Assembly: GCF_054482595.1 (NCBI RefSeq)
Contig: NZ_CM137008.1
Strand: one strand, 5' to 3'
Length of the DNA: 64,000 nucleotides
Shown: positions 1-64,000 of the stretch, one piece after another
How the letters are laid out: each line of letters starts with the position of its first letter
Position numbering within the stretch: position 1 is the stretch's first letter
Program-made: the position numbers and the translations under genes
The notes under the pieces: generated by a model
Told to the model about the DNA's origin: nothing
The model's database searches: none
The model's input: the letters and a program-made list of their open reading frames with translations, nothing else

Positions 1-126
1 TTGAAGATAAAGGGCGCTTTAAAGAATATGTCCATGATATTCCGGTGTATCTCATCGTCCATGACAATCCGGGGCTTCTCGGTTCCGGTGCACATTTACG
101 CCAGACCTTAGGTCACATTCTGTAAA
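1..126 (+). CDS. glk: Glucokinase, 3' end only (gene starts upstream of window)
   Basis: Frame 3 translates to ...[26 protein letters not shown], recognised as the Glk C-terminus; stop TAA at 124-126; position next to fryB matches K-12 synteny. Confidence 0.8.
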
Positions 127-344
127 TCCTTCCTGTTATATCGGGAGGTAACTCTCCCGATAATCTTTTAAATCATACAGTTAATTCAATTTTTCTTTGT
201 GTCCCCCTCACAAGGCCGACCTGCGTCACACTTCCGTACAGCGGGATTAATTCTCCAGTAAATGCATTATTTGTCTGGTAACGGCGATTTGTTTTGCACG
301 TTCATAATTTCACTCGTCAACTATCACTGAACGAGGAATTAACG

Positions 345-671
345 ATGAGTAAGAAACTAATTGCCTTATGTGCCTGCCCAATGGGCCTGGCTCACACCTT
401 TATGGCCGCTCAGGCGCTGGAAGAAGCAGCGGTAGAAGCCGGTTATGAAGTGAAAATTGAAACCCAGGGCGCGGACGGTATCCAGAATCGCCTGACGGCG
501 CAGGATATCGCCGAAGCGACCATCATCATCCACTCCGTGGCAGTTACCCCGGAAGATAACGAACGTTTCGAATCACGCGACGTTTATGAAATCACTTTGC
601 AGGACGCAATTAAAAACGCTGCGGGCATCATCAAAGAAATCGAAGAGATGATTGCCTCTGAACAACAGTAA
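345..671 (+). CDS. fryB: PTS fructose-like EIIB component
   Basis: ORF 294..671; likely true start at internal MSKKLIALCACPMGLAHTF (Cys phosphorylation motif) preceded by GAGGAA; the 17-codon upstream extension is probably not translated. Confidence 0.85.
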   Translation: MSKKLIALCACPMGLAHTFMAAQALEEAAVEAGYEVKIETQGADGIQNRLTAQDIAEATIIIHSVAVTPEDNERFESRDVYEITLQDAIKNAAGIIKEIEEMIASEQQ

Positions 672-692
672 TATTCGACAGGGATAATTGTT

Positions 693-1940
693 ATGGCCAT
701 TAAAAAACGCAGTGCAACCGTTGTGCCTGGCGCATCCGGTGCGGCAGCGGCAGTTAAGAATCCGCAGGCCTCTAAAAGCAGCTTCTGGGGTGAACTCCCG
801 CAGCATGTGATGTCAGGGATTTCACGCATGGTGCCGACCTTAATTATGGGCGGTGTGATCCTCGCTTTCAGCCAGCTGATTGCTTATAGCTGGCTTAAAA
901 TTCCTGCTGAGATCGGCATCATGGATGCTCTTAATAGCGGGAAATTCTCCGGTTTCGACCTCTCCTTACTGAAATTTGCCTGGTTGTCGCAGTCCTTCGG
1001 CGGCGTGTTGTTTGGTTTTGCCATTCCGATGTTTGCTGCTTTTGTGGCGAACTCTATCGGTGGCAAACTGGCGTTTCCGGCTGGTTTTATCGGCGGCTTG
1101 ATGTCTACCCAGCCGACGCAACTGCTGAACTTCGATCCCAGCACTATGCAATGGGCGACCTCTTCGCCGGTGCCGTCCACCTTTATTGGTGCGCTGATTA
1201 TTTCTATCGTTGCCGGTTACCTTGTGAAATGGATGAACCAGAAAATCCAGTTACCGGATTTCCTGTTAGCGTTCAAAACCACATTTTTGCTACCGATTCT
1301 TTCCGCTATTTTTGTCATGCTGGCGATGTACTACGTCATCACACCATTTGGTGGCTGGATCAACGGCGGTATCCGTACCGTGCTGACTGCCGCAGGTGAG
1401 AAGGGCGCGCTGATGTACGCAATGGGGATCGCCGCGGCGACAGCAATCGACCTTGGTGGCCCGATCAACAAAGCCGCAGGTTTTGTTGCCTTCAGCTTTA
1501 CCACTGACCACGTATTACCGGTCACCGCACGTTCTATCGCTATCGTTATTCCGCCGATTGGTCTGGGTCTGGCGACCATTATTGACCGTCGTTTAACCGG
1601 CAAACGCCTGTTCAACGCACAACTTTATCCGCAGGGTAAGACCGCGATGTTCCTTGCCTTTATGGGGATTAGTGAGGGTGCAATTCCGTTTGCACTGGAA
1701 AGCCCCATCACCGCCATTCCGTCGTATATGGTTGGCGCGATTGTCGGCTCAACCGCCGCTGTCTGGCTGGGCGCAGTGCAATGGTTCCCGGAATCCGCTA
1801 TCTGGGCATGGCCACTGGTCACTAACCTCGGCGTCTACATGGCGGGGATCGCGCTGGGGGCAGTCATAACTGCGCTGATGGTGGTGTTCCTGCGTCTGAT
1901 GATGTTCCGTAAAGGCAAATTGTTAATCGATAGCCTGTAA
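693..1940 (+). CDS. fryC: PTS fructose-like EIIC permease
   Basis: 415 aa hydrophobic multi-helix ORF, recognised as FryC; follows fryB. Confidence 0.85.
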
Positions 1941-1954
1941 GAAGGAAAATCCAG

Positions 1955-3040
1955 ATGACATTACTCGCTTCGCTGCGCGACTGGCTTAAGGCGCAACAAC
2001 TGGATGCAGTGCTTCTCTCATCACGGCAGAACAAACAGCCGCATCTGGGGATCTCCACCGGATCTGGTTATGTGGTGATTAGCCGAGAAAGTGCGCACAT
2101 TCTGGTGGATTCGCGATATTACGCGGATGTGGAAGCCCGCACGCAAGGCTACCAGCTGCATTTGCTTGACGCGACGCACACGCTTGCAACCATCGCCAGG
2201 CAAATCATTGCCGATGAGCAGTTGCAAACGCTCGGTTTTGAAGGCCAGCAGGTGAGTTGGGAAACCGCGCACCGCTGGCAGTCTGAACTCAATGCGAAAC
2301 TGGTTAGCGCCACGCCGGATGTGCTGCGGCAAATCAAAACGCCAGAGGAGGTGGAGAAAATCCGCCTTGCCAGTGGGATTGCCGATCGCGGTGCAGAGCA
2401 TATTCGCCGCTTTATTCAGGCGGGGATGAGCGAGCGCGAGATTGCCGCTGAACTGGAGTGGTTTATGCGCCAGCAGGGCGCAGAAAAAACCTCTTTTGAC
2501 ACCATTGTCGCCAGTGGCTGGCGTGGGGCGCTGCCGCACGGCAAAGCCAGCGACAAGATTGTTGCAGCGGGCGAGTTTGTCACTCTCGATTTCGGTGCGC
2601 TGTATCAGGGCTACTGCTCTGATATGACGCGCACCTTGCTGGTGAATGGCGAAGGGGTGAGCGCCGAATCTCATCCGCTGTTTAACGTCTATCAGATTGT
2701 TTTGCAGGCACAGCTCGCAGCAATCTCTGCAATTCGCCCCGGCGTGCGCTGCCAGCAGGTTGACGACGCCGCGCGTCGGGTGATTACCGAGGCAGGATTT
2801 GGCGACTATTTTGGTCACAACACCGGTCATGCTATTGGCATTGAAGTACACGAAGATCCGCGCTTTTCACCGCGGGATACCACGACGCTACAGCCAGGCA
2901 TGTTACTGACCGTGGAGCCGGGGATTTATTTGCCAGGGCAAGGGGGCGTGCGCATCGAGGATGTTGTGCTGGTCACCCCGCAAGGCGCAGAAGTGCTCTA
3001 CGCCATGCCGAAAACAGTGTTGCTCACGGGAGAGGCATAA
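1955..3040 (+). CDS. ypdF: Xaa-Pro aminopeptidase (M24 family)
   Basis: 361 aa ORF with M24 metal-binding motifs ([20 protein letters not shown]); synteny. Confidence 0.85.
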
Positions 3041-4077
3041 TGGATTTATCGCTATTAAAAGCGTTGAGCGAGGCAGATGCGATCGCCTCCTCGGAACAGG
3101 AAGTGCGGCAGATCCTGCTGGAAGAAGCGGATCGCCTGCAAAAAGAAGTGCGATTTGATGGTCTGGGATCGGTGCTGATCCGCCTCAATGAATCGACAGG
3201 TCCGAAAGTGATGATCTGTGCGCATATGGACGAAGTTGGATTTATGGTGCGCAGTATCTCCCGCGAAGGGGCGATTGATGTGCTGCCGGTTGGCAATGTA
3301 CGCATGGCTGCCCGCCAGCTGCAGCCGGTGCGCATCACCACCCGTGAAGAGTGCAAAATTCCAGGCCTGCTTGACGGCGACCGGCAGGGGAATGATGTCA
3401 GCGCCATGCGCGTGGATATTGGCGCGCGCTCGTATGACGAAGTGATGCAGGCGGGAATTCGTCCAGGCGATCGCGTCACGTTCGATACCACTTTTCAGGT
3501 TCTCCCTCACCAGCGGGTGATGGGGAAAGCCTTTGATGATCGCCTCGGTTGCTATCTGCTGGTGACGTTACTACGTGAGCTGCACGACGCCGAACTGCCT
3601 GCGGAAGTGTGGCTGGTGGCAAGTTCCAGCGAAGAGGTGGGATTACGCGGCGGGCAAACTGCCACCCGCGCGGTGTCGCCGGACGTCGCCATTGTGCTTG
3701 ATACCGCCTGCTGGGCGAAAAACTTTGATTATGGCGCGGCTAACCATCGCCAGATTGGTAACGGGCCGATGCTGGTGTTAAGCGACAAGTCGCTGATTGC
3801 GCCGCCAAAACTTACCGCCTGGGTCGAAACCGTGGCGGCAGAAATTGGCGTGCCGTTGCAGGCAGATATGTTCAGCAACGGCGGCACGGACGGCGGGGCG
3901 GTGCACTTAACCGGCACCGGCGTGCCCACAGTGGTGATGGGGCCAGCAACCCGCCATGGACATTGCGCCGCATCGATTGCCGATTGCCGCGACATTTTGC
4001 AGATGCAGCAACTTTTATCTGCCCTTATTCAACGTCTTACGCGTGAGACGGTTGTTCAACTGACGGATTTCAGATGA
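3040..4077 (+). CDS. ypdE: M42 family aminopeptidase
   Basis: 345 aa ORF; start overlaps ypdF stop (TAATG), suggesting translational coupling; synteny. Confidence 0.85.
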
Positions 4078-4101
4078 TCTCCTGATTAACCCGGAGCGGT
4101 T

Positions 4102-6597
4102 ATGCTAACGATTCAATTTCTCTGTCCTTTGCCTAACGGTCTTCATGCCCGTCCGGCGTGGGAACTTAAAGAACAGTGCAGCCAGTGGCAAAGCGAAATC
4201 ACCTTCATCAACCATCGCCAGAACGCAAAGGCCGATGCCAAAAGCTCGCTGGCGCTGATTGGCACCGGCACCTTATTTAATGACAGTTGCAGCCTGAACA
4301 TTAGCGGCAGCGATGAAGAGCAGGCGCGGCGCGTGCTGGAAGAGTACATCCAGGTGTGCTTTATTGACAGCGACAGCGTTCAGCCAACGCAGGCAGAACT
4401 GACGGCGCATCCGCTGCCGCGTTCATTAAGCCGCCTTAACCCGGATTTACTGTACGGCAATGTGCTGGCAAGCGGCGTCGGCGTGGGTACGCTGACCCTG
4501 TTACAAAGCGACAGCCTCGACAGTTATCGGGCAATCCCCGCCAGTGCGCAAGACTCCACCCGGCTGGAGCACAGCCTGGCAACGCTTGCCGAGCAACTGA
4601 ACCAGCAATTGCGTGAGCGTGACGGCGAAAGCAAAACTATCCTCAGCGCCCATTTGTCGCTGATTCAGGATGATGAGTTCGCGGGCAATATCCGTCGCCT
4701 GATGACAGAACAGCATCAGGGGCTGGGGGCGGCGATCATCAGCAATATGGAGCAGGTTTGCGCCAAACTTTCTGCTTCTGCCAGCGATTATCTGCGCGAA
4801 CGTGTTAGCGACATTCGCGATATTAGCGAACAGTTGCTGCATATTACCTGGCCGGAACTGAAGCCGCGCAACAATCTGGTGCTGGAAAAACCGACTATTC
4901 TGGTGGCCGAGGATTTAGCCCCAAGCCAGTTTTTAAGCCTGGATTTAAAAAATCTTGCGGGCATGATTCTGGAGAAAACCGGGCGCACCTCGCATACCCT
5001 GATTCTGGCCCGCGCCTCGGCGATCCCGGTACTGAGCGGCCTGCCGCTGGATGCGATTGCCCGTTATGCCGGGCAACCTGCAGTGCTTGACGCCCAGTGC
5101 GGCGTGCTGGCGATTAACCCGAATGACGCGGTGAGCGGTTATTATCAGGTCGCGCAGACGCTGGCGGATAAACGCCAAAAACAACAGGCGCAGGCTGCCG
5201 CGCAGCTGGCTTATTCCCGTGATAACAAGCGTATTGATATCGCGGCGAATATTGGCACCGCTCTGGAAGCGCCTGGCGCGTTTGCCAACGGCGCGGAAGG
5301 CGTCGGGCTGTTCCGTACCGAAATGCTCTATATGGATCGCGACAGCGCGCCGGACGAGCAGGAGCAATTTGAAGCCTACCAGCAGGTGCTACTGGCAGCG
5401 GGCGACAAGCCGATTATCTTCCGCACAATGGACATCGGAGGCGATAAAAGCATTCCTTATCTGAATATTCCCCAGGAAGAGAACCCGTTCCTCGGCTATC
5501 GCGCGGTACGTATTTACCCGGAATTTGCTGGCCTGTTCCGCACTCAACTGCGGGCCATTTTGCGCGCAGCCAGTTTCGGCAACGCCCAGTTGATGATCCC
5601 AATGGTCCACAGTCTCGATCAGATCTTATGGGTGAAGGGCGAGATCCAGAAGGCGATCGTTGAGCTTAAGCGCGATGGTTTGCGTCACGCAGAAACGATC
5701 CCTCTGGGGATCATGGTGGAAGTACCGTCGGTGTGCTACATCATCGATCACTTCTGCGATGAGGTCGATTTCTTCAGTATCGGCTCCAACGATATGACCC
5801 AGTATCTGTATGCGGTCGATCGTAATAACCCGCGCGTATCGCCGCTATATAACCCGATTACGCCATCGTTCCTGCGCATGTTGCAGCAAATAGTTACCAC
5901 TGCGCATCAGCGGGGCAAATGGGTAGGCATTTGCGGTGAACTGGGCGGTGAAAGCCGTTATCTGTCGCTACTGCTTGGGCTGGGCCTGGATGAGCTGAGT
6001 ATGAGTAGCCCGCGCATTCCGGCGGTGAAAAGCCAGCTTCGTCAACTGGATAGCGAGGCGTGTCGGGAACTGGCACGTCAGGCGTGTGAATGTCGCAGCG
6101 CGCAGGAAATTGAAGCGTTACTCACCGCCTTTACGCCGGAAGAAGACGTTCGCCCACTGCTGGCGCTGGAGAATATCTTCGTTGATCAGGCCTTTAGCAA
6201 TAAAGAGCAGGCGATCCAGTTCCTGTGCGGTAACCTCGGCGTTAACGGGCGCACTGAACATCCGTTCGAGCTGGAAGAGGATGTCTGGCAGCGGGAAGAG
6301 ATTGTCACCACTGGCGTTGGTTTTGGCGTGGCGATCCCGCACACCAAATCTCAGTGGATCCGTCATTCCAGTATCAGCATTGCCCGGCTGGCGAAACCGG
6401 TTGACTGGCAGTCAGAAATGGGCGAAGTCGAACTGGTGATCATGCTGACGCTGGGTGCTAACGAAGGGATGAATCATGTGAAAGTCTTCTCGCAGCTGGC
6501 GCGTAAACTGGTGAATAAAAACTTCCGCCAGTCGTTGTTTGCCGCGCAAGATGCACAAAGTATCCTGACGCTGCTGGAAACAGAATTAACCTTCTGA
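4102..6597 (+). CDS. fryA: PTS multiphosphoryl transfer protein (HPr-like, enzyme I-like and EIIA-like domains)
   Basis: 831 aa ORF with N-terminal HPr-like region, PEP-utilising enzyme I core and C-terminal EIIA-fructose-like domain. Confidence 0.85.
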   Translation: MLTIQFLCPLPNGLHARPAWELKEQCSQWQSEITFINHRQNAKADAKSSLALIGTGTLFNDSCSLNISGSDEEQARRVLEEYIQVCFIDSDSVQPTQAELTAHPLPRSLSRLNPDLLYGNVLASGVGVGTLTLLQSDSLDSYRAIPASAQDSTRLEHSLATLAEQLNQQLRERDGESKTILSAHLSLIQDDEFAGNIRRLMTEQHQGLGAAIISNMEQVCAKLSASASDYLRERVSDIRDISEQLLHITWPELKPRNNLVLEKPTILVAEDLAPSQFLSLDLKNLAGMILEKTGRTSHTLILARASAIPVLSGLPLDAIARYAGQPAVLDAQCGVLAINPNDAVSGYYQVAQTLADKRQKQQAQAAAQLAYSRDNKRIDIAANIGTALEAPGAFANGAEGVGLFRTEMLYMDRDSAPDEQEQFEAYQQVLLAAGDKPIIFRTMDIGGDKSIPYLNIPQEENPFLGYRAVRIYPEFAGLFRTQLRAILRAASFGNAQLMIPMVHSLDQILWVKGEIQKAIVELKRDGLRHAETIPLGIMVEVPSVCYIIDHFCDEVDFFSIGSNDMTQYLYAVDRNNPRVSPLYNPITPSFLRMLQQIVTTAHQRGKWVGICGELGGESRYLSLLLGLGLDELSMSSPRIPAVKSQLRQLDSEACRELARQACECRSAQEIEALLTAFTPEEDVRPLLALENIFVDQAFSNKEQAIQFLCGNLGVNGRTEHPFELEEDVWQREEIVTTGVGFGVAIPHTKSQWIRHSSISIARLAKPVDWQSEMGEVELVIMLTLGANEGMNHVKVFSQLARKLVNKNFRQSLFAAQDAQSILTLLETELTF

Positions 6598-6599
6598 CG

Positions 6600-7457
6600 T
6601 TAGCCCTGAAAACGGGCGCTGTACTCTCCCGGCGTCAGACCAAACTGACGCCGGAAAACGCGACAAAAATAGTCGCTATCCGGAAAACCGCAACGCTGTG
6701 CCACTTCATGAATTGACAGATGATATTTCTGCAAAATCATCCTCGCCTTCGCCATTCGCACCCAACGCACATATTCGATAAAACGCATTGTTCCATGCTG
6801 AGCAAACAGTTTTGACAGATGATTGGGCGTGATATTAAAAAACTGTGCCACGCTCTCGCGGGTGAGCTGCTGGGCATAATTATCCTGAACCCAGTTACAA
6901 ATGCTGTGATAGAGAAAATCGCCGCGCGGCTGCGAATTGCCCGGTGGCATATTCACCACGTTGCGGCAAAGATGCAGCAAACTTAACACCAGTGGCTGAA
7001 TGATATTCTGCTCCAGCGGCGAACGGCTAAGATGGGTGAGGGCGGTAAGTATCGCTTCACCTTCACCGCGTTGCAGGCTGGGAAGCTGGATCTGGCGAGC
7101 AGGATGCAACAACGACGTGGTGCGGCTATCGTAAAACGATAACCCAAGCCAGGTCGGTGCGAACACCAGACTTAACAGCATCACCGGTTTGTTGTTGATC
7201 GGTAAATTAGCCGCGCGCGCCGGAATAAACAGCATTTCTCCTTCCACCAAACGTTGCTGCTTTGCTTCCAGCAGATTGCCGTATTCGCCGCGCAGCACGA
7301 TATCCAGACGGGGAAAATCAATACATAAACTGCCCACCGGCAACGAGGCAGGCTGGCTGGCAAACCAGACGCGCCCCAGTAGTTGCGGGTTAAGCACCAG
7401 GCCGCTGAACAGATCGGCGAAAAATTGTTGATCGGCGGGCAAGCCTGGTGCTTTCAT
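6600..7457 (-). CDS. ypdC: AraC-family transcriptional regulator
   Basis: 285 aa ORF with C-terminal AraC-type HTH (YFCRVFRRQFGLTPGEY); convergent with fryA. Confidence 0.8.
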   Translation of the reverse strand: MKAPGLPADQQFFADLFSGLVLNPQLLGRVWFASQPASLPVGSLCIDFPRLDIVLRGEYGNLLEAKQQRLVEGEMLFIPARAANLPINNKPVMLLSLVFAPTWLGLSFYDSRTTSLLHPARQIQLPSLQRGEGEAILTALTHLSRSPLEQNIIQPLVLSLLHLCRNVVNMPPGNSQPRGDFLYHSICNWVQDNYAQQLTRESVAQFFNITPNHLSKLFAQHGTMRFIEYVRWVRMAKARMILQKYHLSIHEVAQRCGFPDSDYFCRVFRRQFGLTPGEYSARFQG

Positions 7458-7469
7458 GAAAGTTCCCGA

Positions 7470-8204
7470 TTAAAGATGCATTAACTGGCGAAATTCTTTT
7501 ACTTTGCTGCGGCTGACTGGCACTTCAAAATCCAGATCTTTCAGCCGCAGAATATAGGTGTTATTAAACCACGGTTCGATTTCGCGGATTTTGTTCAGAT
7601 TGACACAAAATGAGCGATGGCAGCGGAAAAAATGCGACGGCGGCAGTTTGCTGCAAAATTCGGTAATGTTCATCGGCATTACGTAGGATTCACGCCGCGT
7701 ATAGACAAAGGTCATTTTCTCGTGCGCTTCGGCGTAATAGATATCGTTAATTGGCGTGACGATTATTCGCTCATCTTTCACCAGATTAATGGTGTCATTC
7801 TCACGCGTTACCGTCGCGGCAGGCGTGCTGCTGGTCTGCTGTTGTTGCCAGGCCGCTTCCAGTTTTTGCAGCATCCCGGTAATGCGTGACTCCTGATACG
7901 GTTTGAGAATGTAGTCAAACGCCTCCAGTTCAAACGCTTCTACCGCATGTTCTTTCCACGCGGTGATGAACACAATAAACGGTTTATGGGCGAACTGGCT
8001 GATGTTTTGCGCCAGCAACACACCATCCAGCGACGGAATATTGATATCCAGAAAAATGGCGTCGACGCGGTTATGCTGCAAAAACTTCAACACGTCCAGA
8101 CCGTCGTCAAAGGTGCCGACAATCTCCATCTGGCTGTGCTCTTTAATTAGCCAGCTCAGTTCCTGTTGTGCCAGGAATTCGTCTTCAACAATGATGACTT
8201 TCAC
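7470..8204 (-). CDS. ypdB: LytTR-family response regulator of the YpdA/YpdB two-component system
   Basis: Receiver domain plus LytTR DNA-binding domain; ORF extends to 8222 but a GTG start (VKVIIVEDE) at 8204 gives the expected length and avoids overlap with ypdA. Confidence 0.8.
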   Translation of the reverse strand: MKVIIVEDEFLAQQELSWLIKEHSQMEIVGTFDDGLDVLKFLQHNRVDAIFLDINIPSLDGVLLAQNISQFAHKPFIVFITAWKEHAVEAFELEAFDYILKPYQESRITGMLQKLEAAWQQQQTSSTPAATVTRENDTINLVKDERIIVTPINDIYYAEAHEKMTFVYTRRESYVMPMNITEFCSKLPPSHFFRCHRSFCVNLNKIREIEPWFNNTYILRLKDLDFEVPVSRSKVKEFRQLMHL

Positions 8205-8218
8205 AATATCACTCCGGC

Positions 8219-9916
8219 TCAAAGCAATAACGTAGCCTGTGAGGCGACTGGGGTGCGTTGGTTAGGAATGTAAAACGCAATTTCCGTTCCTGGTTCCAGG
8301 CGGCGGATATGCAGCCCCTCGCCATACAATAACTTCACGCGATGATGGACATTCAGCAGGCCAATTTTATTGCCCGGCATTTCATTCGCTTCGACCCGCT
8401 CAATCACCTTTGGATCGATGCCGTGCCCGGTATCCCGCACGGCAATGCGTACCCGATTGCCGCACTCTGCAACGCTGATGGTGACAACGCCTTTACCTTT
8501 GCAAGGCTGGATACCGTGGACAATGGCATTCTCCACCAACGGCTGGATCAGCAGGCTGGGAATGCAGCAATTCACCTCTTCATCAATATCATAGATAACC
8601 GTCAGCTTGTCGCCAAAGCGGGCCTGCTCAATGGCAATATAGTCTTTAATTTGATACAGCTCTTTTTTGATATCGATTTGCTCATCGTCTTTTAATTCAA
8701 TGTTATAGCGCAGATAACGCGACAGATTAAAGATCAGCTGGCGAGCAGTATCCGGATTCAGACGGATTGACGATGAAATAGCGTTCAAAGCGTTAAACAG
8801 GAAATGGGGATTAATTTTGCTTTGCAGGGCGCGAAGCTCTGCCTTATTTGCCATTTCACGTAGCTGCTCGGCGCGTGAAACCTCCAGTTGCGTGGAGATG
8901 ATTTGCGACAGACCAACCGCCATTTCCTGTAATGACGAGGTTATCTGATGCGCGTGGCAGTAGTAAATTTTCAGCGTTCCGGTCACAACGCCTTTCTCCC
9001 ACAATGGGATCACCAGCATGGAATGAATCTCTGGTGTGCGGTGGGCTTCATCATTGTTTTTAATGATGATTTTTCCGTAATTCATCGCCTGACGGGTAGT
9101 CGGGCTAATGAAGTCATCGCCATTCTGATAGTTATGTTCACCCACGCCAACATAGGCCAGCACATGATCGGTATTGGTAATCGCCACCGCATCGGCGTGA
9201 ATGTCATCGCGAATAATTTCACAAACTTTGCGTAATGACTCGCTATTGACATGGCGAAACAGAGGTAGCGTTTTGTTGGCGATATCCAGCGCCAACTTGG
9301 CCTGCCGCGCGGCGCTGGCCTCTTTTTCGCCCTCAACGCTTTGCACCAGAAGCACAATAAAGCCGATACAGACGCTGCCGAGGATCATTGGAATCCCGAT
9401 TTTAGAGACGATATCGATCCCCAACGCGGTAGTTGGTGCCCAGACAATCACCAGAATCATGGTCAACGTTTCACACAACATGCCGCCGAGAATACCGACG
9501 CGCCAGCGCTGTGCTTTGGGGATTTTCAGGTTGATCCAGCCCGATATACAACCAGCCAGAATGCTGGTGATAAAGCAGGGGATCGCCGTCACGCCACCGA
9601 TATCAATTAAATAACGATGAATACCCGCAATCACGCCGGTAATGATGCCCACCCACGGGCCAAACAGAATCCCGCCGGACATCACCGCGATAATACGTAC
9701 GTTCACCAGCGAGCCTTCTACGGGAACGCCGGACCAGGTGCTGAAGAGGGCGAACAGAGAGAAAATGGCGGTAACGGCGAGCAACTCTTTCGGTGAGTGT
9801 GCCGACTTGTGCAACAGTTCGCGAAACAGGCGGATACGGATGAGAAAGAACAGGCAGATAAGCATTAACGCTGCCCGATCGAAGACCGCCAGCAGCATGT
9901 TGAATATTTCGTGCAC
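8219..9916 (-). CDS. ypdA: Sensor histidine kinase (LytS-like, membrane domain plus GAF and HATPase)
   Basis: 565 aa ORF with N-terminal multi-TM region and C-terminal histidine-kinase ATPase motifs (DTGHGI); immediately upstream of ypdB. Confidence 0.85.
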
Positions 9917-10292
9917 GGGTGACTCTGAATAAGGATTAAACCTCTATGATAGGTAACCTGAAGGCTGATGACCAGCAGGCCGTTTTTGAGGAAAAACCAC
10001 AATTTTAAAAGGGGATTGATAGATAAATGGTGTATTAGCAATGCATCTCTTGATAATGCACTTCTGGTTGGTAAATTTATTGAAATTATTATGTTAATAA
10101 AATGAGTGGTAATTTTCTTGTTAGCGCAGATAATTTTCCTGTTTTTAAAGCAGAGTTCCTCATTTAACGTCATTAATAAAAATGTTCTAAAACGCTGGAC
10201 AGACAGAAATTAATCAGGCTATTTTCAAAACAGCCACCATCGTGGCAGCGTCGCTCGGACGGTCCGGGCGCTAACGTTAATCTGAGGAAATT

Positions 10293-11531
10293 ATGGCTGA
10301 CACTCGCCCTGAACGTCGCTTTACGCGCATTGATCGTCTCCCGCCCTATGTTTTTAACATTACCGCTGAACTGAAAATGGCTGCGCGTCGGCGCGGCGAA
10401 GATATTATCGATTTCAGTATGGGTAACCCGGACGGTGCGACTCCGCCGCATATCGTCGAAAAATTATGTACTGTGGCCCAGCGCCCGGACACGCATGGTT
10501 ACTCCACTTCACGCGGTATTCCGCGGCTACGTCGCGCCATTTCCCGCTGGTATCAGGATCGCTACGACGTTGAAATCGACCCGGAATCAGAAGCCATCGT
10601 CACTATTGGTTCGAAAGAGGGCCTGGCGCATCTGATGCTGGCGACACTGGATCACGGTGACACAGTGCTGGTGCCGAATCCAAGTTACCCCATTCATATT
10701 TACGGCGCGGTGATTGCCGGGGCTCAGGTACGCTCAGTGCCGCTGGTGGAAGGTGTCGATTTCTTCAACGAACTGGAGCGCGCCATTCGTGAAAGTTATC
10801 CGAAACCGAAGATGATGATCCTCGGCTTCCCGTCGAACCCAACCGCGCAATGCGTGGAACTGGAGTTCTTCGAAAAGGTTGTGGCGCTGGCGAAACGCTA
10901 CGATGTGCTGGTGGTCCATGACCTGGCCTATGCCGATATCGTCTACGATGGCTGGAAAGCGCCGTCAATCATGCAGGTGCCGGGTGCACGCGATGTGGCG
11001 GTCGAGTTCTTTACGCTGTCGAAAAGCTACAACATGGCGGGCTGGCGTATCGGCTTTATGGTTGGCAACAAAACGCTGGTCAGCGCCCTGGCACGTATTA
11101 AAAGCTATCACGATTACGGCACCTTTACGCCGTTGCAGGTGGCGGCGATTGCGGCACTCGAGGGCGATCAACAGTGCGTGCGCGACATTGCCGAACAGTA
11201 CAAACGCCGCCGTGATGTATTGGTTAAAGGGCTGCATGAAGCGGGCTGGATGGTCGAAATGCCGAAGGCTTCGATGTATGTCTGGGCGAAAATACCGGAA
11301 CCGTATGCTGCCATGGGCTCGCTGGAATTTGCCAAGAAATTGCTTAACGAAGCGAAGGTCTGTGTCTCTCCGGGGATTGGCTTTGGCGACTATGGTGATA
11401 CGCATGTGCGCTTTGCACTGATTGAAAACCGCGACCGTATTCGTCAGGCGATTCGTGGGATTAAAGCGATGTTCCGTGCCGACGGTTTACTACCCGCCAG
11501 CAGCAAACATATTCACGAAAACGCGGAATAA
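10293..11531 (+). CDS. alaC: Glutamate-pyruvate aminotransferase (class I/II aminotransferase)
   Basis: 412 aa ORF with the PLP-lysine motif region ([12 protein letters not shown]); synteny. Confidence 0.85.
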
Positions 11532-11551
11532 ACACCGACCTCAGAAATGCA

Positions 11552-11578
11552 AACAGGAGCCTGATGGCTCCTGTTTTT
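11552..11578. terminator. Rho-independent terminator-like hairpin between convergent alaC and ypdK
   Basis: aacaggagcc-tgat-ggctcctgtt stem-loop followed by TTTTT on the plus strand; could serve both convergent genes. Confidence 0.6.
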
Positions 11579-11595
11579 CATTGCACAGTTTGCTT

Positions 11596-11667
11596 TTAGA
11601 TCATCAGGGCAAAAGTACCGGCCCAAACGATGACCATAAAAGAAATGCCCATAAAGAAATATTTCAC
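11596..11667 (-). CDS. ypdK: Small membrane protein YpdK (23 aa)
   Basis: Minus-strand translation gives (V/M)KYFFMGISFMVIVWAGTFALMI*, recognised as YpdK; apparent GTG start; below the ORF-track size cutoff. Confidence 0.6.
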   Translation of the reverse strand: MKYFFMGISFMVIVWAGTFALMI

Positions 11668-12022
11668 TTTACATCTCTCCGCGTAATTGCTGTTACGCCT
11701 GAATGACTTCATTACACCTGATACAGTGAGTTGACACCGGGCAAAACGACCTTAAAAGTCCTGTATTTTACCGTGGGCATCACCCCAGAATTCTGAGCTA
11801 AACTGCTCGAGACGGCGCTAATGTACGCCTAAAACTGAAACGAGACAAGAGGCATTTTCTTATTTACTTTTAGTAACTTACAGGTGTCTCATATCGGCGA
11901 CAGTTTAATTTCTGACGGTAATAATTAGATATTCAGCGAAGGAAAAAACCTTAAGAAAAAAGCCATAAAAACCATGAGGTTATTATGGCTTATGTGAGGA
12001 GGTAAAGAGTCAGAGCAGTTTG

Positions 12023-12943
12023 TTAAATGTATAACGACGATTCTCCCACCGGGCGCGTTTTAAAGCGACGGTGGATCCAGAGGTACTGCTCCGGTGCGCG
12101 CATGATTTCTTTCTCGATAATCTTGTTCATATAGGCAGCGGCTTGATTTTCATCTGTCGGGTAGCCTTCCATCTCTGGGGTGATGAACAAACGATATCCG
12201 CTGTAATCCGCTTTTCTTACCATCGTTACGGTCAACATGGCTGCGCCAGAGAGACGGGAGAGAACATAGGTGCCATTGGTTGTGGCGACATTTTCTACCG
12301 CAAAGAACGGCGCGAAGGAGCTGCCTTTACGACCATAATCCTGATCGGGAGCAAACCATACCGCTTCACCTTTCTTCAGTGCACTGACAATGCCGCGCAG
12401 ATTATTTCTGCCGATCATCGCTTTGTTAGAGCGCATGCGACCACGGGTCTGCACCCATTCCATCAGCTGATTATTATGTGGACGATAGGTAGCCATCATT
12501 GGCTGACAAAGTCCCATCACGCGGCCGCCCAGTTCCAGCGACATAAAATGGACGCCGACAACCATTACGCCGCGATTTTGCATTTGTGCGCGTTTAAGGT
12601 TATCCAGCCCTTCAACATCAAACCATTTACGTACGCGACTGTCGGGCCAGAACCACGCCATGCCGGTTTCTACCAGCGCCATGCCGAGTGAACGAAAGTT
12701 TTCGGCAATCATCTTCTCGCGTTCTTCCGCAGAATGCTGCGGGAAGCAAAGTTCCAGGTTTTTACGGGCGATAGATTCACGCCGTTTCAGGAATGGTCGC
12801 GCCATTGCGCCAATACGCGTGCCGAGAAAGCAGAGAACAGGATAAGGAAGCTGTACCCAAAGCCAGAGTACACCAAGCCCAAACCATGTGAGCCAGTAGC
12901 GAGGATGTAGAAACTCGCGGGAAAATTTGCATTGTGGAAACAT
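12023..12943 (-). CDS. lpxP: Lipid A palmitoleoyltransferase (cold-induced late acyltransferase)
   Basis: ORF 12023..13009; recognised LpxP with likely start at MFPQCKFSREF (12943); HtrB/LpxL family. Confidence 0.85.
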   Translation of the reverse strand: MFPQCKFSREFLHPRYWLTWFGLGVLWLWVQLPYPVLCFLGTRIGAMARPFLKRRESIARKNLELCFPQHSAEEREKMIAENFRSLGMALVETGMAWFWPDSRVRKWFDVEGLDNLKRAQMQNRGVMVVGVHFMSLELGGRVMGLCQPMMATYRPHNNQLMEWVQTRGRMRSNKAMIGRNNLRGIVSALKKGEAVWFAPDQDYGRKGSSFAPFFAVENVATTNGTYVLSRLSGAAMLTVTMVRKADYSGYRLFITPEMEGYPTDENQAAAYMNKIIEKEIMRAPEQYLWIHRRFKTRPVGESSLYI

Positions 12944-13295
12944 AGTTACCTTCTGTAGATACGAATTGTTGTATCGCAGAAGATTCCATGTCGACAGCGG
13001 TACACTCAATTGGTTGGGCCATCATGTACGACAATGGTTCCTGTAAAGAGTGTAAAGACTAGTCAGGACATAACCACGAGGAGCATGAATGCGGTGGCTC
13101 TACTTTATCACTGGCTGACTGCTTTCAGCTACTGATTATTAATCGTGCAAAGTAAATATTTTTCCGTACATAACAGTCTTGCATTTAACATACTGTTTTC
13201 ATTGATGCTTAGCAAAAATTGCCAGAGGTTAAGGATTGTCTTACTATTAAAGTGACTGAAGTTACAGGTTTTTTAGCGCGGCAGGAGGTTGAGCT

Positions 13296-13538
13296 ATGAT
13301 TTATTTATGGATGTTTCTCGCCCTGTGTATTGTCTGCGTAAGCGGCTACATCGGTCAGGTACTGAACGTGGTATCGGCGGTCTCTTCTTTCTTCGGCATG
13401 GTGATCCTCGCTGCACTCATTTATTACTTCACCATGTGGTTAACAGGCGGTAATGAACTGGTGACGGGGATATTTATGTTTCTTGCCCCGGCTTGTGGCT
13501 TGATGATTCGCTTTATGGTGGGGTATGGCAGGCGGTAG
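13296..13538 (+). CDS. yfdY: Small inner-membrane protein
   Basis: 80 aa hydrophobic ORF in the K-12 yfdY position. Confidence 0.6.
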   Translation: MIYLWMFLALCIVCVSGYIGQVLNVVSAVSSFFGMVILAALIYYFTMWLTGGNELVTGIFMFLAPACGLMIRFMVGYGRR

Positions 13539-13614
13539 TGGGTCAGGATGGCTCATTTGGGCAGGTGTTCACATCAGCATCAGACATGATTGCTCACCTG
13601 CCATGTGACAGACG

Positions 13615-13890
13615 CTATCGCACAGGATGAATAAGATAACTCGCCTTTGTCGGATAAGTGGGCGTGGTTTCTTCTGTGAGGTTTAATGGTGGCGCATCTT
13701 CTCTCATCTTAAACAAAATCGCCTGTGATGGCTGAAATTTTGTAGAGTGAGTTGTCGTCATCGCTGACGTTTTTTCCGTCTCTTTATAGCTCGCCTCACT
13801 ACCACCACCAGAAATAGAAAATGCAAAAACATTGCATGCCATAATAGAGACCAATAAAAATAAGCTAAAAAGCATTAAGTTTACTTTCAT
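13615..13890 (-). CDS. ypdI: Putative lipoprotein
   Basis: 91 aa ORF with signal peptide and lipobox-like (SIMAC) motif; AT-rich; synteny. Confidence 0.55.
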   Translation of the reverse strand: MKVNLMLFSLFLLVSIMACNVFAFSISGGGSEASYKETEKTSAMTTTHSTKFQPSQAILFKMREDAPPLNLTEETTPTYPTKASYLIHPVR

Positions 13891-14042
13891 AGAAAGTTAT
13901 CCTGAAAATGGTTCACTGAAAACCTACGACGTTATGGCTGTATTTACATATAATTAATCAGTATTTACATCGATATAATAAATGACATCTCTTTGTGGTA
14001 TATAAGAATAGTTCTCTGTGACAGGAAGCAGATTCCTACAAC

Positions 14043-14060
14043 TGTAAGATTAAAATACTT
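14043..14060. promoter_or_regulatory. Candidate EvgA box upstream of yfdX
   Basis: TTCCTACA-AC-TGTAAGAT, a near-perfect match to the EvgA inverted-repeat consensus TTCYTACA-N2-TGTARGAA, about 125 bp upstream of the yfdX start. Confidence 0.55.
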
Positions 14061-14185
14061 CTTGCGATAATAACTACAAGTGTAAGATAACCCTTTCAAA
14101 ATGACCGTTGCTCTCTGATTTCTCATTTCATGCTCACCCAATATGATGGCGGCGTTTTCTAAAACTGTTAAAGAATGAGGTAAGT

Positions 14186-14818
14186 ATGAAACGTTTAATT
14201 ATGGCTACGATGGTCACAGCTATTCTGGCATCTTCAACTGTATGGGCTGCTGATAATGCACCGGTAGCGGCACAACAGCAAACTCAGCAAGTTCAGCAAA
14301 CCCAGAAAACGGCAGCAGCAGAGCGTATCTCTGAACAAGGTTTATATGCGATGCGTGACGTGCAGGTAGCGCGCCTGGCTCTGTTTCATGGCGATCCGGA
14401 AAAGGCAAAAGAACTGACCAATGAAGCTTCCGCTTTGTTGTCAGATGACAGTACCGAATGGGCAAAGTTCGCTAAGCCAGGTAAAAAGACCAATCTCAAT
14501 GATGACCAATATATTGTCATTAATGCATCTGTCGGAATTTCTGAGAGTTATGTAGCGACACCCGAAAAAGAAGCCGCGATAAAAATTGCCAATGAAAAAA
14601 TGGCGAAAGGGGATAAAAAGGGCGCAATGGAAGAGCTTCGCCTGGCCGGTGTTGGTGTAATGGAAAACCAATATCTGATGCCGCTTAAACAGACTCGTAA
14701 TGCACTTGCTGATGCGCAGAAACTGCTTGATAAAAAGCAATACTACGAGGCAAACCTGGCGCTTAAAGGTGCGGAAGATGGAATCATCGTCGATAGCGAA
14801 GCACTGTTTGTGAACTAA
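14186..14818 (+). CDS. yfdX: Periplasmic protein YfdX
   Basis: 210 aa ORF with signal peptide; recognised YfdX; synteny. Confidence 0.8.
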
Positions 14819-15061
14819 TGCTGACTGGCAGTATATTGAGGTAAAGGATTTAACTCCCTCCAGACGACAATTTTTTATGACCACAATACGACAGGTTGTG
14901 GTCATAAAATTATTTGGCGCTCGCTGTTCTATAAACTCGCATTTTATATTCCTCAAAGTAAACCGCAATAATCCCGTGTCATCACAAATCATTTAATATG
15001 TTATATTTTATGGTACGCTTTAAAAAGCGTAATCATACCCTTACTTGTAAATCACCGGCGC

Positions 15062-15079
15062 TTCTTACAGTTGTAAGAA
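15062..15079. promoter_or_regulatory. Candidate EvgA box upstream of frc-oxc-yfdV-yfdE
   Basis: TTCTTACA-GT-TGTAAGAA, an 18/18 match to the EvgA inverted-repeat consensus, about 250 bp upstream of frc. Confidence 0.6.
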
Positions 15080-15329
15080 TAACATCACAAATGTCGCGAC
15101 TCTCTCTGATTACCACGAACCAATATTTATCATATTCTTCTTTTCGTCCTCACTACTTACCATGCAGAAAGGAATTGGAAGTAGCGATGAAATGATTTTC
15201 AGCACTTGATACAGGAATGTAAAAATATCGAGTGCAGCTACGACGATATTTTGCGGATTATTTATAGAGGCGTTATGCCTTAAATAAACGCTAAATTAAC
15301 ACATATTTAATTAACTAATAGGTATTGCT

Positions 15330-16580
15330 ATGTCAACTCCACTTCAAGGAATTAAAGTTCTCGATTTCACCGGTGTGCAATCTGGCCCATCTTGTACTCA
15401 AATGCTGGCCTGGTTTGGCGCTGACGTTATTAAAATTGAACGTCCCGGCGTTGGTGACGTAACGCGTCACCAGCTGCGAGATATTCCTGATATCGATGCG
15501 CTTTACTTCACCATGCTTAACAGTAACAAACGTTCTATTGAGTTAAATACCAAAACAGCGGAAGGCAAAGAGGTAATGGAAAAGCTGATCCGCGAAGCTG
15601 ATATCTTAGTCGAGAACTTTCATCCAGGGGCCATTGATCACATGGGTTTCACCTGGGAGCATATTCAAGAAATCAATCCACGTCTGATTTTTGGTTCGAT
15701 CAAAGGGTTTGATGAGTGTTCGCCTTATGTGAATGTAAAAGCCTATGAAAACGTTGCTCAGGCAGCGGGTGGCGCGGCATCCACTACGGGTTTTTGGGAC
15801 GGTCCGCCGCTGGTAAGCGCTGCAGCGTTGGGTGACAGCAACACCGGAATGCATTTACTGATCGGTTTACTTGCTGCTTTGCTGCATCGCGAAAAAACGG
15901 GGCGTGGGCAACGAGTCACCATGTCAATGCAGGATGCCGTATTGAACCTTTGCCGCGTGAAATTACGCGACCAGCAGCGTCTCGATAAATTGGGTTATCT
16001 GGAAGAATACCCGCAGTATCCGAATGGCACATTTGGTGATGCAGTTCCCCGCGGAGGTAATGCGGGTGGTGGCGGTCAGCCTGGCTGGATCCTGAAATGT
16101 AAAGGTTGGGAAACCGATCCTAACGCCTATATTTATTTCACTATTCAGGAGCAAAACTGGGAAAACACCTGCAAAGCCATCGGCAAACCAGATTGGATTA
16201 CCGATCCGGCATACAGTACAGCCCATGCCCGACAGCCACATATTTTCGATATTTTTGCTGAAATCGAAAAATACACTGTCACTATTGATAAACATGAAGC
16301 GGTGGCCTATTTGACTCAATTTGATATTCCTTGTGCACCGGTTTTAAGTATGAAAGAAATTTCACTTGATCCCTCTTTGCGCCAAAGTGGCAGTGTTGTC
16401 GAAGTGGAACAACCGTTGCGTGGAAAATATCTGACAGTTGGTTGTCCAATGAAATTCTCTGCCTTTACGCCAGATATTAAAGCTGCGCCGCTATTAGGTG
16501 AACATACCGCTGCTGTATTGCAGGAGCTGGGTTATAGCGACGATGAAATTGCTGCAATGAAGCAAAACCACGCCATCTGA
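15330..16580 (+). CDS. frc: Formyl-CoA:oxalate CoA-transferase
   Basis: 416 aa ORF, CoA-transferase family III; recognised Frc (YfdW). Confidence 0.9.
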
Positions 16581-16633
16581 TATTAACGGGGGCTTCTGGC
16601 TCCCAATTTATAAAAATTTCGAGGTTATTAATC

Positions 16634-18328
16634 ATGTCAGATCAACTTCAAATGACAGATGGTATGCATATCATCGTTGAAGCATTAAAACAGAATAATA
16701 TTGACACTATTTATGGTGTTGTAGGTATTCCTGTGACGGATATGGCGCGCCATGCCCAGGCGGAAGGCATTCGTTATATTGGTTTTCGTCATGAGCAGTC
16801 GGCAGGCTATGCCGCTGCGGCAAGCGGTTTTCTTACCCAAAAACCAGGGATCTGCCTGACAGTGTCTGCGCCAGGATTCCTCAATGGTTTGACCGCATTG
16901 GCCAACGCAACGGTAAATGGTTTTCCGATGATCATGATTAGCGGCTCCAGCGACCGCGCGATCGTCGACCTACAGCAAGGTGATTATGAAGAGCTGGACC
17001 AAATGAATGCGGCAAAACCGTATGCCAAAGCAGCATTTCGCGTTAATCAGCCGCAGGATCTTGGCATTGCATTGGCACGCGCTATCCGGGTCTCAGTATC
17101 GGGTCGCCCTGGCGGAGTTTATCTTGATTTGCCAGCAAATGTCCTGGCCGCGACGATGGAAAAAGACGAAGCGTTAACCACGATTGTAAAAGTTGAAAAT
17201 CCGTCGCCAGCATTATTGCCATGCCCGAAGTCAGTCACTAGCGCAATTTCGCTTTTAGCAAAAGCTGAACGGCCATTAATTATCCTTGGCAAAGGCGCGG
17301 CGTATTCACAAGCTGACGAACAGCTTCGTGAATTTATTGAAAGTGCCCAGATTCCATTCCTGCCAATGTCTATGGCGAAAGGGATCCTCGAAGATACGCA
17401 TCCACTTTCTGCGGCAGCTGCGCGTTCGTTTGCCCTGGCAAATGCTGACGTTGTCATGCTTGTTGGTGCACGACTGAATTGGTTACTGGCACACGGTAAA
17501 AAAGGATGGGCGGCAGATACACAGTTTATTCAACTGGATATTGAACCGCAGGAAATTGACAGCAACCGCCCCATTGCTGTGCCAGTCGTTGGCGATATTG
17601 CATCCAGTATGCAAGGTATGCTGGCAGAACTGAAACAAAACACATTTACGACTCCACTGGTATGGCGCGATATTTTAAATATCCACAAGCAGCAAAATGC
17701 ACAAAAAATGCATGAAAAATTGAGTACAGATACCCAACCATTAAATTACTTTAATGCATTGAGTGCTGTGCGCGATGTATTGCGTGAGAACCAGGATATT
17801 TATTTAGTTAATGAAGGGGCAAATACCCTGGATAATGCACGAAATATTATTGATATGTATAAACCACGTCGTCGTCTGGATTGTGGCACCTGGGGTGTCA
17901 TGGGCATCGGTATGGGCTATGCCATCGGTGCTAGCGTGACTTCTGGTTCTCCGGTTGTCGCCATTGAAGGTGATAGTGCTTTTGGTTTCAGTGGGATGGA
18001 AATTGAAACGATTTGTCGATATAACCTGCCGGTGACAATCGTTATTTTTAATAATGGCGGCATCTACAGAGGAGACGGTGTTGATCTCAGTGGCGCTGGT
18101 GCACCATCACCAACGGATCTGTTGCACCATGCAAGGTATGACAAATTAATGGATGCGTTTCGTGGCGTTGGCTATAACGTCACCACGACAGATGAACTTC
18201 GTCATGCTTTAACCACCGGTATTCAGTCGCGCAAACCGACCATTATTAACGTGGTCATCGACCCTGCAGCAGGAACTGAAAGTGGCCATATTACCAAACT
18301 GAACCCAAAACAAGTCGCTGGTAATTAA
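16634..18328 (+). CDS. oxc: Oxalyl-CoA decarboxylase (ThDP-dependent)
   Basis: 564 aa ORF with thiamine-diphosphate binding motif (GDSAFGFSGMEIETI...NNGG). Confidence 0.9.
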   Translation: MSDQLQMTDGMHIIVEALKQNNIDTIYGVVGIPVTDMARHAQAEGIRYIGFRHEQSAGYAAAASGFLTQKPGICLTVSAPGFLNGLTALANATVNGFPMIMISGSSDRAIVDLQQGDYEELDQMNAAKPYAKAAFRVNQPQDLGIALARAIRVSVSGRPGGVYLDLPANVLAATMEKDEALTTIVKVENPSPALLPCPKSVTSAISLLAKAERPLIILGKGAAYSQADEQLREFIESAQIPFLPMSMAKGILEDTHPLSAAAARSFALANADVVMLVGARLNWLLAHGKKGWAADTQFIQLDIEPQEIDSNRPIAVPVVGDIASSMQGMLAELKQNTFTTPLVWRDILNIHKQQNAQKMHEKLSTDTQPLNYFNALSAVRDVLRENQDIYLVNEGANTLDNARNIIDMYKPRRRLDCGTWGVMGIGMGYAIGASVTSGSPVVAIEGDSAFGFSGMEIETICRYNLPVTIVIFNNGGIYRGDGVDLSGAGAPSPTDLLHHARYDKLMDAFRGVGYNVTTTDELRHALTTGIQSRKPTIINVVIDPAAGTESGHITKLNPKQVAGN

Positions 18329-18397
18329 ATACTGACATCGTCTCCTCTTGCCAACTCATTATGCGATGGTGAGGGGACCCTTATCGGAAATACTATT

Positions 18398-19342
18398 ATG
18401 CTAACATTTTTTATTGGCGATTTATTGCCTATTATCGTAATCATGCTGTTGGGTTATTTTAGCGGCAGACGAGAAACATTTTCAGAAGATCAAGCTCGGG
18501 CATTTAATAAACTGGTATTAAACTACGCGCTTCCTGCGGCTCTATTTGTATCTATTACCCGGGCAAACAGGGAAATGATTTTTGCGGACACTCGTCTGAC
18601 CCTTGTATCACTTGTGGTTATTGTCGGATGTTTCTTTTTCTCCTGGTTCGGTTGCTACAAATTTTTTAAACGTACTCATGCAGAAGCAGCTGTATGTGCA
18701 TTAATTGCAGGTTCACCTACTATTGGATTCCTGGGATTTGCAGTTCTCGATCCTATTTATGGTGATTCCGTATCAACAGGTTTAGTGGTAGCAATTATTT
18801 CTATTATTGTTAACGCAATTACTATTCCTATTGGTCTGTATTTGCTGAATCCTTCCTCAGGAGCGGATGGTAAGAAGAATAGTAATCTGAGCGCATTAAT
18901 TTCTGCGGCAAAGGAGCCTGTAGTATGGGCACCTGTTCTGGCAACGATCCTGGTGCTGGTTGGGGTAAAAATTCCGGCAGCATGGGACCCAACCTTTAAT
19001 CTGATTGCGAAGGCTAACTCAGGGGTAGCGGTATTCGCTGCGGGGTTGACTCTGGCTGCACATAAATTCGAGTTCAGTGCCGAAATTGCTTATAACACCT
19101 TCCTGAAGCTGATTCTGATGCCACTGGCGCTGCTTCTTGTTGGTATGGCATGTCATCTGAACAGCGAACATCTGCAGATGATGGTACTGGCAGGCGCATT
19201 ACCGCCGGCATTCTCCGGAATCATTATTGCCAGCCGGTTTAATGTCTACACCCGCACTGGTACAGCGTCATTGGCTGTGAGCGTACTGGGTTTTGTCGTC
19301 ACGGCTCCCTTGTGGATTTATGTCAGTCGACTGGTTTCATAA
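18398..19342 (+). CDS. yfdV: Putative transporter (AEC family)
   Basis: 314 aa polytopic membrane ORF; synteny with the oxalate module. Confidence 0.8.
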
Positions 19343-19415
19343 TTAATCATGTTATTGATTTTACATAAATGCCGAAGTGTCTTTTCACCTTCGGCTTTTT
19401 TCAAGGCATAAGCAA

Positions 19416-20561
19416 ATGACAAATAATGAAAGCAAAGGGCCGTTTGAAGGCTTATTAGTTATCGATATGACACATGTCCTTAATGGACCTTTCGGAACTC
19501 AACTTCTTTGTAATATGGGCGCAAGGGTAATTAAAGTTGAGCCACCAGGTCATGGTGATGATACCCGCACATTTGGTCCCTATGTGGATGGACAGTCACT
19601 CTATTACAGTTTTATTAATCATGGTAAAGAGAGTGTGGTTCTTGATTTAAAGAATGATCACGATAAAAGTATATTTATAAATATGCTTAAACAAGCTGAT
19701 GTATTAGCTGAGAATTTTCGCCCAGGTACAATGGAAAAACTGGGGTTTTCATGGGAAAGGTTACAAGAAATCAACCCGCGCCTCATATATGCTTCATCGT
19801 CAGGTTTCGGACATACCGGTCCGCTAAAAGATGCTCCTGCCTACGATACCATCATTCAGGCAATGAGCGGGATAATGATGGAAACAGGGTACCCTGATGC
19901 TCCGCCAGTGCGTGTTGGTACCTCTCTTGCGGATCTATGCGGCGGTGTTTATTTATTCAGCGGAATAGTGAGTGCACTTTATGGCCGCGAAAAGAGCCAA
20001 AGAGGGGCGCATGTCGATATAGCGATGTTTGATGCCACGCTGAGTTTTCTGGAGCATGGTCTGATGGCATATATTGCGACAGGGAAGTCACCACAACGCC
20101 TGGGAAATCGCCATCCCTACATGGCACCTTTTGATGTTTTCGATACTCAGGATAAGCCGATTACGATTTGTTGTGGTAATGACAAGCTTTTTTCTGCGTT
20201 ATGCCAGGCACTGGAGCTTACGGAACTGGTTAATGATCCCAGATTTAGCAGCAATATTTTACGCGTACAAAACCAGGCTATTCTTAAACAATATATTGAG
20301 CGGACGTTAAAAACGCAGGCAGCTGAAGTTTGGTTAGCCAAAATACATGAAGTCGGTGTGCCCGTCGCGCCGTTATTAAGTGTGGCTGAGGCCATTAATT
20401 TGCCACAAACTCAGGCGAGAAATATGTTGATTGAAGCCGGGGGAATAATGATGCCGGGTAATCCGATAAAAATCAGTGGCTGCGCGGACCCGCATGTTAT
20501 GCCGGGAGCGGCAACGCTCGACCAGCATGGGGAGCAAATTCGCCAGGAGTTCTCATCATAA
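19416..20561 (+). CDS. yfdE: Acetyl-CoA:oxalate CoA-transferase (CoA-transferase family III)
   Basis: ORF 19377..20561; paralogous to Frc; likely start at MTNNESKGPFEGL (19416). Confidence 0.8.
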   Translation: MTNNESKGPFEGLLVIDMTHVLNGPFGTQLLCNMGARVIKVEPPGHGDDTRTFGPYVDGQSLYYSFINHGKESVVLDLKNDHDKSIFINMLKQADVLAENFRPGTMEKLGFSWERLQEINPRLIYASSSGFGHTGPLKDAPAYDTIIQAMSGIMMETGYPDAPPVRVGTSLADLCGGVYLFSGIVSALYGREKSQRGAHVDIAMFDATLSFLEHGLMAYIATGKSPQRLGNRHPYMAPFDVFDTQDKPITICCGNDKLFSALCQALELTELVNDPRFSSNILRVQNQAILKQYIERTLKTQAAEVWLAKIHEVGVPVAPLLSVAEAINLPQTQARNMLIEAGGIMMPGNPIKISGCADPHVMPGAATLDQHGEQIRQEFSS

Positions 20562-20583
20562 ATGTAAGATGTGCTGGTAAATA

Positions 20584-20610
20584 GCTCCCACATTTGAACA
20601 TTGTGGGAGC
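20584..20610. terminator. Hairpin between convergent yfdE and evgS
   Basis: gctcccaca-tttgaaca-ttgtgggagc inverted repeat in the 55 bp convergent gap. Confidence 0.5.
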
Positions 20611-20616
20611 CGCTAT

Positions 20617-23600
20617 TTAGTCATTTTGCTGACAGAAAACAGCAATCTCCTGGTCCAGCTCTGCAATGTGTTCTTTTACAGAGTTCAGCAACTGAAGAAT
20701 TTCAGGCTTACTGTCATCTGAAACAGGTGTTATTTCTAACTGATGGCTAATATTAATCAACTTTTGCAAATTCAGGATGTTAGCCGCACCGTGGATGCGA
20801 TGAATACATTGATGGAAAGTTCTGTTATCGCCAGCTTCTAGTGCATGAAACGCAGCGGGTAGATCTTTATGCGTTTCATGCTGGAAAGTCATGAGAATCT
20901 CCTGCATCAGTTGTAGATCGTTCGCCGTATTATTTTTCAGGGCTTCGATATCAAGGTGGCGATACTGAGGTGCAATATGCGCAACCTGGTGTAACTGACT
21001 TAAATGTGTTTTCAGTACATCCAGGGTCAACGGTTTGAACAAACATAAGTTCATGCCGCAATTTAACCCTTTTTCACGTTCGTTAGCCTGTGCGTTGGCT
21101 GTAAGCCCCCAGATGGGTAAGGAAGAATTTTGCTCACGGAGTTTGCGAGTCAACTCAAAACCATCCATATTCGGCATATTAACGTCAGTAATAAGCAGAT
21201 CATAATGTTGCATACTGACTTTGTGTAGCGCTTGCACACCATCAGTGGCTTCATCAACATCATATCCTAATAGATTTAGCTGGCGTTTGAGTAATAGCCT
21301 GTTGGTCGGATGATCATCCGCGATTAATATGCTCAACTTTTCAGGTAGTGTGATGGGTTGTTCTGCTTTTGCCTCGACAGTCGCCACTTGTTGGATAATT
21401 TCTACCGGGATTGTGATCGTAAATGTTGTTCCTATGCCTGGATGACTTTCTAATGACAAATCACCCTGCATGTTTTTAATTAATTCTTTGCAGATCATTA
21501 AGCCTAAACCAGAACCTGTTTGCTGACGACCTGCACTTGTTTGGCTATAGCGTTTAAACAGTTGTTGTTGTTCTTCCTGCGATAATCCACTTCCAGAATC
21601 CATAATCGTCATTTTGATTACAGCGTGGTTGTCATCAATGTGAACCAGGGAGGTCGTAATTTTTACTGCCCCCTCGGTGGTAAATTTGAGAGCATTACTC
21701 AGTAAATTTGATAAGACCTGCTTAAACGCCTGAGGGTCGATCTTAACCAGGTAATGTTCAGGAAACGTACTGCTGCAACTTAATGCGATCGATTTGCTTG
21801 CAGCAATCGCACCGAAAGAGTGACAAGTGTTCTGGACTAAAGTAGGGATATCGACCCATTGTGGTTGAAGTTGATAGTTACCCGATTCAATTTTGTCGAC
21901 ATCAAGGATTTCACCAATTAAGCCGAGGAGTGATTGTCCGGTGGCGTAGGCAAGTGAAATCGCCTCCACCCGTTGCTCCTTGCTAAGACCAGAACCCGAC
22001 AGAAGTTCCAGGAAGCCCATAATGGAGCTTATTGGTGTTCTTATTTCGTGACTCATTGTTGCCAGAAACTGACTTTTTGCGACAGTTGCATTGATCGCTT
22101 TATTTCTCTCTACTTCGAGTGCATGAATTAAATCACGCGTCTCGGTAATATCTTGCCAACCACAAATATAAACAGCATGATCGCTGGCTGGCAGATTGCA
22201 TAATGTATGCCAGTGATTAATGCATCTTTTCTCGATGCCATTATCAATTTCAAATACCTGTGTGTATATTGTTCGATTTTCTTTCGTTTCTGCTGTGACT
22301 TCATGCGCATTAGAAAAAACATCTTTAAAGGGTGATTCACTGTTTTCTAATGGCAACATTGCATTTTTGTAGTAATCAGCAGTGAAATAATGTTCAAATG
22401 CACTATTGTGACTAATGACATTACCTTGCCAGTTTACAACATAAGTTGGATTCGGTAAGGAGTCCGAGAGCGCTTTCCGGAATGATATTTGGTTTTCTAA
22501 ATCACCCTGAATGACTTTACGACGACGAACTGAGCGTAACAGGTAGAATCCCCATAAAAGGCTACTGCCAACTAATAAAACGGATAATGTCGTAACAATA
22601 TAAAATTGCTCGCTATAGAGGTCCCATGTGTCAATGGTCACATTGGGCATTTTAATCCATTTTTCGGTCAGGCGCAGAACTTCGCTTGGGGGGATTGCAT
22701 TCAGTGCTTTATTAATAATATCCTTAAGTTCCGGTTCTCCGCGAGGAAAAGCGAACGAAAGCGATGCATTCGGAACGCCGGGAATAAGAAAATGATACAG
22801 TTCATTAGGATAGTAATGGTCGATCATGTAACGCGAATTTAACTGTGTCGCGACCAGAGCATCAAGTTCGCCTTCCTTGACCTTGTGAAATGCAGCGCTG
22901 GCGTTATCGACTTTTATCCACTCTACCTCCGGATACATCTCTTTTAATTGCGAATGAAGCTCATAATAATATGGAATGGCAACTTTCATTCCTTTTTTTA
23001 ATGTTTGTTCACTGTCAGGCGCTTTTTGCATGACAAAAACGTAAGGCGTTGTTATGAAGGCTTCAGCAAATAAAACATTATTTTCTCTATCTTCACTATA
23101 AATAGCACCGGGTAATATATCCCATCCGCCGGGATTCAGCTGTGTTCCAGCATGGATATTGTGTGAAACGGTGATCGGAGAAAAATTTAAACCTGTTTGC
23201 AAAGTAATAATATTAAGAATATCCCCCATAACGCCCCGAACCGAGCCATTTTCATCCGTCATAGAATAGGGAGGGGAGTAAGGATTTTCCAGCACCTTTA
23301 AATCGGGATGCTGCTTAATCCATTGTTTTTCATGTTCAGTGAGTTCTAATGGTTTGTTCAGAAAGGCCAGGTTTCCTGTATCAAGCCAATTTTGTGATAC
23401 TTCATAGCGAACTTCATTTGTCAAAGCATCAACAAATCGATTGAGTACTTCATTAAGAACGACAGATTCTTTTCTGGTCAAGAAAAAATTATATTGACGC
23501 GGTGAGTTATAATATTTCACTACATTTAAGGAGTGAGTGAAATAGCGGGAAATCATACTGCTGGTAATGATGTTACTACCAATAAAGTAATCATTCTGTC

Positions 23601-24210
23601 CGGCTGAGACGGATGCTAATGCCTGATATAAATTTGTAAAAGAGATAATTGTTGCTTTTGGAAATGATTGATGAATTACCTCGTCAGGGGGATAATTTGC
23701 TACTCGAGCAATATTTACTGGTTTTGATGAGGTAAGCGGTCGCATTGAATCGTGAAGGGTGGTGACCAGCGCCGGAAAGGTAATTATCAGTGGTTTGGTT
23801 GCAGCAATGTCATCATTAAGAGGCGGCGAAGCAACTAAATGTGATAACACTATATCGACTTCACCTTCTTCCAGCGCGTCCATTGCTTTTTGATGATCGG
23901 CGTATTCCCGGAGTGTTAATTTGATATTTAACGCTCTTTTTAAAAGATTTAAATAATCAGCATTAATACCACGCACCCGTTGCTGCGAATCGGTATGCAA
24001 CAACGTAGCCGTTTGGGACTTGTGTACTGCAATCACAAGATTTTTTTTGCTCGCTAACCAACGTAATTCCTTGTTGCTCAGACGTAGTGGATCAAGTGTG
24101 ACACGGTTGTTACTACTGATGCCACGATATTCGATGTAATCTTCGTCTGCGAAACTTATGGTCGACCAAAGACCACAACAGAGAAGAAAAATATAGGGTA
24201 AAAACTTCAT
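20617..24210 (-). CDS. evgS: Hybrid sensor histidine kinase EvgS (periplasmic domains, HisKA/HATPase, receiver, HPt)
   Basis: 1197 aa ORF; H-box (SHEIRTPI), receiver (LIADDHPTNR) and C-terminal HPt region; recognised EvgS. Confidence 0.9.
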   Translation of the reverse strand: MKFLPYIFLLCCGLWSTISFADEDYIEYRGISSNNRVTLDPLRLSNKELRWLASKKNLVIAVHKSQTATLLHTDSQQRVRGINADYLNLLKRALNIKLTLREYADHQKAMDALEEGEVDIVLSHLVASPPLNDDIAATKPLIITFPALVTTLHDSMRPLTSSKPVNIARVANYPPDEVIHQSFPKATIISFTNLYQALASVSAGQNDYFIGSNIITSSMISRYFTHSLNVVKYYNSPRQYNFFLTRKESVVLNEVLNRFVDALTNEVRYEVSQNWLDTGNLAFLNKPLELTEHEKQWIKQHPDLKVLENPYSPPYSMTDENGSVRGVMGDILNIITLQTGLNFSPITVSHNIHAGTQLNPGGWDILPGAIYSEDRENNVLFAEAFITTPYVFVMQKAPDSEQTLKKGMKVAIPYYYELHSQLKEMYPEVEWIKVDNASAAFHKVKEGELDALVATQLNSRYMIDHYYPNELYHFLIPGVPNASLSFAFPRGEPELKDIINKALNAIPPSEVLRLTEKWIKMPNVTIDTWDLYSEQFYIVTTLSVLLVGSSLLWGFYLLRSVRRRKVIQGDLENQISFRKALSDSLPNPTYVVNWQGNVISHNSAFEHYFTADYYKNAMLPLENSESPFKDVFSNAHEVTAETKENRTIYTQVFEIDNGIEKRCINHWHTLCNLPASDHAVYICGWQDITETRDLIHALEVERNKAINATVAKSQFLATMSHEIRTPISSIMGFLELLSGSGLSKEQRVEAISLAYATGQSLLGLIGEILDVDKIESGNYQLQPQWVDIPTLVQNTCHSFGAIAASKSIALSCSSTFPEHYLVKIDPQAFKQVLSNLLSNALKFTTEGAVKITTSLVHIDDNHAVIKMTIMDSGSGLSQEEQQQLFKRYSQTSAGRQQTGSGLGLMICKELIKNMQGDLSLESHPGIGTTFTITIPVEIIQQVATVEAKAEQPITLPEKLSILIADDHPTNRLLLKRQLNLLGYDVDEATDGVQALHKVSMQHYDLLITDVNMPNMDGFELTRKLREQNSSLPIWGLTANAQANEREKGLNCGMNLCLFKPLTLDVLKTHLSQLHQVAHIAPQYRHLDIEALKNNTANDLQLMQEILMTFQHETHKDLPAAFHALEAGDNRTFHQCIHRIHGAANILNLQKLINISHQLEITPVSDDSKPEILQLLNSVKEHIAELDQEIAVFCQQND

Positions 24211-24214
24211 GTGG

Positions 24215-24829
24215 TTAGCCGATTTTGTTACGTTGTGCGAATGTGTAAAGATCCATCAGTGATTTACATTCTAATTTTTCCATCAGGCGACTTTTATAAG
24301 TGCTGACAGTTTTGTTGCTGATGAACATTTTTTCAGCAATGTCATTATTATCCTTGCCATCAAGAATATAGCGCATGACACTAATTTCTTGTTTCGATAA
24401 GGAGTCGAGTTTTTGCTGGTCGGACGTTAAACTTCCAACAAACCGGTTGAGAGAGAAGGGGAAATAGCAGTAGCCATTTTTTGCAGCTTCAATAGCCGCA
24501 ATGATATTGTTCATGCCTTCTTTTTTACTCACGAAACCATTAGCGCCAGCATCAGCACAATGTTTCCCGTAAAAATGGTCATTTTTAGCGGAGACGATAA
24601 TAATAATTCCGCTATATTGGCGCTTCCTCAGCGTTTCTAACACCTGGATACCGTTAACTCCGGGGATATCGACATCAATGATGACGATATCAGGCTTAAG
24701 TGTTTCCACCCGCTGAACGGCACTTCCGCCTTCAGTCAACTCTGCTAAGATTTCAATATCGTTTTTGATCAATAAATTACGAATTGCTGCGATAGCAAGA
24801 GGATGGTCATCAATAATTATTGCGTTCAT
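24215..24829 (-). CDS. evgA: Response regulator EvgA (LuxR/FixJ family)
   Basis: 204 aa ORF; receiver domain plus C-terminal LuxR-type HTH; directly upstream of evgS. Confidence 0.9.
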   Translation of the reverse strand: MNAIIIDDHPLAIAAIRNLLIKNDIEILAELTEGGSAVQRVETLKPDIVIIDVDIPGVNGIQVLETLRKRQYSGIIIIVSAKNDHFYGKHCADAGANGFVSKKEGMNNIIAAIEAAKNGYCYFPFSLNRFVGSLTSDQQKLDSLSKQEISVMRYILDGKDNNDIAEKMFISNKTVSTYKSRLMEKLECKSLMDLYTFAQRNKIG

Positions 24830-25053
24830 AGATTATTCCCTTTGCAATGAAGCATCTCCCTTCTCCCTGTAGTAATACAGACATAAGGCATCATCTCATT
24901 TTCTCAATAAAAATAAGAAAATTTGAGCTTCCTTTAAGATAATTCGACAAGTATACCATATAAATAGTCGGCATATATGAAATGTCAACAATAAAATCAG
25001 GGATTGTACCGATGATTTATAGTTTCACATTAGCACTATAAGTCTTCTCACTA

Positions 25054-25071
25054 ATCCTACAGGCGTAAGAA
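25054..25071. promoter_or_regulatory. Candidate EvgA box in the evgA-emrK divergent region
   Basis: ATCCTACA-GG-CGTAAGAA, 16/18 match to TTCYTACA-N2-TGTARGAA, between divergent evgA and emrK. Confidence 0.5.
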
Positions 25072-25244
25072 TTGTATTGCAAAAGCCACGGTTTAGTCCT
25101 CTGTTGTTTTTTTTGCACCTCATTTAAATTAGGCCTCCAACGTTCCTGGGATAATGTGCAACACATGCACTGTGTTTGATATGAAGAATGAATACTCTTT
25201 TCATTCAATTCATAAATTTCATCTATGCGAAATGAGAGATAAAA

Positions 25245-26408
25245 GTGGAACAGATTAATTCAAATAAAAAACATTCTAACAGAAGAAAATACTTTTCTTT
25301 ATTGGCGGTAGTTTTATTTATTGCGTTTTCAGGTGCCTATGCCTATTGGTCAATGGAATTAGAAGACATGATTAGTACAGATGACGCCTATGTCACGGGG
25401 AATGCAGATCCAATTTCTGCACAAGTCTCAGGTAGTGTCACTGTCGTTAATCATAAAGATACGAACTACGTTCGACAAGGTGACATTTTAGTTTCACTGG
25501 ATAAAACTGATGCCACTATCGCACTCAATAAAGCTAAAAATAATCTGGCAAATATTGTTCGGCAAACGAATAAACTGTACTTACAGGATAAACAATACAG
25601 TGCCGAAGTCGCTTCAGCACGTATTCAGTATCAACAATCTTTAGAAGATTATAACCGTCGTGTGCCTTTAGCGAAGCAGGGGGTTATTTCAAAAGAAACG
25701 CTGGAGCATACCAAAGATACGTTAATAAGTAGCAAAGCGGCATTGAATGCCGCTATCCAGGCTTATAAAGCGAATAAAGCTTTAGTAATGAACACACCAT
25801 TAAACCGTCAGCCACAAGTCGTGGAAGCGGCGGATGCAACCAAAGAAGCCTGGTTGGCGCTTAAACGTACGGATATTAAGAGTCCGGTTACCGGCTATAT
25901 TGCCCAGAGAAGTGTTCAGGTCGGCGAAACAGTGAGCCCCGGACAATCGTTAATGGCTGTCGTACCGGCACGTCAAATGTGGGTTAATGCCAACTTTAAA
26001 GAAACACAACTCACGGATGTACGGATTGGTCAATCGGTCAATATTATCAGCGATCTTTATGGTGAAAATGTTGTGTTTCATGGTCGGGTGACAGGGATCA
26101 ATATGGGAACCGGCAATGCGTTCTCCTTATTACCTGCACAAAATGCGACAGGGAACTGGATCAAAATCGTTCAGCGTGTACCGGTTGAAGTTTCTCTTGA
26201 TCCAAAAGAACTCATGGAACACCCCTTGCGCATTGGTTTATCGATGACTGCAACTATTGATACGAAGGACGAAGACATTGCTGAGATGCCTGATCTGGCT
26301 TCAACCGTGACCTCCATGCCTGCTTATACCAGTAAGGCTTTAGTTATCGATACCAGTCCGATAGAAAAAGAAATTAGCAACATTATTTCGCATAATGGAC
26401 AACTTTAA
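25245..26408 (+). CDS. emrK: Multidrug efflux membrane fusion protein (EmrA paralogue)
   Basis: 387 aa ORF, HlyD-family; exact start uncertain (several in-frame Met); overlaps emrY start (TAATG). Confidence 0.85.
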   Translation: MEQINSNKKHSNRRKYFSLLAVVLFIAFSGAYAYWSMELEDMISTDDAYVTGNADPISAQVSGSVTVVNHKDTNYVRQGDILVSLDKTDATIALNKAKNNLANIVRQTNKLYLQDKQYSAEVASARIQYQQSLEDYNRRVPLAKQGVISKETLEHTKDTLISSKAALNAAIQAYKANKALVMNTPLNRQPQVVEAADATKEAWLALKRTDIKSPVTGYIAQRSVQVGETVSPGQSLMAVVPARQMWVNANFKETQLTDVRIGQSVNIISDLYGENVVFHGRVTGINMGTGNAFSLLPAQNATGNWIKIVQRVPVEVSLDPKELMEHPLRIGLSMTATIDTKDEDIAEMPDLASTVTSMPAYTSKALVIDTSPIEKEISNIISHNGQL

Positions 26409-27946
26409 TGGCAATCACTAAATCAACTCCGGCACCATTAACCGGTGGGACGTTATGGTGCGTCACTATTGCATTGTCATTAGCGACGTTTATGCAAATG
26501 TTGGATTCCACTATTTCTAACGTCGCAATACCGACAATATCTGGCTTTCTGGGAGCGTCAACAGACGAAGGCACCTGGGTTATCACCTCGTTTGGCGTAG
26601 CAAATGCCATTGCGATCCCTGTTACCGGCAGGCTGGCACAAAGAATAGGCGAATTAAGGTTATTTTTACTTTCAGTCACTTTTTTTTCGCTGTCTTCCTT
26701 AATGTGTAGTTTATCGACCAATCTTGATGTTCTGATATTTTTTAGAGTCGTTCAGGGGTTAATGGCGGGGCCGTTAATTCCACTGTCACAGAGTTTATTA
26801 TTAAGGAATTATCCACCAGAAAAAAGGACATTTGCTCTGGCATTATGGTCAATGACCGTGATTATCGCTCCGATATGTGGGCCGATATTGGGCGGCTATA
26901 TTTGTGATAACTTTAGCTGGGGTTGGATATTTTTAATCAATGTCCCTATGGGGATTATCGTCCTGACATTATGCTTAACCTTACTTAAAGGAAGAGAAAC
27001 TGAGACTTCACCGGTCAAAATGAATCTACCAGGACTGACCCTGTTAGTGCTCGGTGTTGGTGGCTTGCAAATTATGCTTGATAAAGGGCGCGATCTGGAT
27101 TGGTTCAACTCGAGTACAATAATAATATTAACAGTAGTATCAGTTATTTCTCTGATCTCTTTAGTTATTTGGGAGTCGACCTCAGAGAACCCGATTCTTG
27201 ATCTCAGTTTGTTTAAGTCCCGTAATTTCACCATTGGTATAGTGAGTATCACATGCGCGTATTTATTTTACTCTGGAGCGATCGTCCTTATGCCGCAGTT
27301 ACTCCAGGAAACGATGGGGTATAATGCGATATGGGCCGGACTTGCTTATGCGCCCATCGGCATCATGCCACTATTAATTTCACCTTTGATAGGACGTTAT
27401 GGCAACAAAATAGACATGCGGTTGTTAGTGACATTTAGTTTTTTGATGTATGCGGTTTGCTATTACTGGCGTTCTGTGACATTTATGCCAACGATTGATT
27501 TTACAGGCATCATTTTGCCACAGTTTTTCCAGGGATTCGCCGTTGCCTGTTTCTTTTTACCCTTAACAACGATTTCGTTTTCAGGGTTGCCAGATAATAA
27601 ATTTGCCAATGCCTCGAGTATGAGTAATTTTTTTCGTACCTTGTCAGGATCAGTTGGTACGTCGTTGACAATGACGCTGTGGGGACGACGCGAATCGTTA
27701 CACCATAGTCAGTTGACAGCAACCATCGATCAATTTAACCCCGTGTTTAATTCATCGTCACAAATTATGGATAAATACTATGGTTCGCTTTCAGGAGTTC
27801 TTAATGAAATTAATAATGAAATAACCCAGCAGTCACTTTCTATTTCTGCAAATGAGATTTTCCGTATGGCGGCTATTGCTTTTATCTTACTTACGGTTTT
27901 GGTGTGGTTTGCGAAACCGCCGTTTACAGCGAAAGGCGTTGGGTGA
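26408..27946 (+). CDS. emrY: MFS multidrug efflux pump (EmrB paralogue)
   Basis: 512 aa ORF with the multi-helix layout expected of a 14-TMS MFS exporter; recognised EmrY. Confidence 0.9.
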   Translation: MAITKSTPAPLTGGTLWCVTIALSLATFMQMLDSTISNVAIPTISGFLGASTDEGTWVITSFGVANAIAIPVTGRLAQRIGELRLFLLSVTFFSLSSLMCSLSTNLDVLIFFRVVQGLMAGPLIPLSQSLLLRNYPPEKRTFALALWSMTVIIAPICGPILGGYICDNFSWGWIFLINVPMGIIVLTLCLTLLKGRETETSPVKMNLPGLTLLVLGVGGLQIMLDKGRDLDWFNSSTIIILTVVSVISLISLVIWESTSENPILDLSLFKSRNFTIGIVSITCAYLFYSGAIVLMPQLLQETMGYNAIWAGLAYAPIGIMPLLISPLIGRYGNKIDMRLLVTFSFLMYAVCYYWRSVTFMPTIDFTGIILPQFFQGFAVACFFLPLTTISFSGLPDNKFANASSMSNFFRTLSGSVGTSLTMTLWGRRESLHHSQLTATIDQFNPVFNSSSQIMDKYYGSLSGVLNEINNEITQQSLSISANEIFRMAAIAFILLTVLVWFAKPPFTAKGVG

Positions 27947-28053
27947 TGGTAAAAGCAGGGGGTTATAGCGGGTAAGACCGGGGATCTTAAGTCTGCGCCA
28001 TCGGCAGCATCGCTCACCCAGGGAAAGGATTGCGATGCTGCGTTGAAACGTTA

Positions 28054-29382
28054 TTAACGGCCTTTTGCCAGATATTGATTCATCTCTTCTTCCGGCACCA
28101 TTCCACCTCCCGTCGCCCACACCAGATGAGTGGTATTACGCAGTTGTTCTGCGCTGAAACCGTGCATCTGTTGGTAACTTACTGATGCACACACGCGCTG
28201 AGGTCCGGTCATACCCGCCAGTGCCGAAGGTTCAAGACGAATACCTTCTTCCTGCGCCAGCCAGCCAAGCATGTCATACATGGTTTGATCGCTAAGGGTA
28301 TAGAAGCCATCCAGCAGACGCTCCATTGCCCGCCCGACAAAGCCTGATGCGCGACCAACTGCAAGGCCATCCGCTGCGGTAAGGTTGTCGATACCAATAT
28401 CCTGAACAGAAATCTGATCGTGTAATCCTGTATGGATGCCTAACAGCATACAAGGGGAGTGCGTTGGTTCGGCAAAAAAGCAGTGAACATGATCGCCAAA
28501 CGCCAGTTTAAGTCCGAATGCGACGCCACCAGGACCACCGCCAACACCACACGGCAGATAGACAAACAGAGGGTTATCAGCATCGACGATACGGCCTTGC
28601 TGGGCAAATTGCGCTTTAAGACGCTGGCCAGCGACGGAATACCCAAGGAACAACGTGCGGGAATTTTCGTCATCAATAAAGAAACAGTTCGGGTCAGACT
28701 GCGCTGCTTTACGTCCTTCCTCGACGGCAACACCATAATCTTGCTCATATTCCACGACCGTAACGCCATGGCTGCGCAGTTTCGCTTTTTTCCATGCCCG
28801 GGCATCAGCAGACATATGCACTGTCACCTTAAAGCCAATGCGGGCGCTCATAATGCCGATTGATAACCCCAGATTTCCGGTTGAGCCCACAGCAATGCTG
28901 TATTGGCTAAAGAACTGTTTAAACTCCGGAGAAAGCAGTTTGCTGTAGTCATCATCAAGCGTCAGCAACCCCGCTTCCAGAGCCAGTTTTTCTGCGTGTG
29001 CCAGAACTTCATAAATCCCGCCGCGTGCTTTTATGGAGCCGGAAATGGGCAAATGGCTATCTTTTTTCAGTAACAGTTGCCCGCTGATCGGTTGTTGATA
29101 TTCCTTTTCCAGCCGTTTTTGCATAGCCGGAATGGCAACCAGTTCTGATTCAATAATCCCCCCAGTAGCAGCAGTTTCAGGAAATGCTTTTGCCAGATAG
29201 GGTGCAAAACGGGATAAGCGCGCATGGGCGTCCTGAACATCCTGTTCGGTCAGGCCAACATAAGGTAAACCTTCAGCCAATGAGGTCGTGCCAGGATTAA
29301 ACCAGGTGGTTTCTTTAAGAGCAACCAGATCCTTTACCAACGGATACTGGGCGATGAGCGAGTTCATTTTAGCGTTTTCCAT
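28054..29382 (-). CDS. dsdA: D-serine ammonia-lyase (PLP-dependent)
   Basis: 442 aa ORF with PLP-lysine motif (SGSIKARGG); recognised DsdA. Confidence 0.9.
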
Positions 29383-29399
29383 AGTACGTCTCTTTGCGC

Positions 29400-29630
29400 T
29401 TAGATGATAAATGACAGCAGGAATGTGCCCGCCAGAGCGACGACTGAAGCGATAAATGTCGCTGTCGTATAGTATTTAAATGTTTCATTGAGCGTAGCGC
29501 CGCAATATTGCTTCACCAGCCAGAAAAGCGAGTCCGTAACGATCGTGCAGCCAATTGCGCCTGAACCGATAGCAATCGCAATAATTTCCGGGCTGATGTC
29601 GGGATACAGCGGCAGCACAATGATCCATAT
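29400..29630 (-). pseudogene. dsdX: 3' remnant of dsdX (D-serine permease, GntP family)
   Basis: Only about 72 C-terminal codons (…[27 protein letters not shown]) remain; in-frame stop immediately upstream of 29630; the rest of dsdX and all of dsdC are absent. Confidence 0.7.
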
Positions 29631-29848
29631 TTATATTTTCTTCTCCAGGTTGGCGATGCCAGTTGGCATGTTTTTCTTACTTGCCTATATGGTTACTCGT
29701 TGGCGAGAACAGAGGCGGAATTGGGGACAATTGGCCGGGAATTATTGTTATTTTTTATTGTATTGCCGTGTCAGGTGATAGGGCGTTGGATCTCGCCAGT
29801 GACGTCTGTTTCTGCTACAGTGCCCGTTTTACGACAAACGGCTTGGGT

Positions 29849-30844
29849 ATGGCTTCATTAAAGGATGTCGCACGCCTGGCGGGAGTGTCGATGATGACAG
29901 TCTCCCGGGTGATGCATAATGCAGAATCTGTGCGTCCTGCAACGCGTGACCGCGTATTGCAGGCAATCCAGACCCTGAATTATGTTCCTGATCTTTCCGC
30001 CCGTAAGATGCGCGCTCAAGGACGTAAGCCGTCGACTCTCGCCGTGCTGGCGCAGGACACTGCTACCACTCCTTTCTCTGTTGATATTCTGCTTGCCATT
30101 GAGCAAACCGCCAGCGAGTTCGGCTGGAATAGTTTTTTAATCAATATTTTTTCTGAAGATGACGCTGCCCGCGCGGCACGTCAGCTGCTTGCTCACCGTC
30201 CGGATGGCATTATCTATACTACAATGGGGCTGCGACATATCACGCTGCCTGAGTCTCTGTATGGTGAAAATATTGTATTGGCGAACTGTGTGGCGGATGA
30301 CCCAGCGTTACCCAGTTATATCCCTGATGATTACACTGCACAATATGAATCAACACAGCATTTGCTCGCGGCGGGCTATCGTCAACCGTTATGCTTCTGG
30401 CTACCGGAAAGTGCGTTGGCAACAGGGTATCGTCGGCAGGGATTTGAGCAGGCCTGGCGTGATGCTGGACGAGATCTGGCTGAGGTGAAACAATTTCACA
30501 TGGCAACAGGTGATGATCACTACACCGATCTCGCAAGTTTACTCAATGACCACTTCAAATCGGGCAAACCAGATTTTGATGTTCTGATATGTGGTAACGA
30601 TCGCGCAGCCTTTGTGGCTTATCAGGTTCTCCTGGCGAAGGGGGTACGTATCCCGCAGGATGTCGCCGTAATGGGCTTTGATAATCTGGTTGGCGTCGGG
30701 CATCTGTTTTTACCGCCGCTGACCACAATTCAGCTTCCACATGACATTATCGGGCGGGAAGCTGCATTGCATATTATTGAAGGTCGTGAAGGGGGAAGTG
30801 TGACGCGGATCCCTTGCCCGCTGTTGATCCGTTGTTCCACCTGA
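29849..30844 (+). CDS. cscR: Sucrose operon repressor (LacI/GalR family)
   Basis: ORF 29663..30844; N-terminal HTH begins at MASLKDVARLAGVSMMTVSRV (29849), giving 331 aa. Confidence 0.85.
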   Translation: MASLKDVARLAGVSMMTVSRVMHNAESVRPATRDRVLQAIQTLNYVPDLSARKMRAQGRKPSTLAVLAQDTATTPFSVDILLAIEQTASEFGWNSFLINIFSEDDAARAARQLLAHRPDGIIYTTMGLRHITLPESLYGENIVLANCVADDPALPSYIPDDYTAQYESTQHLLAAGYRQPLCFWLPESALATGYRRQGFEQAWRDAGRDLAEVKQFHMATGDDHYTDLASLLNDHFKSGKPDFDVLICGNDRAAFVAYQVLLAKGVRIPQDVAVMGFDNLVGVGHLFLPPLTTIQLPHDIIGREAALHIIEGREGGSVTRIPCPLLIRCST

Positions 30845-30851
30845 TATTATG

Positions 30852-32285
30852 CTAACCCAGTTGCCAGAGTGCTCCATGTTGCACCACAGCCACTCCGTGG
30901 GAGGCATAAAGCGACAGTTCCCGTTCTTCTGGCTGCGGATAGATTCGACTACTCATCACCGCTTCCCCGTCGTTAATAAATACTTCCACGGATGATGTAT
31001 CGATAAATATCCTTAGGGCGAGCGTCTCACCCTGCGGGAGGAGAATACTACGGTAGCCGTCTAAATTCTCGTGTGGGTAATACCGCCACAAAACAAGTCG
31101 CTCAGATTGGTTATCAATATACAGCCGCATTCCAGTGCCGAGCTGTAATCCGTAATGTTCGGCATCACTGTTCTTCAGCGCCCACTGCAACTGAATCTCA
31201 ACTGCTTGCGCGTTTTCCTGCAAAACATATTTATTGCTGATTGTGCGGGGAGAGATAGATTGATGCTGCTGGCGTAACGACTCAGCTTCGTGTACCGGGC
31301 GTTGTAGGAGTTTGCCATTGCTCTCTGATAGCTCACGCGCCAGCGTCATGCAGCCTGCCCAGCCTTCACGTTTTGAGGGCATTGGCGATTCCCACATATC
31401 CATCCAGCCGATAACAATACGCCGACCATCCTTCGCTAAAAAGCTTTGTGGTGCATAAAAGTCATGCCCGTTATCAAGTTCAGTAAAATGCCCGGATTGT
31501 GCAAAAAGTCGTCCTGGCGACCACATTCCGGGTATTACGCCACTTTGAAAGCGATTTCGATAACTGTATCCCTCGGCATTCATTCCCTGCGGGGAAAACA
31601 TCAGATAATGCTGATCGCCAAGGCTGAAAAAGTCCGGACATTCCCACATATAGCTTTCACCCGCATCAGCGTGGGCCAGTACGCGATCGAAAGTCCATTC
31701 ACGTAATGAACTGCCGCGATAAAGCAGGATCTGCCCCGTGTTGCCTGGGTCTTTCGCCCCGACTACCATCCACCATGAGTCGGCTTCACGCCACACTTTA
31801 GGATCGCGGAAGTGCATGATTCCTTCTGGTGGAGTGAGGATCACACCCTGTTTCTCGAAATGAATACCATCCCGACTGGTAGCCAGACATTGTACTTCGC
31901 GAATTGCATCGTCATTACCTGCACCATCGAGCCAGACGTGTCCGGTGTAGATAAGTGAGAGGACACCATTGTCATCGACAGCACTACCTGAAAAACACCC
32001 GTCTTTGTCATTCTCGTCTCCTGGCGCTAGCGCAATAGGCTCATGCTGCCAGTGGATCATATCGTCGCTGGTAGCATGTCCCCAGTGCATTGGCCCCCAG
32101 TGTTCGCTCATCGGGTGATGTTGATAAAACGCGTGATAACGATCGTTAAACCAGATCAGGCCGTTTGGATCGTTCATCCACCCGGCAGGAGGCGCGAGGT
32201 GAAAATGGGGATAGAAAGTGTTACCCCGGTGCTCATGAAGTTTTGCTAGTGCGTTTTGCGCTGCATGCAATCGAGATTGCGTCAT
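30852..32285 (-). CDS. cscA: Sucrose-6-phosphate hydrolase / invertase (GH32)
   Basis: GH32 motifs (WMNDPNG, FRDPKV, WECPD); ORF extends to 32294, start taken at MTQSRLHAAQ. Confidence 0.85.
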   Translation of the reverse strand: MTQSRLHAAQNALAKLHEHRGNTFYPHFHLAPPAGWMNDPNGLIWFNDRYHAFYQHHPMSEHWGPMHWGHATSDDMIHWQHEPIALAPGDENDKDGCFSGSAVDDNGVLSLIYTGHVWLDGAGNDDAIREVQCLATSRDGIHFEKQGVILTPPEGIMHFRDPKVWREADSWWMVVGAKDPGNTGQILLYRGSSLREWTFDRVLAHADAGESYMWECPDFFSLGDQHYLMFSPQGMNAEGYSYRNRFQSGVIPGMWSPGRLFAQSGHFTELDNGHDFYAPQSFLAKDGRRIVIGWMDMWESPMPSKREGWAGCMTLARELSESNGKLLQRPVHEAESLRQQHQSISPRTISNKYVLQENAQAVEIQLQWALKNSDAEHYGLQLGTGMRLYIDNQSERLVLWRYYPHENLDGYRSILLPQGETLALRIFIDTSSVEVFINDGEAVMSSRIYPQPEERELSLYASHGVAVVQHGALWQLG

Positions 32286-32319
32286 TTTAATCATCCTGGT
32301 TAAGCAAATTTGGTGAATT

Positions 32320-32331
32320 GTTAACGTTAAC
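32320..32331. promoter_or_regulatory. Candidate CscR operator (perfect palindrome GTTAACGTTAAC), copy 1
   Basis: 12 bp perfect palindrome in the cscA/cscK divergent promoter; identical copy 64 bp downstream. Confidence 0.5.
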
Positions 32332-32364
32332 TTTTATAAAAATAAAGTCCCTTACTTTCATAAA

Positions 32365-32380
32365 TGCGATGAATATCACA
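32365..32380. promoter_or_regulatory. CRP-like site in the csc divergent promoter
   Basis: TGCGA-tgaata-TCACA resembles the TGTGA-N6-TCACA consensus with one mismatch. Confidence 0.35.
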
Positions 32381-32383
32381 AAT

Positions 32384-32395
32384 GTTAACGTTAAC
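32384..32395. promoter_or_regulatory. Candidate CscR operator (perfect palindrome GTTAACGTTAAC), copy 2
   Basis: Identical 12 bp palindrome; central CG as in many LacI-family operators. Confidence 0.5.
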
Positions 32396-32500
32396 TATGA
32401 CATTTTGTGATCGAATATGCATGTTTTAGTAAATCCATGACGATTTTGCGAAAAAGAGGTTTATCACTATGCGTAAGTCAGATGAATTTAAGGGAAAAAA

Positions 32501-42583: not shown

Positions 42584-44727
42584 TGGAAATGGCATCAGCG
42601 TTTACTCTTAATGTTCGTCTGGACAACATTGCTATCATCACCATCGACGTACCGGGTGAGAAAATGAATACCCTGAAGGCGGAGTTTGCCTCGCAGGTGC
42701 GCGCCATTATTAAGCAACTCCGTGAAAACAAAGAGTTGCGCGGCGTGGTCTTTATTTCCGCGAAACCAGACAACTTTATCGCCGGAGCTGACATCAACAT
42801 GATCGGCAACTGCAAAACGGCGCAAGAAGCGGAAGCTCTGGCGCGGCAGGGCCAACAGTTGATGGCGGAGATTCATGCTTTGCCCATTCCGGTTATCGCG
42901 GCTATTCATGGCGCTTGCCTGGGTGGTGGGCTGGAGTTGGCGCTGGCGTGCCACGGTCGCGTTTGTACTGACGATCCTAAAACGGTGCTCGGTTTGCCTG
43001 AAGTACAACTTGGATTGTTACCCGGTTCAGGCGGCACCCAGCGTTTACCGCGTCTGATAGGCGTCAGCACAGCATTAGAGATGATCCTCACCGGAAAACA
43101 ACTTCGGGCGAAACAGGCATTAAAGCTGGGGCTGGTGGATGACGTTGTTCCGCACTCCATTCTGCTGGAAGCCGCTGTTGAGCTGGCAAAGCAGGATCAT
43201 CCATCTTCCCGCCCTCTACCTGTACGCGAGCGTATTCTGGCGGGGCCGTTAGGTCGTGCGCTGCTGTTCAAAATGGTCGGCAAGAAAACAGAACACAAAA
43301 CTCAAGGCAATTATCCGGCGACAGAACGCATCCTGGAGGTTGTTGAAACGGGATTAGCGCAGGGCACCAGCAGTGGCTATGACGCTGAAGCACGGGCGTT
43401 TGGCGAACTGGCGATGACGCCACAATCGCAAGCTTTGCGTAGTATCTTTTTTGCCAGTACGGAAGTGAAGAAAGATCCCGGTAGTGATGCGCCGCCTGCG
43501 CCATTAAACAGCGTGGGAATTTTAGGTGGTGGCTTGATGGGCGGCGGTATTGCTTATGTCACTGCTTGTAAAGCGGGGCTTCCGGTCAGAATTAAAGATA
43601 TCAACCCGCAGGGCATAAATCATGCGCTGAAGTACAGTTGGGATCAGCTGGAGGGCAAAGTTCGCCGTCGTCATCTCAAAGCCAGCGAACGTGACAAACA
43701 GCTGGCATTAATCTCCGGAACGACGGACTATCGCGGCTTTGCCCATCGCGATCTGATTATTGAAGCTGTGTTTGAAAATCTCGAATTGAAACAACAGATG
43801 GTGGCGGAAGTTGAGCAAAATTGCGCCGCTCATACCATCTTTGCTTCGAATACGTCATCTTTACCGATTGGTGATATCGCCGCTCACGCCACGCGACCTG
43901 AGCAAGTTATCGGCCTGCATTTCTTCAGTCCGGTGGAAAAAATGCCGCTGGTGGAGATTATTCCTCATGCGGGTACATCAGCGCAAACCATCGCCACTAC
44001 GGTAAAACTGGCGAAAAAACAGGGCAAAACGCCCATTGTCGTGCGTGACAAAGCCGGGTTTTACGTCAATCGCATCTTAGCGCCTTACATTAATGAAGCT
44101 ATCCGCATGCTGACCGAAGGTGAACGGGTAGAGCACATTGATGCCGCGCTAGTGAAATTTGGTTTTCCGGTAGGTCCAATCCAACTTTTGGATGAGGTAG
44201 GAATCGACACCGGGACTAAAATTATTCCTGTACTGGAAGCCGCTTATGGAGAACGTTTTAGCGCGCCTGCAAATGTTGTTTCTTCAATTTTGAACGACGA
44301 TCGCAAAGGCAGAAAAAATGGTCGGGGTTTCTATCTTTATGGTCAGAAAGGGCGTAAAAGCAAAAAACAGGTCGATCCTGCCATTTACCCGCTCATTGGC
44401 GCACAAGGGCAGGGGCGACTCTCCGCACCGCAGGTTGCTGAACGGTGTGTGATGTTGATGCTGAATGAAGCAGTACGTTGTGTTGATGAGCAGGTTATCC
44501 GTAGCGTGCGTGACGGGGATATTGGTGCGGTATTTGGCATTGGTTTTCCGCCATTTCTCGGTGGACCGTTTCGCTATATCGATTCTCTCGGCGCGGGCGA
44601 AGTGGTTGCAATAATGCAACGACTGGCCACGCAGTATGGTTCACGTTTTACCCCTTGCGAGCGTTTAGTCGAGATGGGTGCGCGTGGGGAAAGTTTTTGG
44701 AAAACAACTGCAACTGAACTGCAATAA
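42583..44727 (+). CDS. fadJ: Fatty-acid oxidation complex alpha subunit (enoyl-CoA hydratase / 3-hydroxyacyl-CoA dehydrogenase)
   Basis: 714 aa ORF with crotonase and NAD-binding ([10 protein letters not shown]) domains; start overlaps fadI stop (TAATG). Confidence 0.9.
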
Positions 44728-44929
44728 GAAGGTCAAAGCTATATGAATCCGCGCTGAATGGCGGAGTGTTGGTCAAAATGCAAACGCATATTGACTATAC
44801 TTACGCCATTGAGGTAAAAAACAGCGTTTCATTCGGTGAATGGATAAGGCACAATGCCGGCCACCGTTTTCTTTCTCTGGTTTCAGATGAAAGAAAACGG
44901 GCGAATCTGGTTAACAAAAGCGGTGCAAT

Positions 44930-45415
44930 ATGCAAGTTTTTATCATGCGTCACGGCGACGCAGCCCTCGATGCCGCCAGTGATTCGGTTCGTCCTCTGAC
45001 TACTAATGGTTGTGACGAATCTCGCCTGATGGCGAACTGGCTGAAAGGTCAAAAAGTGGAAATCGAACGCGTTCTGGTGAGCCCGTTCCTGCGAGCCGAG
45101 CAAACACTGGAGGAAGTAGGGGATTGTCTGAACCTGCCTTCCAGTGCAGAAGTTCTGCCGGAGTTAACGCCCTGCGGCGATGTTGGTCTGGTCAGTGCCT
45201 ATTTGCAGGCGTTGACCAATGAAGGTGTTGCTTCGGTGTTGGTTATCTCCCACTTACCGTTAGTTGGGTATCTGGTCGCCGAGTTATGTCCGGGCGAAAC
45301 GCCGCCTATGTTTACCACCTCGGCCATTGCCAGCGTCACGCTTGATGAAAGCGGAAACGGCACATTCAACTGGCAGATGAGCCCGTGTAATTTGAAGATG
45401 GCGAAAGCTATCTGA
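44930..45415 (+). CDS. sixA: Phosphohistidine phosphatase
   Basis: 161 aa ORF with the RHG motif (MQVFIMRHGDA). Confidence 0.9.
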   Translation: MQVFIMRHGDAALDAASDSVRPLTTNGCDESRLMANWLKGQKVEIERVLVSPFLRAEQTLEEVGDCLNLPSSAEVLPELTPCGDVGLVSAYLQALTNEGVASVLVISHLPLVGYLVAELCPGETPPMFTTSAIASVTLDESGNGTFNWQMSPCNLKMAKAI

Positions 45416-45428
45416 TTTGTTTGAAAAA

Positions 45429-45467
45429 ATGCCCGATGTAAGCTGTACATCGGGCATTTGTCTTTTT
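45429..45467. terminator. Rho-independent terminator after sixA
   Basis: atgcccgatgta-agct-gtacatcgggcat stem-loop followed by TTGTCTTTTT. Confidence 0.6.
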
Positions 45468-46058
45468 GCAATAGTATAAATTCACTAAAAACCCTTCACG
45501 GAGTTGGTATGCTGCGATGATGATTTCATCGCACTCTTTCCTCTGCTTCCCTATTAATTTCTGATGAAATGAGACTAAGTTGTAATATATTCTTACAAAT
45601 TATAAAGCTAATGGAACAATTAACAGTAAAAAAGAAATGATATTTTTGTGTCTTGATTTAATATTGTTTGTGATGCTTTAATATTATATCTTCAAAAAAT
45701 ACAATTTCAAAATTAATCTAAGATCGTCTTTTTTGTATACACTTCCCATAAATTTTAATTATGTAAAAGATGTTTTCTAAGCATTTTATTTGTTTTTTAT
45801 AAGTAAACTCTCAAAATTTCACCTTTTTGATTATATGTTAAGTGCTCCTTAATTCACTGTTAAGTAAATATAATTTGAAACAATAAAGACAAAATATCAC
45901 CATCCGCCCACACCAAAGAATATCTTCTTATGCGACCTATTTTCTTGTTAGTTAGATCGGATAGCTTATTCAATGGCTGGGTATAAATAATTGCTATTGA
46001 CTGAATCAATGTATTGCAATGTTTATATTTTTAATTATTTATGGTTTAAGGACAAATA

Positions 46059-46622
46059 ATGAGTAAGTTTGTAAAAACAGCTATTGCTGCAACAATGGTA
46101 ATGGGTGCGTTCGCTTCTACTTCAACAATCGCCGCTGGCAACAACGGTACAGCTCGTTTTTACGGCACCATTGAAGATTCCCCGTGCTCCATCGTTCCTG
46201 ATGATCACAAACTGGAAGTGGATATGGGTGACATTGGTTCAGGGATCCTGAAAAACAACGGGACTTCTACACCGAAAGCTTTCCAGATCCATCTGCAAGA
46301 TTGTGTGTTTGACACCCAGACAACGATGACCACTACCTTCACGGGTAACGCGTCTTCTACCAACAGCGGCAATTACTACACCATTTACAATACCGATACC
46401 GGTGCGGCATTTAACAATGTCAGCCTGGCCATTGGTGACGCTCAGGGGACCTCTTACAAAAGCGGCGCGGGTATCGACCAGAAAATCGTAAAAGATACGG
46501 CGACCAACAAAGGCAAAGCGAAGCAGACGCTGGACTTTAAAGCCTGGCTGGTGGGCGCTGCTGATGCGCCAGATTTAGGTAATTTTGAAGCCAACACGAC
46601 CTTCCAGATTACTTATCTCTAA
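46059..46622 (+). CDS. yfcV: Fimbrial major subunit (chaperone-usher pilus)
   Basis: 187 aa ORF with signal peptide and C-terminal fimbrial beta-strand (TFQITYL). Confidence 0.85.
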   Translation: MSKFVKTAIAATMVMGAFASTSTIAAGNNGTARFYGTIEDSPCSIVPDDHKLEVDMGDIGSGILKNNGTSTPKAFQIHLQDCVFDTQTTMTTTFTGNASSTNSGNYYTIYNTDTGAAFNNVSLAIGDAQGTSYKSGAGIDQKIVKDTATNKGKAKQTLDFKAWLVGAADAPDLGNFEANTTFQITYL

Positions 46623-46628
46623 GTGATA

Positions 46629-46658
46629 CCCCCATAGCTTTCGGGCTATGGGGTTTTT
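46629..46658. terminator. Intra-operon hairpin between yfcV and the usher gene
   Basis: ccccatagc-tttcg-ggctatgggg followed by TTTTT; a pilin/usher attenuator arrangement typical of fimbrial operons. Confidence 0.55.
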
Positions 46659-46691
46659 AAATGGAATTCGCGCAAATTATAATAATTACGG

Positions 46692-49343
46692 ATGGATACG
46701 TGTATGCCTGACCATTCTCTTTTCCGACTGCGGGTGCTTCCCTGCTGCATTGCGCTGGCAATGTCAGGGTGTTATGTCAATGCCTGGGCTGAAGATGAAA
46801 TTCAGTTTGATTCCCGTTTTCTGGAGTTAAAAGGCGACACAAAAATCGATCTGAAGCGATTTTCCAGCCAGGGATATGTCGAACCTGGTAAATACAATTT
46901 ACAGGTTCAACTAAATAAACAGCCGCTGGCGGAAGAATACGATATTTACTGGTACGCCTCTGAGAACGATGCCAGTAAAACCTATGCCTGCCTGACGCCT
47001 GAACTGGTCGCGCAGTTTGGCTTAAAAGAGGATGTGGCAAAAAACCTGCAATGGATCCACGACTGCAAATGCCTGAAACCCGGTCAACTGGAAGGCATTG
47101 ATATTAAAGCTGACCTGAGTCAGTCAGCGTTAGTCATTTCATTACCCCAGGCTTACCTTGAATATACCGACATCAACTGGGATCCACCTTCACGCTGGGA
47201 TGACGGTATTTCTGGTTTAATTGCTGACTACAGTATTACCGCCCAGACACGACATGAAGAAAATGGCGGGGATGACAGCAATGAAATCAGCGGCAACGGA
47301 ACGGTTGGGGTTAACCTCGGCGCATGGCGTCTGCGAGCCGACTGGCAGACTGACTACCAGCACAGCAAAAGCAATGATGACGATGTTATCAACGGTGATG
47401 ACACGCAAAAAAACTGGGAGTGGAGCCGCTACTACGCCTGGCGGGCCTTACCGTCGCTAAAAGCCAAACTTGGCCTTGGCGAAGACTACCTTAATTCTGA
47501 TATTTTCGACGGCTTTAACTACGTGGGTGGCAGTATCAGCACCGACGATCAAATGTTGCCGCCGAATCTGCGCGGCTATGCGCCGGATATCTCCGGCGTG
47601 GCGCACACCACCGCGAAAGTGACCGTCAGCCAGATGGGCCGCGTGATTTACGAAACGCAGGTTCCGGCGGGGCCGTTCCGCATCCAGGATCTTGGCGATT
47701 CTGTCTCCGGTACACTGCACATCCGCATTGAAGAACAGAACGGCCAGGTGCAGGAATATGACATCAACACCGCCTCGATGCCGTTCCTGACCCGCCCCGG
47801 CCAGGTGCGCTATAAGCTGATGATGGGCCGCCCGCAGGAGTGGGGGCATCATGTTGAGGGCGGTTTCTTCTCCGGCGGCGAAGCTTCATGGGGGATTGCC
47901 AACGGCTGGTCGCTGTACGGCGGGGCGCTGGCAGATGAACACTATCAGTCGGCGGCGCTTGGCGTCGGTCGCGACCTGTCTGTCTTTGGCGCAGTCGCCT
48001 TTGATATCACCCACTCGCATACCCGCCTGGATAAAGAGACCGCCTACGGTAAAGGTTCACTGGACGGTAACTCGTTTCGCGTGAGCTATTCCAAAGACTT
48101 CGATGAACTGAACAGCCGCGTCACTTTTGCCGGATACCGCTTCTCGGAAGAGAACTTCATGACCATGAGCGAGTATCTCGATGCCAGCGACAGCGAAATG
48201 GTGCGCACCGGCAACGACAAAGAGATGTACACCGCAACCTATAACCAGAACTTCAGGGATGCCGGTGTGTCTGTTTATCTCAACTACACCCGCCATACCT
48301 ACTGGGATCGCGACGAACAGACCAACTACAACGTCATGCTCTCGCACTACTTCAACCTGGGCAGTATCCGCAATATGAGCATTTCCATGACCGGATACCG
48401 CTACGAGTATGATAACCAGGCCGATAAAGGTGTGTACATATCGCTCAGTATGCCGTGGGGTGACAGCAGCACCATCAGCTATAACGGCAACTACGGCAGC
48501 GGTTCGGACAGCAGCCAGGTGGGGTATTTCAGCCGTGTCGATGACGCAACTCACTACCAGCTGAACGTGGGGACCAGTGACAAACACTCCAGCGTTGACG
48601 GCTATTACAGCCACGATGGCTCGCTGGCGCAGGTGGACCTCAGCGCCAACTACCATGAAGGACAGTACACCTCGGCAGGTATTTCCTTACAGGGCGGCGC
48701 GACGCTGACCGCGCAGGGTGGCGCGCTCCACCGTACCCAGAATATGGGCGGTACGCGCCTGCTGATTGATGCCGATGGCGTGGCTGGTGTTCCGGTGGAA
48801 GGAAATGGCGCGGCGGTTTACACCAATATGTTCGGTAAGACCGTGGTGGCAGACGTCAACAACTACTACCGCAATCAGGCCTATATCGACCTTAACAACC
48901 TGCCGGAAAACGCCGAAGCCACCCAGTCCGTGGTGCAGGCGACGCTTACCGAAGGAGCCATTGGCTACCGTAAGTTTTCGGTTATCAGCGGGCAAAAAGC
49001 GATGGCGGTATTGCGCCTGCAAGATGGCAGTCATCCGCCGTTTGGCGCGGAAGTGAAAAATGACAACGCGCAGAACGTCGGTCTGGTTGATGATGACGGC
49101 AACGTCTACCTCGCGGGTGTCAAACCTGGCGAGCATATGATCGTTTCATGGGGCGGTGTGGCCCACTGTGATATTCATCTGCCGGACCCACTGCCAGCCG
49201 ATCTGTTCAATGGCCTGTTACTACCATGTCAACAAACAGGGGCGATATCTCCTTCGATGCCTCATCAAATTAAGCCGGTGATCCAGGAGCAGACCCAGCA
49301 GGTGATGCCAACGGAAGCGCCGGTATCGGTATCCGCCAATTAA
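46692..49343 (+). CDS. yfcU: Fimbrial outer-membrane usher (intact)
   Basis: 883 aa uninterrupted ORF with usher-like features; exact start uncertain (alternative Met at 46704). Confidence 0.85.
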   Translation: MDTCMPDHSLFRLRVLPCCIALAMSGCYVNAWAEDEIQFDSRFLELKGDTKIDLKRFSSQGYVEPGKYNLQVQLNKQPLAEEYDIYWYASENDASKTYACLTPELVAQFGLKEDVAKNLQWIHDCKCLKPGQLEGIDIKADLSQSALVISLPQAYLEYTDINWDPPSRWDDGISGLIADYSITAQTRHEENGGDDSNEISGNGTVGVNLGAWRLRADWQTDYQHSKSNDDDVINGDDTQKNWEWSRYYAWRALPSLKAKLGLGEDYLNSDIFDGFNYVGGSISTDDQMLPPNLRGYAPDISGVAHTTAKVTVSQMGRVIYETQVPAGPFRIQDLGDSVSGTLHIRIEEQNGQVQEYDINTASMPFLTRPGQVRYKLMMGRPQEWGHHVEGGFFSGGEASWGIANGWSLYGGALADEHYQSAALGVGRDLSVFGAVAFDITHSHTRLDKETAYGKGSLDGNSFRVSYSKDFDELNSRVTFAGYRFSEENFMTMSEYLDASDSEMVRTGNDKEMYTATYNQNFRDAGVSVYLNYTRHTYWDRDEQTNYNVMLSHYFNLGSIRNMSISMTGYRYEYDNQADKGVYISLSMPWGDSSTISYNGNYGSGSDSSQVGYFSRVDDATHYQLNVGTSDKHSSVDGYYSHDGSLAQVDLSANYHEGQYTSAGISLQGGATLTAQGGALHRTQNMGGTRLLIDADGVAGVPVEGNGAAVYTNMFGKTVVADVNNYYRNQAYIDLNNLPENAEATQSVVQATLTEGAIGYRKFSVISGQKAMAVLRLQDGSHPPFGAEVKNDNAQNVGLVDDDGNVYLAGVKPGEHMIVSWGGVAHCDIHLPDPLPADLFNGLLLPCQQTGAISPSMPHQIKPVIQEQTQQVMPTEAPVSVSAN

Positions 49344-49365
49344 CAACGTGATTAAGGAATGATCC

Positions 49366-50118
49366 ATGACGAATCTATTTTGCTCTGCCAGAACGGCCGC
49401 AACGACGCTGGCGTTACTGATAACTGCCGCCAGCCTGTCAGCACAGGCCTCTGTCACGCCGGACCGTACACGCCTGATTTTTAACGAAAGTGATAAATCA
49501 ATCAGCGTCACGCTGCGCAATAACGACCCGAAAATGCCGTATCTGGCACAAAGCTGGATGGAAGATGAACAGGGTAACAAGATTAGCTCGCCACTGACGG
49601 TACTGCCGCCGGTGCAGCGCATCGATTCCATGATGAACGGTCAGGTGAAGGTACAGGGCATGCCGGATATCAACAAGCTGCCTGCCGACCGCGAGAGCGT
49701 GTTCTATTTCAACGTGCGTGAGATCCCGCCGAAATCGAACAAACCCAACACGTTACAGATTGCGCTGCAAACGCGCATCAAGCTGTTCTGGCGACCAAAA
49801 GCGCTGGAAAACGTCAGCATGAAAAATCCGTGGCAGCATAAGGTGACCTTAACCCGCAGCGGCCAGGAGTTTACAGTCAATAACCCGACGCCGTACTTCG
49901 TGGTTATCAGTAACGCCAGCGCGCAGAAAAACGGCAATCCGGCAGCGGGATTTTCTCCCATGGTGATATCGCCAAAAACCTCCGTACCGTTAAAGGTCAA
50001 AATGGATAGCGTCCCGGTGCTGACCTACGTCAACGACTATGGCGCACGGATGCCGCTGTATTTTAAATGTGGCGGCGATACCTGCCAGGTGGACGCAGAG
50101 CAGAGCCGCAAAGGCTGA
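49366..50118 (+). CDS. yfcS: Periplasmic fimbrial chaperone (PapD-like)
   Basis: 250 aa ORF with signal peptide and PapD-fold motifs. Confidence 0.85.
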   Translation: MTNLFCSARTAATTLALLITAASLSAQASVTPDRTRLIFNESDKSISVTLRNNDPKMPYLAQSWMEDEQGNKISSPLTVLPPVQRIDSMMNGQVKVQGMPDINKLPADRESVFYFNVREIPPKSNKPNTLQIALQTRIKLFWRPKALENVSMKNPWQHKVTLTRSGQEFTVNNPTPYFVVISNASAQKNGNPAAGFSPMVISPKTSVPLKVKMDSVPVLTYVNDYGARMPLYFKCGGDTCQVDAEQSRKG

Positions 50119-50133
50119 TGCCGGGAGAGCCAT

Positions 50134-50625
50134 ATGAAAATAATTTATCTGGCGGTGTCGGGCATTGCGCTGCTGGCCTGGAATGTCGCCAGTGCAGAAA
50201 CGAAACCCGTCAACCTGGAACTCAGAGTCCTGGTGGATGCGCCGCCGCCCTGTACCGTGACCGGTAGTGCAGTGGAGTTTGGCGATGTGCTGATCGCCAG
50301 TATCGATGGCAACAATTACCGCCAGAACGCGGGCTATACCCTCGACTGTTCGGGGCGTCTGTCAGACGATCTGCGGATGCAACTGAAAGGCACCACCACC
50401 ACCGTGAACGGTGAAACTGTGCTGGATGCAGGCATTGCCGGGTTTGGCATCCGTATCGAAAACGCCGCCGATAACTCCCTTTTTTCCATTGGTGAAAATA
50501 ACTGGACGCCTTTTGCATTTAACTCTCTGCCGCAGCTCAAGGCGGTGCCGGTAAAACAGAACGGCGTACAGCTCGCGCCAGCGGAATTTAACGCCAGTAT
50601 GACCATGGTGGTGGATTACCAATGA
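50134..50625 (+). CDS. yfcR: Fimbrial minor subunit
   Basis: 163 aa ORF with signal peptide and Cys pair; synteny. Confidence 0.75.
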   Translation: MKIIYLAVSGIALLAWNVASAETKPVNLELRVLVDAPPPCTVTGSAVEFGDVLIASIDGNNYRQNAGYTLDCSGRLSDDLRMQLKGTTTTVNGETVLDAGIAGFGIRIENAADNSLFSIGENNWTPFAFNSLPQLKAVPVKQNGVQLAPAEFNASMTMVVDYQ

Positions 50626-51107
50626 AACGACTCGCACTTTTGCTGATTTGTGGTGTATGCGGGGGGGCTCTGGCCTCACCGGATATCACCTTTCACGGTA
50701 CGCTGGTGTCGCCGCCTGCCTGCACTATCAACGAAGGCCAGACTATCGAGCTGGAGTTTCGTGATGTGCTTATCGACAGCATTGATGGCAACTACGCCCG
50801 CCAGGAGGTGCCGTACACCATAAAATGTGACTCCGACGTTCGCAATGAGGCCTGGGAGATGACGCTCACCTGGACGGGCACACAAACCAGCTACAACGAC
50901 GCGGCCATCGAAACCGATGTTCCGGGATTCGGTATTCAGCTTTTGCAGAACGGGCAACGTTTTCAGCTTAATACCCCGCTGACCATCAACGCCACGGATT
51001 TGACACAAAAGCCGAAGCTGGAGGCAGTACCGGTAAAAGCGAGCGGCGCCACATTAAATGACGGCGCATTTTCAGCGTACGCAACATTACGGGTGGATTA
51101 TCAATGA
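50622..51107 (+). CDS. yfcQ: Fimbrial minor subunit
   Basis: 161 aa ORF with signal peptide; 4 bp overlap (ATGA) with yfcR. Confidence 0.75.
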   Translation: MKRLALLLICGVCGGALASPDITFHGTLVSPPACTINEGQTIELEFRDVLIDSIDGNYARQEVPYTIKCDSDVRNEAWEMTLTWTGTQTSYNDAAIETDVPGFGIQLLQNGQRFQLNTPLTINATDLTQKPKLEAVPVKASGATLNDGAFSAYATLRVDYQ

Positions 51108-51628
51108 AAACAAAGACCGAAAGTATGCTCCTGGCAAGCCTGCTGCTCGCCGCCAGCGGAACCACGCTGGCGGCGGACAATCTGCATTTTTACGGCAATT
51201 TGTTAAGTAAATCCTGCACCCTGGTGGTGGATGGCGAACTGCTGGCGGAAGTGCATTTCCCCACTGTCAGCAGTCAGGATTTAATGGTTGCGGGGCAGTC
51301 TTCCAGGGTGCCGGTAGTCTTTAAGCTGAAAGACTGCAAAGGTCCGGCGAATTACCAGGTCAAAATCACCCTGACCGGGACGGAAGACAGCGAACAGCCA
51401 GGATTTCTGGCGCCTGACCCAGCATCGGACGCGCAGGGGATAGGGATTGGCATGGAAAAGTCTGACGGAACTTGGGTGCCGCTTAATGACACAACTGGCG
51501 CGACGTTCAATCTCAGTATCGGCGCGAATAACCTCAATTTTAATGCTTGGTTGCAGGCGAAAAGCGGTCGTGATGTAACCTCCGGTGACTTCACCGCCAG
51601 CCTGACCGCCACTTTTGAGTATATTTAA
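51104..51628 (+). CDS. yfcP: Fimbrial minor subunit
   Basis: 174 aa ORF with signal peptide; 4 bp overlap with yfcQ. Confidence 0.75.
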   Translation: MKTKTESMLLASLLLAASGTTLAADNLHFYGNLLSKSCTLVVDGELLAEVHFPTVSSQDLMVAGQSSRVPVVFKLKDCKGPANYQVKITLTGTEDSEQPGFLAPDPASDAQGIGIGMEKSDGTWVPLNDTTGATFNLSIGANNLNFNAWLQAKSGRDVTSGDFTASLTATFEYI

Positions 51629-51629
51629 G

Positions 51630-52487
51630 ATGAAAATAATACGACGCTTTTTGGGCTTCCTGACACTGCTGTTATTTAGCCTGGGTGCCCACGCCGAGGA
51701 TTTTATGATGTATACCCCGATGGGAGTCCCAGGCCCTTTCATGAAATCTGTATTTATGCTGGAAGTGGTGACCTCAACAGGAGTATATACAGGGGAGTAT
51801 GCGACCAGTGATCCATGGATGCTCACCCTTGGTAATTTGACTCTTGTAAGCTGGAATGGGCCGGCTGGTATACCGGCTCCGACAATTAATCTAGTGAAAA
51901 CATACCAGTTACCGGATTCAACATGCCCCGGCGTTACCAGTGTGCCTTCTACCAGCCCTTACGGTTGGGATTGTTATGAGGCTGATTTGAAAGTTTCAGT
52001 AACGGGCGATGTTCAAGGATGCCCGTGGTTGGTATCAAGCCAGATTACCACTAAAGATACGGGACAAACAGGGGCAACATATACAGGGCCAAAAACTCAT
52101 AATTCTTCCTGCCCGTCAATCCCACTGGCGTCATATGATGTTTCCTGGGATGAGAATATGGTTATTCATAAAAAAACATTAAATCTGAAATCAACAGACG
52201 CCGTAGGGGGAATCATTGAGACAACCCTGTCGACCTATTTAATGGAAAGTCAGAAGCTGTGTGACGGTAGCGATTTTACTGATCCTCGCGGGGCTAATTG
52301 CCGTTTTGTTTCGCAGATGATCACCTTTACAGCATCAGGATGCGATGATGCCAAAGTGACGGTGACGCCGGTTCCGCATCCGATTACCGATAGGCAACTG
52401 CATGATATTATGGTGCGCGTAGATACCAGCGTATTGCAGCCCATTGATTCAACGTGTCGCTTCCAGTATGTGCTGAATATGCTTTAG
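51630..52487 (+). CDS. yfcO: Fimbrial tip/adhesin-like protein
   Basis: ORF 51615..52487 begins at TTG; the ATG at 51630 (MKIIRRFLGFLTLLLFSLGAHA signal peptide) is the more plausible start. Confidence 0.7.
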   Translation: MKIIRRFLGFLTLLLFSLGAHAEDFMMYTPMGVPGPFMKSVFMLEVVTSTGVYTGEYATSDPWMLTLGNLTLVSWNGPAGIPAPTINLVKTYQLPDSTCPGVTSVPSTSPYGWDCYEADLKVSVTGDVQGCPWLVSSQITTKDTGQTGATYTGPKTHNSSCPSIPLASYDVSWDENMVIHKKTLNLKSTDAVGGIIETTLSTYLMESQKLCDGSDFTDPRGANCRFVSQMITFTASGCDDAKVTVTPVPHPITDRQLHDIMVRVDTSVLQPIDSTCRFQYVLNML

Positions 52488-52488
52488 C

Positions 52489-52733
52489 ACGCCGCATCCG
52501 GCAGTTGTGCGCTGATGCCTGATGTGACGCTGGCGCGTCTTATTAGACCTACAATTGAATCTTAAAGTATTGAATTTGCAAGTTTTATTGCTGATGCCTG
52601 ATGCGACGCTGTCGCGTCTTATCAGGCCTACAATTGAATCACAATCTATTGAATTTGCACACTTTGTAGGCCGGATAAGGCGTTCACGCCGCATCCGGCA
52701 TTCGGTGCCAGTGCCACATCCGGCACTTAATAT
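52489..52733. repeat. REP/BIME cluster with internal tandem duplication
   Basis: Repeated GCCTGATGCGACGCTG..CGCGTCTTATCAGGCCTAC and GCCGGATGCGGCGTGAACGCCTTATCCGGCCTAC units between convergent yfcO and smrB. Confidence 0.8.
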
Positions 52734-53285
52734 TCACGGCAATTCCGGCGGCAGCCACTCTTCCACTTCAATCAACACCAGCAACGCCGCATCACCACCG
52801 TACTCTTTCGGCGCCTGGTGAAATGCCATCACATGTGGATGTTGCGCCAGCCACAGCGGCGTTTGCTGTTTCAAAATATGCTTACCATGCCCATGCATCA
52901 CACAGGCACAAAACACATGTTCACGGCGGCAGGCGGCAATCAATGCGCCCAGTTCCTGCTTGGCCTGCAGCTGCGTCAGACCGTGTAAATCCAAAAACAA
53001 TTCCGGCGAATAATCACCGCGTCGCAACTTTTTCGCCTCAAAATGACTCACATCCGGGCGAACATATTTAACCGGACCTTCGGTATTTAATAACGGCTGA
53101 AACTCATCGGAGAAATAATGGCTGGCATCAGCCTGCTCCTGGATCAAGCGTTTCACCGGCACTTCGCTGACTTTTTTACGCTGTGGTCGGTGGACAATCG
53201 TGTCCTGCTTAATCTTGCGAGTCCCCGCCATCAACTGGCGAAACAGAGCCTGGTCCTCCTCGCTAAGTGTTGTTTTCTTTTTCAT
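52734..53285 (-). CDS. smrB: Smr-domain protein (ribosome rescue endonuclease)
   Basis: 183 aa ORF with C-terminal Smr domain (LDLHGLT...VMHGHG). Confidence 0.85.
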
Positions 53286-53450
53286 TTATCTGTCTCTATT
53301 TCTAATTTTCCTACAGTTTACCCGACTCGTAGCACAATCGATCGTTTTAAACGTATTTTTCCTCACTCACCGCGCGTGAATGCTGATTTATCGTCATCTT
53401 CATGGCAAACTAGCCGCCGAAATTATTGCGATCATGCCCTGGAGGAATAC

Positions 53451-64000: not shown

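Follow-up and report, generated by a model that had tools for sequence, protein, structure and literature searches.

Like the fry locus, the frvABXR and sgcXBCQAER systems of Escherichia coli contain an M42 peptidase gene within an orphan PTS operon, and their substrates are likewise unassigned. FrvX and SgcX are 35% and 32% identical to YpdE, the M42 enzyme of fry, but these systems have no M24 partner, no fused EI-HPr-EIIA protein and different regulators. In the MngA/MngB system, a Fru-family PTS imports 2-O-alpha-mannosyl-D-glycerate, in which a sugar is linked to a small acid that is not itself a sugar, and a cytoplasmic glycoside hydrolase then splits the phosphorylated product. In contrast, fry has only two aminopeptidases, with the addition of a PLP lyase outside the enterics. 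The Lac-family chb/cel/bgl systems take glycosides with an aglycone; some of the loci described below (Type B) share with them the Lac/cellobiose-family EIIA, EIIB and EIIC and a PRD regulator, with M42, M24 and PatB in place of the phospho-glycosidase. In malX-malY of E. coli, the gene for a PTS EIIBC permease is directly followed by that for a PatB/MalY lyase. Unlike the fry module, this permease belongs to the Glc family and no peptidases are present, and MalY combines a regulatory role as MalT antagonist with cystathionine beta-lyase activity (annotation). The frl and gfr fructoselysine/glucoselysine systems take up sugar-amino-acid conjugates, partly via a PTS, and the phosphorylated conjugate is cleaved in the cytoplasm. 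They differ from fry in the PTS family (mannose family for gfr) and in the use of SIS-domain deglycases.

The window analyzed here is a stretch of 64,000 nucleotides from contig NZ_CM137008.1 (assembly GCF_054482595.1) and carries at 345-9916 the E. coli core locus fryB-fryC-ypdF-ypdE-fryA, followed by the convergent genes ypdC-ypdB-ypdA. The fry gene content has long been annotated in E. coli; what is new here is that the PTS-peptidase pairing recurs and is not accidental. Several E. coli chromosomes match the 12-kb stretch with 100% identity, and it was found in 5424 of 5426 complete genomes (coverage of at least 80% in 5412 of the 5426). ORFs and RefSeq annotation agree that the five genes from fryB to fryA are on the + strand and that ypdC, ypdB and ypdA are on the - strand. 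The gaps from fryB to fryA are, in order, 21, 14, -1 and 24 bp. Between the stop codons of fryA and ypdC lie 2 bp, and the ypdC-ypdB and ypdB-ypdA gaps measure 12 and 14 bp. The tight packing of the fry genes and the TAATG overlap of ypdF and ypdE (TAA 3038-3040, ATG 3040-3042), both pointed out in an earlier sequence-only reading, are borne out by these coordinates, and its gene and domain assignments were right when compared with ORFs, RefSeq annotation, Pfam and NCBIfam. The span that it gave to the locus, 294-9916, holds for the genes but not for the start of fryB. Position 294 is the TTG start of the longest fryB ORF, and the conserved -10 box described below (303-308) falls within this TTG extension; the start that is annotated, and that is conserved across the phylogeny, is the ATG at 345, preceded by GAGGA at 333-337. 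At 0.51-0.58, the cassette has a slightly higher G+C content than the window (0.49).

The PTS part of the locus, which was compared with the Fru family of transporters (TC 4.A.2), consists of three proteins. The fryB gene (345-671, + strand) encodes a Fru-type EIIB of 108 aa (PF02302, 1.1e-19; TIGR00829, 92.2 bits for a cut-off of 76.85) that has the Fru/Lac fold and an N-terminal active-site cysteine, the phosphorylatable Cys11 in the ACPMG motif within ALCACPMGLAHT. The fryC gene (693-1940, + strand) encodes the EIIC permease of 415 aa (PF02378, 52 bits for a cut-off of 30.7), which is the specificity determinant. With TIGR01427, FryC scored just under the cut-off (157.4 bits versus 157.55), a borderline result for the fructose-type subfamily that does not let it pass as fructose-specific, and equivalog models were all far below their cut-offs. 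Both FryB and FryC, the two best-conserved genes of the module, are under the NCBIfam fructose equivalog cut-offs, although RefSeq names the Fry proteins fructose transporter subunits. They also match the MngA model (5e-24 for FryB and 2e-29 for FryC) with scores far under its cut-off; thus Fry is not an MngA orthologue. The fryA gene (4102-6597, + strand) encodes a fused HPr-EI-EIIA(Fru) multiphosphoryl transfer protein of 831 aa (TIGR01417, 499 bits for a cut-off of 341.7) with five Pfam domains in the order HPr, EI-N, mobile, PEP-binding and EIIA_2. Its translation contains GLHARPA (His15), GRTSHT (EI His), GICGE (EI Cys) and AIPHT (EIIA His), so that every phospho-carrier feature of a multiphosphoryl transfer protein is found on one chain. 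No fruK-like gene is annotated in the fry operon. The substrate had been presented as undefined in the sequence-only reading, and this still stands: the literature searched assigns none, and it was called 'unknown' in 2017 (PMC5364489).

The two peptidase genes lie between fryC and fryA. The ypdF gene (1955-3040, + strand) encodes an M24B Xaa-Pro-type metallo-aminopeptidase of 361 aa (NF007310, 809.9 bits for a cut-off of 393) with Creatinase_N and Peptidase_M24 (pita-bread) domains; its structure is solved (5CNX) and its metal pentad D212, D223, H292, E321 and E335 is invariant in the module orthologues. The ypdE gene (3040-4077, + strand) encodes an M42 (TET-type) aminopeptidase of 345 aa (NF007421, 681.4 bits for a cut-off of 412) in which H62, D166/D167, E198, E199, D221 and H308 are invariant, and 1YLO is the structure of the near-identical Shigella orthologue. 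YpdE and YpdF were reportedly found by Zheng et al. in 2005 to act in vitro as ordinary aminopeptidases on plain peptides. A dodecameric state of YpdE has been mentioned as a remark ('dodecameric state, unpublished data'; PMC3511314).

To follow the PTS-peptidase association, linkage was surveyed in 80 species-representative genomes, the M42 genes being split at 38% identity to YpdE. Genes at least 38% identical had an adjacent YpdF-like M24 gene in 18 of 20 cases, these 18 also having PTS genes beside them, and an adjacent EIIB gene in 17 of 20; the two lacking M24 lie on contigs that break off too soon. Below 38%, an M24 neighbour was seen in 0 of 60 cases and an EIIB neighbour in 3 of 60 (Fisher p=5e-16 for M24 and 1e-11 for EIIB, phylogeny being ignored). 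The PTS+M24+M42 module was also present on independent metagenome contigs, and the E. coli window conforms to it with adjacent EIIB and EIIC genes, a YpdF-like M24 and a YpdE-like M42. The closest relatives of FrvX and SgcX in the 80-genome set are generic M42 genes without PTS neighbours. Three gene orders were found: IIB-IIC-M24-M42-[HPr-EI-IIA]><AraC in enterobacteria, PRD regulator-IIA(Fru)-IIB-IIC-M24-M42-PatB in Lachnospiraceae (Type A), and PRD regulator-M42-IIA(Lac)-IIB-IIC-M24-PatB in Clostridium, Erysipelotrichales and Olsenella (Type B). Type A is collinear with positions 345-4077 of the E. coli window (EIIB-EIIC-M24-M42), with identities of 70-75% for FryB, 59-64% for FryC, 43-47% for YpdF and 42-43% for YpdE. 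The Type B PTS comes from another family, Lac (TIGR00410, 273.8 bits for a cut-off of 236), and the Type B M42 passes the YpdE equivalog model (487.5 bits for a cut-off of 412). The pairing, which had been described as unusual, is not an isolated case: each of the three M42 peptidases of E. coli is encoded in a PTS operon (annotation; PMC3511314) and the module occurs in three bacterial phyla, where the M42 and M24 peptidases are conserved partners of such transporters.

A PatB/MalY-type C-S lyase gene is present in every non-enteric locus whose sequence extends past the peptidase genes (TIGR04350, 348.7 and 368.8 bits for a cut-off of 340), and MalY shares 40% identity with the lyase of the Type A module. 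The E. coli cluster in the window has no PatB gene, fryA coming after ypdE, and its chemistry may thus differ from that of the Firmicutes module. The product of the alaC gene, 6 kb away, is only ~22% identical to the module lyases. Among 114 flanking ORFs from 14 loci, no glycosidase (GH1/GH4 included), kinase, isomerase or SIS deglycase recurred near the module. In the same set, RDD was the only recurrent flanking gene (5 loci).

Upstream, the 3' end of glk (to 125) and a terminator-like hairpin (TATCGGGAGGTAACTCTCCCGATA and T-run, 139-162), together covering 1-162 on the + strand, form the boundary of the fry unit in Escherichia and Citrobacter. The glk gene is upstream of fry in Escherichia, Citrobacter and Pseudocitrobacter but not in Hafnia and Superficieibacter. 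Promoter elements were deduced from a footprint of six sequences, one from each of six genera. The best-conserved non-coding stretch in this alignment is a 29-bp block, TCCAGTAAATGCATTATTTGTCTGGTAAC (254-282, + strand), which overlaps the -35 position (about -61 to -33) and contains CAGTAA (256-261) and TGGTAA (276-281), candidate half-sites 20 bp apart, together with an imperfect dyad CCAG...CTGG; its symmetry is ambiguous between direct and inverted. The fryB promoter has no recognizable -35 hexamer, the position being occupied by this block, and its putative -10 hexamer CATAAT (303-308, + strand), of which CATA and the last T are invariant across the six genera, did not appear in the list of a generic promoter scan for lack of a -35. 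Generic scans for promoters and terminators performed at chance level. Further upstream, a half-conserved CRP-like site GCCGA-N6-TCACA (215-230, + strand) has GA (218-219) and TCACA (226-230) invariant in the six genera and is near consensus in Hafnia (TGCGA-N6-TCACA). If transcription starts near 315, this site would be centred at about -92.5. With an adjacent AraC-family gene, the arrangement resembles that of araBAD, where an AraC site overlaps the -35 and CRP binds upstream, and the block is a candidate site for activation by YpdC.

The ypdC gene (6600-7457, - strand), convergent with fryA, encodes an AraC-family regulator of 285 aa, with the C-terminal double helix-turn-helix and N-terminal effector domain of AraC/XylS proteins (HTH_18 at residues 204-281, 9.6e-21; RhaR model match at residues 47-281). 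It adjoins fryA in eight of eight enterobacterial loci. Two of these, in Hafnia paralvei and Superficieibacter electus, carry no ypdA or ypdB, and because ypdC abuts fryA there as well, it is part of the fry cassette and not of ypdAB. YpdC is probably a fry-specific regulator; in 2021 it gave no ChIP-exo peaks under laboratory conditions (PMC8464067). The ypdB (7470-8204, - strand; Response_reg and LytTR domains) and ypdA (8219-9916, - strand; 5TMR_LYT, GAF, His_kinase and HATPase domains) genes encode a LytTR response regulator and a LytS-type histidine kinase and are neighbours outside the fry system. YpdA/YpdB is a characterized pyruvate-responsive two-component system (PMC5552118), and YpdB binds a GGCATTTCAT direct repeat in the yhjX promoter (PMC4847170). 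No match to GGCATTTCAT with up to 2 mismatches was found in 126-344, and the 91 matches in the whole window correspond to chance (90.7 expected). The fryB promoter lacks the direct repeat expected of a target promoter in the YpdA/YpdB regulon. The YpdA/YpdB/YpdC regulatory trio of the earlier reading is not retained as a functional unit for fry: YpdB binds at yhjX, its motif is missing at fryB and ypdC is co-inherited with fry.

All reading frames and all catalytic and phosphoryl-carrier residues are intact, and purifying selection is seen on the genes, with dN/dS values of 0.015 for fryB, 0.034 for fryC, 0.12 for ypdF and 0.053 for fryA within a range of 0.015-0.14 (dS being saturated). In the mouse bladder, a strain with ypdE deleted was outcompeted, with a competitive index of 0.30 (PMC8767336), and an in-frame fryA deletion improved fitness in prolonged LB culture (PMC5364489). 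Both phenotype hints come from host or peptide-rich settings.

Conservation of the peptidases with such transporters in three phyla suggests that the imported molecule is a sugar with an amino acid or peptide attached, and the recurrence of the PTS+M24+M42 module across phyla lends weight to the earlier suggestion that the peptidases act on what is imported. We give about even odds to the following overall reading: the region comprises two separate things, the six-gene cassette fryB-fryC-ypdF-ypdE-fryA plus ypdC and the unrelated ypdAB, and the cassette forms a self-sufficient PTS for conjugates of a sugar with an amino acid or peptide, which YpdE and YpdF trim in the cytoplasm, probably under activation by YpdC. 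Gene content, intact active sites, purifying selection, conserved linkage and the joint inheritance of ypdC and fry are direct observations, and the substrate class, the order of the enzymatic steps and the control by YpdC and CRP are inferred as follows. FryA would take phosphate from PEP and pass it internally from EI to HPr, to EIIA and to Cys11 of FryB, which would phosphorylate the substrate during translocation by FryC; owing to the internal relay, the pathway would be independent of the general PtsI/HPr. YpdE, removing N-terminal residues, and YpdF, handling Xaa-Pro bonds, would be the pathway's own cytoplasmic catabolic enzymes and would shorten the phosphorylated conjugate until one substituted amino acid is left, or would set free the sugar phosphate; their action on glycosylated or phosphorylated substrates is predicted. 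We know of no PTS that needs peptidases. The loci in the linkage statistics are not phylogenetically independent, and a block passed on horizontally would keep its genes together for a while even if they were not functionally coupled. In Firmicutes and Actinobacteria, the PatB/MalY-type PLP beta-lyase would finish the process, presumably by beta-elimination to pyruvate, ammonia and the leaving group. YpdC would be the substrate-responsive activator at the block over the -35 region, possibly with CRP, and ypdAB would be a sensor of pyruvate, unrelated to the cassette, that just happens to lie beside it in the Escherichia/Citrobacter lineage.

Other explanations give the peptidases or the transporter a different part. 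Fry might be an ordinary fructose-like sugar PTS with merely co-transcribed housekeeping peptidases that play no part in substrate handling. The Fru-family membership of FryB, FryC and the EIIA domain, the fructose names in RefSeq and the origin of YpdE and YpdF in generic aminopeptidase families with solved structures would fit, but M24 and M42 are kept with the PTS in three phyla, across three gene orders and two PTS families, FryC and FryB are under the fructose equivalog cut-offs, and no fruK-like or other sugar enzyme is present in the module or recurs nearby, which makes this explanation unlikely. Amino acids or peptides, and in no case sugars, are the substrates of the associated enzymes, as might be expected if the PTS were mainly a sensor or regulator, like PTS-Ntr or EIIA-Glc, whose phosphorylation state, set by the PEP/pyruvate ratio or by a signal sugar, controlled peptide catabolism by YpdE, YpdF and the lyase. 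FryA as a self-contained relay reading PEP, and pyruvate sensing by the neighbouring ypdAB (PMC5552118), are in line with such a role; we nevertheless regard it as rather improbable, given that a full-length EIIC permease is always present and ranks with the best-conserved genes (dN/dS 0.034 with dS saturated, 59-64% identity across phyla) and that the Firmicutes versions have PRD-type regulators, typical of substrate-induced transport operons.

The same enzymes, and the lack of a recurrent sugar-processing gene in the 114 flanking ORFs, would also suit a transported molecule that is not a sugar, such as a hydroxyl-bearing amino-acid derivative or a Ser/Thr/Hyp-containing peptide, trimmed to an O-phospho amino acid from which the PatB-type lyase eliminates phosphate to give pyruvate; ordinary PLP chemistry includes the beta-elimination of O-phospho or O-substituted serine. 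However, the enzymes are the same with two different families of sugar-type PTS, so that a sugar moiety is the easier explanation, and to our knowledge no Fru- or Lac-family PTS takes a non-carbohydrate; we consider such a substrate very improbable. A cryptic, decaying remnant of a horizontally acquired block, without present function in E. coli, would account for the lack of a known laboratory phenotype or inducer, the silence of YpdC in ChIP-exo (PMC8464067), the absence of the PatB lyase and PRD regulator carried by the presumed donor-type module and the slightly raised G+C content of the cassette. This is largely refuted by the dN/dS values of 0.015-0.14 (dS saturated), and the intact reading frames, the presence of the locus in 5412 of 5426 genomes, the retention of all catalytic residues and the attenuation of the ypdE mutant in the bladder (PMC8767336) also argue against it, leaving it hardly credible.

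Returning to the import of a sugar conjugate, a bolder and more doubtful possibility is that fry and its Firmicutes and Actinobacteria counterparts represent an undescribed type of PTS pathway for glycosylated amino acids or short glycopeptides, in which the phospho-glycosidase is replaced by trimming by M42 and Xaa-Pro M24 peptidases, then by PLP-dependent beta-elimination by a PatB/MalY lyase. Possible substrates would be O-glycosyl-Ser/Thr fragments of mucins, the IgA1 hinge or yeast mannoproteins, or S- or N-linked sugar-cysteine conjugates, and the end products would be sugar phosphate, pyruvate and ammonia. If true, this would provide a metabolic role for the MalY-type lyases encoded beside PTS permeases.

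Several E. coli chromosomes match the first 12 kb of the window at 100% identity, and the same 12 kb are found in 5424 of 5426 complete E. coli genomes, with a coverage of at least 80% in 5412 of them. Downstream of the 3' end of glk, RefSeq annotation and the ORF list concur on the order and tight packing of fryB (345-671), fryC (693-1940), ypdF (1955-3040), ypdE (3040-4077) and fryA (4102-6597) on the + strand, met by the convergent ypdC (6600-7457), ypdB (7470-8204) and ypdA (8219-9916) on the - strand and, after ypdA, by alaC. The ypdF stop and the ypdE start share a TAATG overlap and the remaining gaps of the operon measure 14-24 bp. All the domains named in a sequence-only reading of this DNA were matched by Pfam and NCBIfam. 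The agreement of annotation, ORFs, overlap and domains confirmed that reading, except for its start at position 294: this TTG only opens the longest ORF and the actual fryB start is the ATG at 345, which is preceded by GAGGA and conserved across genera. The fry locus has long been annotated and is core to E. coli, and its observation is in itself no discovery.

The fryA and ypdC stop codons lie 2 bp apart (window 6595-6602) and no terminator-like hairpin was detected between the two genes in a scan of window 1-10400; the convergent transcripts must therefore overlap, and mutual antisense interference between the fry operon and its putative regulator gene ypdC is possible. The same gene ends overlap by 4 nts in Hafnia (L021 13564-13567) and are separated by 3 nts in Superficieibacter (L020 13559-13563). 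Elsewhere in the window, positions 12001-61962 match strain XH990 at 99.994% apart from one single-base indel (near 26373) inside emrK (about 25245-26408), which is annotated as frameshifted in XH990. Between dsdA and a tRNA-Arg gene (Rfam match 35179-35250), at about 29400-35250, csc sucrose genes (LacI-type regulator, cscA, kinase and oligosaccharide MFS transporter) accompany a truncated dsdX; this stretch is a strain-variable insertion adjoining the tRNA gene.

Judged from its sequence, the fry operon is selected and functional, not decaying, because the catalytic residues of its products are kept and dN/dS is far below 1. FryA retains all four phosphoryl-carrier motifs (His15 in GLHARPA, GRTSHT, GICGE and AIPHT), FryB its active-site Cys in ACPMG, YpdF the M24 Asp-Asp-His-Glu-Glu pentad and YpdE the M42 metal and catalytic residues; structures have been solved for both peptidases (5CNX for YpdF, 1YLO for YpdE). 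In the comparison with Citrobacter youngae, dN/dS was 0.015 for fryB, 0.034 for fryC, 0.046 for ypdE, 0.053 for fryA, 0.087 for ypdC and 0.12 for ypdF (0.12-0.14 within Enterobacteriaceae); synonymous sites are saturated, which makes these ratios approximate, yet far below 1. The ypdF gene diverges much faster within Enterobacteriaceae than the transporter genes do (345-1940), with an identity of 68-74% compared to 92-96% for fryB and fryC, and this ranking is unchanged in the comparison with Lachnospiraceae.

E. coli possesses three M42 peptidases (PMC3511314), and each is encoded within a PTS operon: YpdE by fry, FrvX by frvABXR and SgcX by the sgc cluster. A HMMER search with YpdE against 1.84 billion cluster representatives displayed a gap in identity between enterobacterial YpdE orthologues (at least 75%) and the next relatives (42-45%). 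Contigs were retrieved for six of these relatives. Four carried PTS EIIA/EIIB/EIIC genes; a Creatinase_N+Peptidase_M24 gene and a class I/II aminotransferase-fold gene were present on three of the four and on a fifth contig, the sixth carrying the M42 gene only. A one-genome-per-species scan provided 80 loci with an M42 identity to YpdE ranging from 97% to 29%, and their neighbours were tabulated by tblastn. When M42 was at least 38% identical to YpdE, a YpdF-like M24 gene was adjacent in 18 of 20 loci and an EIIB gene was present in 17 of 20; below 38%, these counts were 0 and 3 of 60, respectively (Fisher p=5e-16 for M24 adjacency, uncorrected for phylogeny). The contigs of the two loci without M24 in the former group (L025 and L029) end short of the expected position.

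Three architectures were distinguished. In Enterobacterales (Escherichia, Citrobacter, Pseudocitrobacter, Superficieibacter and Hafnia), the order is IIB-IIC-M24-M42-[HPr-EI-IIA], convergent with an AraC gene. Type A, found in Enterocloster lavalensis, Hungatella and other Lachnospiraceae, reads PRD regulator-IIA(Fru)-IIB-IIC-M24-M42-lyase; Type B, found in Clostridium cavendishii, Faecalibacillus, Erysipelotrichales, Terrisporobacter, Companilactobacillus and the actinobacterium Olsenella, reads PRD regulator-M42-IIA(Lac)-IIB-IIC-M24-lyase. The E. coli fry genes are collinear with Type A and strikingly close to it in the transporter, with identities of 70-75% for FryB and 59-64% for FryC compared to 43-47% for YpdF and 42-43% for YpdE. 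The PTS of Type B belongs to a different family, lactose/cellobiose (TIGR00410, 273.8 bits for a cut-off of 236), and its M42 scores above the NCBI YpdE equivalog cut-off (487.5 against 412 bits). The same enzymes thus persist despite a changed transporter family and gene order, which argues for functional coupling over hitch-hiking, and the peptidases are very probably coupled functionally to the PTS. That they are tied to the transport system, as the sequence-only reading had proposed, is borne out by a linkage of M24 and M42 to PTS genes kept in three phyla, in which both enzymes have been conserved under selection as partners of the transporter.

The 80 loci were also searched for PTS-associated Firmicutes counterparts of FrvX and SgcX; this idea was rejected, the nearest relatives being generic M42 genes without PTS neighbours. 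What looks like a second, separate PTS-M42 association occurs in Lachnospiraceae and Clostridium (L046, L060, L068 (about 5000-11060) and L036), where a PRD regulator and PTS IIA/IIB/IIC genes accompany two tandem M42 genes (identity to YpdE of 26% and 34-35%) and no M24. Double-length proteins of ~700-790 aa (P0138, P0146, P0154, P0157, P0160, P0176, P0203 and P0260) contain two YpdE-matching stretches or a match in one half, and three M42 genes in a row are present in many Chloroflexota and Firmicutes genomes; loci with double-length or tandem M42 are L057, L059, L063, L074, L077, L082, L086 and L091.

The aminotransferase-fold gene of the module encodes a PatB-family C-S lyase (TIGR04350, 348.7 and 368.8 bits for a cut-off of 340) that occurs as two subtypes about 30% identical to each other, and it is present in every non-enteric locus whose sequence extends past the peptidase genes. 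The E. coli fry cluster carries no PatB lyase gene and, as this gene is defining, was classified as a variant of the PTS+M24+M42+PatB module and not as a full member. The idea that alaC represents a displaced remnant of the module lyase was rejected, as identity between AlaC and the module enzymes amounts to only about 22%. MalY of E. coli shares 40% identity with the Type A lyase; K-12 malY lies directly 3' of the PTS permease gene malX (L094 3356-6130), a second PTS-lyase pairing.

A survey of 114 ORFs flanking the module in 14 loci brought up no glycosidase, sugar kinase, isomerase, aldolase or secreted enzyme that recurs; the enzymes of the module are therefore limited to ones acting on peptide or amino-acid bonds. 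The sole recurrent family in these ORFs was an RDD membrane protein, with five ORFs matched. An ORF of ~200-225 aa lies directly 3' of the PatB lyase gene at L012 7743-8363 (Pfam RDD), L027 15363-16040, L030 15512-16153, L032 10756-11358 and L033 10873-11487, and the fry cluster has no counterpart of it. Directly upstream of the module regulator at L005 (153-5862) are genes for a PTS-Fru EIIBCA, a HAD hydrolase, a SIS-domain protein, a PfkB kinase and a class II aldolase; this amino-sugar/tagatose-like pathway, seen at one locus only, could process a released sugar phosphate. Two further genes, each at a single locus, encode amino-acid or pyruvate enzymes: an FAD amino-acid oxidase of the DAO family, located immediately 5' of the C. 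cavendishii module (L022 6691-7905), and an alanine dehydrogenase just 3' of the lyase gene (L005 13506-14624).

All eight enterobacterial loci have ypdC adjoining fryA. The two genes abut in Hafnia paralvei and Superficieibacter electus, where neither ypdA nor ypdB follows and glk is not upstream. As ypdC stays next to fryA even where ypdAB do not follow it, the cassette consists of fryBC-ypdFE-fryA and ypdC, with ypdAB as lineage-specific neighbours; the regulatory trio first read from the sequence was accordingly retained for ypdC and abandoned for ypdAB. YpdA/YpdB is a pyruvate-responsive two-component system (PMC5552118), and the yhjX promoter contains a direct repeat of GGCATTTCAT to which YpdB binds (PMC4847170). 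A search for the YpdB motif upstream of fryB gave no match, and YpdB control of fryB was rejected as the promoter does not carry the motif. For YpdC, no ChIP-exo peaks were obtained in a 2021 study (PMC8464067) and no targets were found in the literature searched; YpdC is probably the regulator of the fry cassette.

Alignment of the region upstream of fryB from six genera revealed conservation of a -10 hexamer CATAAT (303-308, +), which lacks a -35 partner, of a 29-bp block (254-282, +) overlapping the -35 position, in which CAGTAA and TGGTAA stand 20 bp apart, and of GA-N6-TCACA (218-230, +), in Hafnia a near-consensus CRP site. Such a layout would be expected for an AraC-type class II activator acting with CRP. 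Generic promoter/terminator scans of window 1-10400 gave chance-level counts (10 for 9.4 expected; 12 for 12.4), and an Rfam search of the whole window found no riboswitch or leader near fryB, its only match being the tRNA at 35179-35250.

By its EIIB and EIIA, fry belongs to the Fru family. FryC, at 157.4 bits, narrowly misses the fructose-IIC subfamily cut-off of 157.55 bits, and all equivalog models fail, so that "fructose transporter" is a family label and not a specificity. No fry substrate was found in the literature searched, and a 2017 report calls it unknown (PMC5364489), as the sequence-only reading had supposed; in that report, an in-frame fryA deletion improved fitness in prolonged LB culture. 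In the mouse bladder, a ypdE deletion was outcompeted (competitive index 0.30; PMC8767336). The domain content implies a phosphoryl relay from PEP through FryA (EI to HPr to EIIA) and FryB Cys11 to a substrate passing FryC, and this part of the scheme is well grounded. With two complementary aminopeptidases as the only associated enzymes, plus a beta-lyase outside enterics, we infer that the substrate may be a sugar carrying an amino acid or a short peptide. N-terminal residues would be taken off by YpdE and Xaa-Pro bonds cleaved by YpdF; the lyase, where encoded, would act on the substituted amino acid that is left, eliminating a sugar phosphate or thiol from it to give pyruvate and ammonia. 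The released sugar phosphate would be of a common kind and require no enzyme of its own. Fry resembles the glycoside PTS MngA/MngB and those of the Lac-family chb, cel and bgl operons, except that peptidases, with the lyase in the fry-type systems that encode it, take the position of the (phospho)glycosidase.

A glyco-amino-acid or glycopeptide is a plausible, still tentative substrate, and the chances are about even for the complete scheme of an autonomous PTS that imports a sugar-amino-acid/peptide conjugate, is activated by YpdC and delivers its cargo to YpdE/YpdF for trimming. That fry is a plain sugar PTS with unrelated peptidases is unlikely given the conserved peptidase-PTS linkage. A sensory PTS controlling peptide catabolism is quite unlikely, as the permease is highly conserved and PRD regulators also speak against it. 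Transport of a non-sugar, hydroxyl-bearing peptide would be without precedent and is highly improbable, and the least credible reading, a decaying remnant, conflicts with both the dN/dS ratios and the near-universal presence of the locus in E. coli.

To our knowledge, no substrate has been known for the orphan E. coli PTS systems fry, frv, frw and sgc since the genome was sequenced. What is new here is the cross-phylum PTS+M24+M42(+PatB) module and the testable model built on it. Peptidase linkage, a lyase without a sugar enzyme in the non-enteric versions and YpdC as the cassette's probable own regulator lead to a concrete biochemical hypothesis, and these three results point to defined candidate substrates, a promoter element and culturable organisms. 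Should fry take up a glycopeptide from host or diet, this would be a novel route of nutrition for E. coli in the gut and urinary tract, and the attenuation of the ypdE mutant in the mouse bladder may be set beside such a possible route in the urinary tract.

Follow-up and report, generated by a model that had tools for sequence, protein, structure and literature searches.

The question raised by the DNA that follows alaC in the window (the whole 64,000-nucleotide stretch that was analysed, to which all positions refer unless MG1655 is named) is whether an open frame of 23 codons with a GTG start is a translated gene, and where its transcript would begin and end. The original prediction had placed there a gene named ypdK, encoding a hydrophobic 23-residue peptide on the minus strand at 11596..11667. 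Retranslation of this segment returns the same peptide, VKYFFMGISFMVIVWAGTFALMI*, in a frame reading GTG AAA TAT ... ATC TAA, with the start codon at 11667..11665 and the stop codon at 11598..11596. The segment is a base-for-base match to the RefSeq CDS ypdK (b4680, "membrane protein YpdK"), and RefSeq agrees on the gene name, position, strand, peptide and GTG start, for K-12 MG1655 as well as for a strain that shares the sequence of the window throughout a 701-base query (11400..12100). In MG1655, the RefSeq annotation gives ypdK at 2496921..2496992 with lpxP upstream and alaC convergent. Several E. coli chromosomes are 100% identical to this query, and, of 5426 complete E. coli genomes, 5422 contain the gene at 95% identity or more.

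The peptide scores 57.5 bits against the NCBIfam equivalog NF033437 (cutoff 30), over profile positions 1-23 of 23, and belongs to no Pfam family. The exact sequence is present in the protein collection as "membrane protein YpdK" (NCBI) and "Uncharacterized membrane protein YpdK" (UniRef). Sequence, coordinates, strand, start codon and neighbours are thus those of YpdK (b4680; NF033437), with no difference. PMC3009722 counts ypdK among the 18 small membrane proteins that Hemm et al. 2008 (PMID 19121005) reported. Both the annotation of the gene and the 3' end of its transcript are already published, so that the feature holds no novelty, the earlier reader having recognized a known gene, and as a finding it has little importance, ypdK having been part of the E. 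coli annotation since 2008-2009. The case does indicate that a reading of the sequence alone can recover a gene lying below length thresholds. Overall, the feature can be equated, with a probability of about 90%, with ypdK, a genuine gene that figures in the annotation and encodes a single-helix membrane peptide of 23 residues. The elements of the locus are collected in Table 1.

Table 1. Positions of ypdK, its expression signals and its neighbours in the window.
Feature	Position	Strand	Description
alaC (alanine transaminase)	10293..11531	+	ORF list and RefSeq; stop codon 19 nt before the hairpin
ypdK transcript 3' end	11548	-	MG1655 2497040, converted via the ypdK stop at 2496992
Stem-loop between alaC and ypdK	11551..11578	both	Stem 11551-11561 with 11566-11576, loop TGAT, T tract to 11578
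ypdK CDS	11596..11667	-	GTG start, 23 codons, TAA stop; single hydrophobic helix; translation and RefSeq
Shine-Dalgarno GGAG	11677..11680	-	9 nt upstream of the GTG
ypdK leader	11668..11813	-	About 146 nt; long-range helix, and hairpin abutting the Shine-Dalgarno
ypdK promoter (predicted)	11820..11848	-	-35 TTGTCT 11848..11843, 17-bp spacer, -10 TACATT 11825..11820, then AGCGCC
lpxP terminator hairpin and T tract	11956..11991	-	AAGCCATAA...TTATGGCTT and T run; separates lpxP from the ypdK promoter

The working of the locus may be pictured in the following way. ypdK would be transcribed alone, by way of a conserved promoter of the sigma-70 type located some 150 nt before the gene. Its transcript would carry a structured leader, and translation from the GTG would be served by the GGAG Shine-Dalgarno. 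Transcription would then stop at an intrinsic terminator hairpin (11551..11576), and the same hairpin, copied from the other strand and followed there by a UUUUU tail, would also end the transcript of alaC. Finally, the YpdK helix could pack against a larger inner-membrane protein, in the manner of other small membrane proteins.

Homologues were collected via AlaC from 80 species-level Enterobacterales loci, in which the region downstream of alaC was inspected. A ypdK homologue of 23-24 codons is convergent to alaC in 75 of them; these loci belong to Enterobacteriaceae, Erwiniaceae and Serratia, and include Escherichia, Citrobacter, Salmonella, Enterobacter, Kluyvera, Buttiauxella, Cedecea, Pantoea, Erwinia and Mixta. 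Of the five loci devoid of a homologue, one is truncated by the end of its contig, and the other four (L068, L078, L080, L081) do not carry the gene beside alaC. In one of the latter, Erwinia endophytica (L068:5236-5420), the ypdK open frame is absent, yet a promoter remnant (TTTATT ... TAAATT) and the hairpin that follows alaC are still there, which indicates a lineage-specific loss of ypdK. Conversely, 0.7 to 1.6 kb of extra DNA separates alaC from ypdK in Buttiauxella brennerae (L043:5239-6859) and in two Serratia loci (L073:4863-5565 and L079:5236-5940). As ypdK retains its own hairpin, promoter and GTG despite these inserts, it does not depend on abutting alaC.

A promoter-like element precedes ypdK in 74 of the 75 loci. 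It comprises a -35 box TTGTnn (TTGTCA-like) or TTTATT, a 17-bp spacer, a -10 box TA(C/A/G)ATT and the G+C-rich discriminator AGCGCC, and a promoter with such a discriminator is kept across three enterobacterial families. A simple promoter scan omits it because its match to the consensus is too weak. Transcription predicted from this element would start near 11813, in agreement with a tiling-array transcript that begins 148 nt 5' of ypdK and shows a modest UV induction (PMC3009722 File S3); the Cappable-seq supplements have no entry near the expected start. Judging from its conservation and from the tiling-array transcript, ypdK appears to have its own conserved promoter. Upstream, a 3' end of lpxP was mapped by Term-seq at MG1655 2496632, 67 nt past the lpxP stop (PMC7815308), and among the loci, adjacency of lpxP and ypdK is limited to Escherichia, Citrobacter, Salmonella and Enterobacter. 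As lpxP ends upstream of the promoter and the promoter is more widespread than this adjacency, ypdK is probably transcribed independently.

A functional link between ypdK and lpxP as a general rule was considered and rejected, since lpxP adjoins ypdK in those four genera only. The strand opposite to lpxP carries an RNA gene, tpke70 (about 12023..12943, plus strand), which is found in the MG1655 Term-seq gene list and is absent from the RefSeq feature table. Just upstream of the ypdK -35 box, an inverted repeat, TGTCACAATTTTGAGACA, is found in six loci (L039, L048, L050, L052, L057 and L064), and the two Serratia loci L073 and L079 carry at that place a CRP-like inverted repeat, TGTGATCAAAAACACA. 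These repeats hint at lineage-specific control by transcription factors.

The segment that lies between the predicted start and the GTG could be more than a spacer. RNAalifold applied to 38 Enterobacteriaceae leaders predicts two helices, one long-range (11786..11777 with 11737..11728) and one forming a hairpin directly 5' of the Shine-Dalgarno (11697..11693 with 11686..11682); both belong to the minimum-energy fold of the E. coli leader. Standard pairs are found in 92% of the cells of these helices versus 29-59% when the partner strand is slid, and covariation reaches 0.478 versus 0.288 in shuffles, none of 500 shuffles attaining the observed value. Compensatory changes affect 8 of the 13 pairs, against 7.2 in shuffles (195 of 500 reach 8). 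Conserved blocks of the leader have a pairwise identity of 0.66-0.85 versus 0.48 at four-fold sites of alaC. In the E. coli minimum-energy fold, the 5' CGUCUC is moreover base-paired to the GAGAUG located beside the Shine-Dalgarno, a pairing that lies beyond the reach of the covariation test because its bases are invariant. The conserved GAUG before ypdK can pair with CGUC at the 5' end of the leader.

The Erwiniaceae leader looks different and has a covarying 5' hairpin; a 5' hairpin in the Enterobacteriaceae leader does no better than shuffles. A CUCUCU block was tried as an anti-Shine-Dalgarno and rejected, as it is unchanged across the GGAGAG, GGAGCG and GGAGTG variants. No Rfam family matches the leader at E <= 1 in the window and five related loci, and an overlapping match to Plastid-psbJ-2 (23.5 bits for a gathering score of 65.6) is due to chance. 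Leaders are short in Erwinia persicina (L076) and in the group of Klebsiella sp. BIGb0407 (L057, L064), with 48 to 73 nt from the -10 box to the GTG, and the leader is dispensable for ypdK since some species have such very short ones.

These data tentatively suggest that the ypdK transcript carries an undescribed conserved cis-regulatory leader, which might control translation of the peptide or act on other transcripts; pairing of its 5' end with the GAUG beside the Shine-Dalgarno would be one example of a route of translational control. A broader proposal, compatible with the main explanation, is that the transcript has a second role, exerted either through such a cis-regulatory leader or by base pairing with other RNAs. 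It would account for a leader of about 146 nt placed before an open frame of 72 nt, for two helices with compensatory changes, for unpaired leader blocks that are more conserved than synonymous sites and for a U-containing tail on the terminator. The very short leaders of some species and the non-significant 5' hairpin of Enterobacteriaceae, together with the lack of any known ligand, partner RNA or condition, make this second role rather doubtful. The transcript does resemble dual-function RNAs such as SgrS/SgrT, which likewise combine in a short transcript a long conserved structured non-coding part, a tiny open frame and a terminator hairpin, but for ypdK this is a resemblance only, RNA pairing and binding by Hfq or ProQ being without support. 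Whatever the function of the leader, the gene is best explained as ypdK encoding its membrane peptide, and the promoter and leader could show when this peptide is made and, hence, what its role is.

At the other end of the gene, a hairpin had been proposed at 11552..11578. It is indeed present, but these coordinates correspond to the stem plus the T tract, the stem itself being 11551..11576. Its arms, AAACAGGAGCC (11551..11561) and GGCTCCTGTTT (11566..11576), form 11 bp including 6 GC pairs, and the stem lies 19 nt from the alaC stop (11531) and 19 nt from the ypdK stop codon, the two stops being about 64 nt apart. The region folds with -22.1 kcal/mol on the plus strand and -22.5 kcal/mol on the minus strand (z = -3.6 and -3.4, respectively, versus dinucleotide shuffles). 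An A run on one side of the stem and a T run on the other give it the anatomy of a two-way intrinsic terminator; on the alaC strand the GC core is followed by UUUUU, and on the ypdK strand by UUUGCAUUU, an interrupted and weaker tail. A simple terminator scan of 11300..12100 misses this hairpin and gives as its sole match a weak site within the ypdK open frame.

A GC-rich hairpin is found in 73 of the 75 spacers between the two stops, with 61 distinct stems, and in 71 of the 75 spacers shuffles match the observed hairpin in at most 1% of cases. Hairpins were tested sequence by sequence, one cross-family terminator alignment having misaligned the stems. The variety of stems includes AGGAGCC, GGCGCC, GGGAGCC and GGGGCGAC. 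Within Enterobacteriaceae, the core CAGGAGCC is replaced by CAGGCGCC, AGGGAGCC, AAGCGCC or CGACAGG, both arms varying jointly, and the stems have an A run on one side and a T run on the other, so that a U tract follows the stem in both reading directions; several Enterobacter spacers are perfectly symmetric (A7...T7). Stems of Erwiniaceae are GGGGCGAC/GTCGCCCC or GGGTCAGG/CCTGACCC, with no T tract on either side; lacking U tracts, they may protect or stabilize 3' ends instead of terminating transcription. The hairpin is therefore conserved as a structure rather than as a sequence.

Published 3'-end data confirm that the hairpin is the end of the ypdK transcript. Term-seq of MG1655 gives a 'primary' 3' end of ypdK at 2497040, 48 nt past the stop codon (PMC7815308, Supplementary file 1, sheet M63 0.4). 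This end is the A of UUUGCA, 3 nt past the extended stem and 6 nt past the GC core. The proposal that the hairpin terminates both genes thus stands for ypdK, whose 3' end maps just past the stem. As to alaC, the Term-seq table of PMC7815308 lists no 3' end at the hairpin; its transcript most likely also ends there, as suggested by the stem and the UUUUU on the plus strand. The view that the hairpin serves alaC only, ypdK ending elsewhere or by the action of Rho, could invoke the better T tract on the alaC side (TTTTT versus TTTGCATTT), but it is contradicted for ypdK by the primary 3' end just past the stem, and the fully symmetric A7/T7 flanks of many spacers of the Enterobacter group also oppose it. 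Moreover, the Rho termination regions listed in Supplementary file 2 of PMC7815308 include neither ypdK nor alaC (absence from this list being no proof), so that this view appears very improbable. The hairpin resembles known bidirectional intrinsic terminators in its single GC-rich stem, flanked by A's on one side and T's on the other and placed between two convergent stops, and in the 3' end mapped for the strand of ypdK. It differs from them in that use by alaC is deduced, that the U tract on the ypdK side is interrupted and that the Erwiniaceae versions have no U tracts.

That the transcript bounded in this way is translated is argued by the pattern of substitutions. Among 69 distinct ypdK sequences, entropy is 0.58, 0.19 and 1.13 at codon positions 1, 2 and 3, i.e. 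six times higher at the third than at the second position, and pN/pS is 0.28, synonymous sites being near saturation. Seven residues (Y3, M6, G7, S9, G17, T18 and F19) are invariant in these sequences, which span three families, and K2, W15, L21 and M22 change almost never. Each of the 75 species loci has a GGAG-type motif just 5' of the GTG, and this motif is invariant in the alignment A1 of 38 Enterobacteriaceae sequences. The GTG start, already predicted and also given by RefSeq, is kept in all of the 75 related loci. The codon entropies, the pN/pS, the invariant residues and the fixed GTG and GGAG-type motif together indicate that ypdK is a translated gene under purifying selection. This constitutes strong comparative evidence that selection acts at the protein level across Enterobacterales, as far as can be judged from sequences. 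The gene is unmentioned in the Weaver 2019 preprint, and no ribosome-profiling support for it was found there.

The alternative of a conserved non-coding transcript with an incidental open frame could draw on the conserved and structured leader. It is hardly credible in view of substitutions of protein type (the entropies, the pN/pS and the seven residues invariant in three families) and of the maintenance in 75 loci of the frame, the GTG, the GGAG-type motif and the length of 23-24 codons. In addition, a tagged YpdK product was reportedly detected by Hemm et al. in 2008. Just as implausible is a longer product of 38 residues (MKSFRRNSNYAERCKVKYFF...) from an in-frame ATG at 11712, since, although 11596..11712 is given in the ORF list as one open frame starting with ATG, an in-frame stop 1-2 codons before the GTG in most Enterobacteriaceae genera excludes it as the conserved form, the extension is unconserved where the upstream frame is open, the NCBIfam model aligns with no more than the last 22 of the 38 residues, and this ATG has no Shine-Dalgarno, whereas a GGAG-type motif precedes the GTG in every locus. 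The product of ypdK is thus best regarded as the 23-residue peptide initiated at GTG.

The start codon and its surroundings have some peculiarities. The GTG is invariant despite near-saturated synonymous sites and although an ATG would serve as a start there too, which points to selection for the weak start itself or for a local RNA structure; the codon that follows it is AAA in all but two loci. Between the Shine-Dalgarno and the GTG, E. coli carries an ATG-TAA 'start-stop' (11669..11674, minus strand), the ATG of which is unlikely to be used because it lies just 2 nt from GGAG. In most other Enterobacteriaceae, the corresponding place is occupied by an out-of-frame GATGA, whose TGA forms the in-frame stop that precedes ypdK.

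Apart from a single basic residue at the N terminus, the peptide is hydrophobic, with a peak Kyte-Doolittle mean of 2.09 over 15 residues. Conserved residues are clustered at both ends of the helix (K-Y-x-x-M-G-x-S and W-x-G-T-F-x-L-M) and the middle is variable; a single conserved helical face that would act as an interaction surface was rejected (periodicity permutation p = 0.31). No function is given for YpdK in the literature that was searched. No chain resembling it was found among solved structures, which therefore lend no support to a hidden subunit of a solved complex. In E. coli, several small single-helix proteins are partners of larger inner-membrane proteins, namely AcrZ of AcrB, CydX of CydAB, KdpF of KdpABC, MgtS of MgtA, MgrB of PhoQ and PmrR of LpxT. 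YpdK shares with proteins of this type a length within 20-50 residues, below length thresholds, one hydrophobic helix and the conservation of a few small and aromatic residues. It differs from them by not being in an operon with a membrane complex and by having no known partner, phenotype or inducing condition. By analogy, its likeliest role, with roughly even odds, would be to assist or regulate a larger inner-membrane protein as a small partner. The only constant neighbour is alaC, transcribed towards ypdK, and its aminotransferase is not known to have a membrane role; ypdA/pyrS, encoding a pyruvate-sensing kinase, is often but not always found beyond alaC.

The original prediction had further suggested that other small protein genes are hidden in AT-rich intergenic regions around 13000..15300. 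These regions are AT-rich (34-41% G+C), except for the 76-bp spacer between yfdY and ypdI (53%), but a simple screen of the intergenic regions within 12944..15329 revealed no credible additional gene: none of their open frames of 10-70 codons combines a Shine-Dalgarno with a YpdK-like hydrophobic span, and the current annotation of MG1655 has no small gene in the matching region. The sole candidate, a weak one, is a frame of 16 codons located upstream of yfdY (13085..13135, plus strand; MNAVALLYHWLTAFSY) and preceded by a Shine-Dalgarno-like motif. It is probably not a gene, as it is found in E. coli only and has amino-acid changes between strains.

The Term-seq data of PMC7815308 also include a very abundant 'orphan' RNA 3' end near 10281 on the plus strand, 12 nt before the alaC ATG (10293), with 39,893 and 64,902 reads in two retrieved rows. 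It lies just past a GC-rich hairpin in the 5' untranslated region of alaC, which suggests either a stable leader fragment or premature termination.

Follow-up and report, generated by a model that had tools for sequence, protein, structure and literature searches.

Candidate EvgA operator boxes at the Escherichia coli yfdX-frc-evgSA-emrKY locus and their putative promoter layout

Results and Discussion

Genes of the locus

The window analyzed here, a stretch of 64,000 nucleotides of contig NZ_CM137008.1 (assembly GCF_054482595.1), is an ordinary Escherichia coli chromosome segment with the gene order ypdI / yfdX / frc-oxc-yfdV-yfdE / evgSA / emrKY; the gene identities and order assigned in an earlier sequence-only reading of the same DNA (yfdX, frc-oxc-yfdV-yfdE, evgS-evgA on the opposite strand, and emrKY) hold. 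The minus strand carries evgS (20617..24210), which encodes the sensor kinase, and evgA (24215..24829), which encodes its cognate NarL/FixJ-type response regulator of 204 aa. The amino-acid sequence of the latter is that of K-12 EvgA and matches the PDB EvgA chains 5f64, 8zwn and 3f6c. A terminator-like hairpin lies 3' of yfdX on the plus strand (14873..14909), between yfdX and the frc promoter; it was confirmed in a generic sigma-70 and terminator scan and fits the separate induction of yfdX and yfdWUVE described in PMC3720670. An Rfam search over positions 13000-26000 found no RNA family, which leaves the long frc and emrK leaders without a described RNA element.

EvgA boxes, their significance and their conservation

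The window was scored with an 18-bp inverted-repeat consensus for the EvgA box, TTCYTACA-NN-TGTARGAA, with an 8-2-8 architecture and 16 specified positions. At two or fewer mismatches three matches are found against 0.03 expected, and none of 100 dinucleotide-preserving shuffles reached three. The box upstream of frc (yfdW), TTCTTACAGTTGTAAGAA at 15062..15079 on the plus strand, is a perfect palindrome with no mismatches, its center 259.5 nt before the frc ATG (15330). A second box, TTCCTACAACTGTAAGAT with one mismatch, occupies 14033..14050 in the ypdI-yfdX spacer and is referred to below as the distal box, and the emrK box, ATCCTACAGGCGTAAGAA with two mismatches, is found at 25054..25071 on the plus strand of the divergent evgA-emrK spacer, its center 182.5 nt before the emrK GTG (25245). 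When three mismatches are allowed, the count in the 64 kb rises to four against 0.59 expected, the extra site being a degenerate EvgA-like box (TAACTACAAGTGTAAGAT, 14071..14088, plus strand, three mismatches) that is proximal to yfdX within the ypdI-yfdX spacer and lies 38 bp from the distal box, center to center. On the gene map all four boxes are intergenic and adjoin EvgA-regulon genes. The three repeats quoted in the sequence-only reading are thus all present, and those at frc and emrK had been placed correctly, but the second had been put at 14043-14060, 10 nt away from its actual position, an offset that also displaces the start coordinate of the finding as a whole. A hairpin reading of the repeats was rejected because a stable loop is impossible with a 2-nt spacer.

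Comparison of seven E. coli genomes shows purifying selection on the half-sites and not on the box spacer: 2 of the 64 specified half-site positions are variable, as against 4 of the 8 positions in the 2-bp box spacers, in intergenic regions where about 20% (ypdI-yfdX and yfdX-frc) or about 6% (evgA-emrK) of the columns vary. At the individual boxes, none of the 16 specified positions varies in the frc box, where changes are confined to the spacer, and one of 16 varies in the distal box; the proximal box is conserved apart from spacer changes, and the emrK box is identical across six E. coli genomes. Relative to K-12, the frc and emrK boxes are exact copies and the distal box differs at one spacer base and at its last base.

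Beyond E. coli, the frc box is found at the matching position in Yersinia vastinensis and in Erwinia sp. ErVv1. The Y. vastinensis locus carries yfdX-frc-oxc-yfdV-yfdE-evgS at 80-96% amino-acid identity over the yfdX-to-evgS side that the comparison covers (the locus breaks off inside evgS), which shows that the whole block from yfdX to evgS has moved, together with its boxes, into a species of Yersinia. The frc loci of Providencia, Moellerella and Klebsiella sp. lack the EvgA box, and neither EvgS nor EvgA has a match in the stretches fetched around these loci; a single contig scan, made with a degenerate pattern for the frc N terminus, yielded just one record from Escherichia. Short AT-rich palindromes are frequent in promoter regions, and the matches might on that account be taken for chance palindromes of AT-rich intergenic DNA, yet this reading is refuted by the shuffles and the observed excess over expectation, by half-site conservation that leaves almost all box variation in the spacer, by retention of the box at one position across genera, and by the presence of the motif at three unlinked regulon promoters in K-12 (see below), and we regard it as extremely improbable.

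EvgA and other candidate regulators

Binding by EvgA has been reported for each of the three promoters named in the sequence-only reading. According to PMC3720670, citing Masuda & Church 2003, EvgA binds inverted repeats that precede yfdX and yfdWUVE, and the emrKY promoter is bound directly according to the passages of PMC8350985 and PMC5706723 that cite Kato et al. 2000. As far as these secondary citations go, the boxes before yfdX, frc and emrK are already known, having been published in 2000-2003, and those described here are the same as the K-12 EvgAS regulon box (18-bp inverted repeat; Masuda & Church 2003) in organism, genes, regulator and sequences, with no essential difference. A full-text search with the motif strings found nothing relevant. 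The assignment of the repeats as EvgA sites before yfdX, frc and emrK is supported by these reports, and we consider it very likely that they are operator sites for phosphorylated EvgA, itself encoded between them, with both binding and activation as given in the literature cited above.

According to PMC4283999, every known direct target has an EvgA site, and the text and supplement of that study give log2 inductions of 8.37 for frc, 6.97 for yfdX and 5.03 for emrK in an evgS-constitutive mutant, with the overall order frc > yegR > yfdX > emrK. The suggestion that the strongest site precedes the oxalate-catabolism genes fits these array data, as the sole perfect palindrome is that of frc, which is also induced most strongly. 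PyfdX and PemrK fusions already serve as EvgA reporters and EvgA sites are ordinary and known, so that the boxes carry little weight as a discovery; what is added here is a corrected box coordinate and independent sequence evidence of selection on the sites, to which we would join, as inferred additions, the fourth, degenerate box and a shared layout of six EvgA promoters.

Recognition of the repeats by another LuxR/NarL-family regulator of acid or envelope stress, for example RcsB or GadE, would be in keeping with the presence of RcsB among the PDB relatives of EvgA, with RcsB control of yfdX in Klebsiella pneumoniae (PMC6394985), and with the occurrence of the box hexamers TTCCTA and TAAGAA as words of the BvgA primary site TAAGAAATTTCCTA (PMC7250471). 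The order and spacing of these hexamers are however opposite in the two sites, converging and 6 bp apart in the 18-bp EvgA box (TTCYTA-CANNTG-TARGAA) and diverging and 2 bp apart in the 14-bp BvgA site (TAAGAA-AT-TTCCTA). The motif also tracks EvgA targets in K-12 and the presence of evgS in Y. vastinensis, and direct EvgA binding is reported in the sources above, all of which makes a regulator other than EvgA very improbable.

In K-12, the box recurs upstream of three EvgA targets that are not linked to this locus, safA, ydeP and yegR, with one, two and one mismatches, respectively. The wiring of the "compact, locally wired" module is not only local, as these unlinked promoters share the box. 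Upstream of K-12 gadE no box is found even at four or fewer mismatches; gadE is a reported direct EvgA target, and the consensus thus misses some EvgA sites.

A putative box-anchored promoter layout

When six EvgA promoters are aligned on the box, three elements recur downstream: a CA dinucleotide (positions 27-28), TCYTnT, which resembles a half-site (44-49), and, near 71-76, a hexamer of -10 type. The aligned block at 44-51 scores 84/120 and five downstream columns are invariant, with neither value reached in any of 3000 rotations. A generic sigma-70 scan returned promoter-like sites in numbers no greater than in shuffles and did not place the EvgA promoters. On the plus strand, the predicted frc core promoter (15088..15136) comprises C27A28 at 15088-15089, CTCTGATT at 15104-15111 and a -10-like CATATT at 15131-15136, a block that is conserved in Y. 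vastinensis. The corresponding yfdX prediction (14097..14147, plus strand) places C27A28 at 14097-14098, CTCTGATT at 14113-14120, a -35-like TTCTCA at 14120-14125 and a -10-like TATGAT at 14142-14147, and is near-invariant in the seven E. coli genomes, where up to 14133 only 14106, 14107 and 14112 vary. For emrK (25080..25129, plus strand), C27A28 would lie at 25080-25081, GTCCTCTG at 25096-25103 and a -10-like TTAAAT at 25124-25129, with a single variable position (25087) in an otherwise conserved stretch. The emrK box was also considered as a driver of evgA through the same geometry and dropped, as 0/5 canonical downstream positions are matched toward evgA; the arrangement thus gives no support for autoregulation through shared geometry.

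The same layout bears on the division of labor in the ypdI-yfdX spacer, where the main role of the distal box, previously credited to yfdX, may be at the promoter of the divergent gene ypdI. Toward ypdI, on the minus strand, this box is followed by putative elements at 13975..14024 in the canonical arrangement, with C27 at 14024, TTCTTAT at 14008-14002 (positions 43-49) and a -10-like TATTAT at 13980-13975 (positions 71-76), and the arrangement is conserved in seven genomes. Toward yfdX, the distal box fits two of the five invariant positions and the proximal box all five. Expression of ypdI is raised by log2 2.75 in the evgS-constitutive mutant (PMC4283999) and 5.5-fold under glutathione, together with yfdX, yegR and ydeO. 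Pulling the other way, ypdI is induced far less than yfdX despite its better-matching box, the box left to yfdX has three mismatches, PMC3720670 credits the inverted repeat to yfdX, and a palindrome is able to act in both directions. We accordingly rate it as a real possibility, if somewhat short of an even chance, that the distal box acts mainly on ypdI and the proximal box on yfdX, the distal one possibly helping.

More doubtful still, and in our estimate rather unlikely, is the full combination in which a fixed layout goes together with a pair of EvgA promoters placed back to back, the better box serving ypdI and the degenerate one yfdX; the layout details that would then be previously unremarked are the palindrome, a CA after 20 bp, a third half-site after 42 bp abutting the -35, and, about 62 bp past the box center, a -10. 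If true, this geometry, with ypdI under direct EvgA control, would make it easier to predict weak EvgA sites that escape a simple consensus.

Proposed mechanism and comparison with NarL and BvgA

In the mechanism that we favor, an EvgA dimer would bind the 8-2-8 inverted repeat and, once bound, would activate a weak downstream sigma-70 promoter, with mild acid sensed by EvgS switching on yfdX, frc-oxc-yfdV-yfdE and emrKY. The predicted core promoters would put transcription starts near 14154 (yfdX), 15143 (frc) and 25136 (emrK) on the plus strand and near 13968 (ypdI) on the minus strand, with the box center some 73 bp upstream. In the intervening DNA, phased conserved elements would follow the first half-site, the CA after 20 bp and the TCYTnT half-site, which abuts the -35 region, after 42 bp.

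The sites of NarL dimers are heptamers in inverted orientation with 2 bp between them (7-2-7) and the half-site TACYYMT. NarL and EvgA sites are alike in this x-2-x geometry but differ in half-site sequence, and the NarL regulon is that of nitrate/nitrite respiration. Among solved structures, NarL is the closest non-EvgA relative of EvgA (PDB 1a04, E 5.5e-23).

A second point of reference is BvgAS, which is set beside EvgAS in PMC5706723. In the fha promoter of Bordetella, the most upstream site is an inverted repeat of high affinity, from which further BvgA protomers follow in phase, along a single face of the helix, as far as the -35, forming three head-to-head dimers 22 bp apart, the last of which abuts the -35 (PMC7250471). 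The EvgA promoters may resemble Pfha in their conserved elements 20 and 42 bp past the first half-site, the second abutting the predicted -35, and this likeness suggests that the phased elements could be contacted by further EvgA protomers or by RNA polymerase along the same DNA face, as for BvgA at fha.

EvgA boxes around evgAS

Scanning the window for the 8-2-8 inverted repeat TTCYTACANNTGTARGAA returned three matches with at most two mismatches, against 0.03 expected from shuffles, and none of 100 shuffles reached three. These are a perfect box upstream of frc (15062-15079), a box with one mismatch in the ypdI-yfdX spacer (14033-14050, hereafter the distal box) and a box with two mismatches in the evgA-emrK spacer (25054-25071, the emrK box). 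The sequence-only reading had proposed three such repeats, upstream of yfdX, frc and emrK; the latter two lie where it placed them, whereas the first, given as 14043-14060, is displaced by a 10-nt slip, its quoted sequence being correct. Raising the limit to three mismatches added a single site, the degenerate EvgA-like proximal box TAACTACAAGTGTAAGAT (14071-14088), likewise between ypdI and yfdX, 38 bp centre-to-centre from the distal box. In the local map built from ORFs and RefSeq annotation, ypdI (13615-13890, -) is followed by yfdX (14186-14818, +), frc (15330-16580, +) with oxc, yfdV and yfdE downstream on the same strand, evgS (20617-24210, -), evgA (24215-24829, -), emrK (25245-26408, +) and emrY (26408-27946, +). 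The encoded EvgA is identical in amino-acid sequence to that of K-12 and is a NarL/FixJ-type response regulator with structures of its own (5f64, 8zwn, 3f6c), the nearest other solved protein in the PDB comparison being NarL (1a04).

To test the identity of the motif independently of the consensus used in the sequence-only reading, we turned to three unlinked K-12 regions carrying EvgA-induced genes, and found it upstream of safA (TGCCTACAGCTGTAAGAA), ydeP (AGCCTACACCTGTAAGAA) and yegR (TTCCTACTTATGTAGGAA). The upstream region of gadE, reported as a direct EvgA target, has no match in K-12 at up to four mismatches. A further match within the mdtE coding sequence of K-12 (TTCTTACGCATGAAAGAA, L005 7887-7904, two mismatches) is not followed by the canonical elements and is probably a chance match. 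Across seven E. coli genomes (the window, K-12, O157, NU14, AVS0717, 1403KP and the divergent record SCPM-O-B-8794), variation touches only 2 of the 64 specified box positions, each of them non-consensus or outermost, against 4 of 8 positions in the box spacers. Of the intergenic columns, about 20% vary between ypdI and yfdX and between yfdX and frc, and about 6% between evgA and emrK.

According to PMC3720670, which cites Masuda & Church 2003, the inverted repeats in front of yfdX and of yfdWUVE are bound by EvgA. Passages of PMC8350985 and PMC5706723 citing Kato et al. 2000 describe the emrKY promoter as bound and directly regulated by EvgA; the same papers report direct activation of PyfdX by EvgA~P and the use of both promoters as reporters. 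All known direct EvgA targets have an EvgA site, and in evgS-constitutive mutants induction is highest for frc (log2 8.37), followed by yegR (7.75), yfdX (6.97), oxc (6.59), ydeO (5.55), emrK (5.03), emrY (3.64) and ypdI (2.75) (PMC4283999 and its supplement); EvgA ChIP data are mentioned in PMC10833566. The proposal that the repeats are EvgA boxes at regulon genes is borne out: the three sites are real and were correctly interpreted, but, with EvgA sites or binding at these promoters already published, neither the sites nor this reading of them is new.

A possible shared layout downstream of the box

In the established reading, an EvgA dimer on the inverted repeat activates a weak sigma-70 promoter. 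We aligned six promoters on their boxes, counting from the first base of the box toward the gene: yfdX (via the proximal box), frc, emrK, safA, ydeP and yegR. The most conserved block outside the box spans positions 44-51, and five downstream columns are invariant (C27, A28, T44, C45 and T49). The CA dinucleotide at 27-28 lies 20 bp past the CA of the first half-site, a (G/T)TCYTAT element resembling a third half-site lies 42 bp past the first, and a -10-like hexamer is found at 70-77 in all six promoters. In 3000 random rotations, neither the block score nor the invariant-column count was ever reached, and leaving out yfdX did not change this result. Should the -10 assignment be correct, the centre of the box would fall near -73 and the half-site-like element at about -40 to -33; we infer this layout, and its positions relative to the start, from the alignment. 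It would resemble the arrangement at Pfha, to which BvgA binds as three head-to-head dimers 22 bp apart, the upstream one with high affinity and the last abutting -35 (PMC7250471). The outer hexamers of the distal box (TTCCTA ... TAAGAA) also make up the BvgA primary site TAAGAA-AT-TTCCTA (PMC7250471), where they stand in reverse order and around a 2-bp rather than a 6-bp centre.

Orientation of the boxes in the ypdI-yfdX spacer

In the opposite orientation, the boxes match between 0 and 3 of the five invariant positions; the single exception is the distal box toward ypdI (-), where C27 is followed by TTCTTAT at 43-49 and TATTAT at 71-76. These elements are conserved in 7/7 E. coli genomes. 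Toward yfdX the distal box has 2/5 invariant positions versus 5/5 for the degenerate proximal box, which is conserved except in its spacer and lies in canonical register with the yfdX promoter. Together with the co-induction of ypdI and the EvgA regulon in transcriptomes of evgS-constitutive mutants and under glutathione, this raises the possibility of two back-to-back EvgA promoters in the spacer, the box previously assigned to yfdX serving ypdI, a tentative arrangement to which we give somewhat less than even chances. EvgA may act on ypdI directly. Toward evgA, the emrK box has 0/5 invariant positions, which lends no support to autoregulation through the same geometry.

The module in other genera

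A single search of species-representative genomes for a degenerate frc N-terminal pattern yielded 17 loci. Yersinia vastinensis IP38594 (L022 1-10800) carries yfdX-frc-oxc-yfdV-yfdE-evgS at 80-96% amino-acid identity to E. coli, the locus ending inside evgS, next to ORFs that by eye we take to resemble arsB and arsC. It has TTCTTACACGCGTAAGAA upstream of frc at the same position as in E. coli, with the 40 bp 3' of the box almost unchanged versus diverged surrounding DNA, and its frc promoter matches 5/5 invariant positions. The cluster in this setting suggests horizontal transfer of the yfdX-to-evgS module with its EvgA boxes, and its presence as one block fits a transferable module. This, together with four boxes within 11 kb around evgAS, agrees in part with the compact, locally wired module proposed earlier, but the regulon also reaches safA-ydeO, ydeP and yegR at other chromosomal sites. 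Erwinia sp. ErVv1 carries the palindrome ATCCTACAGATGTAGGAT (L021 7396-7413) about 230 nt upstream of frc-oxc, its promoter matching 4/5 invariant positions; the 7.6 kb upstream contain no EvgA or EvgS match and, judged by eye, presumably a primase-like ORF and a transposase fragment. In Providencia, Moellerella and Klebsiella sp., the frc loci lack a box, and the stretches fetched gave no EvgS or EvgA match.

Strain-specific features of the region

Strain XH990 matches this E. coli chromosome segment with 100% identity over 13800-15400, and nearly all of 5,419 complete E. coli genomes do so with 95-99%. Aligning the window to XH990 at a fixed offset fails in both stretches tried, so the match to that strain does not hold across the whole window; emrK, annotated as frameshifted in that otherwise near-identical strain, is here an intact 387-codon ORF with two amino-acid differences from K-12. 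The nine-codon leader ORF evgL (MLHCKGNNL; 24826-24855, -; b4781 in the K-12 annotation) overlaps the evgA start codon. In E. coli O157 Al Ain, yfdE (L023 5891-7032) is annotated as frameshifted. Within 29400-35250 lies a truncated dsdX, whose annotation is that of an incomplete fragment with the N-terminus missing. Unlike strains with intact dsdX, the window has no dsdC annotated here; in place of dsdC stands a sucrose-utilisation block with a LacI-family regulator, cscA, a kinase and an MFS transporter, which ends near tRNA-Arg(CCT) at 35176-35250, and O157 Al Ain shows a similar arrangement.

Follow-up and report, generated by a model that had tools for sequence, protein, structure and literature searches.

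The window, by which we mean the whole stretch of 64,000 nucleotides analyzed from NZ_CM137008.1 (GCF_054482595.1), carries the genes yfdX, frc, oxc, yfdV and yfdE, all on the plus strand and where the first-pass annotation had placed them, beside the two-component genes evgSA (Table 1). This is the oxalate-decarboxylation cluster of E. coli, an ordinary and previously described locus: among 5,426 complete E. coli genomes, 5,424 have it, and an 8-kb query is identical (100%) to the DNA of strain XH990 and about 98% identical to that of most E. coli. The neighboring emrK is intact in the window; the XH990 record has a one-base homopolymer frameshift.

Table 1. Features of the locus, in window coordinates; boxes and hairpins are predictions
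Feature	Coordinates	Strand	Remarks
lpxP to tRNA-Arg(CCT) segment, cluster inside	12944..35175		22.2 kb; not present at the corresponding site of two other Enterobacteriaceae
EvgA-box-like inverted repeat TTCCTACAACTGTAAGAT	14033..14050		1 mismatch; upstream of yfdX
Weaker EvgA-box-like copy	14071-14088		3 mismatches; also upstream of yfdX
yfdX, periplasmic YfdX-family protein	14186..14818	+	210 aa; NF007645 375 bits (cut-off 256); PF10938
Terminator-like hairpin after yfdX	14873..14909	+	15-bp stem, then T-rich tail UUAUUUGG
Perfect EvgA box TTCTTACAGTTGTAAGAA	15062..15079		0 mismatches; 251 bp upstream of frc ATG
frc (yfdW), formyl-CoA:oxalate CoA-transferase	15330..16580	+	416 aa; TIGR03253 784.1 bits (cut-off 504.2)
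oxc (yfdU), ThDP-dependent oxalyl-CoA decarboxylase	16634..18328	+	564 aa; TIGR03254 1045.8 bits (cut-off 739.4)
yfdV, AEC-family (PIN-like) membrane transporter	18398..19342	+	314 aa; NF007384 714 bits (cut-off 404); PF03547
Terminator-like hairpin GCCGAAGUG...CACCUUCGGC + U6	19371..19401	+	yfdV/yfdE gap
yfdE, acetyl-CoA:oxalate CoA-transferase	19416..20561	+	NF008511 883.9 bits (cut-off 522); PDB 4HL6 E 4e-260
Hairpin in the convergent yfdE/evgS gap	20584..20610		55-bp gap; 9-10 bp stem
evgS	20617-24210	-	convergent toward cluster
evgA	24215-24829	-	evgS-evgA two-component system, convergent toward cluster
EvgA-box-like repeat	25054..25071		2 mismatches; evgA/emrK divergent promoter region, before emrK
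emrK-emrY efflux genes	25245..27946	+	mark the end of the low-GC block
DUF4942 remnant	34813-34965		next to argW
tRNA-Arg(CCT), argW	35176-35250		

Each of the five proteins scores above its NCBIfam equivalog cut-off and matches the Pfam families expected of it, and for four of them (YfdW, Oxc, YfdE and YfdX) a nearly identical E. coli structure has been solved. The family-III CoA-transferases and ThDP decarboxylase recognized at first pass are confirmed by these profile and PDB matches and by motifs. Frc (NF003809, 798 bits, cut-off 442; PDB 1PT5/1PQY, E about 1e-290; O. formigenes FRC 1P5H, E 2e-168) belongs to the FCOCT subgroup of family III: it carries Asp169 and, at residues 246-250, the glycine-rich GGGGQ loop that separates FCOCT from ACOCT (PMC3720670). 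YfdE, with Asp173 (SLAD173) and a GNRH loop (230-233), falls in the YfdE/UctC ACOCT subgroup, and its acetyl-CoA:oxalate CoA-transferase function is taken from the same work (PMC3720670). Oxc is a decarboxylase with the three ThDP-enzyme domains N, M and C (PF02776, PF00205 and PF02775) and the ThDP/Mg-binding motif GDSAFG...NN at 446-474 (29 residues); it matches NF006721 with 1068 bits (cut-off 557), PDB 2Q27 with 1262 bits and O. formigenes 2C31 with E 2e-204. YfdX combines its family domain (PF10938, 151 bits) with a Sec signal peptide ending in VWA/AD, and the crystallised 6UXT chain, which aligns to residues 22-210 (E 3e-113), lacks this signal-like N-terminus. YfdV belongs to the AEC family over its full length (PF03547, 270 bits) and to the YfdV equivalog; its solved relatives are all distant, for example PIN8 (E 9e-10).

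The start of yfdE is most likely the ATG at 19416, as in RefSeq. An earlier start, the GTG at 19377, probably lies 39 nt too far upstream and is disfavored by this annotation, by the NCBIfam profile and PDB 4HL6, which both align from residue 14 of the GTG reading frame, and by the hairpin with its U6 tract in the yfdV/yfdE gap.

The genes had been described as a co-directional cluster with overlapping or short intergenic spacing. Co-direction stands; there is no overlapping pair, and gaps of 53, 69 and 73 bp follow a first one, between yfdX and frc, of 511 bp. The binding consensus of EvgA, said to come from Masuda and Church in 2003, is reportedly an 18-bp inverted repeat, TTCYTACA-N2-TGTARGAA. 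Scanning the window for it returned four matches against 0.59 expected, all of them in EvgA-target promoter regions (three regions), and the perfect box in the 511-bp gap appears to mark a separate frc promoter region. The predicted boxes place both yfdX and frc in the EvgA regulon, and EvgA-bound inverted repeats preceding yfdX and yfdW have been published (PMC3720670).

The same gap holds a strong hairpin (-22.1 kcal/mol, z = -4.41; none of 200 shuffles as stable). Because hairpin and perfect box occur together there, the genes seem to form two transcription units driven by EvgA, yfdX on its own and frc-oxc-yfdV(-yfdE), a model against which it counts that published work handles yfdXWUVE as a single co-induced operon; yfdX, frc, yfdV and oxc are all induced by acid (PMC10746267). 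The 73-nt yfdV-yfdE intergenic region also folds stably (-15.4 kcal/mol, z = -2.8; 0/200 shuffles as stable), a stable hairpin occurs at the equivalent position after yfdV in four of five relatives examined, and the predicted hairpin is a possible attenuator before yfdE. The one between yfdE and evgS (z = -2.3 on the plus strand, -3.3 on the minus strand) is probably a bidirectional terminator.

A promoter consensus scan gave 29 matches against 29.6 in shuffles, that is, no excess; a candidate yfdX -35/-10 pair at 14120-14147 is a hint only from that scan. The Rfam scan of 11-29 kb returned one sub-threshold chance match, inside evgS, and therefore no known RNA element in that interval. The frc leader (about 250 nt) does not align with relatives and folds only slightly better than shuffles (z = -2.2), which gives no reason to propose a riboswitch or a leader peptide. 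The small ORFs within the yfdX-frc gap are unsupported, and an antisense ORF of 183 aa (14441-14992) has no family match and was taken as spurious.

YfdV was given as uncharacterized in 2024 (PMC10971958), and YhjX, an OxlT homologue, has been suggested as an alternative antiporter (PMC3720670). A genome-contig scan provided 80 frc/oxc loci among the matches listed, a set in which Escherichia does not figure. Among these listed matches, yfdV directly follows oxc in 27 of the 80 (Enterobacterales and Bacteroidales), and other transporters beside frc/oxc, namely TctA/C in six loci and MFS in five, never occur together with YfdV. Plasmid-borne cassettes also keep yfdV. From this genomic association, YfdV is probably the oxalate/formate carrier of the pathway. 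The order frc-oxc-yfdV is alike in Providencia, Moellerella, Orbus, Enterobacter cancerogenus and Bacteroidales and on Klebsiella variicola and Cetobacterium plasmids, often with a second CoA-transferase next; in Providencia and Moellerella the place that yfdE takes in E. coli is occupied by a second frc paralogue, and P. alcalifaciens has both. The neighbors differ, with FDH-N genes in Providencia and ydeP-like and AraC-type genes in one relative (L091). Among the compared cassettes, only that of E. cancerogenus comes with yfdX, evgSA and emrKY as well; this case overturns the impression given by the 80 loci among the matches listed, none of which combines the cassette with yfdX or evgS.

Our main reading, to which we give a probability of about 0.85, is that the locus is an EvgA-controlled, oxalate-dependent acid-tolerance module, with two predicted EvgA units and YfdV as putative carrier, lying in an acquired low-GC block. 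The cluster has been described as EvgA-activated and necessary for the acid tolerance that oxalate induces (PMC3720670), and evgS-evgA is the acid-sensing two-component system that activates it. In the mechanism we propose, mild acid would lead EvgS to phosphorylate EvgA, which would bind the inverted repeats before yfdX and, separately, before frc. Oxalate would enter the cell, presumably through YfdV, and YfdE would prime the cycle by the reaction shown in the literature, acetyl-CoA + oxalate -> oxalyl-CoA + acetate. Oxc would convert oxalyl-CoA to formyl-CoA and CO2 using a cytoplasmic proton, an enzyme activity that has been shown and whose proton-consuming role in physiology we infer; Frc would then move CoA from formyl-CoA onto new oxalate and release formate, likewise a literature-shown step, and formate would then leave the cell. 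The net effect would be proton consumption, as in the amino-acid decarboxylase systems of acid resistance, and not growth on oxalate. YfdX is a periplasmic protein that would be produced from its own EvgA-dependent unit. That the module serves acid tolerance instead of growth, as proposed at first pass, is upheld, the function resting on the literature.

The same enzymes could instead support energy-yielding catabolism as in Oxalobacter formigenes, where electrogenic oxalate/formate exchange and decarboxylation would generate a proton-motive force, acid tolerance being a side effect. Frc and Oxc are orthologous to the O. formigenes enzymes, a dedicated transporter is encoded alongside, the Providencia cassette immediately follows FDH-N-type formate dehydrogenase genes, FDH genes adjoin frc/oxc in 11 of the 80 loci among the matches listed, and in L091 the cassette is followed by a gene for a YdeP-like oxidoreductase. 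However, E. coli neither consumes oxalate nor tolerates it well (PMC3720670), EvgA boxes tie its cluster to an acid sensor, acid induces the cluster, and an OxlT-type MFS gene is absent from the cluster neighborhood. We therefore regard catabolism as an unlikely main role.

As for the origin of the module, windowed GC and codon usage, the two measures on which the first-pass proposal of an old horizontal acquisition had been made to depend, both set the cluster clearly apart from local core genes. GC of the five genes is 0.45-0.47 and GC3 0.40-0.43, against 0.523 ± 0.029 and 0.562 ± 0.044 in 63 core genes from 100 kb; the lowest core GC3 is 0.434, and all five genes fall under it. Their pooled codon-usage distance B is 0.331, compared with 0.154 ± 0.036 for random sets of five core genes, and 7 of 2,000 such sets reached this value. 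The impression that the cluster is AT-richer than its flanks holds against core genes and on the left; it fails on the right, where evgSA and emrKY are lower still (GC 0.40-0.42; GC3 of evgS-evgA 0.38-0.42). The codon distance from evgS-evgA to the five genes (B = 0.188) is smaller than that from the five genes to core, and low GC extends from about 13.0 to 28.0 kb, past yfdE. The compositional island is thus much larger than 14186-20561, and comprises the whole lpxP-argW interval and not five genes alone.

The equivalent site differs in two other Enterobacteriaceae: one (L088) has the order yfdC, tRNA-Arg(CCT), about 0.3 kb, lpxP, and in the other (L086) lpxP and the tRNA gene are 8.4 kb apart, with unrelated genes between them. 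On its own, such an empty site is compatible with loss elsewhere as well as with gain by the Escherichia lineage. In E. cancerogenus, the yfdX-to-emrY block is found in the same order at another site, beside hdeB/hdeD and slp, and plasmids of K. variicola, Cetobacterium and Acetobacter carry frc-oxc-yfdV(-yfdE) cassettes. Horizontal acquisition of the low-GC yfdX-emrY block is well supported, because the empty site, the block elsewhere in E. cancerogenus and the plasmid cassettes agree, and with the composition they back the proposal that it is old. The block would have been gained in a 22-kb segment between lpxP and tRNA-argW, and is now fixed in the species. Three further comparisons were set aside: the LpxP homologues of Salmonella and Kosakonia (75% identity) are encoded at a non-syntenic site close to the suf operon and offer no empty-site test; a contig with an LpxP 88% identical (L087), considered as another species, is E. 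coli itself; and a TPA contig labeled 'E. coli' (L092), with a divergent cassette beside IS elements, matches none of the plasmids or of the 5,426 complete E. coli genomes and was left out as evidence on E. coli.

Low GC could also have arisen without transfer, through vertical inheritance with local mutation or expression effects making the region AT-rich and loss in other Enterobacteriaceae. In favor of this are the fixation of the cluster in E. coli, an annotation with neither integrase nor IS within 13-28 kb, and an identity of 86-87% between Frc and its Providencia and Moellerella counterparts, which is plausible for vertical orthologues. The missing mobility genes fit an old, decayed acquisition as well, and we find vertical descent very improbable, given a pooled GC3 of 0.41 beneath all 63 core genes, a position adjoining tRNA-argW at which two relatives show hardly any DNA or a different stretch, the different site in E. 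cancerogenus, and related cassettes on plasmids. Block proteins are, moreover, 57-90% identical to those of E. cancerogenus against 79-96% for backbone proteins, the latter range being against two other Enterobacteriaceae, which makes the comparison indirect. It has been inferred in published work that Escherichia acquired frc a single time (PMC12188714).

That Oxc and Frc mainly serve a non-oxalate role, such as formyl-CoA or 2-hydroxyacyl-CoA chemistry or the removal of oxalyl-CoA made in the cell, with oxalate only incidental, has in its favor the homology of Oxc to 2-hydroxyacyl-CoA lyases/synthases (PDB 8VZ*, 6XN8; E about 1e-120 to 1e-131) and a cytoplasmic oxalate source that is 'not always apparent' (PMC3720670), and is rendered highly implausible by decarboxylase equivalog scores of 1046-1068 bits against 232 for the lyase model, by oxalate-specific enzymology and an oxalate-induced phenotype (PMC3720670), and by conserved co-occurrence with two oxalate-specific CoA-transferases.

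The acid-tolerance reading can be extended. YfdV may be the cognate oxalate(/formate) carrier, an AEC/PIN-fold analogue of OxlT in Enterobacterales, Bacteroidales and Fusobacteria, and, jointly, the 14-kb yfdX-frc-oxc-yfdV-yfdE-evgSA-emrKY block may be a transferable 'acid-response island', whose relatives still keep the cassette in physical linkage with genes that E. coli has dispersed, those for a YdeP-type formate-dehydrogenase-like enzyme and for a GadX/YdeO-type regulator; we hold the chances of this combined proposal to be even. The cluster itself adds little, being a textbook-annotated locus with known structures and biochemistry. The comparative results would revise the operon model, toward two EvgA-driven units and a possible attenuator before yfdE, and they provide reasonably strong genomic grounds for YfdV as a candidate for the missing oxalate/formate transporter, a role that bears on intestinal oxalate degradation by E. 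coli and by gut Bacteroidales with the same frc-oxc-AEC cassette.

Compared with known systems, the closest is E. coli K-12, in which the cluster, evgSA and emrKY have the same gene order, spacing and EvgA box positions and near-identical proteins; the window carries the K-12 locus in the form of a strain variant, with differences of no substance. The O. formigenes system (OxlT, FRC, OXC) shares the two enzymes, their chemistry and the logic of decarboxylation-coupled exchange. Its transporter is the MFS protein OxlT, whereas E. coli encodes the AEC-family YfdV, and E. coli differs further in its extra priming enzyme YfdE, its acid-sensing two-component control and its absence of growth on oxalate (PMC3720670). 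With the amino-acid decarboxylase/antiporter systems Gad, Adi and Cad the module shares a principle, in which an anion or zwitterion is imported, its decarboxylation consumes a proton and the product is exported, and the same regulatory hierarchy under EvgA (PMC3720670). Unlike in these systems, what the oxalate module decarboxylates is a CoA thioester, by way of a cycle of CoA transfer, its protection is moderate and oxalate-induced, and its transporter is putative.

The five open reading frames named in the first-pass annotation, yfdX, frc (yfdW), oxc (yfdU), yfdV and yfdE, are all present on the plus strand with evgSA adjoining, as judged from an ORF scan and the annotation. Their identities hold: all five proteins exceed the NCBIfam equivalog cut-offs by a wide margin and have the expected Pfam architecture, and E. 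coli proteins of solved structure are near-identical to Frc (1PT5), Oxc (2Q27), YfdE (4HL6) and YfdX (6UXT). The proposed comparison with the Oxalobacter formigenes enzymes gave E values of 2e-168 for Frc and 2e-204 for Oxc; catalytic signatures were found in Frc (Asp169 and the GGGGQ loop) and YfdE (the GNRH loop and Asp173), and the ThDP motif GDS...NN in Oxc. The cluster is a locus already known, and an 8-kb query spanning it was matched in 5,424 of 5,426 complete E. coli genomes, with at least 80% of it covered at one place in 5,389 of the matching genomes. The window is E. coli chromosome and, as far as position 26372, matches strain XH990 (NZ_CP019359.1) at every base. At 26373, a homopolymer run holds one A more than in XH990, so that emrK is intact here (387 aa); the XH990 RefSeq record annotates it as 'frameshifted', which probably reflects either faulty assembly of that record or a true phase-type difference.

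Features of the cluster and its surroundings in the window
Feature	Position	Strand	Basis or remark
lpxP	12023-12943		
EvgA-like repeat	14033-14050		upstream of yfdX; 1 mismatch
EvgA-like repeat	14071-14088		upstream of yfdX; 3 mismatches
yfdX	14186-14818	+	ORF and annotation
Predicted hairpin	14873-14909		directly 3' of yfdX; 15-bp stem, then T-rich tail; -22.1 kcal/mol, z = -4.4
Perfect EvgA inverted repeat	15062-15079		yfdX-frc gap; TTCTTACAGTTGTAAGAA; consensus scan
frc	15330-16580	+	ORF and annotation
oxc	16634-18328	+	ORF and annotation
yfdV	18398-19342	+	ORF and annotation
Predicted intrinsic terminator	19371-19401		yfdV-yfdE gap; canonical-looking; GCCGAAGUG...CACCUUCGGC, then U6
yfdE	19416-20561	+	ORF and annotation
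evgS, evgA	right of yfdE	-	convergent with the cluster; emrKY farther out
EvgA-like repeat	25054-25071		evgA/emrK promoter region; 2 mismatches
emrK	25245-26408		
DUF4942 remnant	34813-34965		50 aa
tRNA-Arg(CCT) (argW)	35176-35250		
Hypothetical gene	37699-38730	-	343 aa; between mlaA and fadL

The spacing had been described as overlapping or short. No two genes overlap; successive genes are separated by 511, 53, 69 and 73 bp, and the first of these distances, between yfdX and frc, is not short. A scan of the window with the EvgA repeat consensus, reportedly that of Masuda and Church from 2003, returned 4 matches against 0.59 expected by chance. This is in line with PMC3720670, where repeats bound by EvgA are located ahead of both yfdX and yfdWUVE. 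Since the 511-bp gap contains both a hairpin and the perfect repeat, the cluster appears to be organized as two units driven by EvgA, one consisting of yfdX and the other of frc-oxc-yfdV(-yfdE); hairpins and terminators throughout the cluster are predictions. The yfdE start had been set at GTG 19377, but the sequence favours the downstream ATG, because the terminator-like hairpin falls within the 39-nt extension, the alignments to the family profile and to 4HL6 both begin at residue 14 of the longer ORF, and RefSeq annotates the ATG. In 4 of 5 related cassettes a stable hairpin of unrelated sequence is found at the same place 3' of yfdV; this kept position suggests that frc-oxc-yfdV is the core unit, with read-through into an accessory CoA-transferase.

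The block at 14186-20561 had been judged somewhat AT-rich by eye, which was taken as consistent with old horizontal acquisition. The five genes have a GC of 0.45-0.47 and a third-position GC (GC3) of 0.40-0.43, compared to 0.523±0.029 and 0.562±0.044 for 63 core genes in the 100 kb around the locus, and the lowest core GC3 exceeds that of each of the five. Their pooled codon-usage distance to the core (B = 0.331), with a shift toward A/T-ending codons, was reached by only 7 of 2000 random sets of five core genes (0.154±0.036). By GC3 and codon distance, the cluster is thus distinguishable from the local core, and the impression of AT-richness was right. Its extent was underestimated, since low GC reaches from about 13.0 to 28.0 kb, beyond yfdE: evgS, evgA and emrY have a GC of 0.40-0.42 and the same GC3 as the five genes, whose codon use resembles theirs (B = 0.188) more than that of the core.

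The site itself was examined by synteny with two non-Escherichia Enterobacteriaceae contigs, whose backbone DNA is about 76-82% identical to the window. Both have the order fadL-mlaA-yfdC-tRNA-Arg(CCT)-lpxP-(ypdK)-alaC-ypdAB-glk; the tRNA lies about 0.3 kb from lpxP in one (L088), and 8.4 kb of unrelated genes separate the two in the other (L086, Pseudenterobacter timonensis). In the window this interval measures 22.2 kb and contains yfdY, ypdI, the five genes, evgSA, emrKY, dsdA, a truncated dsdX, csc sucrose genes and a DUF4942 remnant near the tRNA; compared to these two contigs, it is specific to the lineage of the window. The annotation leaves no integrase or IS in the 13-28 kb block, which fits an old event. 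The argW-adjacent part (28053-35250), with dsdA, dsdX and the csc locus (LacI-type regulator, cscA, kinase and MFS transporter), has near-normal GC, so that the interval seems to be a mosaic built up by several acquisitions. The hypothetical gene between mlaA and fadL (GC 0.343, GC3 0.28) is a separate small AT-rich insertion. At the other edge, an E. coli contig (L087) has DNA 97.8% identical to the window and neighbouring proteins 98-100% identical, and its LpxP (10001-11002) is only 88% identical; E. coli thus seems to have two divergent lpxP alleles, which suggests recombination at the island border.

Relatives of the block are found elsewhere. In a database of 5.8 billion proteins, the E. 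coli group of Oxc (at least 90% identity) is followed by metagenomic proteins at 80%, then by Enterobacter cancerogenus (77-78%), Providencia (73-74%), Moellerella (71%) and Orbus (70%). E. cancerogenus (L090, 6779-21695) carries the whole yfdX-to-emrY block at a different chromosomal site, with hdeB/hdeD on one side and slp on the other, genes that in E. coli are part of a separate acid fitness island. Protein identities to the window are 60% for yfdX, 90% for frc, 78% for oxc, 82% for yfdV, 73% for yfdE, 57% for evgS, 81% for evgA, 62% for emrK and 78% for emrY, and the GC of the block is below that of its 0.60-GC flanks. Its yfdX-frc distance is 115 bp, compared to 511 bp in the window; only half-sites of the EvgA box are seen upstream of yfdX and emrK. 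Plasmids also carry the cassette, whole or in part, in Klebsiella variicola (all 5.2 kb at 71.7% DNA identity), Cetobacterium and Acetobacter; PLSDB matches H13, H15 and H16, records of 4.8-4.9 Mb, are evidently E. coli chromosomes and do not count as plasmid carriage. Moreover, it has been inferred that frc spread horizontally and that Escherichia acquired it once (PMC12188714). Composition, synteny, the E. cancerogenus block, the plasmid cassettes and that study together support old acquisition; the original observation is real, with minor errors, and its interpretation is supported.

Three contigs were noted aside. One contig (L092, 52-13048), from an assembly that bears the name E. coli (GCA_025819735.1, TPA), has a frc-oxc-yfdV-yfdE cassette of divergent sequence (Oxc identity 76%) next to IS3- and IS66-family transposases. 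By megablast it matched none of 72,556 plasmids and none of the 5,426 complete E. coli genomes, and contamination, mis-binning or a very rare mobile copy may explain it. Orbus hercynius (L009, 1969-3225) has an alaC homologue some 5 kb away from frc-oxc-yfdV-yfdE (3.8 kb from alaC to frc in E. coli); its identity to E. coli AlaC, 84%, seems high for Orbales, and the proximity may be coincidence or co-transfer. A contig binned as an Oxalobacter formigenes MAG (L016) has frc-oxc-yfdV in a Bacteroidales-type arrangement with Bacteroidales-like identities (64/67/57%), and is possibly mis-binned.

The published account is the best-supported mechanism. In it, mild acid acts through EvgS/EvgA to switch on yfdX and frc-oxc-yfdV-yfdE; oxalyl-CoA derived from acetyl-CoA by YfdE primes a cycle in which Oxc decarboxylates it, taking up a proton, and Frc moves CoA onto fresh oxalate, releasing formate. 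Genes strongly induced by acid include yfdX, frc, yfdV and oxc (PMC10746267). The literature demonstrates the enzyme activities and a genetic requirement for yfdW and yfdU, and PMC3720670 describes a moderate oxalate-induced acid tolerance, not growth, as the first-pass annotation had it. That proton consumption is the protective step, and what becomes of the formate, we infer. EvgA targets in E. coli include ydeP and ydeO, which lie at a locus distant from the cluster. In an Enterobacteriaceae-like metagenomic contig (L091, 14608-21536; Oxc 80%), an EvgA-like box precedes frc by 209 bp, and after frc-oxc-yfdV-yfdE come a YdeP-like molybdopterin oxidoreductase (759 aa, TIGR01701, 1033 bits), an AraC regulator of GadX/YdeO/HilD-like type and emrKY-like genes; this adjacency supports the published proposal of formate disposal by YdeP.

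YfdV was still among the uncharacterized proteins in 2024 (PMC10971958). We surveyed 80 Oxc-encoding loci from many phyla among the matches listed: frc adjoins oxc in 61, yfdV comes next after oxc in 27, all on Enterobacterales, Orbales or Bacteroidales-type contigs, and yfdE is present in 18. Among the listed loci without yfdV, TctA/TctC transporters lie near the cassette in 6 and MFS transporters in 5, and none of the 80 combines yfdV with either; genes for formate dehydrogenase and for AMP-forming ligases are neighbours in 11 loci each. This pattern is the main argument for YfdV as a candidate carrier of the pathway's substrate and product, and this putative assignment, with the island-level picture, is what is worth passing on. 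In Providencia rettgeri, FDH-N-type genes lie directly upstream of the cassette, and a second frc paralogue stands where E. coli has yfdE.

Follow-up and report, generated by a model that had tools for sequence, protein, structure and literature searches.

Gene content of the locus

The stretch of DNA analyzed here (64,000 nucleotides, hereafter the window) is ordinary E. coli chromosome that extends from glk through the yfc fimbrial genes. At the locus of interest, the gene order is emrY-dsdA-dsdX'-cscR-cscA-cscK-cscB-argW-yfdC, where dsdX' is a remnant of dsdX. The following features were assigned:

26408 to 27946, plus strand: emrY, the conserved left flank, convergent with dsdA (EmrB-family profile; annotated in XH990 and K-12)
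28054 to 29382, minus strand: dsdA, D-serine ammonia-lyase, 442 aa, intact (TIGR02035 profile and comparison with K-12)
29383 to 29399, minus strand: native dsdX-dsdA spacer of 17 bp with the dsdA ribosome-binding site, unchanged relative to K-12 (alignment)
29400 to 29617, minus strand: what is left of dsdX, namely the codons for residues 374-445 (the final 72) and the stop, without a start, a promoter and the N-terminal 373 residues (NF007395, tblastn and blastn)
29617 to 29618, no strand: replacement breakpoint, ...CGGCAGCA / CAATGATCC... (alignment)
29618 to 29848, no strand: junction of 231 bp that precedes cscR and belongs to the csc cassette (alignment and scans)
29849 to 30844, plus strand: cscR, sucrose repressor of the LacI family, 331 aa, reading away from dsdA (LacI-family profiles; XH990 annotation)
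30852 to 32285, minus strand: cscA, sucrose hydrolase/invertase, which lies 1.47 kb upstream of dsdA in the same orientation (TIGR01322, 477 bits; annotation)
32501 to 33415, plus strand: cscK, fructokinase (NF006957, 506 bits against a cut-off of 450)
33487 to 34734, plus strand: cscB, sucrose:H+ symporter of the oligosaccharide MFS type (TIGR00882, 593 bits)
34814 to 34966, minus strand: fragment of a small DUF4942 ORF, flanked by cscB and argW (annotated in XH990 and O157:H7)
35176 to 35250, minus strand: argW, tRNA-Arg(CCT), the right boundary and a recombination/integration hotspot (ARAGORN)
35326 to 36258, minus strand: yfdC, the conserved right flank (annotation; FNT-family match)

A preliminary description of this DNA, made from the sequence alone, had claimed that dsdA is intact, that about 72 C-terminal codons of dsdX remain and that dsdC is absent from the locus, and all three statements were borne out. 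The dsdA reading frame (28054-29382, minus strand) consists of 442 uninterrupted codons with one start and a single terminal stop. In profile searches, the predicted protein scored 814.2 bits against the equivalog TIGR02035 (cut-off 368), with residues 9-438 covered, and 775.8 bits against NF002823 (cut-off 246). The lysine that forms the Schiff base with PLP is presumably Lys118, as in the structure of E. coli DsdA, and the PLP-lysine motif SGSIKARGG is intact in the window, as it is in all 15 comparison alleles. Judged from the profile match, the open frame and the conserved motif, the window's dsdA is thus a full-length D-serine ammonia-lyase gene.

That the gene is a decaying relic, inactivated by missense changes despite its open frame, is very improbable. 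Two of the 442 residues differ from K-12 DsdA (V316I and A392T), and these would be the candidates for such damage; however, both changes are conservative and the same I316/T392 allele also occurs in the dsdCXA-positive strain O145:H28 RM12581. The retained lysine motif and an equivalog score well over the cut-off also speak against a relic, as does the full length of dsdA in each of the nine csc-positive genomes examined. Furthermore, the DsdA protein of EHEC is enzymatically competent once transcription is on (PMC7486766), and by transfer from O157:H7, with its identical breakpoint, a working enzyme is predicted for the window.

The dsdA gene is located directly downstream of the dsdX remnant, as in the dsdCXA layout. 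The ORF at 29400-29618 (minus strand) aligns to residues 374-445 of the 445-aa DsdX protein (profile NF007395), with 98.6% identity to K-12 DsdX over 72 aa in a tblastn search. Nucleotide homology to the emrY-dsdA-dsdX segment of K-12 spans positions 27900-29617 at 99.1% identity and ends exactly at 29617 (blastn), so that the remnant comprises exactly 72 codons and the dsdC-dsdX intergenic region is absent; the possibility, raised in the preliminary description, that the junction preserves a longer dsdX is thereby removed. A tblastn search with K-12 DsdC against the whole 64-kb window gave no match at E<0.01. The locus hence has no divergent dsdC, no full-length 445-aa dsdX and no upstream promoter region of the functional dsdCXA type. 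The dsdC-dsdX intergenic region is what we take to be the site of the DsdC-dependent dsdXA promoter, and with dsdC, this control region and dsdX codons 1-373 gone, induction by D-serine and uptake through DsdX are impossible from this locus. At the matching positions, the RefSeq annotation of strain XH990 reads "dsdA" and "DsdX, incomplete, missing N-terminus".

Strain XH990 was isolated from human urine and is nearly identical to the window, with 99.985% identity over 13.5 kb (one mismatch and one 1-bp gap); its annotation gives each of the four csc genes as intact. A further 25 kb of the window is 100% identical to XH990 and several relatives. The window's lineage is non-O157. Between dsdX' and argW, the cassette runs cscR(+) cscA(-) cscK(+) cscB(+) and shares its dsdX breakpoint with the replacement of the EDL933/EC3132 type.

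Several side observations concern the surroundings of the cassette. The emrK gene (25245-26408) is an intact ORF of 387 codons in the window and is annotated as frameshifted in XH990, which probably corresponds to the lone 1-bp gap in the 13.5 kb. By its position and the gene order given in PMC7486766, the DUF4942 ORF is probably the counterpart of z3622 in EDL933; its annotated length varies across csc-positive genomes (90, 153, 183 or 240 bp). In other csc-positive genomes, cscB contains an internal stop (N2208) or the cassette is interrupted by an IS3 element (PE164, E105). To the right of the locus, most E. coli genomes match positions 36001-61000 (mlaA, fadL, fadIJ and the yfc fimbrial genes) at 90-95% mean identity and 22 records match at 99% or more; part of this segment, probably the fimbrial operon, is unusually divergent between lineages.

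Junction and expression of dsdA

Upstream of dsdA lie, in order, 218 bp of promoterless dsdX, 231 bp from the region upstream of cscR, and cscR itself in antiparallel orientation. We aligned the junctions of the window, of six further csc-positive lineages and of two dsdCXA-positive strains. The breakpoint was identical in all seven csc-positive lineages (the window, O157:H7 F8797 and five others) and the 17-bp spacer between dsdX and dsdA was invariant in all nine sequences. The differences among the aligned csc-positive lineages are small indels located deeper in the region upstream of cscR. A 219-bp dsdX pseudogene and an intact dsdA CDS of 1,329 bp were found in eight of eight annotated csc-positive genomes from varied backgrounds, including O157:H7. 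The junction of the window and that of O157:H7 are separated by about eight SNPs and, upstream of cscR, by an indel of 12 bp. The 12-bp segment, CGTYGAGAATWT, is missing in the window (between 29783 and 29784, some 65 bp before cscR starts at 29849) and in EC052, whereas O157:H7 and four further csc-positive lineages have it in front of cscR. From its position, its deletion could affect the cscR promoter or operator. A plus-strand hairpin, GGTTGGCGATGCCAGTT...GGCATGTTTT, is located at 29648-29669, just on the csc side of the breakpoint, and a 13-bp deletion takes out part of this hairpin in CUVET20-PYO2.

We scanned the junction for signals that could govern transcription of dsdA. A consensus scan of both strands over 27900-32600 identified no sigma-70-like site, and a relaxed scan of the dsdA strand gave matches at 8 of 12 positions only, none of which faced dsdA and was present in the window but missing from O157:H7; since the real cscA, cscKB and cscR promoters were missed as well, the scan is insensitive and such a null result is weak evidence. 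The suggestion in the preliminary description that a new promoter inside the junction may drive dsdA found no sequence support in these scans, insensitive as they are, and with nothing specific to the window as compared to O157:H7 it was rejected as unsupported. On the dsdA strand, no terminator-like hairpin was identified from the cscA stop to dsdX', which makes read-through from the cscA promoter (cscAp) compatible with the sequence. The one terminator-like hairpin identified on this strand is situated within dsdX', and the functional operon of K-12 contains it too.

Taken together, the locus very probably represents the canonical argW-linked replacement in which cscRAKB has taken the place of dsdC and of the first 373 dsdX codons, with dsdA left intact but latent. 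Still present are dsdA with its ribosome-binding site and the final 72 dsdX codons, while the activator gene and the dsdC-dsdX intergenic region are gone. By transfer from O157:H7, dsdA is predicted to be transcribed only very weakly and independently of D-serine, and the strain is predicted to be sucrose-positive, with no growth on D-serine and with inhibition by this compound in minimal medium. The earlier proposal that dsdA may be silent, cut off from DsdC and the dsdXA promoter, agrees with the breakpoint shared with O157:H7 and with the intact, uninduced dsdA of EHEC (PMC7486766, PMC13012123), and silence in the window's lineage is argued by analogy with that strain. In EHEC, the intact gene was silent, wild-type upstream fragments gave low GFP signals and the strain was growth-inhibited by D-serine (PMC7486766). 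A paper from 2026 likewise states that the allele "remains intact" and that upregulation is impossible (PMC13012123). In a set of commensal and Crohn's disease isolates, which were typed by a triplex PCR across exactly the dsd/csc junction, the use of D-serine followed the dsd locus strictly, and the use of sucrose followed csc less strictly (PMC13054288).

A latent dsdA may be switched on by rearrangement. Deletions of the approximately 1-kb antisense-cscR stretch would place the CscR-controlled cscA promoter directly upstream of the gene, and alternatively the promoter of the small ORF beside cscB could be brought to the same position. Such events have been described in EHEC, where spontaneous deletions of 1,120 bp or 5,637 bp, or a clean deletion of cscR, activate dsdA via cscAp or z3622p (PMC7486766).

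The alternative, which we consider unlikely, is that dsdA is conditionally transcribed in the undeleted arrangement, either by read-through that starts 2.9 kb upstream at the CscR-repressed cscA promoter on the same strand, or from some weak promoter within the junction. The co-orientation of cscA and dsdA, with no terminator-like hairpin on that strand between them, would permit it, and in EHEC the clean cscR deletion conferred tolerance to D-serine, which was reversed by cscR in trans (PMC7486766). The basal activity of the recA promoter, an SOS reporter, was slightly increased in an EHEC dsdA knockout (PMC13012123), which hints at trace expression of dsdA. However, the low reporter output from wild-type upstream fragments and the D-serine sensitivity of wild-type EHEC (PMC7486766) argue against appreciable read-through, the scans revealed no promoter-like sites, and an RNA with about 1 kb of untranslated antisense-cscR sequence, together with convergent transcription of cscR, would favor Rho-dependent termination. 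We found no report in the literature in which sucrose-induced expression of dsdA was tested in wild-type strains. If read-through does occur, detoxification of D-serine would be rewired to a dietary-sugar signal and depend on sucrose instead of on D-serine.

Measures of selection have a bearing on the same alternative. The pairwise dN/dS of dsdA is 0.052 within the csc-positive genomes and 0.051 within the dsdCXA-positive genomes, and the low value in csc-positive genomes, equal to that in dsdCXA-positive genomes, might be taken as support for read-through; but it is uninformative, since the alleles are common to dsdCXA-positive backgrounds. Because csc-positive and dsd-positive genomes share near-identical alleles, dN/dS was dropped as a sign of ongoing selection on the orphan gene. 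It is unlikely, though compatible with the sequence, that the orphan dsdA is kept by selection via low-level or sucrose-dependent read-through from cscAp.

Distribution among E. coli genomes and proposed exchange of cassettes

The whole arrangement was identified in 2,646 of 5,426 complete E. coli genomes (about 49%), as counted with a 7.5-kb query from dsdA to yfdC that had to be covered to at least 80%. Any match to the csc cassette was obtained in 2,821 genomes and any match to the 5'dsdX-dsdC segment in 2,771, with a union of 5,386, so that both csc and dsdC can be present in at most 206 genomes (about 4%). The remaining 40 of the 5,426 genomes match neither segment, which implies that a third state of the argW locus exists. 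As judged from the junction alignment, the arrangement goes back to one ancestral replacement and has since become widespread. The preliminary description had mentioned a trade-off of csc for dsd as described for some pathotypes; the trade-off itself is recovered here as the canonical csc replacement with the O157:H7 breakpoint, whereas the restriction to pathotypes does not agree with its presence in about half of the complete genomes.

A full second copy of dsdCXA at another site, of the kind that many K1/B2 strains have, would mean that the strain is not phenotypically dsd-negative. Some E. coli genomes match the dsdX-dsdC query in two places, csc and dsdC co-occur in up to the 206 genomes mentioned above, and Moritz and Welch 2006 reportedly described two copies in K1 strains. 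We searched for such a copy with a chimeric query composed of the window's csc cassette and the 5'-dsdX-dsdC segment of K-12, and compared the matching places with those obtained for csc alone. At megablast sensitivity, no second dsdC or 5' dsdX was identified in any of the 15 complete genomes with a 100% identical csc cassette, XH990 included, and the chimeric query added no matching place in these genomes. In a sample of 30 csc-positive genomes drawn evenly along the ranking, 28 had a single place. A DsdC protein acting in trans would still find no DsdC-dependent promoter at the orphan dsdA. We therefore regard a second copy as a most improbable explanation, and the reading of dsdA as an orphan, for which the preliminary description had named a full dsdC/dsdX copy elsewhere as the counter-evidence, stands.

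We also compared the dsdA alleles in a distance matrix (window positions 27947-29617 against loci L002-L015). The alleles follow the strain background and not the csc/dsdCX state. For example, N2208 (csc-positive) and K-12 (dsd-positive) are 1 nt apart in 1,671 nt, and PYO2 (csc-positive) differs by 6 nt from FDAARGOS_1293 (dsd-positive) as compared to about 97 nt from the other csc-positive alleles. This sharing of alleles between csc-positive and dsd-positive genomes indicates that most of the divergence in dsdA either predates the present state of the locus or came by recombination.

That the alleles track the background suggests that the cassettes are exchanged by recombination. The csc and dsdCX segments would be alternative cassettes that replace each other through homologous recombination in the flanking dsdA/dsdX' and argW/yfdC arms, and dsdA would have been repeatedly inherited from, and returned to, functional contexts. 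Swapping of this kind is probably why dsdA stays intact, and the orphan state in any single lineage may be young. The description of argW in the literature as a recombination hotspot agrees with an exchange of cassettes.

Relation to known dsd and csc loci

The replacement is credited in later papers to Alaeddinoglu and Charles 1979, Jahreis 2002 and Moritz and Welch 2006, and Connolly 2015 is said to have linked the arrangement to niche restriction. The state of the locus decides between use and tolerance of D-serine and use of sucrose in E. coli; D-serine is abundant in urine and brain, and a tie between locus state and the niche restriction of LEE-positive pathogens has been published. For the window, this amounts to a genotype call only (csc-type, dsdCX-negative), with a sucrose-positive and D-serine-sensitive phenotype predicted. 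The arrangement and its consequences are common, ordinary and already published, from 1979 onward, with the regulation dissected in 2020 (PMC7486766). What is added here is quantitative, namely the proportion of genomes with the identical replacement, the upper limit on genomes with both csc and dsdC, and the tracking of strain background by dsdA alleles, which fits recurrent exchange of cassettes.

The closest known system is the locus of O157:H7 EDL933/TUV93-0 (also of EC3132, W and ATCC 8739), which has the same gene order and orientations as the window. In O157:H7, the dsdX breakpoint is identical, with 72 codons left, the intact dsdA measures 1,329 bp and argW is located on the far side. 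Its csc cassette is 98.9% identical to that of the window, and ATCC 8739 is among the csc matches at 99.5%. The two loci differ in the DUF4942 ORF, which is 153 bp in the window as compared to 183 bp in O157:H7, and at the right end, where the match to O157:H7 ends before argW with a recombinase gene after the DUF4942 ORF, whereas argW and yfdC follow directly in the window.

The intact dsdCXA locus of K-12 and CFT073 is collinear with the window in emrY, dsdA, the spacer and the last 218 bp of dsdX, at the 99.1% identity to K-12 given above. It contains in addition the dsdC gene, the control region between dsdC and dsdX, and codons 1-373 of dsdX, all three of which are missing from the window.

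Finally, the evolved EHEC strains LCV2 and LCV10B (O'Boyle et al. 2020, PMC7486766) started from the architecture seen in the window and show what an orphan dsdA can become. In these strains, deletions of 1,120 bp or 5,637 bp have joined dsdX'-dsdA to cscAp or z3622p (PMC7486766), whereas the window has the undeleted wild-type csc arrangement with its four csc genes intact.

Follow-up and report, generated by a model that had tools for sequence, protein, structure and literature searches.

Two identical palindromes in the cscA/cscK intergenic region as probable CscR operators set in a conserved geometry with CRP sites

The ability of E. coli W to use sucrose, which many wild strains share (O157:H7 among them), comes from the csc regulon, and this regulon has been engineered for industrial fermentation of sucrose and molasses. 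Two copies of the same palindrome lie between its divergent genes cscA and cscK, in a stretch of 64,000 nucleotides (contig NZ_CM137008.1 of RefSeq assembly GCF_054482595.1) that is termed the window. Which protein binds these sites, and why should there be two of them at this spacing? We conclude that they are very probably operators for the repressor CscR, forming a cassette of fixed geometry in which the proximal site (O-prox) would block transcription of cscA while the distal site (O-dist) would hinder its activation by CRP.

The csc locus and its duplicated palindrome

Across the palindrome region the window is 100% identical to E. coli O157:H7. The locus comprises cscR (29849-30844, + strand), encoding a LacI-family repressor of 331 amino acids; cscA (30852-32285, − strand), encoding a sucrose hydrolase of family GH32 (477 amino acids); cscK (32501-33415, + strand), encoding fructokinase (NF006957, with a score of 505.7 bits where the cutoff is 450); and cscB (33487-34734, + strand), encoding a sucrose:H+ symporter of the LacY family. 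In RefSeq cscK is labeled 'aminoimidazole riboside kinase', and cscR and cscB carry no gene name. The csc genes are flanked by a truncated dsdX remnant and dsdA on one side (29383-29848, with dsdA itself at 28054-29382 on the − strand), and by a DUF4942 fragment and a recombinase gene on the other (34735-36300). The site is the known argW/dsd hotspot of recombination. The stop codons of the convergent genes cscR and cscA are separated by only 7 bp (30844-30852), and those of Cedecea even share sequence. Since this leaves no space for terminators, transcripts arriving from the two sides must overlap. The longest open reading frame for cscA begins at 32294; the true start codon is the ATG at 32285, as in the RefSeq annotation and in the orthologues, with AGGA 8 nt upstream of it. 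The cscA/cscK intergenic region is 215 bp in length, with 29% GC.

The sequence GTTAACGTTAAC is found exactly at 32320-32331 (O-prox, with its center 40.5 bp from the cscA ATG) and again at 32384-32395 (O-dist), i.e. 64 bp apart from start to start. It is equal to its own reverse complement, reading GTTAAC/GTTAAC with CG at the center, so that each copy is a perfect 12 bp palindrome with dyad symmetry. The first-pass annotation described just such a pair between the divergent genes, and its coordinates are exact. The repeated unit is longer than the palindrome, extending over 17 nt as AA(T/A)TGTTAACGTTAACT. A central CpG and dyad symmetry are typical of LacI/GalR operators, as in the complexes of PurR and LacI, and the sites here have the same form, being dyad symmetric, within the range of ~12-20 bp, and having a central CpG step. 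They also lie in the promoter region of catabolic genes, beside cscR as the gene for the cognate LacI-family protein.

Perfect 12 bp palindromes occur at 17 positions in the window, close to the chance expectation, and GTTAACGTTAAC is the only one that is present twice. A duplicated 12 bp palindrome arose in 18 of 100,000 mononucleotide shuffles of the 215 bp, 29% GC intergenic region, and the analytic joint expectation is ~3e-6. Elsewhere in the 64 kb there is a single copy with one mismatch, GTCAACGTTAAC at 37622-37633. This is probably a chance occurrence; it lies in an AT-rich, frameshifted hypothetical pseudogene (by the O157:H7 annotation) downstream of the csc island.

We note that five of the 17 perfect palindromes cluster within ~800 bp around the csc promoter. 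Those at 32137-32148, 32671-32682 and 32938-32949 lie inside the coding sequences of cscA and cscK, and served as a control. None is conserved in another species, and we take the clustering to be an apparent coincidence. One coding palindrome, TAACGATCGTTA, specifies the FNDRY that is conserved in the GH32 hydrolase. A reading of the region as an RNA element was rejected, as a scan against Rfam gave only one chance hit of 13.8 bits.

Conservation of the palindromes and earlier work on csc operators

Close relatives were found by a search with CscK, taking one genome per species. This gave five loci, from Escherichia sp., a divergent E. coli, two Citrobacter amalonaticus and Pluralibacter gergoviae (where CscK is 64% identical), and in all five both palindromes are exact and 64 bp apart. 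The invariant blocks in the alignment of these loci include ATTGTTAACGTTAACTTT (32317-32334) at O-prox, TGTTAACGTTAACT (32383-32396) at O-dist and the CRP half-sites. Outside these and the blocks TTTTGTGATC and GGTTTATCA that are discussed below, the alignment is variable.

A more distant set was assembled from CscR orthologues of 56-79% identity, reading the contigs around each. In all of the distant loci except that of Providencia, the first catabolic gene is preceded by two palindromes at a spacing of 62-64 bp. The phylogenetic footprint covers both copies in 10 of 11 further lineages with a CscR in this range of identity, i.e. Escherichia sp., divergent E. coli, Citrobacter amalonaticus, Pluralibacter, Tatumella, Pectobacterium, Cedecea, Yersinia, Enterobacter and a Serratia-like locus. 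Among 11 orthologous loci, O-prox is exact in 10 and has one mismatch in E. cloacae, while O-dist is exact in every one. The mean column identity in the promoter alignment is only 65%, and yet the palindromes are exact in all copies but that one. The DNA-reading residues of CscR, in the helix-turn-helix and the hinge, are invariant among the same orthologues.

This conservation bears on whether CscR is the protein that binds. A different factor, such as Cra/FruR or another LacI-family protein, might recognize the palindromes, or they might be a non-functional local duplication. The central AACGTT does resemble the core of several LacI-family operators, but the outer bases of the half-sites are unlike the Cra consensus, and in 11 loci that vary in gene order and genomic context the motif is strictly associated with a cscR orthologue. 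The remainder of the 64 kb offers only the imperfect copy in the AT-rich pseudogene, and the Rfam scan provides no match. Neutral duplication is excluded because exact conservation spans genera. Moreover, deletion of cscR is reported to derepress csc (PMC3938415). We therefore consider these possibilities highly improbable, and return to CscR as the probable ligand of both sites.

The pair and its reading as presumed CscR operators were already published in 2002, so that the present result is a confirmation rather than a discovery; the finding is correct, and ordinary. As relayed in PMC11251922, Jahreis et al. (2002) identified putative operators for CscR in two 12 bp inverted repeats of the cscA-cscK intergenic region, found an up-mutation leading to derepression in one of the two, and placed a Crp-cAMP site in the csc promoter adjoining the −35 element. 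According to the same account the repeats flank the cscA −35/−10 elements with the downstream one overlapping the start site, and an operator mutation has been reported in strain EC3132. Stephens et al. (2024) found the repeats to be conserved in five species (PMC11251922). Repression of csc 'is thought to occur' via intergenic operator sites (PMC3938415, 2014); this source also describes a spontaneous and recurrent operator mutation by which strain W can grow on low sucrose, and refers to two cAMP-CrpA sites. Repression by CscR, dependence on CRP and the derepressing mutation in one operator are thus taken from the literature, while the non-random nature of the sequence, its conservation and its geometry come from the analysis made here. 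In the literature searched we found no CscR binding assay (EMSA or footprint) on the operators, and the published operator assignment is known to us second-hand. A full-text search with the 12-mer returned only unrelated cloning primers.

The element in the window is the same as the csc operators of EC3132 and W (Jahreis et al. 2002; Sabri et al. 2013; Stephens et al. 2024). There too, the cscA promoter lies between two 12 bp inverted repeats and has a CRP site by its −35 element, and there is no difference of substance from O157:H7. The E. coli W sequence is 99% identical, and its palindromes are identical; the few SNPs that separate it from the O157:H7 allele (e.g. at 32402 and 32477) lie outside them. 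The comparison with characterized strains that had been proposed in the first-pass annotation leads to the same repeats, insofar as the published account relays them.

Within E. coli the region is carried by 2662 of 5426 complete genomes (at ≥98% identity), and in the variants sampled every SNP falls outside the palindromes. Megablast queries of 30 bp, for which the match is lost upon a mismatch in the central 26 bp, found the 26 bp core to be exact at O-prox in 2510 of 2660 carriers (94%) and at O-dist in 2626 of 2662 (98.6%), where these figures count genomes and not independent events. By the use of shifted queries, the number of genomes altered inside the 12 bp of O-prox is estimated as roughly 28 or fewer, subject to end trimming and double SNPs. 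A SNP is present in the 28 flanking bp in ~800 genomes.

Predicted CRP sites and promoters, and a natural deletion

A predicted CRP site lies between the palindromes. CRP site 1, TGCGATGAATATCACA (32365-32380), matches nine of the 10 core positions, i.e. it has one mismatch to TGTGA-N6-TCACA. The first-pass annotation had placed a CRP-like site at this position, but its description as half-matched understates the agreement, and it missed a second site beyond O-dist. This is CRP site 2, TGTGATCGAATATGCA (32406-32421), which matches seven of the 10 core positions. It overlaps the block TTTTGTGATC (32403-32412) that is invariant in close relatives, and in Yersinia its match rises to 10/10. The center of CRP site 1 is 47 bp from that of O-prox and 17 bp from that of O-dist, while the center of CRP site 2 is 24 bp from O-dist and 41 bp from CRP site 1. 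O-dist is thus placed between the two CRP sites.

This geometry is shared by 10 of the 11 loci, in the order O-prox, 47 bp, CRP site 1, 17 bp, O-dist, 24 bp, CRP site 2 (as distances between centers). The CRP cores match at 7-10 of 10 positions across the loci, with 7-9 for CRP site 1 alone. Two loci depart from the general pattern. In Providencia a single palindrome precedes cscK by ~90 bp and cscA has none in its vicinity (8498-8733 of the locus), and in Tatumella there are two palindromes 62 bp apart with no recognizable CRP sites (8397-8530 of its locus).

A scan of 32200-32600 for consensus sigma-70 promoters and terminators found nothing. For the promoter this is what one would expect if it depends on an activator; as a result, only conservation and the geometry of the CRP sites were used to place the promoter positions given here. 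Taking CRP site 1 to be at −41.5 relative to cscA, a putative −10 element TATTTT (32339-32344, − strand) falls at −12 to −7, and the start of transcription would be near 32332. The −10 block is kept as CTTTAT(T/C)TT in the closer relatives. With a 9/10 match and TATTTT at a fitting distance, set against the negative consensus scan, the geometry of CRP site 1 fits that of a class II activator site (−41.5) for cscA. O-prox is then predicted to cover approximately +2 to +13 of the cscA transcript, and O-dist would be centered at approximately −58.5, abutting CRP site 1. This layout agrees with the published account in PMC11251922.

On the side of cscK, the invariant block GGTTTATCAC (32458-32467, + strand; GGTTTATCA, 32458-32466, in the alignment of the close relatives) contains a putative −10 element, TATCAC (32462-32467). 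The block is invariant in the six loci that have a divergent cscK, and suggests a cscK start near 32475, which would place CRP site 2 at approximately −61.5 (class I) and O-dist at approximately −85. We also observe an 18-codon open reading frame, MRKSDEFKGKKCQPKYGF (32469-32525), that begins ahead of cscK and runs across its start codon. The ATG of this frame is not kept, being GTG in Citrobacter and missing in Pluralibacter. It is probably not a gene, and may lie upstream of the cscK transcription start.

The first-pass annotation had proposed paired LacI-family operators by which CscR would control both promoters. The assignment to CscR is supported by the conservation between genera and by the literature, but a division of one operator to each divergent promoter is not. 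If O-prox served cscA only and O-dist served cscKB only, the two being functionally unlinked, single-operon loci that have no divergent gene would not be expected to keep both copies at the same spacing, and yet they do. Divergent cscK is lacking in Tatumella, where cscA stands alone, and in Pectobacterium, Cedecea, Yersinia, E. cloacae and the Serratia-like locus, where there is a cscBA operon; the pair is present in each. In addition, O-dist is 17 bp from CRP site 1, compared with ~75 bp from the conserved −10-like block of cscK. We consider independent operators to be improbable. Because the pair is kept without divergent cscK, it brackets a single CRP-dependent promoter, which here is that of cscA, and the distal copy in E. 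coli is common to cscA and cscKB.

Some strains have lost part of this arrangement. Among partial-coverage matches to the region we picked out an exact deletion of 64 bp between the 17 bp direct repeats in the complete genomes of E. coli O84:H7 Trh52, O78 strain 3 and CT265. The intergenic region in these strains is 151 bp (L007 3968-4118, L018 1483-1633 and L021 1471-1621). One hybrid palindrome is left, and with the loss of CRP site 1 and of the putative −10 element cscA is probably promoterless. The three strains have A>T at 32289 in common but differ at other SNPs, so that the deletion may have arisen once or several times. As a pair of direct repeats, the two sites thus form a natural hotspot for deletion, by which the cscA promoter is removed in some strains.

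Proposed repression by CscR at two sites

The geometry suggests how CscR could act at the two sites. A CscR dimer bound at O-prox would lie on or just downstream of the cscA start, and so would block RNA polymerase. A dimer bound at O-dist would abut CRP site 1 and lie between both CRP sites, and its presence would most likely hinder CRP-dependent activation of cscA, and in E. coli that of the divergent cscKB also. On binding inducer (sucrose or a product of sucrose) CscR would leave both sites, whereupon cAMP-CRP could activate both transcription units. Repression of cscKB would not be simple occlusion, because O-dist is ~85 bp upstream if cscK starts near 32475. Instead, CscR at O-dist would most likely interfere with the CRP dimers on either side of it; the other option is cooperation with O-prox.

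Such cooperation might take the form of looping, which the first-pass annotation had raised as a possibility. CscR bound at both operators would bridge them, leaving the CRP site and the promoter in a loop of 64 bp, comparable to lac O1-O3 and gal OE-OI. The spacing is 62-64 bp in all loci, i.e. ~6 helical turns, which is compatible with sites on the same face of the helix, and the pair is retained even where there is only one promoter. The order operator-CRP-promoter-operator also resembles that of lac (O3/CRP/O1) and gal (OE at −60.5 and CRP at −41.5). Yet promoter geometry, with O-prox at the start, CRP at −41.5 and O-dist abutting CRP, explains the fixed spacing equally well, and a loop of 64 bp would be very tight. 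Furthermore, residues 3-318 of CscR align to residues 5-313 of the 360 of LacI, and CscR ends at 331. Nine CscR orthologues are 331-336 amino acids in length, and none has a C-terminal tail. Since CscR lacks the C-terminal tetramerization helix, looping of the LacI type is not supported, and that route is not available to it. We regard looping in general as unlikely, and favor the blocking of cscA at O-prox together with the hindrance of CRP at O-dist.

In gal and lac, as predicted here, an upstream operator lies by the CRP site and a second operator is downstream of the start, and the operators are palindromes of the LacI/GalR type with a central CG. In gal, OE at −60.5 is combined with CRP at −41.5, compared with a predicted −58.5 (approximately) and −41.5 in csc. 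The operator spacing is 64 bp in csc, compared with 113 bp in gal and 92 bp in lac, and the csc operators differ from those of gal and lac in being identical perfect palindromes, read by a repressor without the LacI tetramerization helix. At CytR-CRP promoters such as deoP2, a LacI-family site is placed between tandem CRP sites; this is also the layout in csc, where O-dist has a predicted CRP site on each side, at 17 and 24 bp. However, the CRP sites are 41 bp apart in csc, compared with 52-53 bp in the CytR promoters, and CytR sites are weak and CRP-dependent whereas the csc palindrome is strong and perfect. We know of no cooperativity between CscR and CRP. The O1 and O2 sites of ScrR at the scrY promoter (pUR400, Klebsiella), compared here by description only, are 14 bp repeats in the PTS pathway for sucrose. 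The scr CRP site is reported to be poorly conserved (PMC11251922), while the csc CRP sites are well conserved. The regulators that were looked up in seeking a true scr (PTS) locus all proved to be of the csc type.

What is added here to the published account is incremental, i.e. the spacing of two operators and two CRP sites that is kept across genera without a divergent promoter, the lack of a tetramerization tail in CscR, and the alleles with the 64 bp deletion. Knowledge of the exact positions of the CscR and CRP sites should help in the design of derepressed or tunable promoters. More tentatively, we infer from these observations that the csc promoter could be an ancient Enterobacterales cassette of fixed geometry, in which O-dist represses mainly by excluding or disabling the two flanking CRP dimers, i.e. 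by anti-activation. If true, this would account for the control of cscKB by a repressor that has no tetramerization domain and is bound ~85 bp upstream, and it would be related to the mechanisms of CytR and of GalR at OE, but with a strong, autonomous operator.

Follow-up and report, generated by a model that had tools for sequence, protein, structure and literature searches.

Positions 46,059 to 52,487 of the window (the whole stretch of DNA analysed, 64,000 nucleotides of contig NZ_CM137008.1) very probably encode the Yfc fimbrial operon, a chaperone-usher system of the pi class, in the form of a rare nested-mosaic allele. The Yfc operon is a known, catalogued core system of E. coli, in which the usher is usually intact. 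Its sole unusual feature here is the allele itself, a rare mosaic with a strongly diverged putative tip-adhesin domain.

Seven consecutive genes, yfcV-U-S-R-Q-P-O, lie open on the + strand with zero internal stops (Table 1). A first-pass annotation of this DNA, made from the sequence alone, had described a yfcVUSRQPO operon in which every gene is open, and all seven ORFs were verified at the coordinates it gave. The operon is flanked by sixA and smrB, the canonical chromosomal site of Yfc, and its gene order is that of K-12. The downstream genes overlap or are tightly packed, and the sole long spacer separates yfcV from yfcU. The host is an E. coli that differs little from strain XH990, which matches positions 45400-52700 at 100% and in which the segment is annotated, between sixA and smrB, as yfcV, an usher, yfcS, three fimbrial proteins and a StfH/YfcO adhesin.

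Complete domain sets were recognized for the usher, the chaperone and the four pilins, and for the seventh product, a DUF2544 protein of the StfH/YfcO family. As in chaperone-usher operons generally, a three-domain usher lies next to a PapD-like chaperone, with pilin subunits flanking both. The chaperone YfcS matched PapD_N (1.6e-36) and PapD_C (2.6e-11), and YfcV, YfcR, YfcQ and YfcP matched the StfA, StfE, StfF and StfG models and other fimbrial models of NCBIfam (E = 1e-29 to 1e-49). N-terminal signal peptides were recognized on the pilin subunits by visual inspection of the translations, and YfcV shares 90% amino acid identity with its K-12 counterpart. The scheme of Wurpel types these systems by locus position and usher relatedness; the window operon occupies the sixA-smrB site and its usher groups with YfcU, a grouping based on amino acid identity to K-12 and on the NF011812 cut-off rather than on a tree. 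The pilin-usher-chaperone order fits the pi clade, the clade itself being taken from the literature, in which Yfc is assigned to the pi class (PMC5216030).

Table 1. Features of the yfc locus and its boundaries (positions in the window)
Feature	Position	Strand	Description	Evidence
sixA intrinsic terminator	45427..45459	+	perfect 14-bp stem with T-rich tail; upstream limit of the variable locus	
yfcV leader/promoter region	45470..46058	+	589 bp, 26.7% GC	
Candidate sigma-70-like sites	45564-45705	+	about 350-490 nt upstream of the yfcV ATG	
yfcV	46059..46622	+	major pilin, 187 aa, signal peptide, StfA-like	profile match
Conserved hairpin and T5	46630..46658	+	terminator-like element between pilin and usher genes	
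yfcU	46704..49343	+	outer-membrane usher, 879 aa from the conserved ATG	PapC_N, Usher and PapC_C all full length
yfcS	49366..50118	+	periplasmic chaperone, PapD_N and PapD_C, StfD-like	
yfcR	50134..50625	+	minor subunit, StfE-like, yfcQ paralogue	
yfcQ	50622..51107	+	minor subunit, StfF-like, 4-nt overlap with yfcR	
yfcP	51104..51628	+	minor subunit, StfG-like, 4-nt overlap with yfcQ	
yfcO	51630..52487	+	putative tip adhesin, DUF2544/StfH-YfcO family, 285 aa	
REP/BIME cluster	52488..52733	.	between yfcO and convergent smrB; downstream limit of the variable locus	

The usher was the gene to which the first-pass annotation had given most weight. The 883 codons it reported are indeed those of the longest ORF (46692..49343), but the upstream ATG of this ORF is missing from K-12 and other alleles, and the conserved, RefSeq-annotated start at 46704 gives 879 aa. 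The protein comprises PapC_N (residues 34-179), Usher (198-758, full model) and PapC_C (769-825), exceeds the cut-off of NCBIfam NF011812 (1865.6 bits vs 972), far above chance, and is 91% identical to K-12 YfcU over 879 residues. A search for a hidden defect in the window usher found none: the Pfam domains are full length, identity to the ushers of strains 20R2R and E1V33 is 98%, and the overlooked frameshift that the first-pass annotation had allowed for does not occur.

The first-pass annotation had correctly taken the K-12 usher to be disrupted: K-12 yfcU is annotated as pseudogene b4661, and the annotation of K-12 DH10B divides the gene into yfcT and yfcU. The comparison with the K-12 locus, proposed at first pass, showed that K-12 yfcU has one in-frame TAG, at codon 579, where the window has TAC (48435..48437). 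A frameshift in K-12 yfcU was rejected, the gene being colinear with a single nonsense codon. An exact-match search of 5426 complete E. coli genomes with the K-12 61-mer around this codon found the TAG form in 363 and the TAC form in 1366. All other yfcU alleles sampled are annotated as intact ushers, and Wurpel et al. (2013) found yfc to be core-associated and the sole cluster intact in all 36 genomes surveyed (PMC3559732). Because the TAG version is in the minority and yfc was intact in 36 of 36 genomes, the intact usher is ordinary. We conclude that the K-12 amber codon is a lineage-specific, minority lesion and that an intact usher is the species norm. K-12 is the exception, and statements based on it that Yfc is non-functional should therefore not be generalized. 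That the uninterrupted usher sets this strain apart from E. coli in general, with an unusual capacity to form Yfc fimbriae, was suggested by the K-12 pseudogene and the DH10B annotation; given the genome counts, the intact sampled alleles and the 36-genome survey, this reading is largely refuted and highly improbable, and the importance first attached to the open usher is not supported.

The allele is where the operon departs from the norm. At position ~45440, identity to K-12 drops from 97% to ~65% or lower, and it recovers after ~52734. At the nucleotide level it is ~97% in the flanks, 83-85% in yfcVUS and 62-73% in yfcRQPO, and the REP/BIME cluster that closes the variable locus is mostly missing at the same site in K-12. 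In a sliding-window comparison, the yfcVUS module was 93-100% identical to strain 20R2R. We take this strain to be O157-like, and hence refer the module to an O157-like family. This proximal module ends at a breakpoint around the end of yfcS, at ~50050-50120. Beyond it, the yfcRQP module is common to only a few dozen genomes, at 92-98% identity, and the distal module was found at an identity of at least 99% in 17 of the 5426 genomes. Judged from these alignments, the yfc allele is a rare, strongly divergent nested mosaic. Published work describes the yfc genes as highly diverse, with trees that disagree with MLST (PMC4850163). The divergent mosaic allele had been overlooked at first pass.

Divergence is greatest in YfcO. 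Its start was corrected to the ATG at 51630 (285 aa), rather than the TTG at 51615; the protein matches DUF2544 (1.5e-70), and the NCBIfam models gave no match to it. It shares 46-49% identity with the K-12 protein. Within yfcO, the N-terminal half (~51662-52210 in the DNA) is hypervariable, in contrast to a conserved C-terminal half: over 43 homologues, conservation is 38% in the N-half vs 69% in the C-half. AF2 predicts a protein of two beta domains (pLDDT 84), and the N-domain is less than about 50% identical to common alleles.

The sharp steps in identity at ~45440 (97% to below 65%) and ~52734 are of the kind that import from another species would leave, and Escherichia sp. E1V33 carries a close proximal module (usher identity 98%). 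Yet the operon has a GC content of 52.6%, typical of E. coli, all alleles share one locus, one gene order and the same flanks, and the nearest relatives of its YfcO (84% and about 74% identity) are all labelled E. coli. Moreover, a closer distal module was absent from 10 loci of other-species representatives (E. albertii, E. whittamii, Pseudocitrobacter, Citrobacter and Serratia), the best YfcO there reaching 49% identity, and a foreign origin of the distal module was rejected on this ground. We thus regard import of the divergent allele as very unlikely, compared with an old polymorphism shuffled by intraspecies recombination. We tentatively suggest that the locus may be a three-tier recombination mosaic, in which yfcVUS (assembly), yfcRQP (tip fibrillum) and the YfcO N-domain reassort independently and the N-domain perhaps binds a distinct receptor. 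If so, the YfcO receptor in this strain may differ from those of the K-12, O157 and B2 Yfc variants, and Yfc, instead of being a single 'cryptic' fimbria, would serve the whole species as a platform for polymorphic adhesins.

The first-pass annotation had placed an AT-rich leader of ~590 bp upstream of yfcV, and its dimensions stand: at 589 bp and 26.7% GC, the segment is the lowest in GC of all 589-bp windows in the 64 kb (mean 48.9%). The last ~200 bp (45862-46058) are conserved between alleles, Shine-Dalgarno AAGGA included. A consensus promoter scan of the region was uninformative (11 matches vs 9.8 expected). Silencing by H-NS had also been proposed. The AT-richness is extreme, as this proposal supposed, and the K-12 sixA-yfcV spacer is flagged for H-NS, carries an RNA polymerase (RpoD) binding peak and is classed as a 'promoter island' (PMC3946193, PMC3661553). 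The distal leader of the window allele is just 45-54% identical to K-12, so that the extension of H-NS binding to this allele is an inference; by analogy, H-NS silencing of the window leader is plausible. GATC sites occur at 45722 and 45955, 233 bp apart and in about the number expected by chance, and no papI/papB-like regulator ORF was found in the leader, the longest ORF there being 49 aa on the opposite strand. These observations do not support a Dam/Lrp switch of the Pap type in the leader, nor a small regulatory gene there.

A hairpin with a T-tract had been noted between pilin and usher genes at 46629..46658. We located its stem at 46630..46653 (10 pairs, 6 of them GC, with a UUCG loop), followed by TTTTT at 46654..46658. 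It is predicted to fold at -17.6 kcal/mol (z = -4.1), and equally stable folds were obtained in 0 of 200 shuffles. When seven distinct spacers were aligned, 95.9% of cells were paired, against 39-46% in slid controls, and four pairs had changed on both sides; the covariation score of 0.208 (0.109 in shuffles) was reached by 0 of 500. Compensatory changes keep the hairpin paired in Escherichia species and in Pseudocitrobacter, a pattern in the stem that is consistent with purifying selection. It is a real RNA element. A search of the whole window against Rfam at the gathering threshold returned tRNA-Arg alone, with no known RNA family in leader or spacer.

As to its role, the hairpin is probably a partial terminator or a 3' stabilizer. 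In the window allele, the GC-rich stem-loop is directly abutted by a U-tract, the layout of an intrinsic terminator. In most other alleles, however, the T-tract is weak or absent (UAUUU, GAUUU, UUAUU; none in E. albertii), and the conserved function may for this reason not be termination. Of the attenuator first proposed, the conserved hairpin with its compensatory changes is borne out, and the T-tract is not a general feature. That the stem is conserved and the T-tract is not would also suit an RNA 3'-end stabilizer or processing barrier for the yfcV mRNA, or a full terminator combined with an internal promoter. Under the latter version, yfcUSRQPO would be transcribed from a candidate TTTAAA-16-TATAAT at 46656-46683, a 10-of-12 match directly 3' of the hairpin. 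This site is not kept in K-12-type spacers, where AAGAAT replaces TATAAT, promoter-like matches occur at chance frequency, and the T5 abutting a strong GC-rich stem in the window is the classical arrangement of an intrinsic terminator. We consider these alternatives to an attenuator rather unlikely, although such a role and that of an attenuator could coexist. For Pap, Baga et al. (1985, 1988) reportedly described a hairpin or terminator behind the major pilin gene; in the literature searched, there was no usable open-access statement on a post-pilin terminator in pap. A precedent for pilin excess is found in type 1 fimbriae, where fimA mRNA is ~8-fold more abundant than fimI and 12-fold more than fimC (PMC10673952).

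Taken as an attenuated fimbrial operon, the locus could work as follows. Transcription would start in the AT-rich leader, normally under H-NS silencing, and the hairpin with its T5 would end or stabilize most transcripts past yfcV, so that pilin mRNA would exceed usher and chaperone mRNA. YfcS would chaperone the subunits, and YfcU would assemble them by donor-strand exchange. By analogy with Pap and Fim, YfcO would come first, at the tip, then YfcP, YfcQ and YfcR as tip fibrillum or adaptors, and YfcV as the shaft; the variable YfcO N-domain would set receptor specificity. The operon might instead, though open, have lost its function in this strain or be silenced for good, a cryptic relic. 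The leader has the look of an H-NS-silenced region, and passages of the 36-genome survey describe yfc as cryptic in laboratory conditions (PMC3559732). We find this unlikely in view of seven full-length frames with complete domains, the compensatory changes that keep the hairpin paired, and the yfcPQU transcripts reported in the literature for B2 UPEC in human urinary tract infection. Likewise, a study of an APEC yfcO mutant, as cited in PMC8069529, points to a role in adhesion, adherence reportedly being lost.

The significance of the open usher is small, this being the usual state of a catalogued core fimbrial operon. The allelic mosaicism is extreme and densest in the half of YfcO that putatively binds the receptor. 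It has a bearing on yfcV as a marker of uropathogens and on the definition of the Yfc receptor.

Among known systems, the yfc operons of K-12 (yfcOPQRSUV, b2332-b2339, b4661), CFT073 and O157:H7 share the locus, seven-gene order and domains of the window operon, and the AT-rich leader and post-pilin hairpin also occur in K-12 and other E. coli. K-12 differs in the amber codon of its usher and in lacking the downstream BIME. The Stf operon of Salmonella enterica (stfACDEFGH) is the counterpart, with one-to-one best NCBIfam matches to StfA, the PRK15284 usher subfamily and StfD/E/F/G, and RefSeq calls the product of the last window gene a StfH/YfcO-family adhesin. However, the subunit and chaperone scores of the window fall below the Stf equivalog cut-offs (StfD, for example, 332.6 vs 447), and we therefore place the operon in the Escherichia orthologue group and not in Stf. 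P (Pap) pili, the archetype of the pi clade, have the same order of major pilin, usher, chaperone and minor subunits, with the adhesin last. In contrast to pap, the window has no PapH-like gene between pilin and usher and no papI/papB, its GATC pair is not at the Pap spacing (~102 bp there vs 233 bp), and the YfcO fold shows no match to PapG. Type 1 fimbriae (fimAICDFGH) belong to the gamma1 clade, with the chaperone gene before the usher and an invertible switch at the promoter, and the lectin domain of FimH is unrelated to DUF2544. They share with Yfc assembly by the chaperone-usher pathway, and their major-subunit mRNA exceeds the mRNAs of downstream genes, as proposed for Yfc (fim data, PMC10673952).

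The yfc fimbrial operon (yfcVUSRQPO, 46059..52487, + strand) lies between sixA and smrB in flanks close to E. coli K-12 (MG1655), with 97.4% identity over fadJ–sixA and 96.7% over smrB–aroC. Identity to K-12 collapses just past the sixA terminator (~45440) and returns at smrB (~52734); in between it is 83–85% for yfcV, yfcU and yfcS and 62–73% for yfcR, yfcQ, yfcP and yfcO, with the YfcO protein at 46–49%. From the leader through yfcS the locus is 93–100% identical to strain 20R2R and Escherichia sp. E1V33, and identity to both is down to 50–65% from ~50050–50120 onwards. Three other E. coli (TB06052, PapM-32-1 and EC974) are 92–98% identical over yfcRQP, and in two of them, TB06052 and EC974, identity drops back to 57–79% over the first part of yfcO (51662–52210) and is 88–94% over the second half. 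By these stepwise drops against other alleles, three or more segments make up the locus, a nested mosaic; the first-pass annotation had overlooked the rare mosaic nature of this allele.

The distal module (yfcRQPO, 50134–52487) was found at an identity of at least 99% in 17 of 5426 genomes, at 90–95% in 2 and at 80–90% in 35. Among the 17 carriers, which are from humans, poultry, pig, pangolin and fish, is O157:H16 Santai. No closer module was found in 10 loci from other species representatives, which include E. albertii, E. whittamii, Pseudocitrobacter, Citrobacter and Serratia. The closest YfcO clusters in a collection of 5.8 billion proteins were at 84%, ~74% and ~50%, labelled E. coli. Across 43 homologues, conservation is 38% in the N-terminal half of YfcO (residues 23–165) and 69% in the C-terminal half, and an AlphaFold2 model consists of two beta-rich domains (pLDDT 84, pTM 0.72). 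We consider YfcO a putative adhesin because of its last-gene position, its variable N- and conserved C-terminal domains, its family name and an APEC mutant study cited for this role (Li et al. 2016, as cited in PMC8069529). Ren et al. (2016) reported high yfc nucleotide diversity, gene trees in conflict with MLST and strains from which yfcRQPO was apparently “absent” (PMC4850163); the allelic diversity of yfc was therefore already known in outline. The rare allele itself is already public, as machine-annotated genomes, and its mosaic structure together with the diverged YfcO N-domain is the sole mildly interesting aspect of the locus.

An ORF listing over 44000–54500 returned seven consecutive, uninterrupted plus-strand ORFs, confirming the first-pass observation that all seven genes are open, with the same coordinates; the interpretation attached to it is partly supported by what follows. 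The 883-codon usher frame is open, but its conserved start lies downstream at ATG 46704 (879 aa), because the upstream ATG is missing in K-12 and other alleles. The yfcO frame is likewise open, but its start was moved to ATG 51630 (285 aa); homologues start MK..R. The usher scored 1865.6 bits against its NCBIfam subfamily (cut-off 972). From the usher onwards, successive genes lie 22 and 15 nt apart, then overlap twice by 4 nt, and the last two are 1 nt apart, a tight packing that suggests translational coupling, and the yfcV–yfcU spacer (81 nt) is the only long one. Yfc is an already known system, a fimbria that the literature assigns to the pi class (PMC5216030). Within it, yfcR and yfcQ (50134–51107) are tandem paralogues, with segments 73–94% identical at a constant spacing of ~480 nt and a repeat that takes in the gene junctions GGTGGATTAC/TCAATGAAA; the pair mirrors StfE/StfF.

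Family matches and positions of features in and around the yfc locus
Feature	Position	Strand	Description
yfcV to yfcP (six genes)		+	best NCBIfam matches one-to-one: StfA, PRK15284 usher subfamily, StfD, StfE, StfF, StfG
Usher yfcU		+	PapC_N, Usher, PapC_C, each full length
Chaperone yfcS		+	PapD_N + PapD_C
YfcO		+	Pfam DUF2544, E = 1.5e-70
Hairpin	46630..46653		stem CCCCAUAGCU / GGCUAUGGGG, UUCG loop, then U5
REP/BIME cluster	52488–52733		between yfcO and convergent smrB
Sucrose-utilisation cluster	29400–35250		beside tRNA-Arg (35179–35250) and DUF4942 gene fragment
343-aa hypothetical protein	37700–38731	-	between mlaA and fadL

The stretch 45400–52700 matches E. coli XH990, a urine isolate from China, at 100%; its RefSeq annotation gives, from sixA to smrB, yfcV, a fimbrial usher, yfcS, three fimbrial proteins and a StfH/YfcO-family adhesin. 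Over the first 45 kb a single SNP and a single 1-bp indel separate the window from XH990, and the window thus comes from a near-identical strain. At ~26372, in the 3' end of emrK (about 25245–26408), the window reads GAAAAAGAAATTAG and XH990 GAAAAAGAATTAG; emrK is annotated “frameshifted” in XH990 and its frame is open to the end in the window, which could be a homopolymer difference of the sequencing-error type or a real repair. A further SNP lies at 26731. The XH990 annotation, from which the gene names are taken, gives the sucrose cluster a LacI-type regulator, cscA, a kinase and an MFS transporter; dsdX is a 219-bp remnant adjoining dsdA, and the whole resembles the csc insertion known from the argW/dsd site. 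The low-GC segment that encodes the 343-aa protein (about 30% GC) ranks second in the window for AT content; the product is acidic, rich in Asn/Asp, and contains the internal repeat ...IDNQEPIK... The REP/BIME cluster holds two 70-nt units (52511–52580 and 52590–52659, 89% identical) and three GCCGCATCCGGCA motifs; the cluster has dozens of matching sites per E. coli genome, and in K-12 most of it is missing here.

The first-pass annotation took the K-12 usher to be disrupted, and the comparison bears this out: in MG1655, yfcU is annotated as pseudogene b4661, and in alignment it carries a single in-frame TAG at codon 579, within the barrel domain; the corresponding codon of the window is TAC (48435..48437). 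A frameshift as the K-12 lesion was ruled out, as the gene is colinear with that of the window and the mutation is a nonsense change (TAG for TAC). We searched 5426 complete E. coli genomes with a 61-mer centred on this codon. The exact TAG version occurs in 363, laboratory K-12 derivatives being among the matches listed, and the exact TAC version in 1366; other matching genomes have extra substitutions, and in ~2400 the yfcU allele is too divergent for any 61-mer match. An intact usher is annotated in every non-K-12 allele fetched, and Wurpel et al. (2013) described yfc as core-associated and as the sole operon intact in all 36 genomes examined (PMC3559732). The uninterrupted usher is therefore genuine but ordinary. 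In the related allele of TB06052 (6001–6491 of its locus), the frameshift annotation falls on yfcR and not on the usher; sporadic yfc inactivation therefore strikes different genes across lineages.

The leader (45470–46058) is AT-rich, as first described, and its 26.7% GC is the minimum of any 589-bp window across the 64 kb. Neither a credible ORF nor an Rfam family was found in it. A Pap-type switch is not supported, as 233 bp separate the two GATC sites; the proximal one (45955) is common to the window and K-12. The last 200 bp ahead of the yfcV ATG are kept across alleles (78% identity to K-12), whereas the distal leader is not conserved (45–54%). Conservation of 45862–46058 points to a 5' UTR with a regulatory role, or to a putative binding site. 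Conserved blocks in this segment, across divergent alleles, include TTCAATGGCTGGGTATAAA and GCTATTGACTGAATCAATGTATTGCAATGTTTATA. In the K-12 sixA–yfcV spacer, genomic SELEX gave a peak for RpoD holoenzyme together with an H-NS flag, and a promoter TTGAAA-17-TATAGT is predicted (PMC3946193) that maps to 383 nt upstream of the ATG; the spacer is also among H-NS-associated “promoter islands” (PMC3661553). H-NS silencing can thus reasonably be inferred for the window's allele. The operon is not always silent, since transcripts of yfcPQU have been detected in B2 uropathogens infecting humans (PMC4128348).

The hairpin proposed as an attenuator starts 7 nt past the yfcV stop codon (-17.6 kcal/mol, z = -4.1; 0 of 200 shuffles as stable) and is present in every orthologous yfcV–yfcU spacer collected, E. 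albertii and Pseudocitrobacter included. Its loops vary among alleles, and substitutions in the stem are compensatory: one allele has C-G for U-A, another has U-A for C-G, the closing pair switches from U.G to G.U, and E. albertii has G.U for A-U. Over 7 distinct sequences, a small sample of related sequences, pairing holds in 95.9% of cells, 4 of 11 pairs are altered on both sides, and the covariation score is 0.208 vs 0.109 in shuffles (reached by 0 of 500); slid controls pair at only 39–46%. These alignments clearly point to selection on the structure. The attenuator proposal is partly supported, by the conserved hairpin. Conservation does not extend to the U-tract, which is U5–U6 in the window's allele family and one other, UAUUU, GAUUU, UUAUU or AUUUU elsewhere, and missing in E. 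albertii. Right 3' of the hairpin, 20 nt before the usher ATG, lies a promoter-like TTTAAA-16-TATAAT (sigma-70-like, 10 of 12; 46656–46683), which is present in the window's allele family, degraded in K-12-type spacers and not conserved; such matches occur at chance frequency. Our reading is that the conserved function would be a stable 3' stem on the yfcV mRNA, and in the window's allele the hairpin should, as predicted, also be a partial intrinsic terminator. Either role would yield an excess of pilin mRNA. An excess of like kind has been described for papA. In the fim system, fimA mRNA is 8- to 12-fold over fimI and fimC (PMC10673952).
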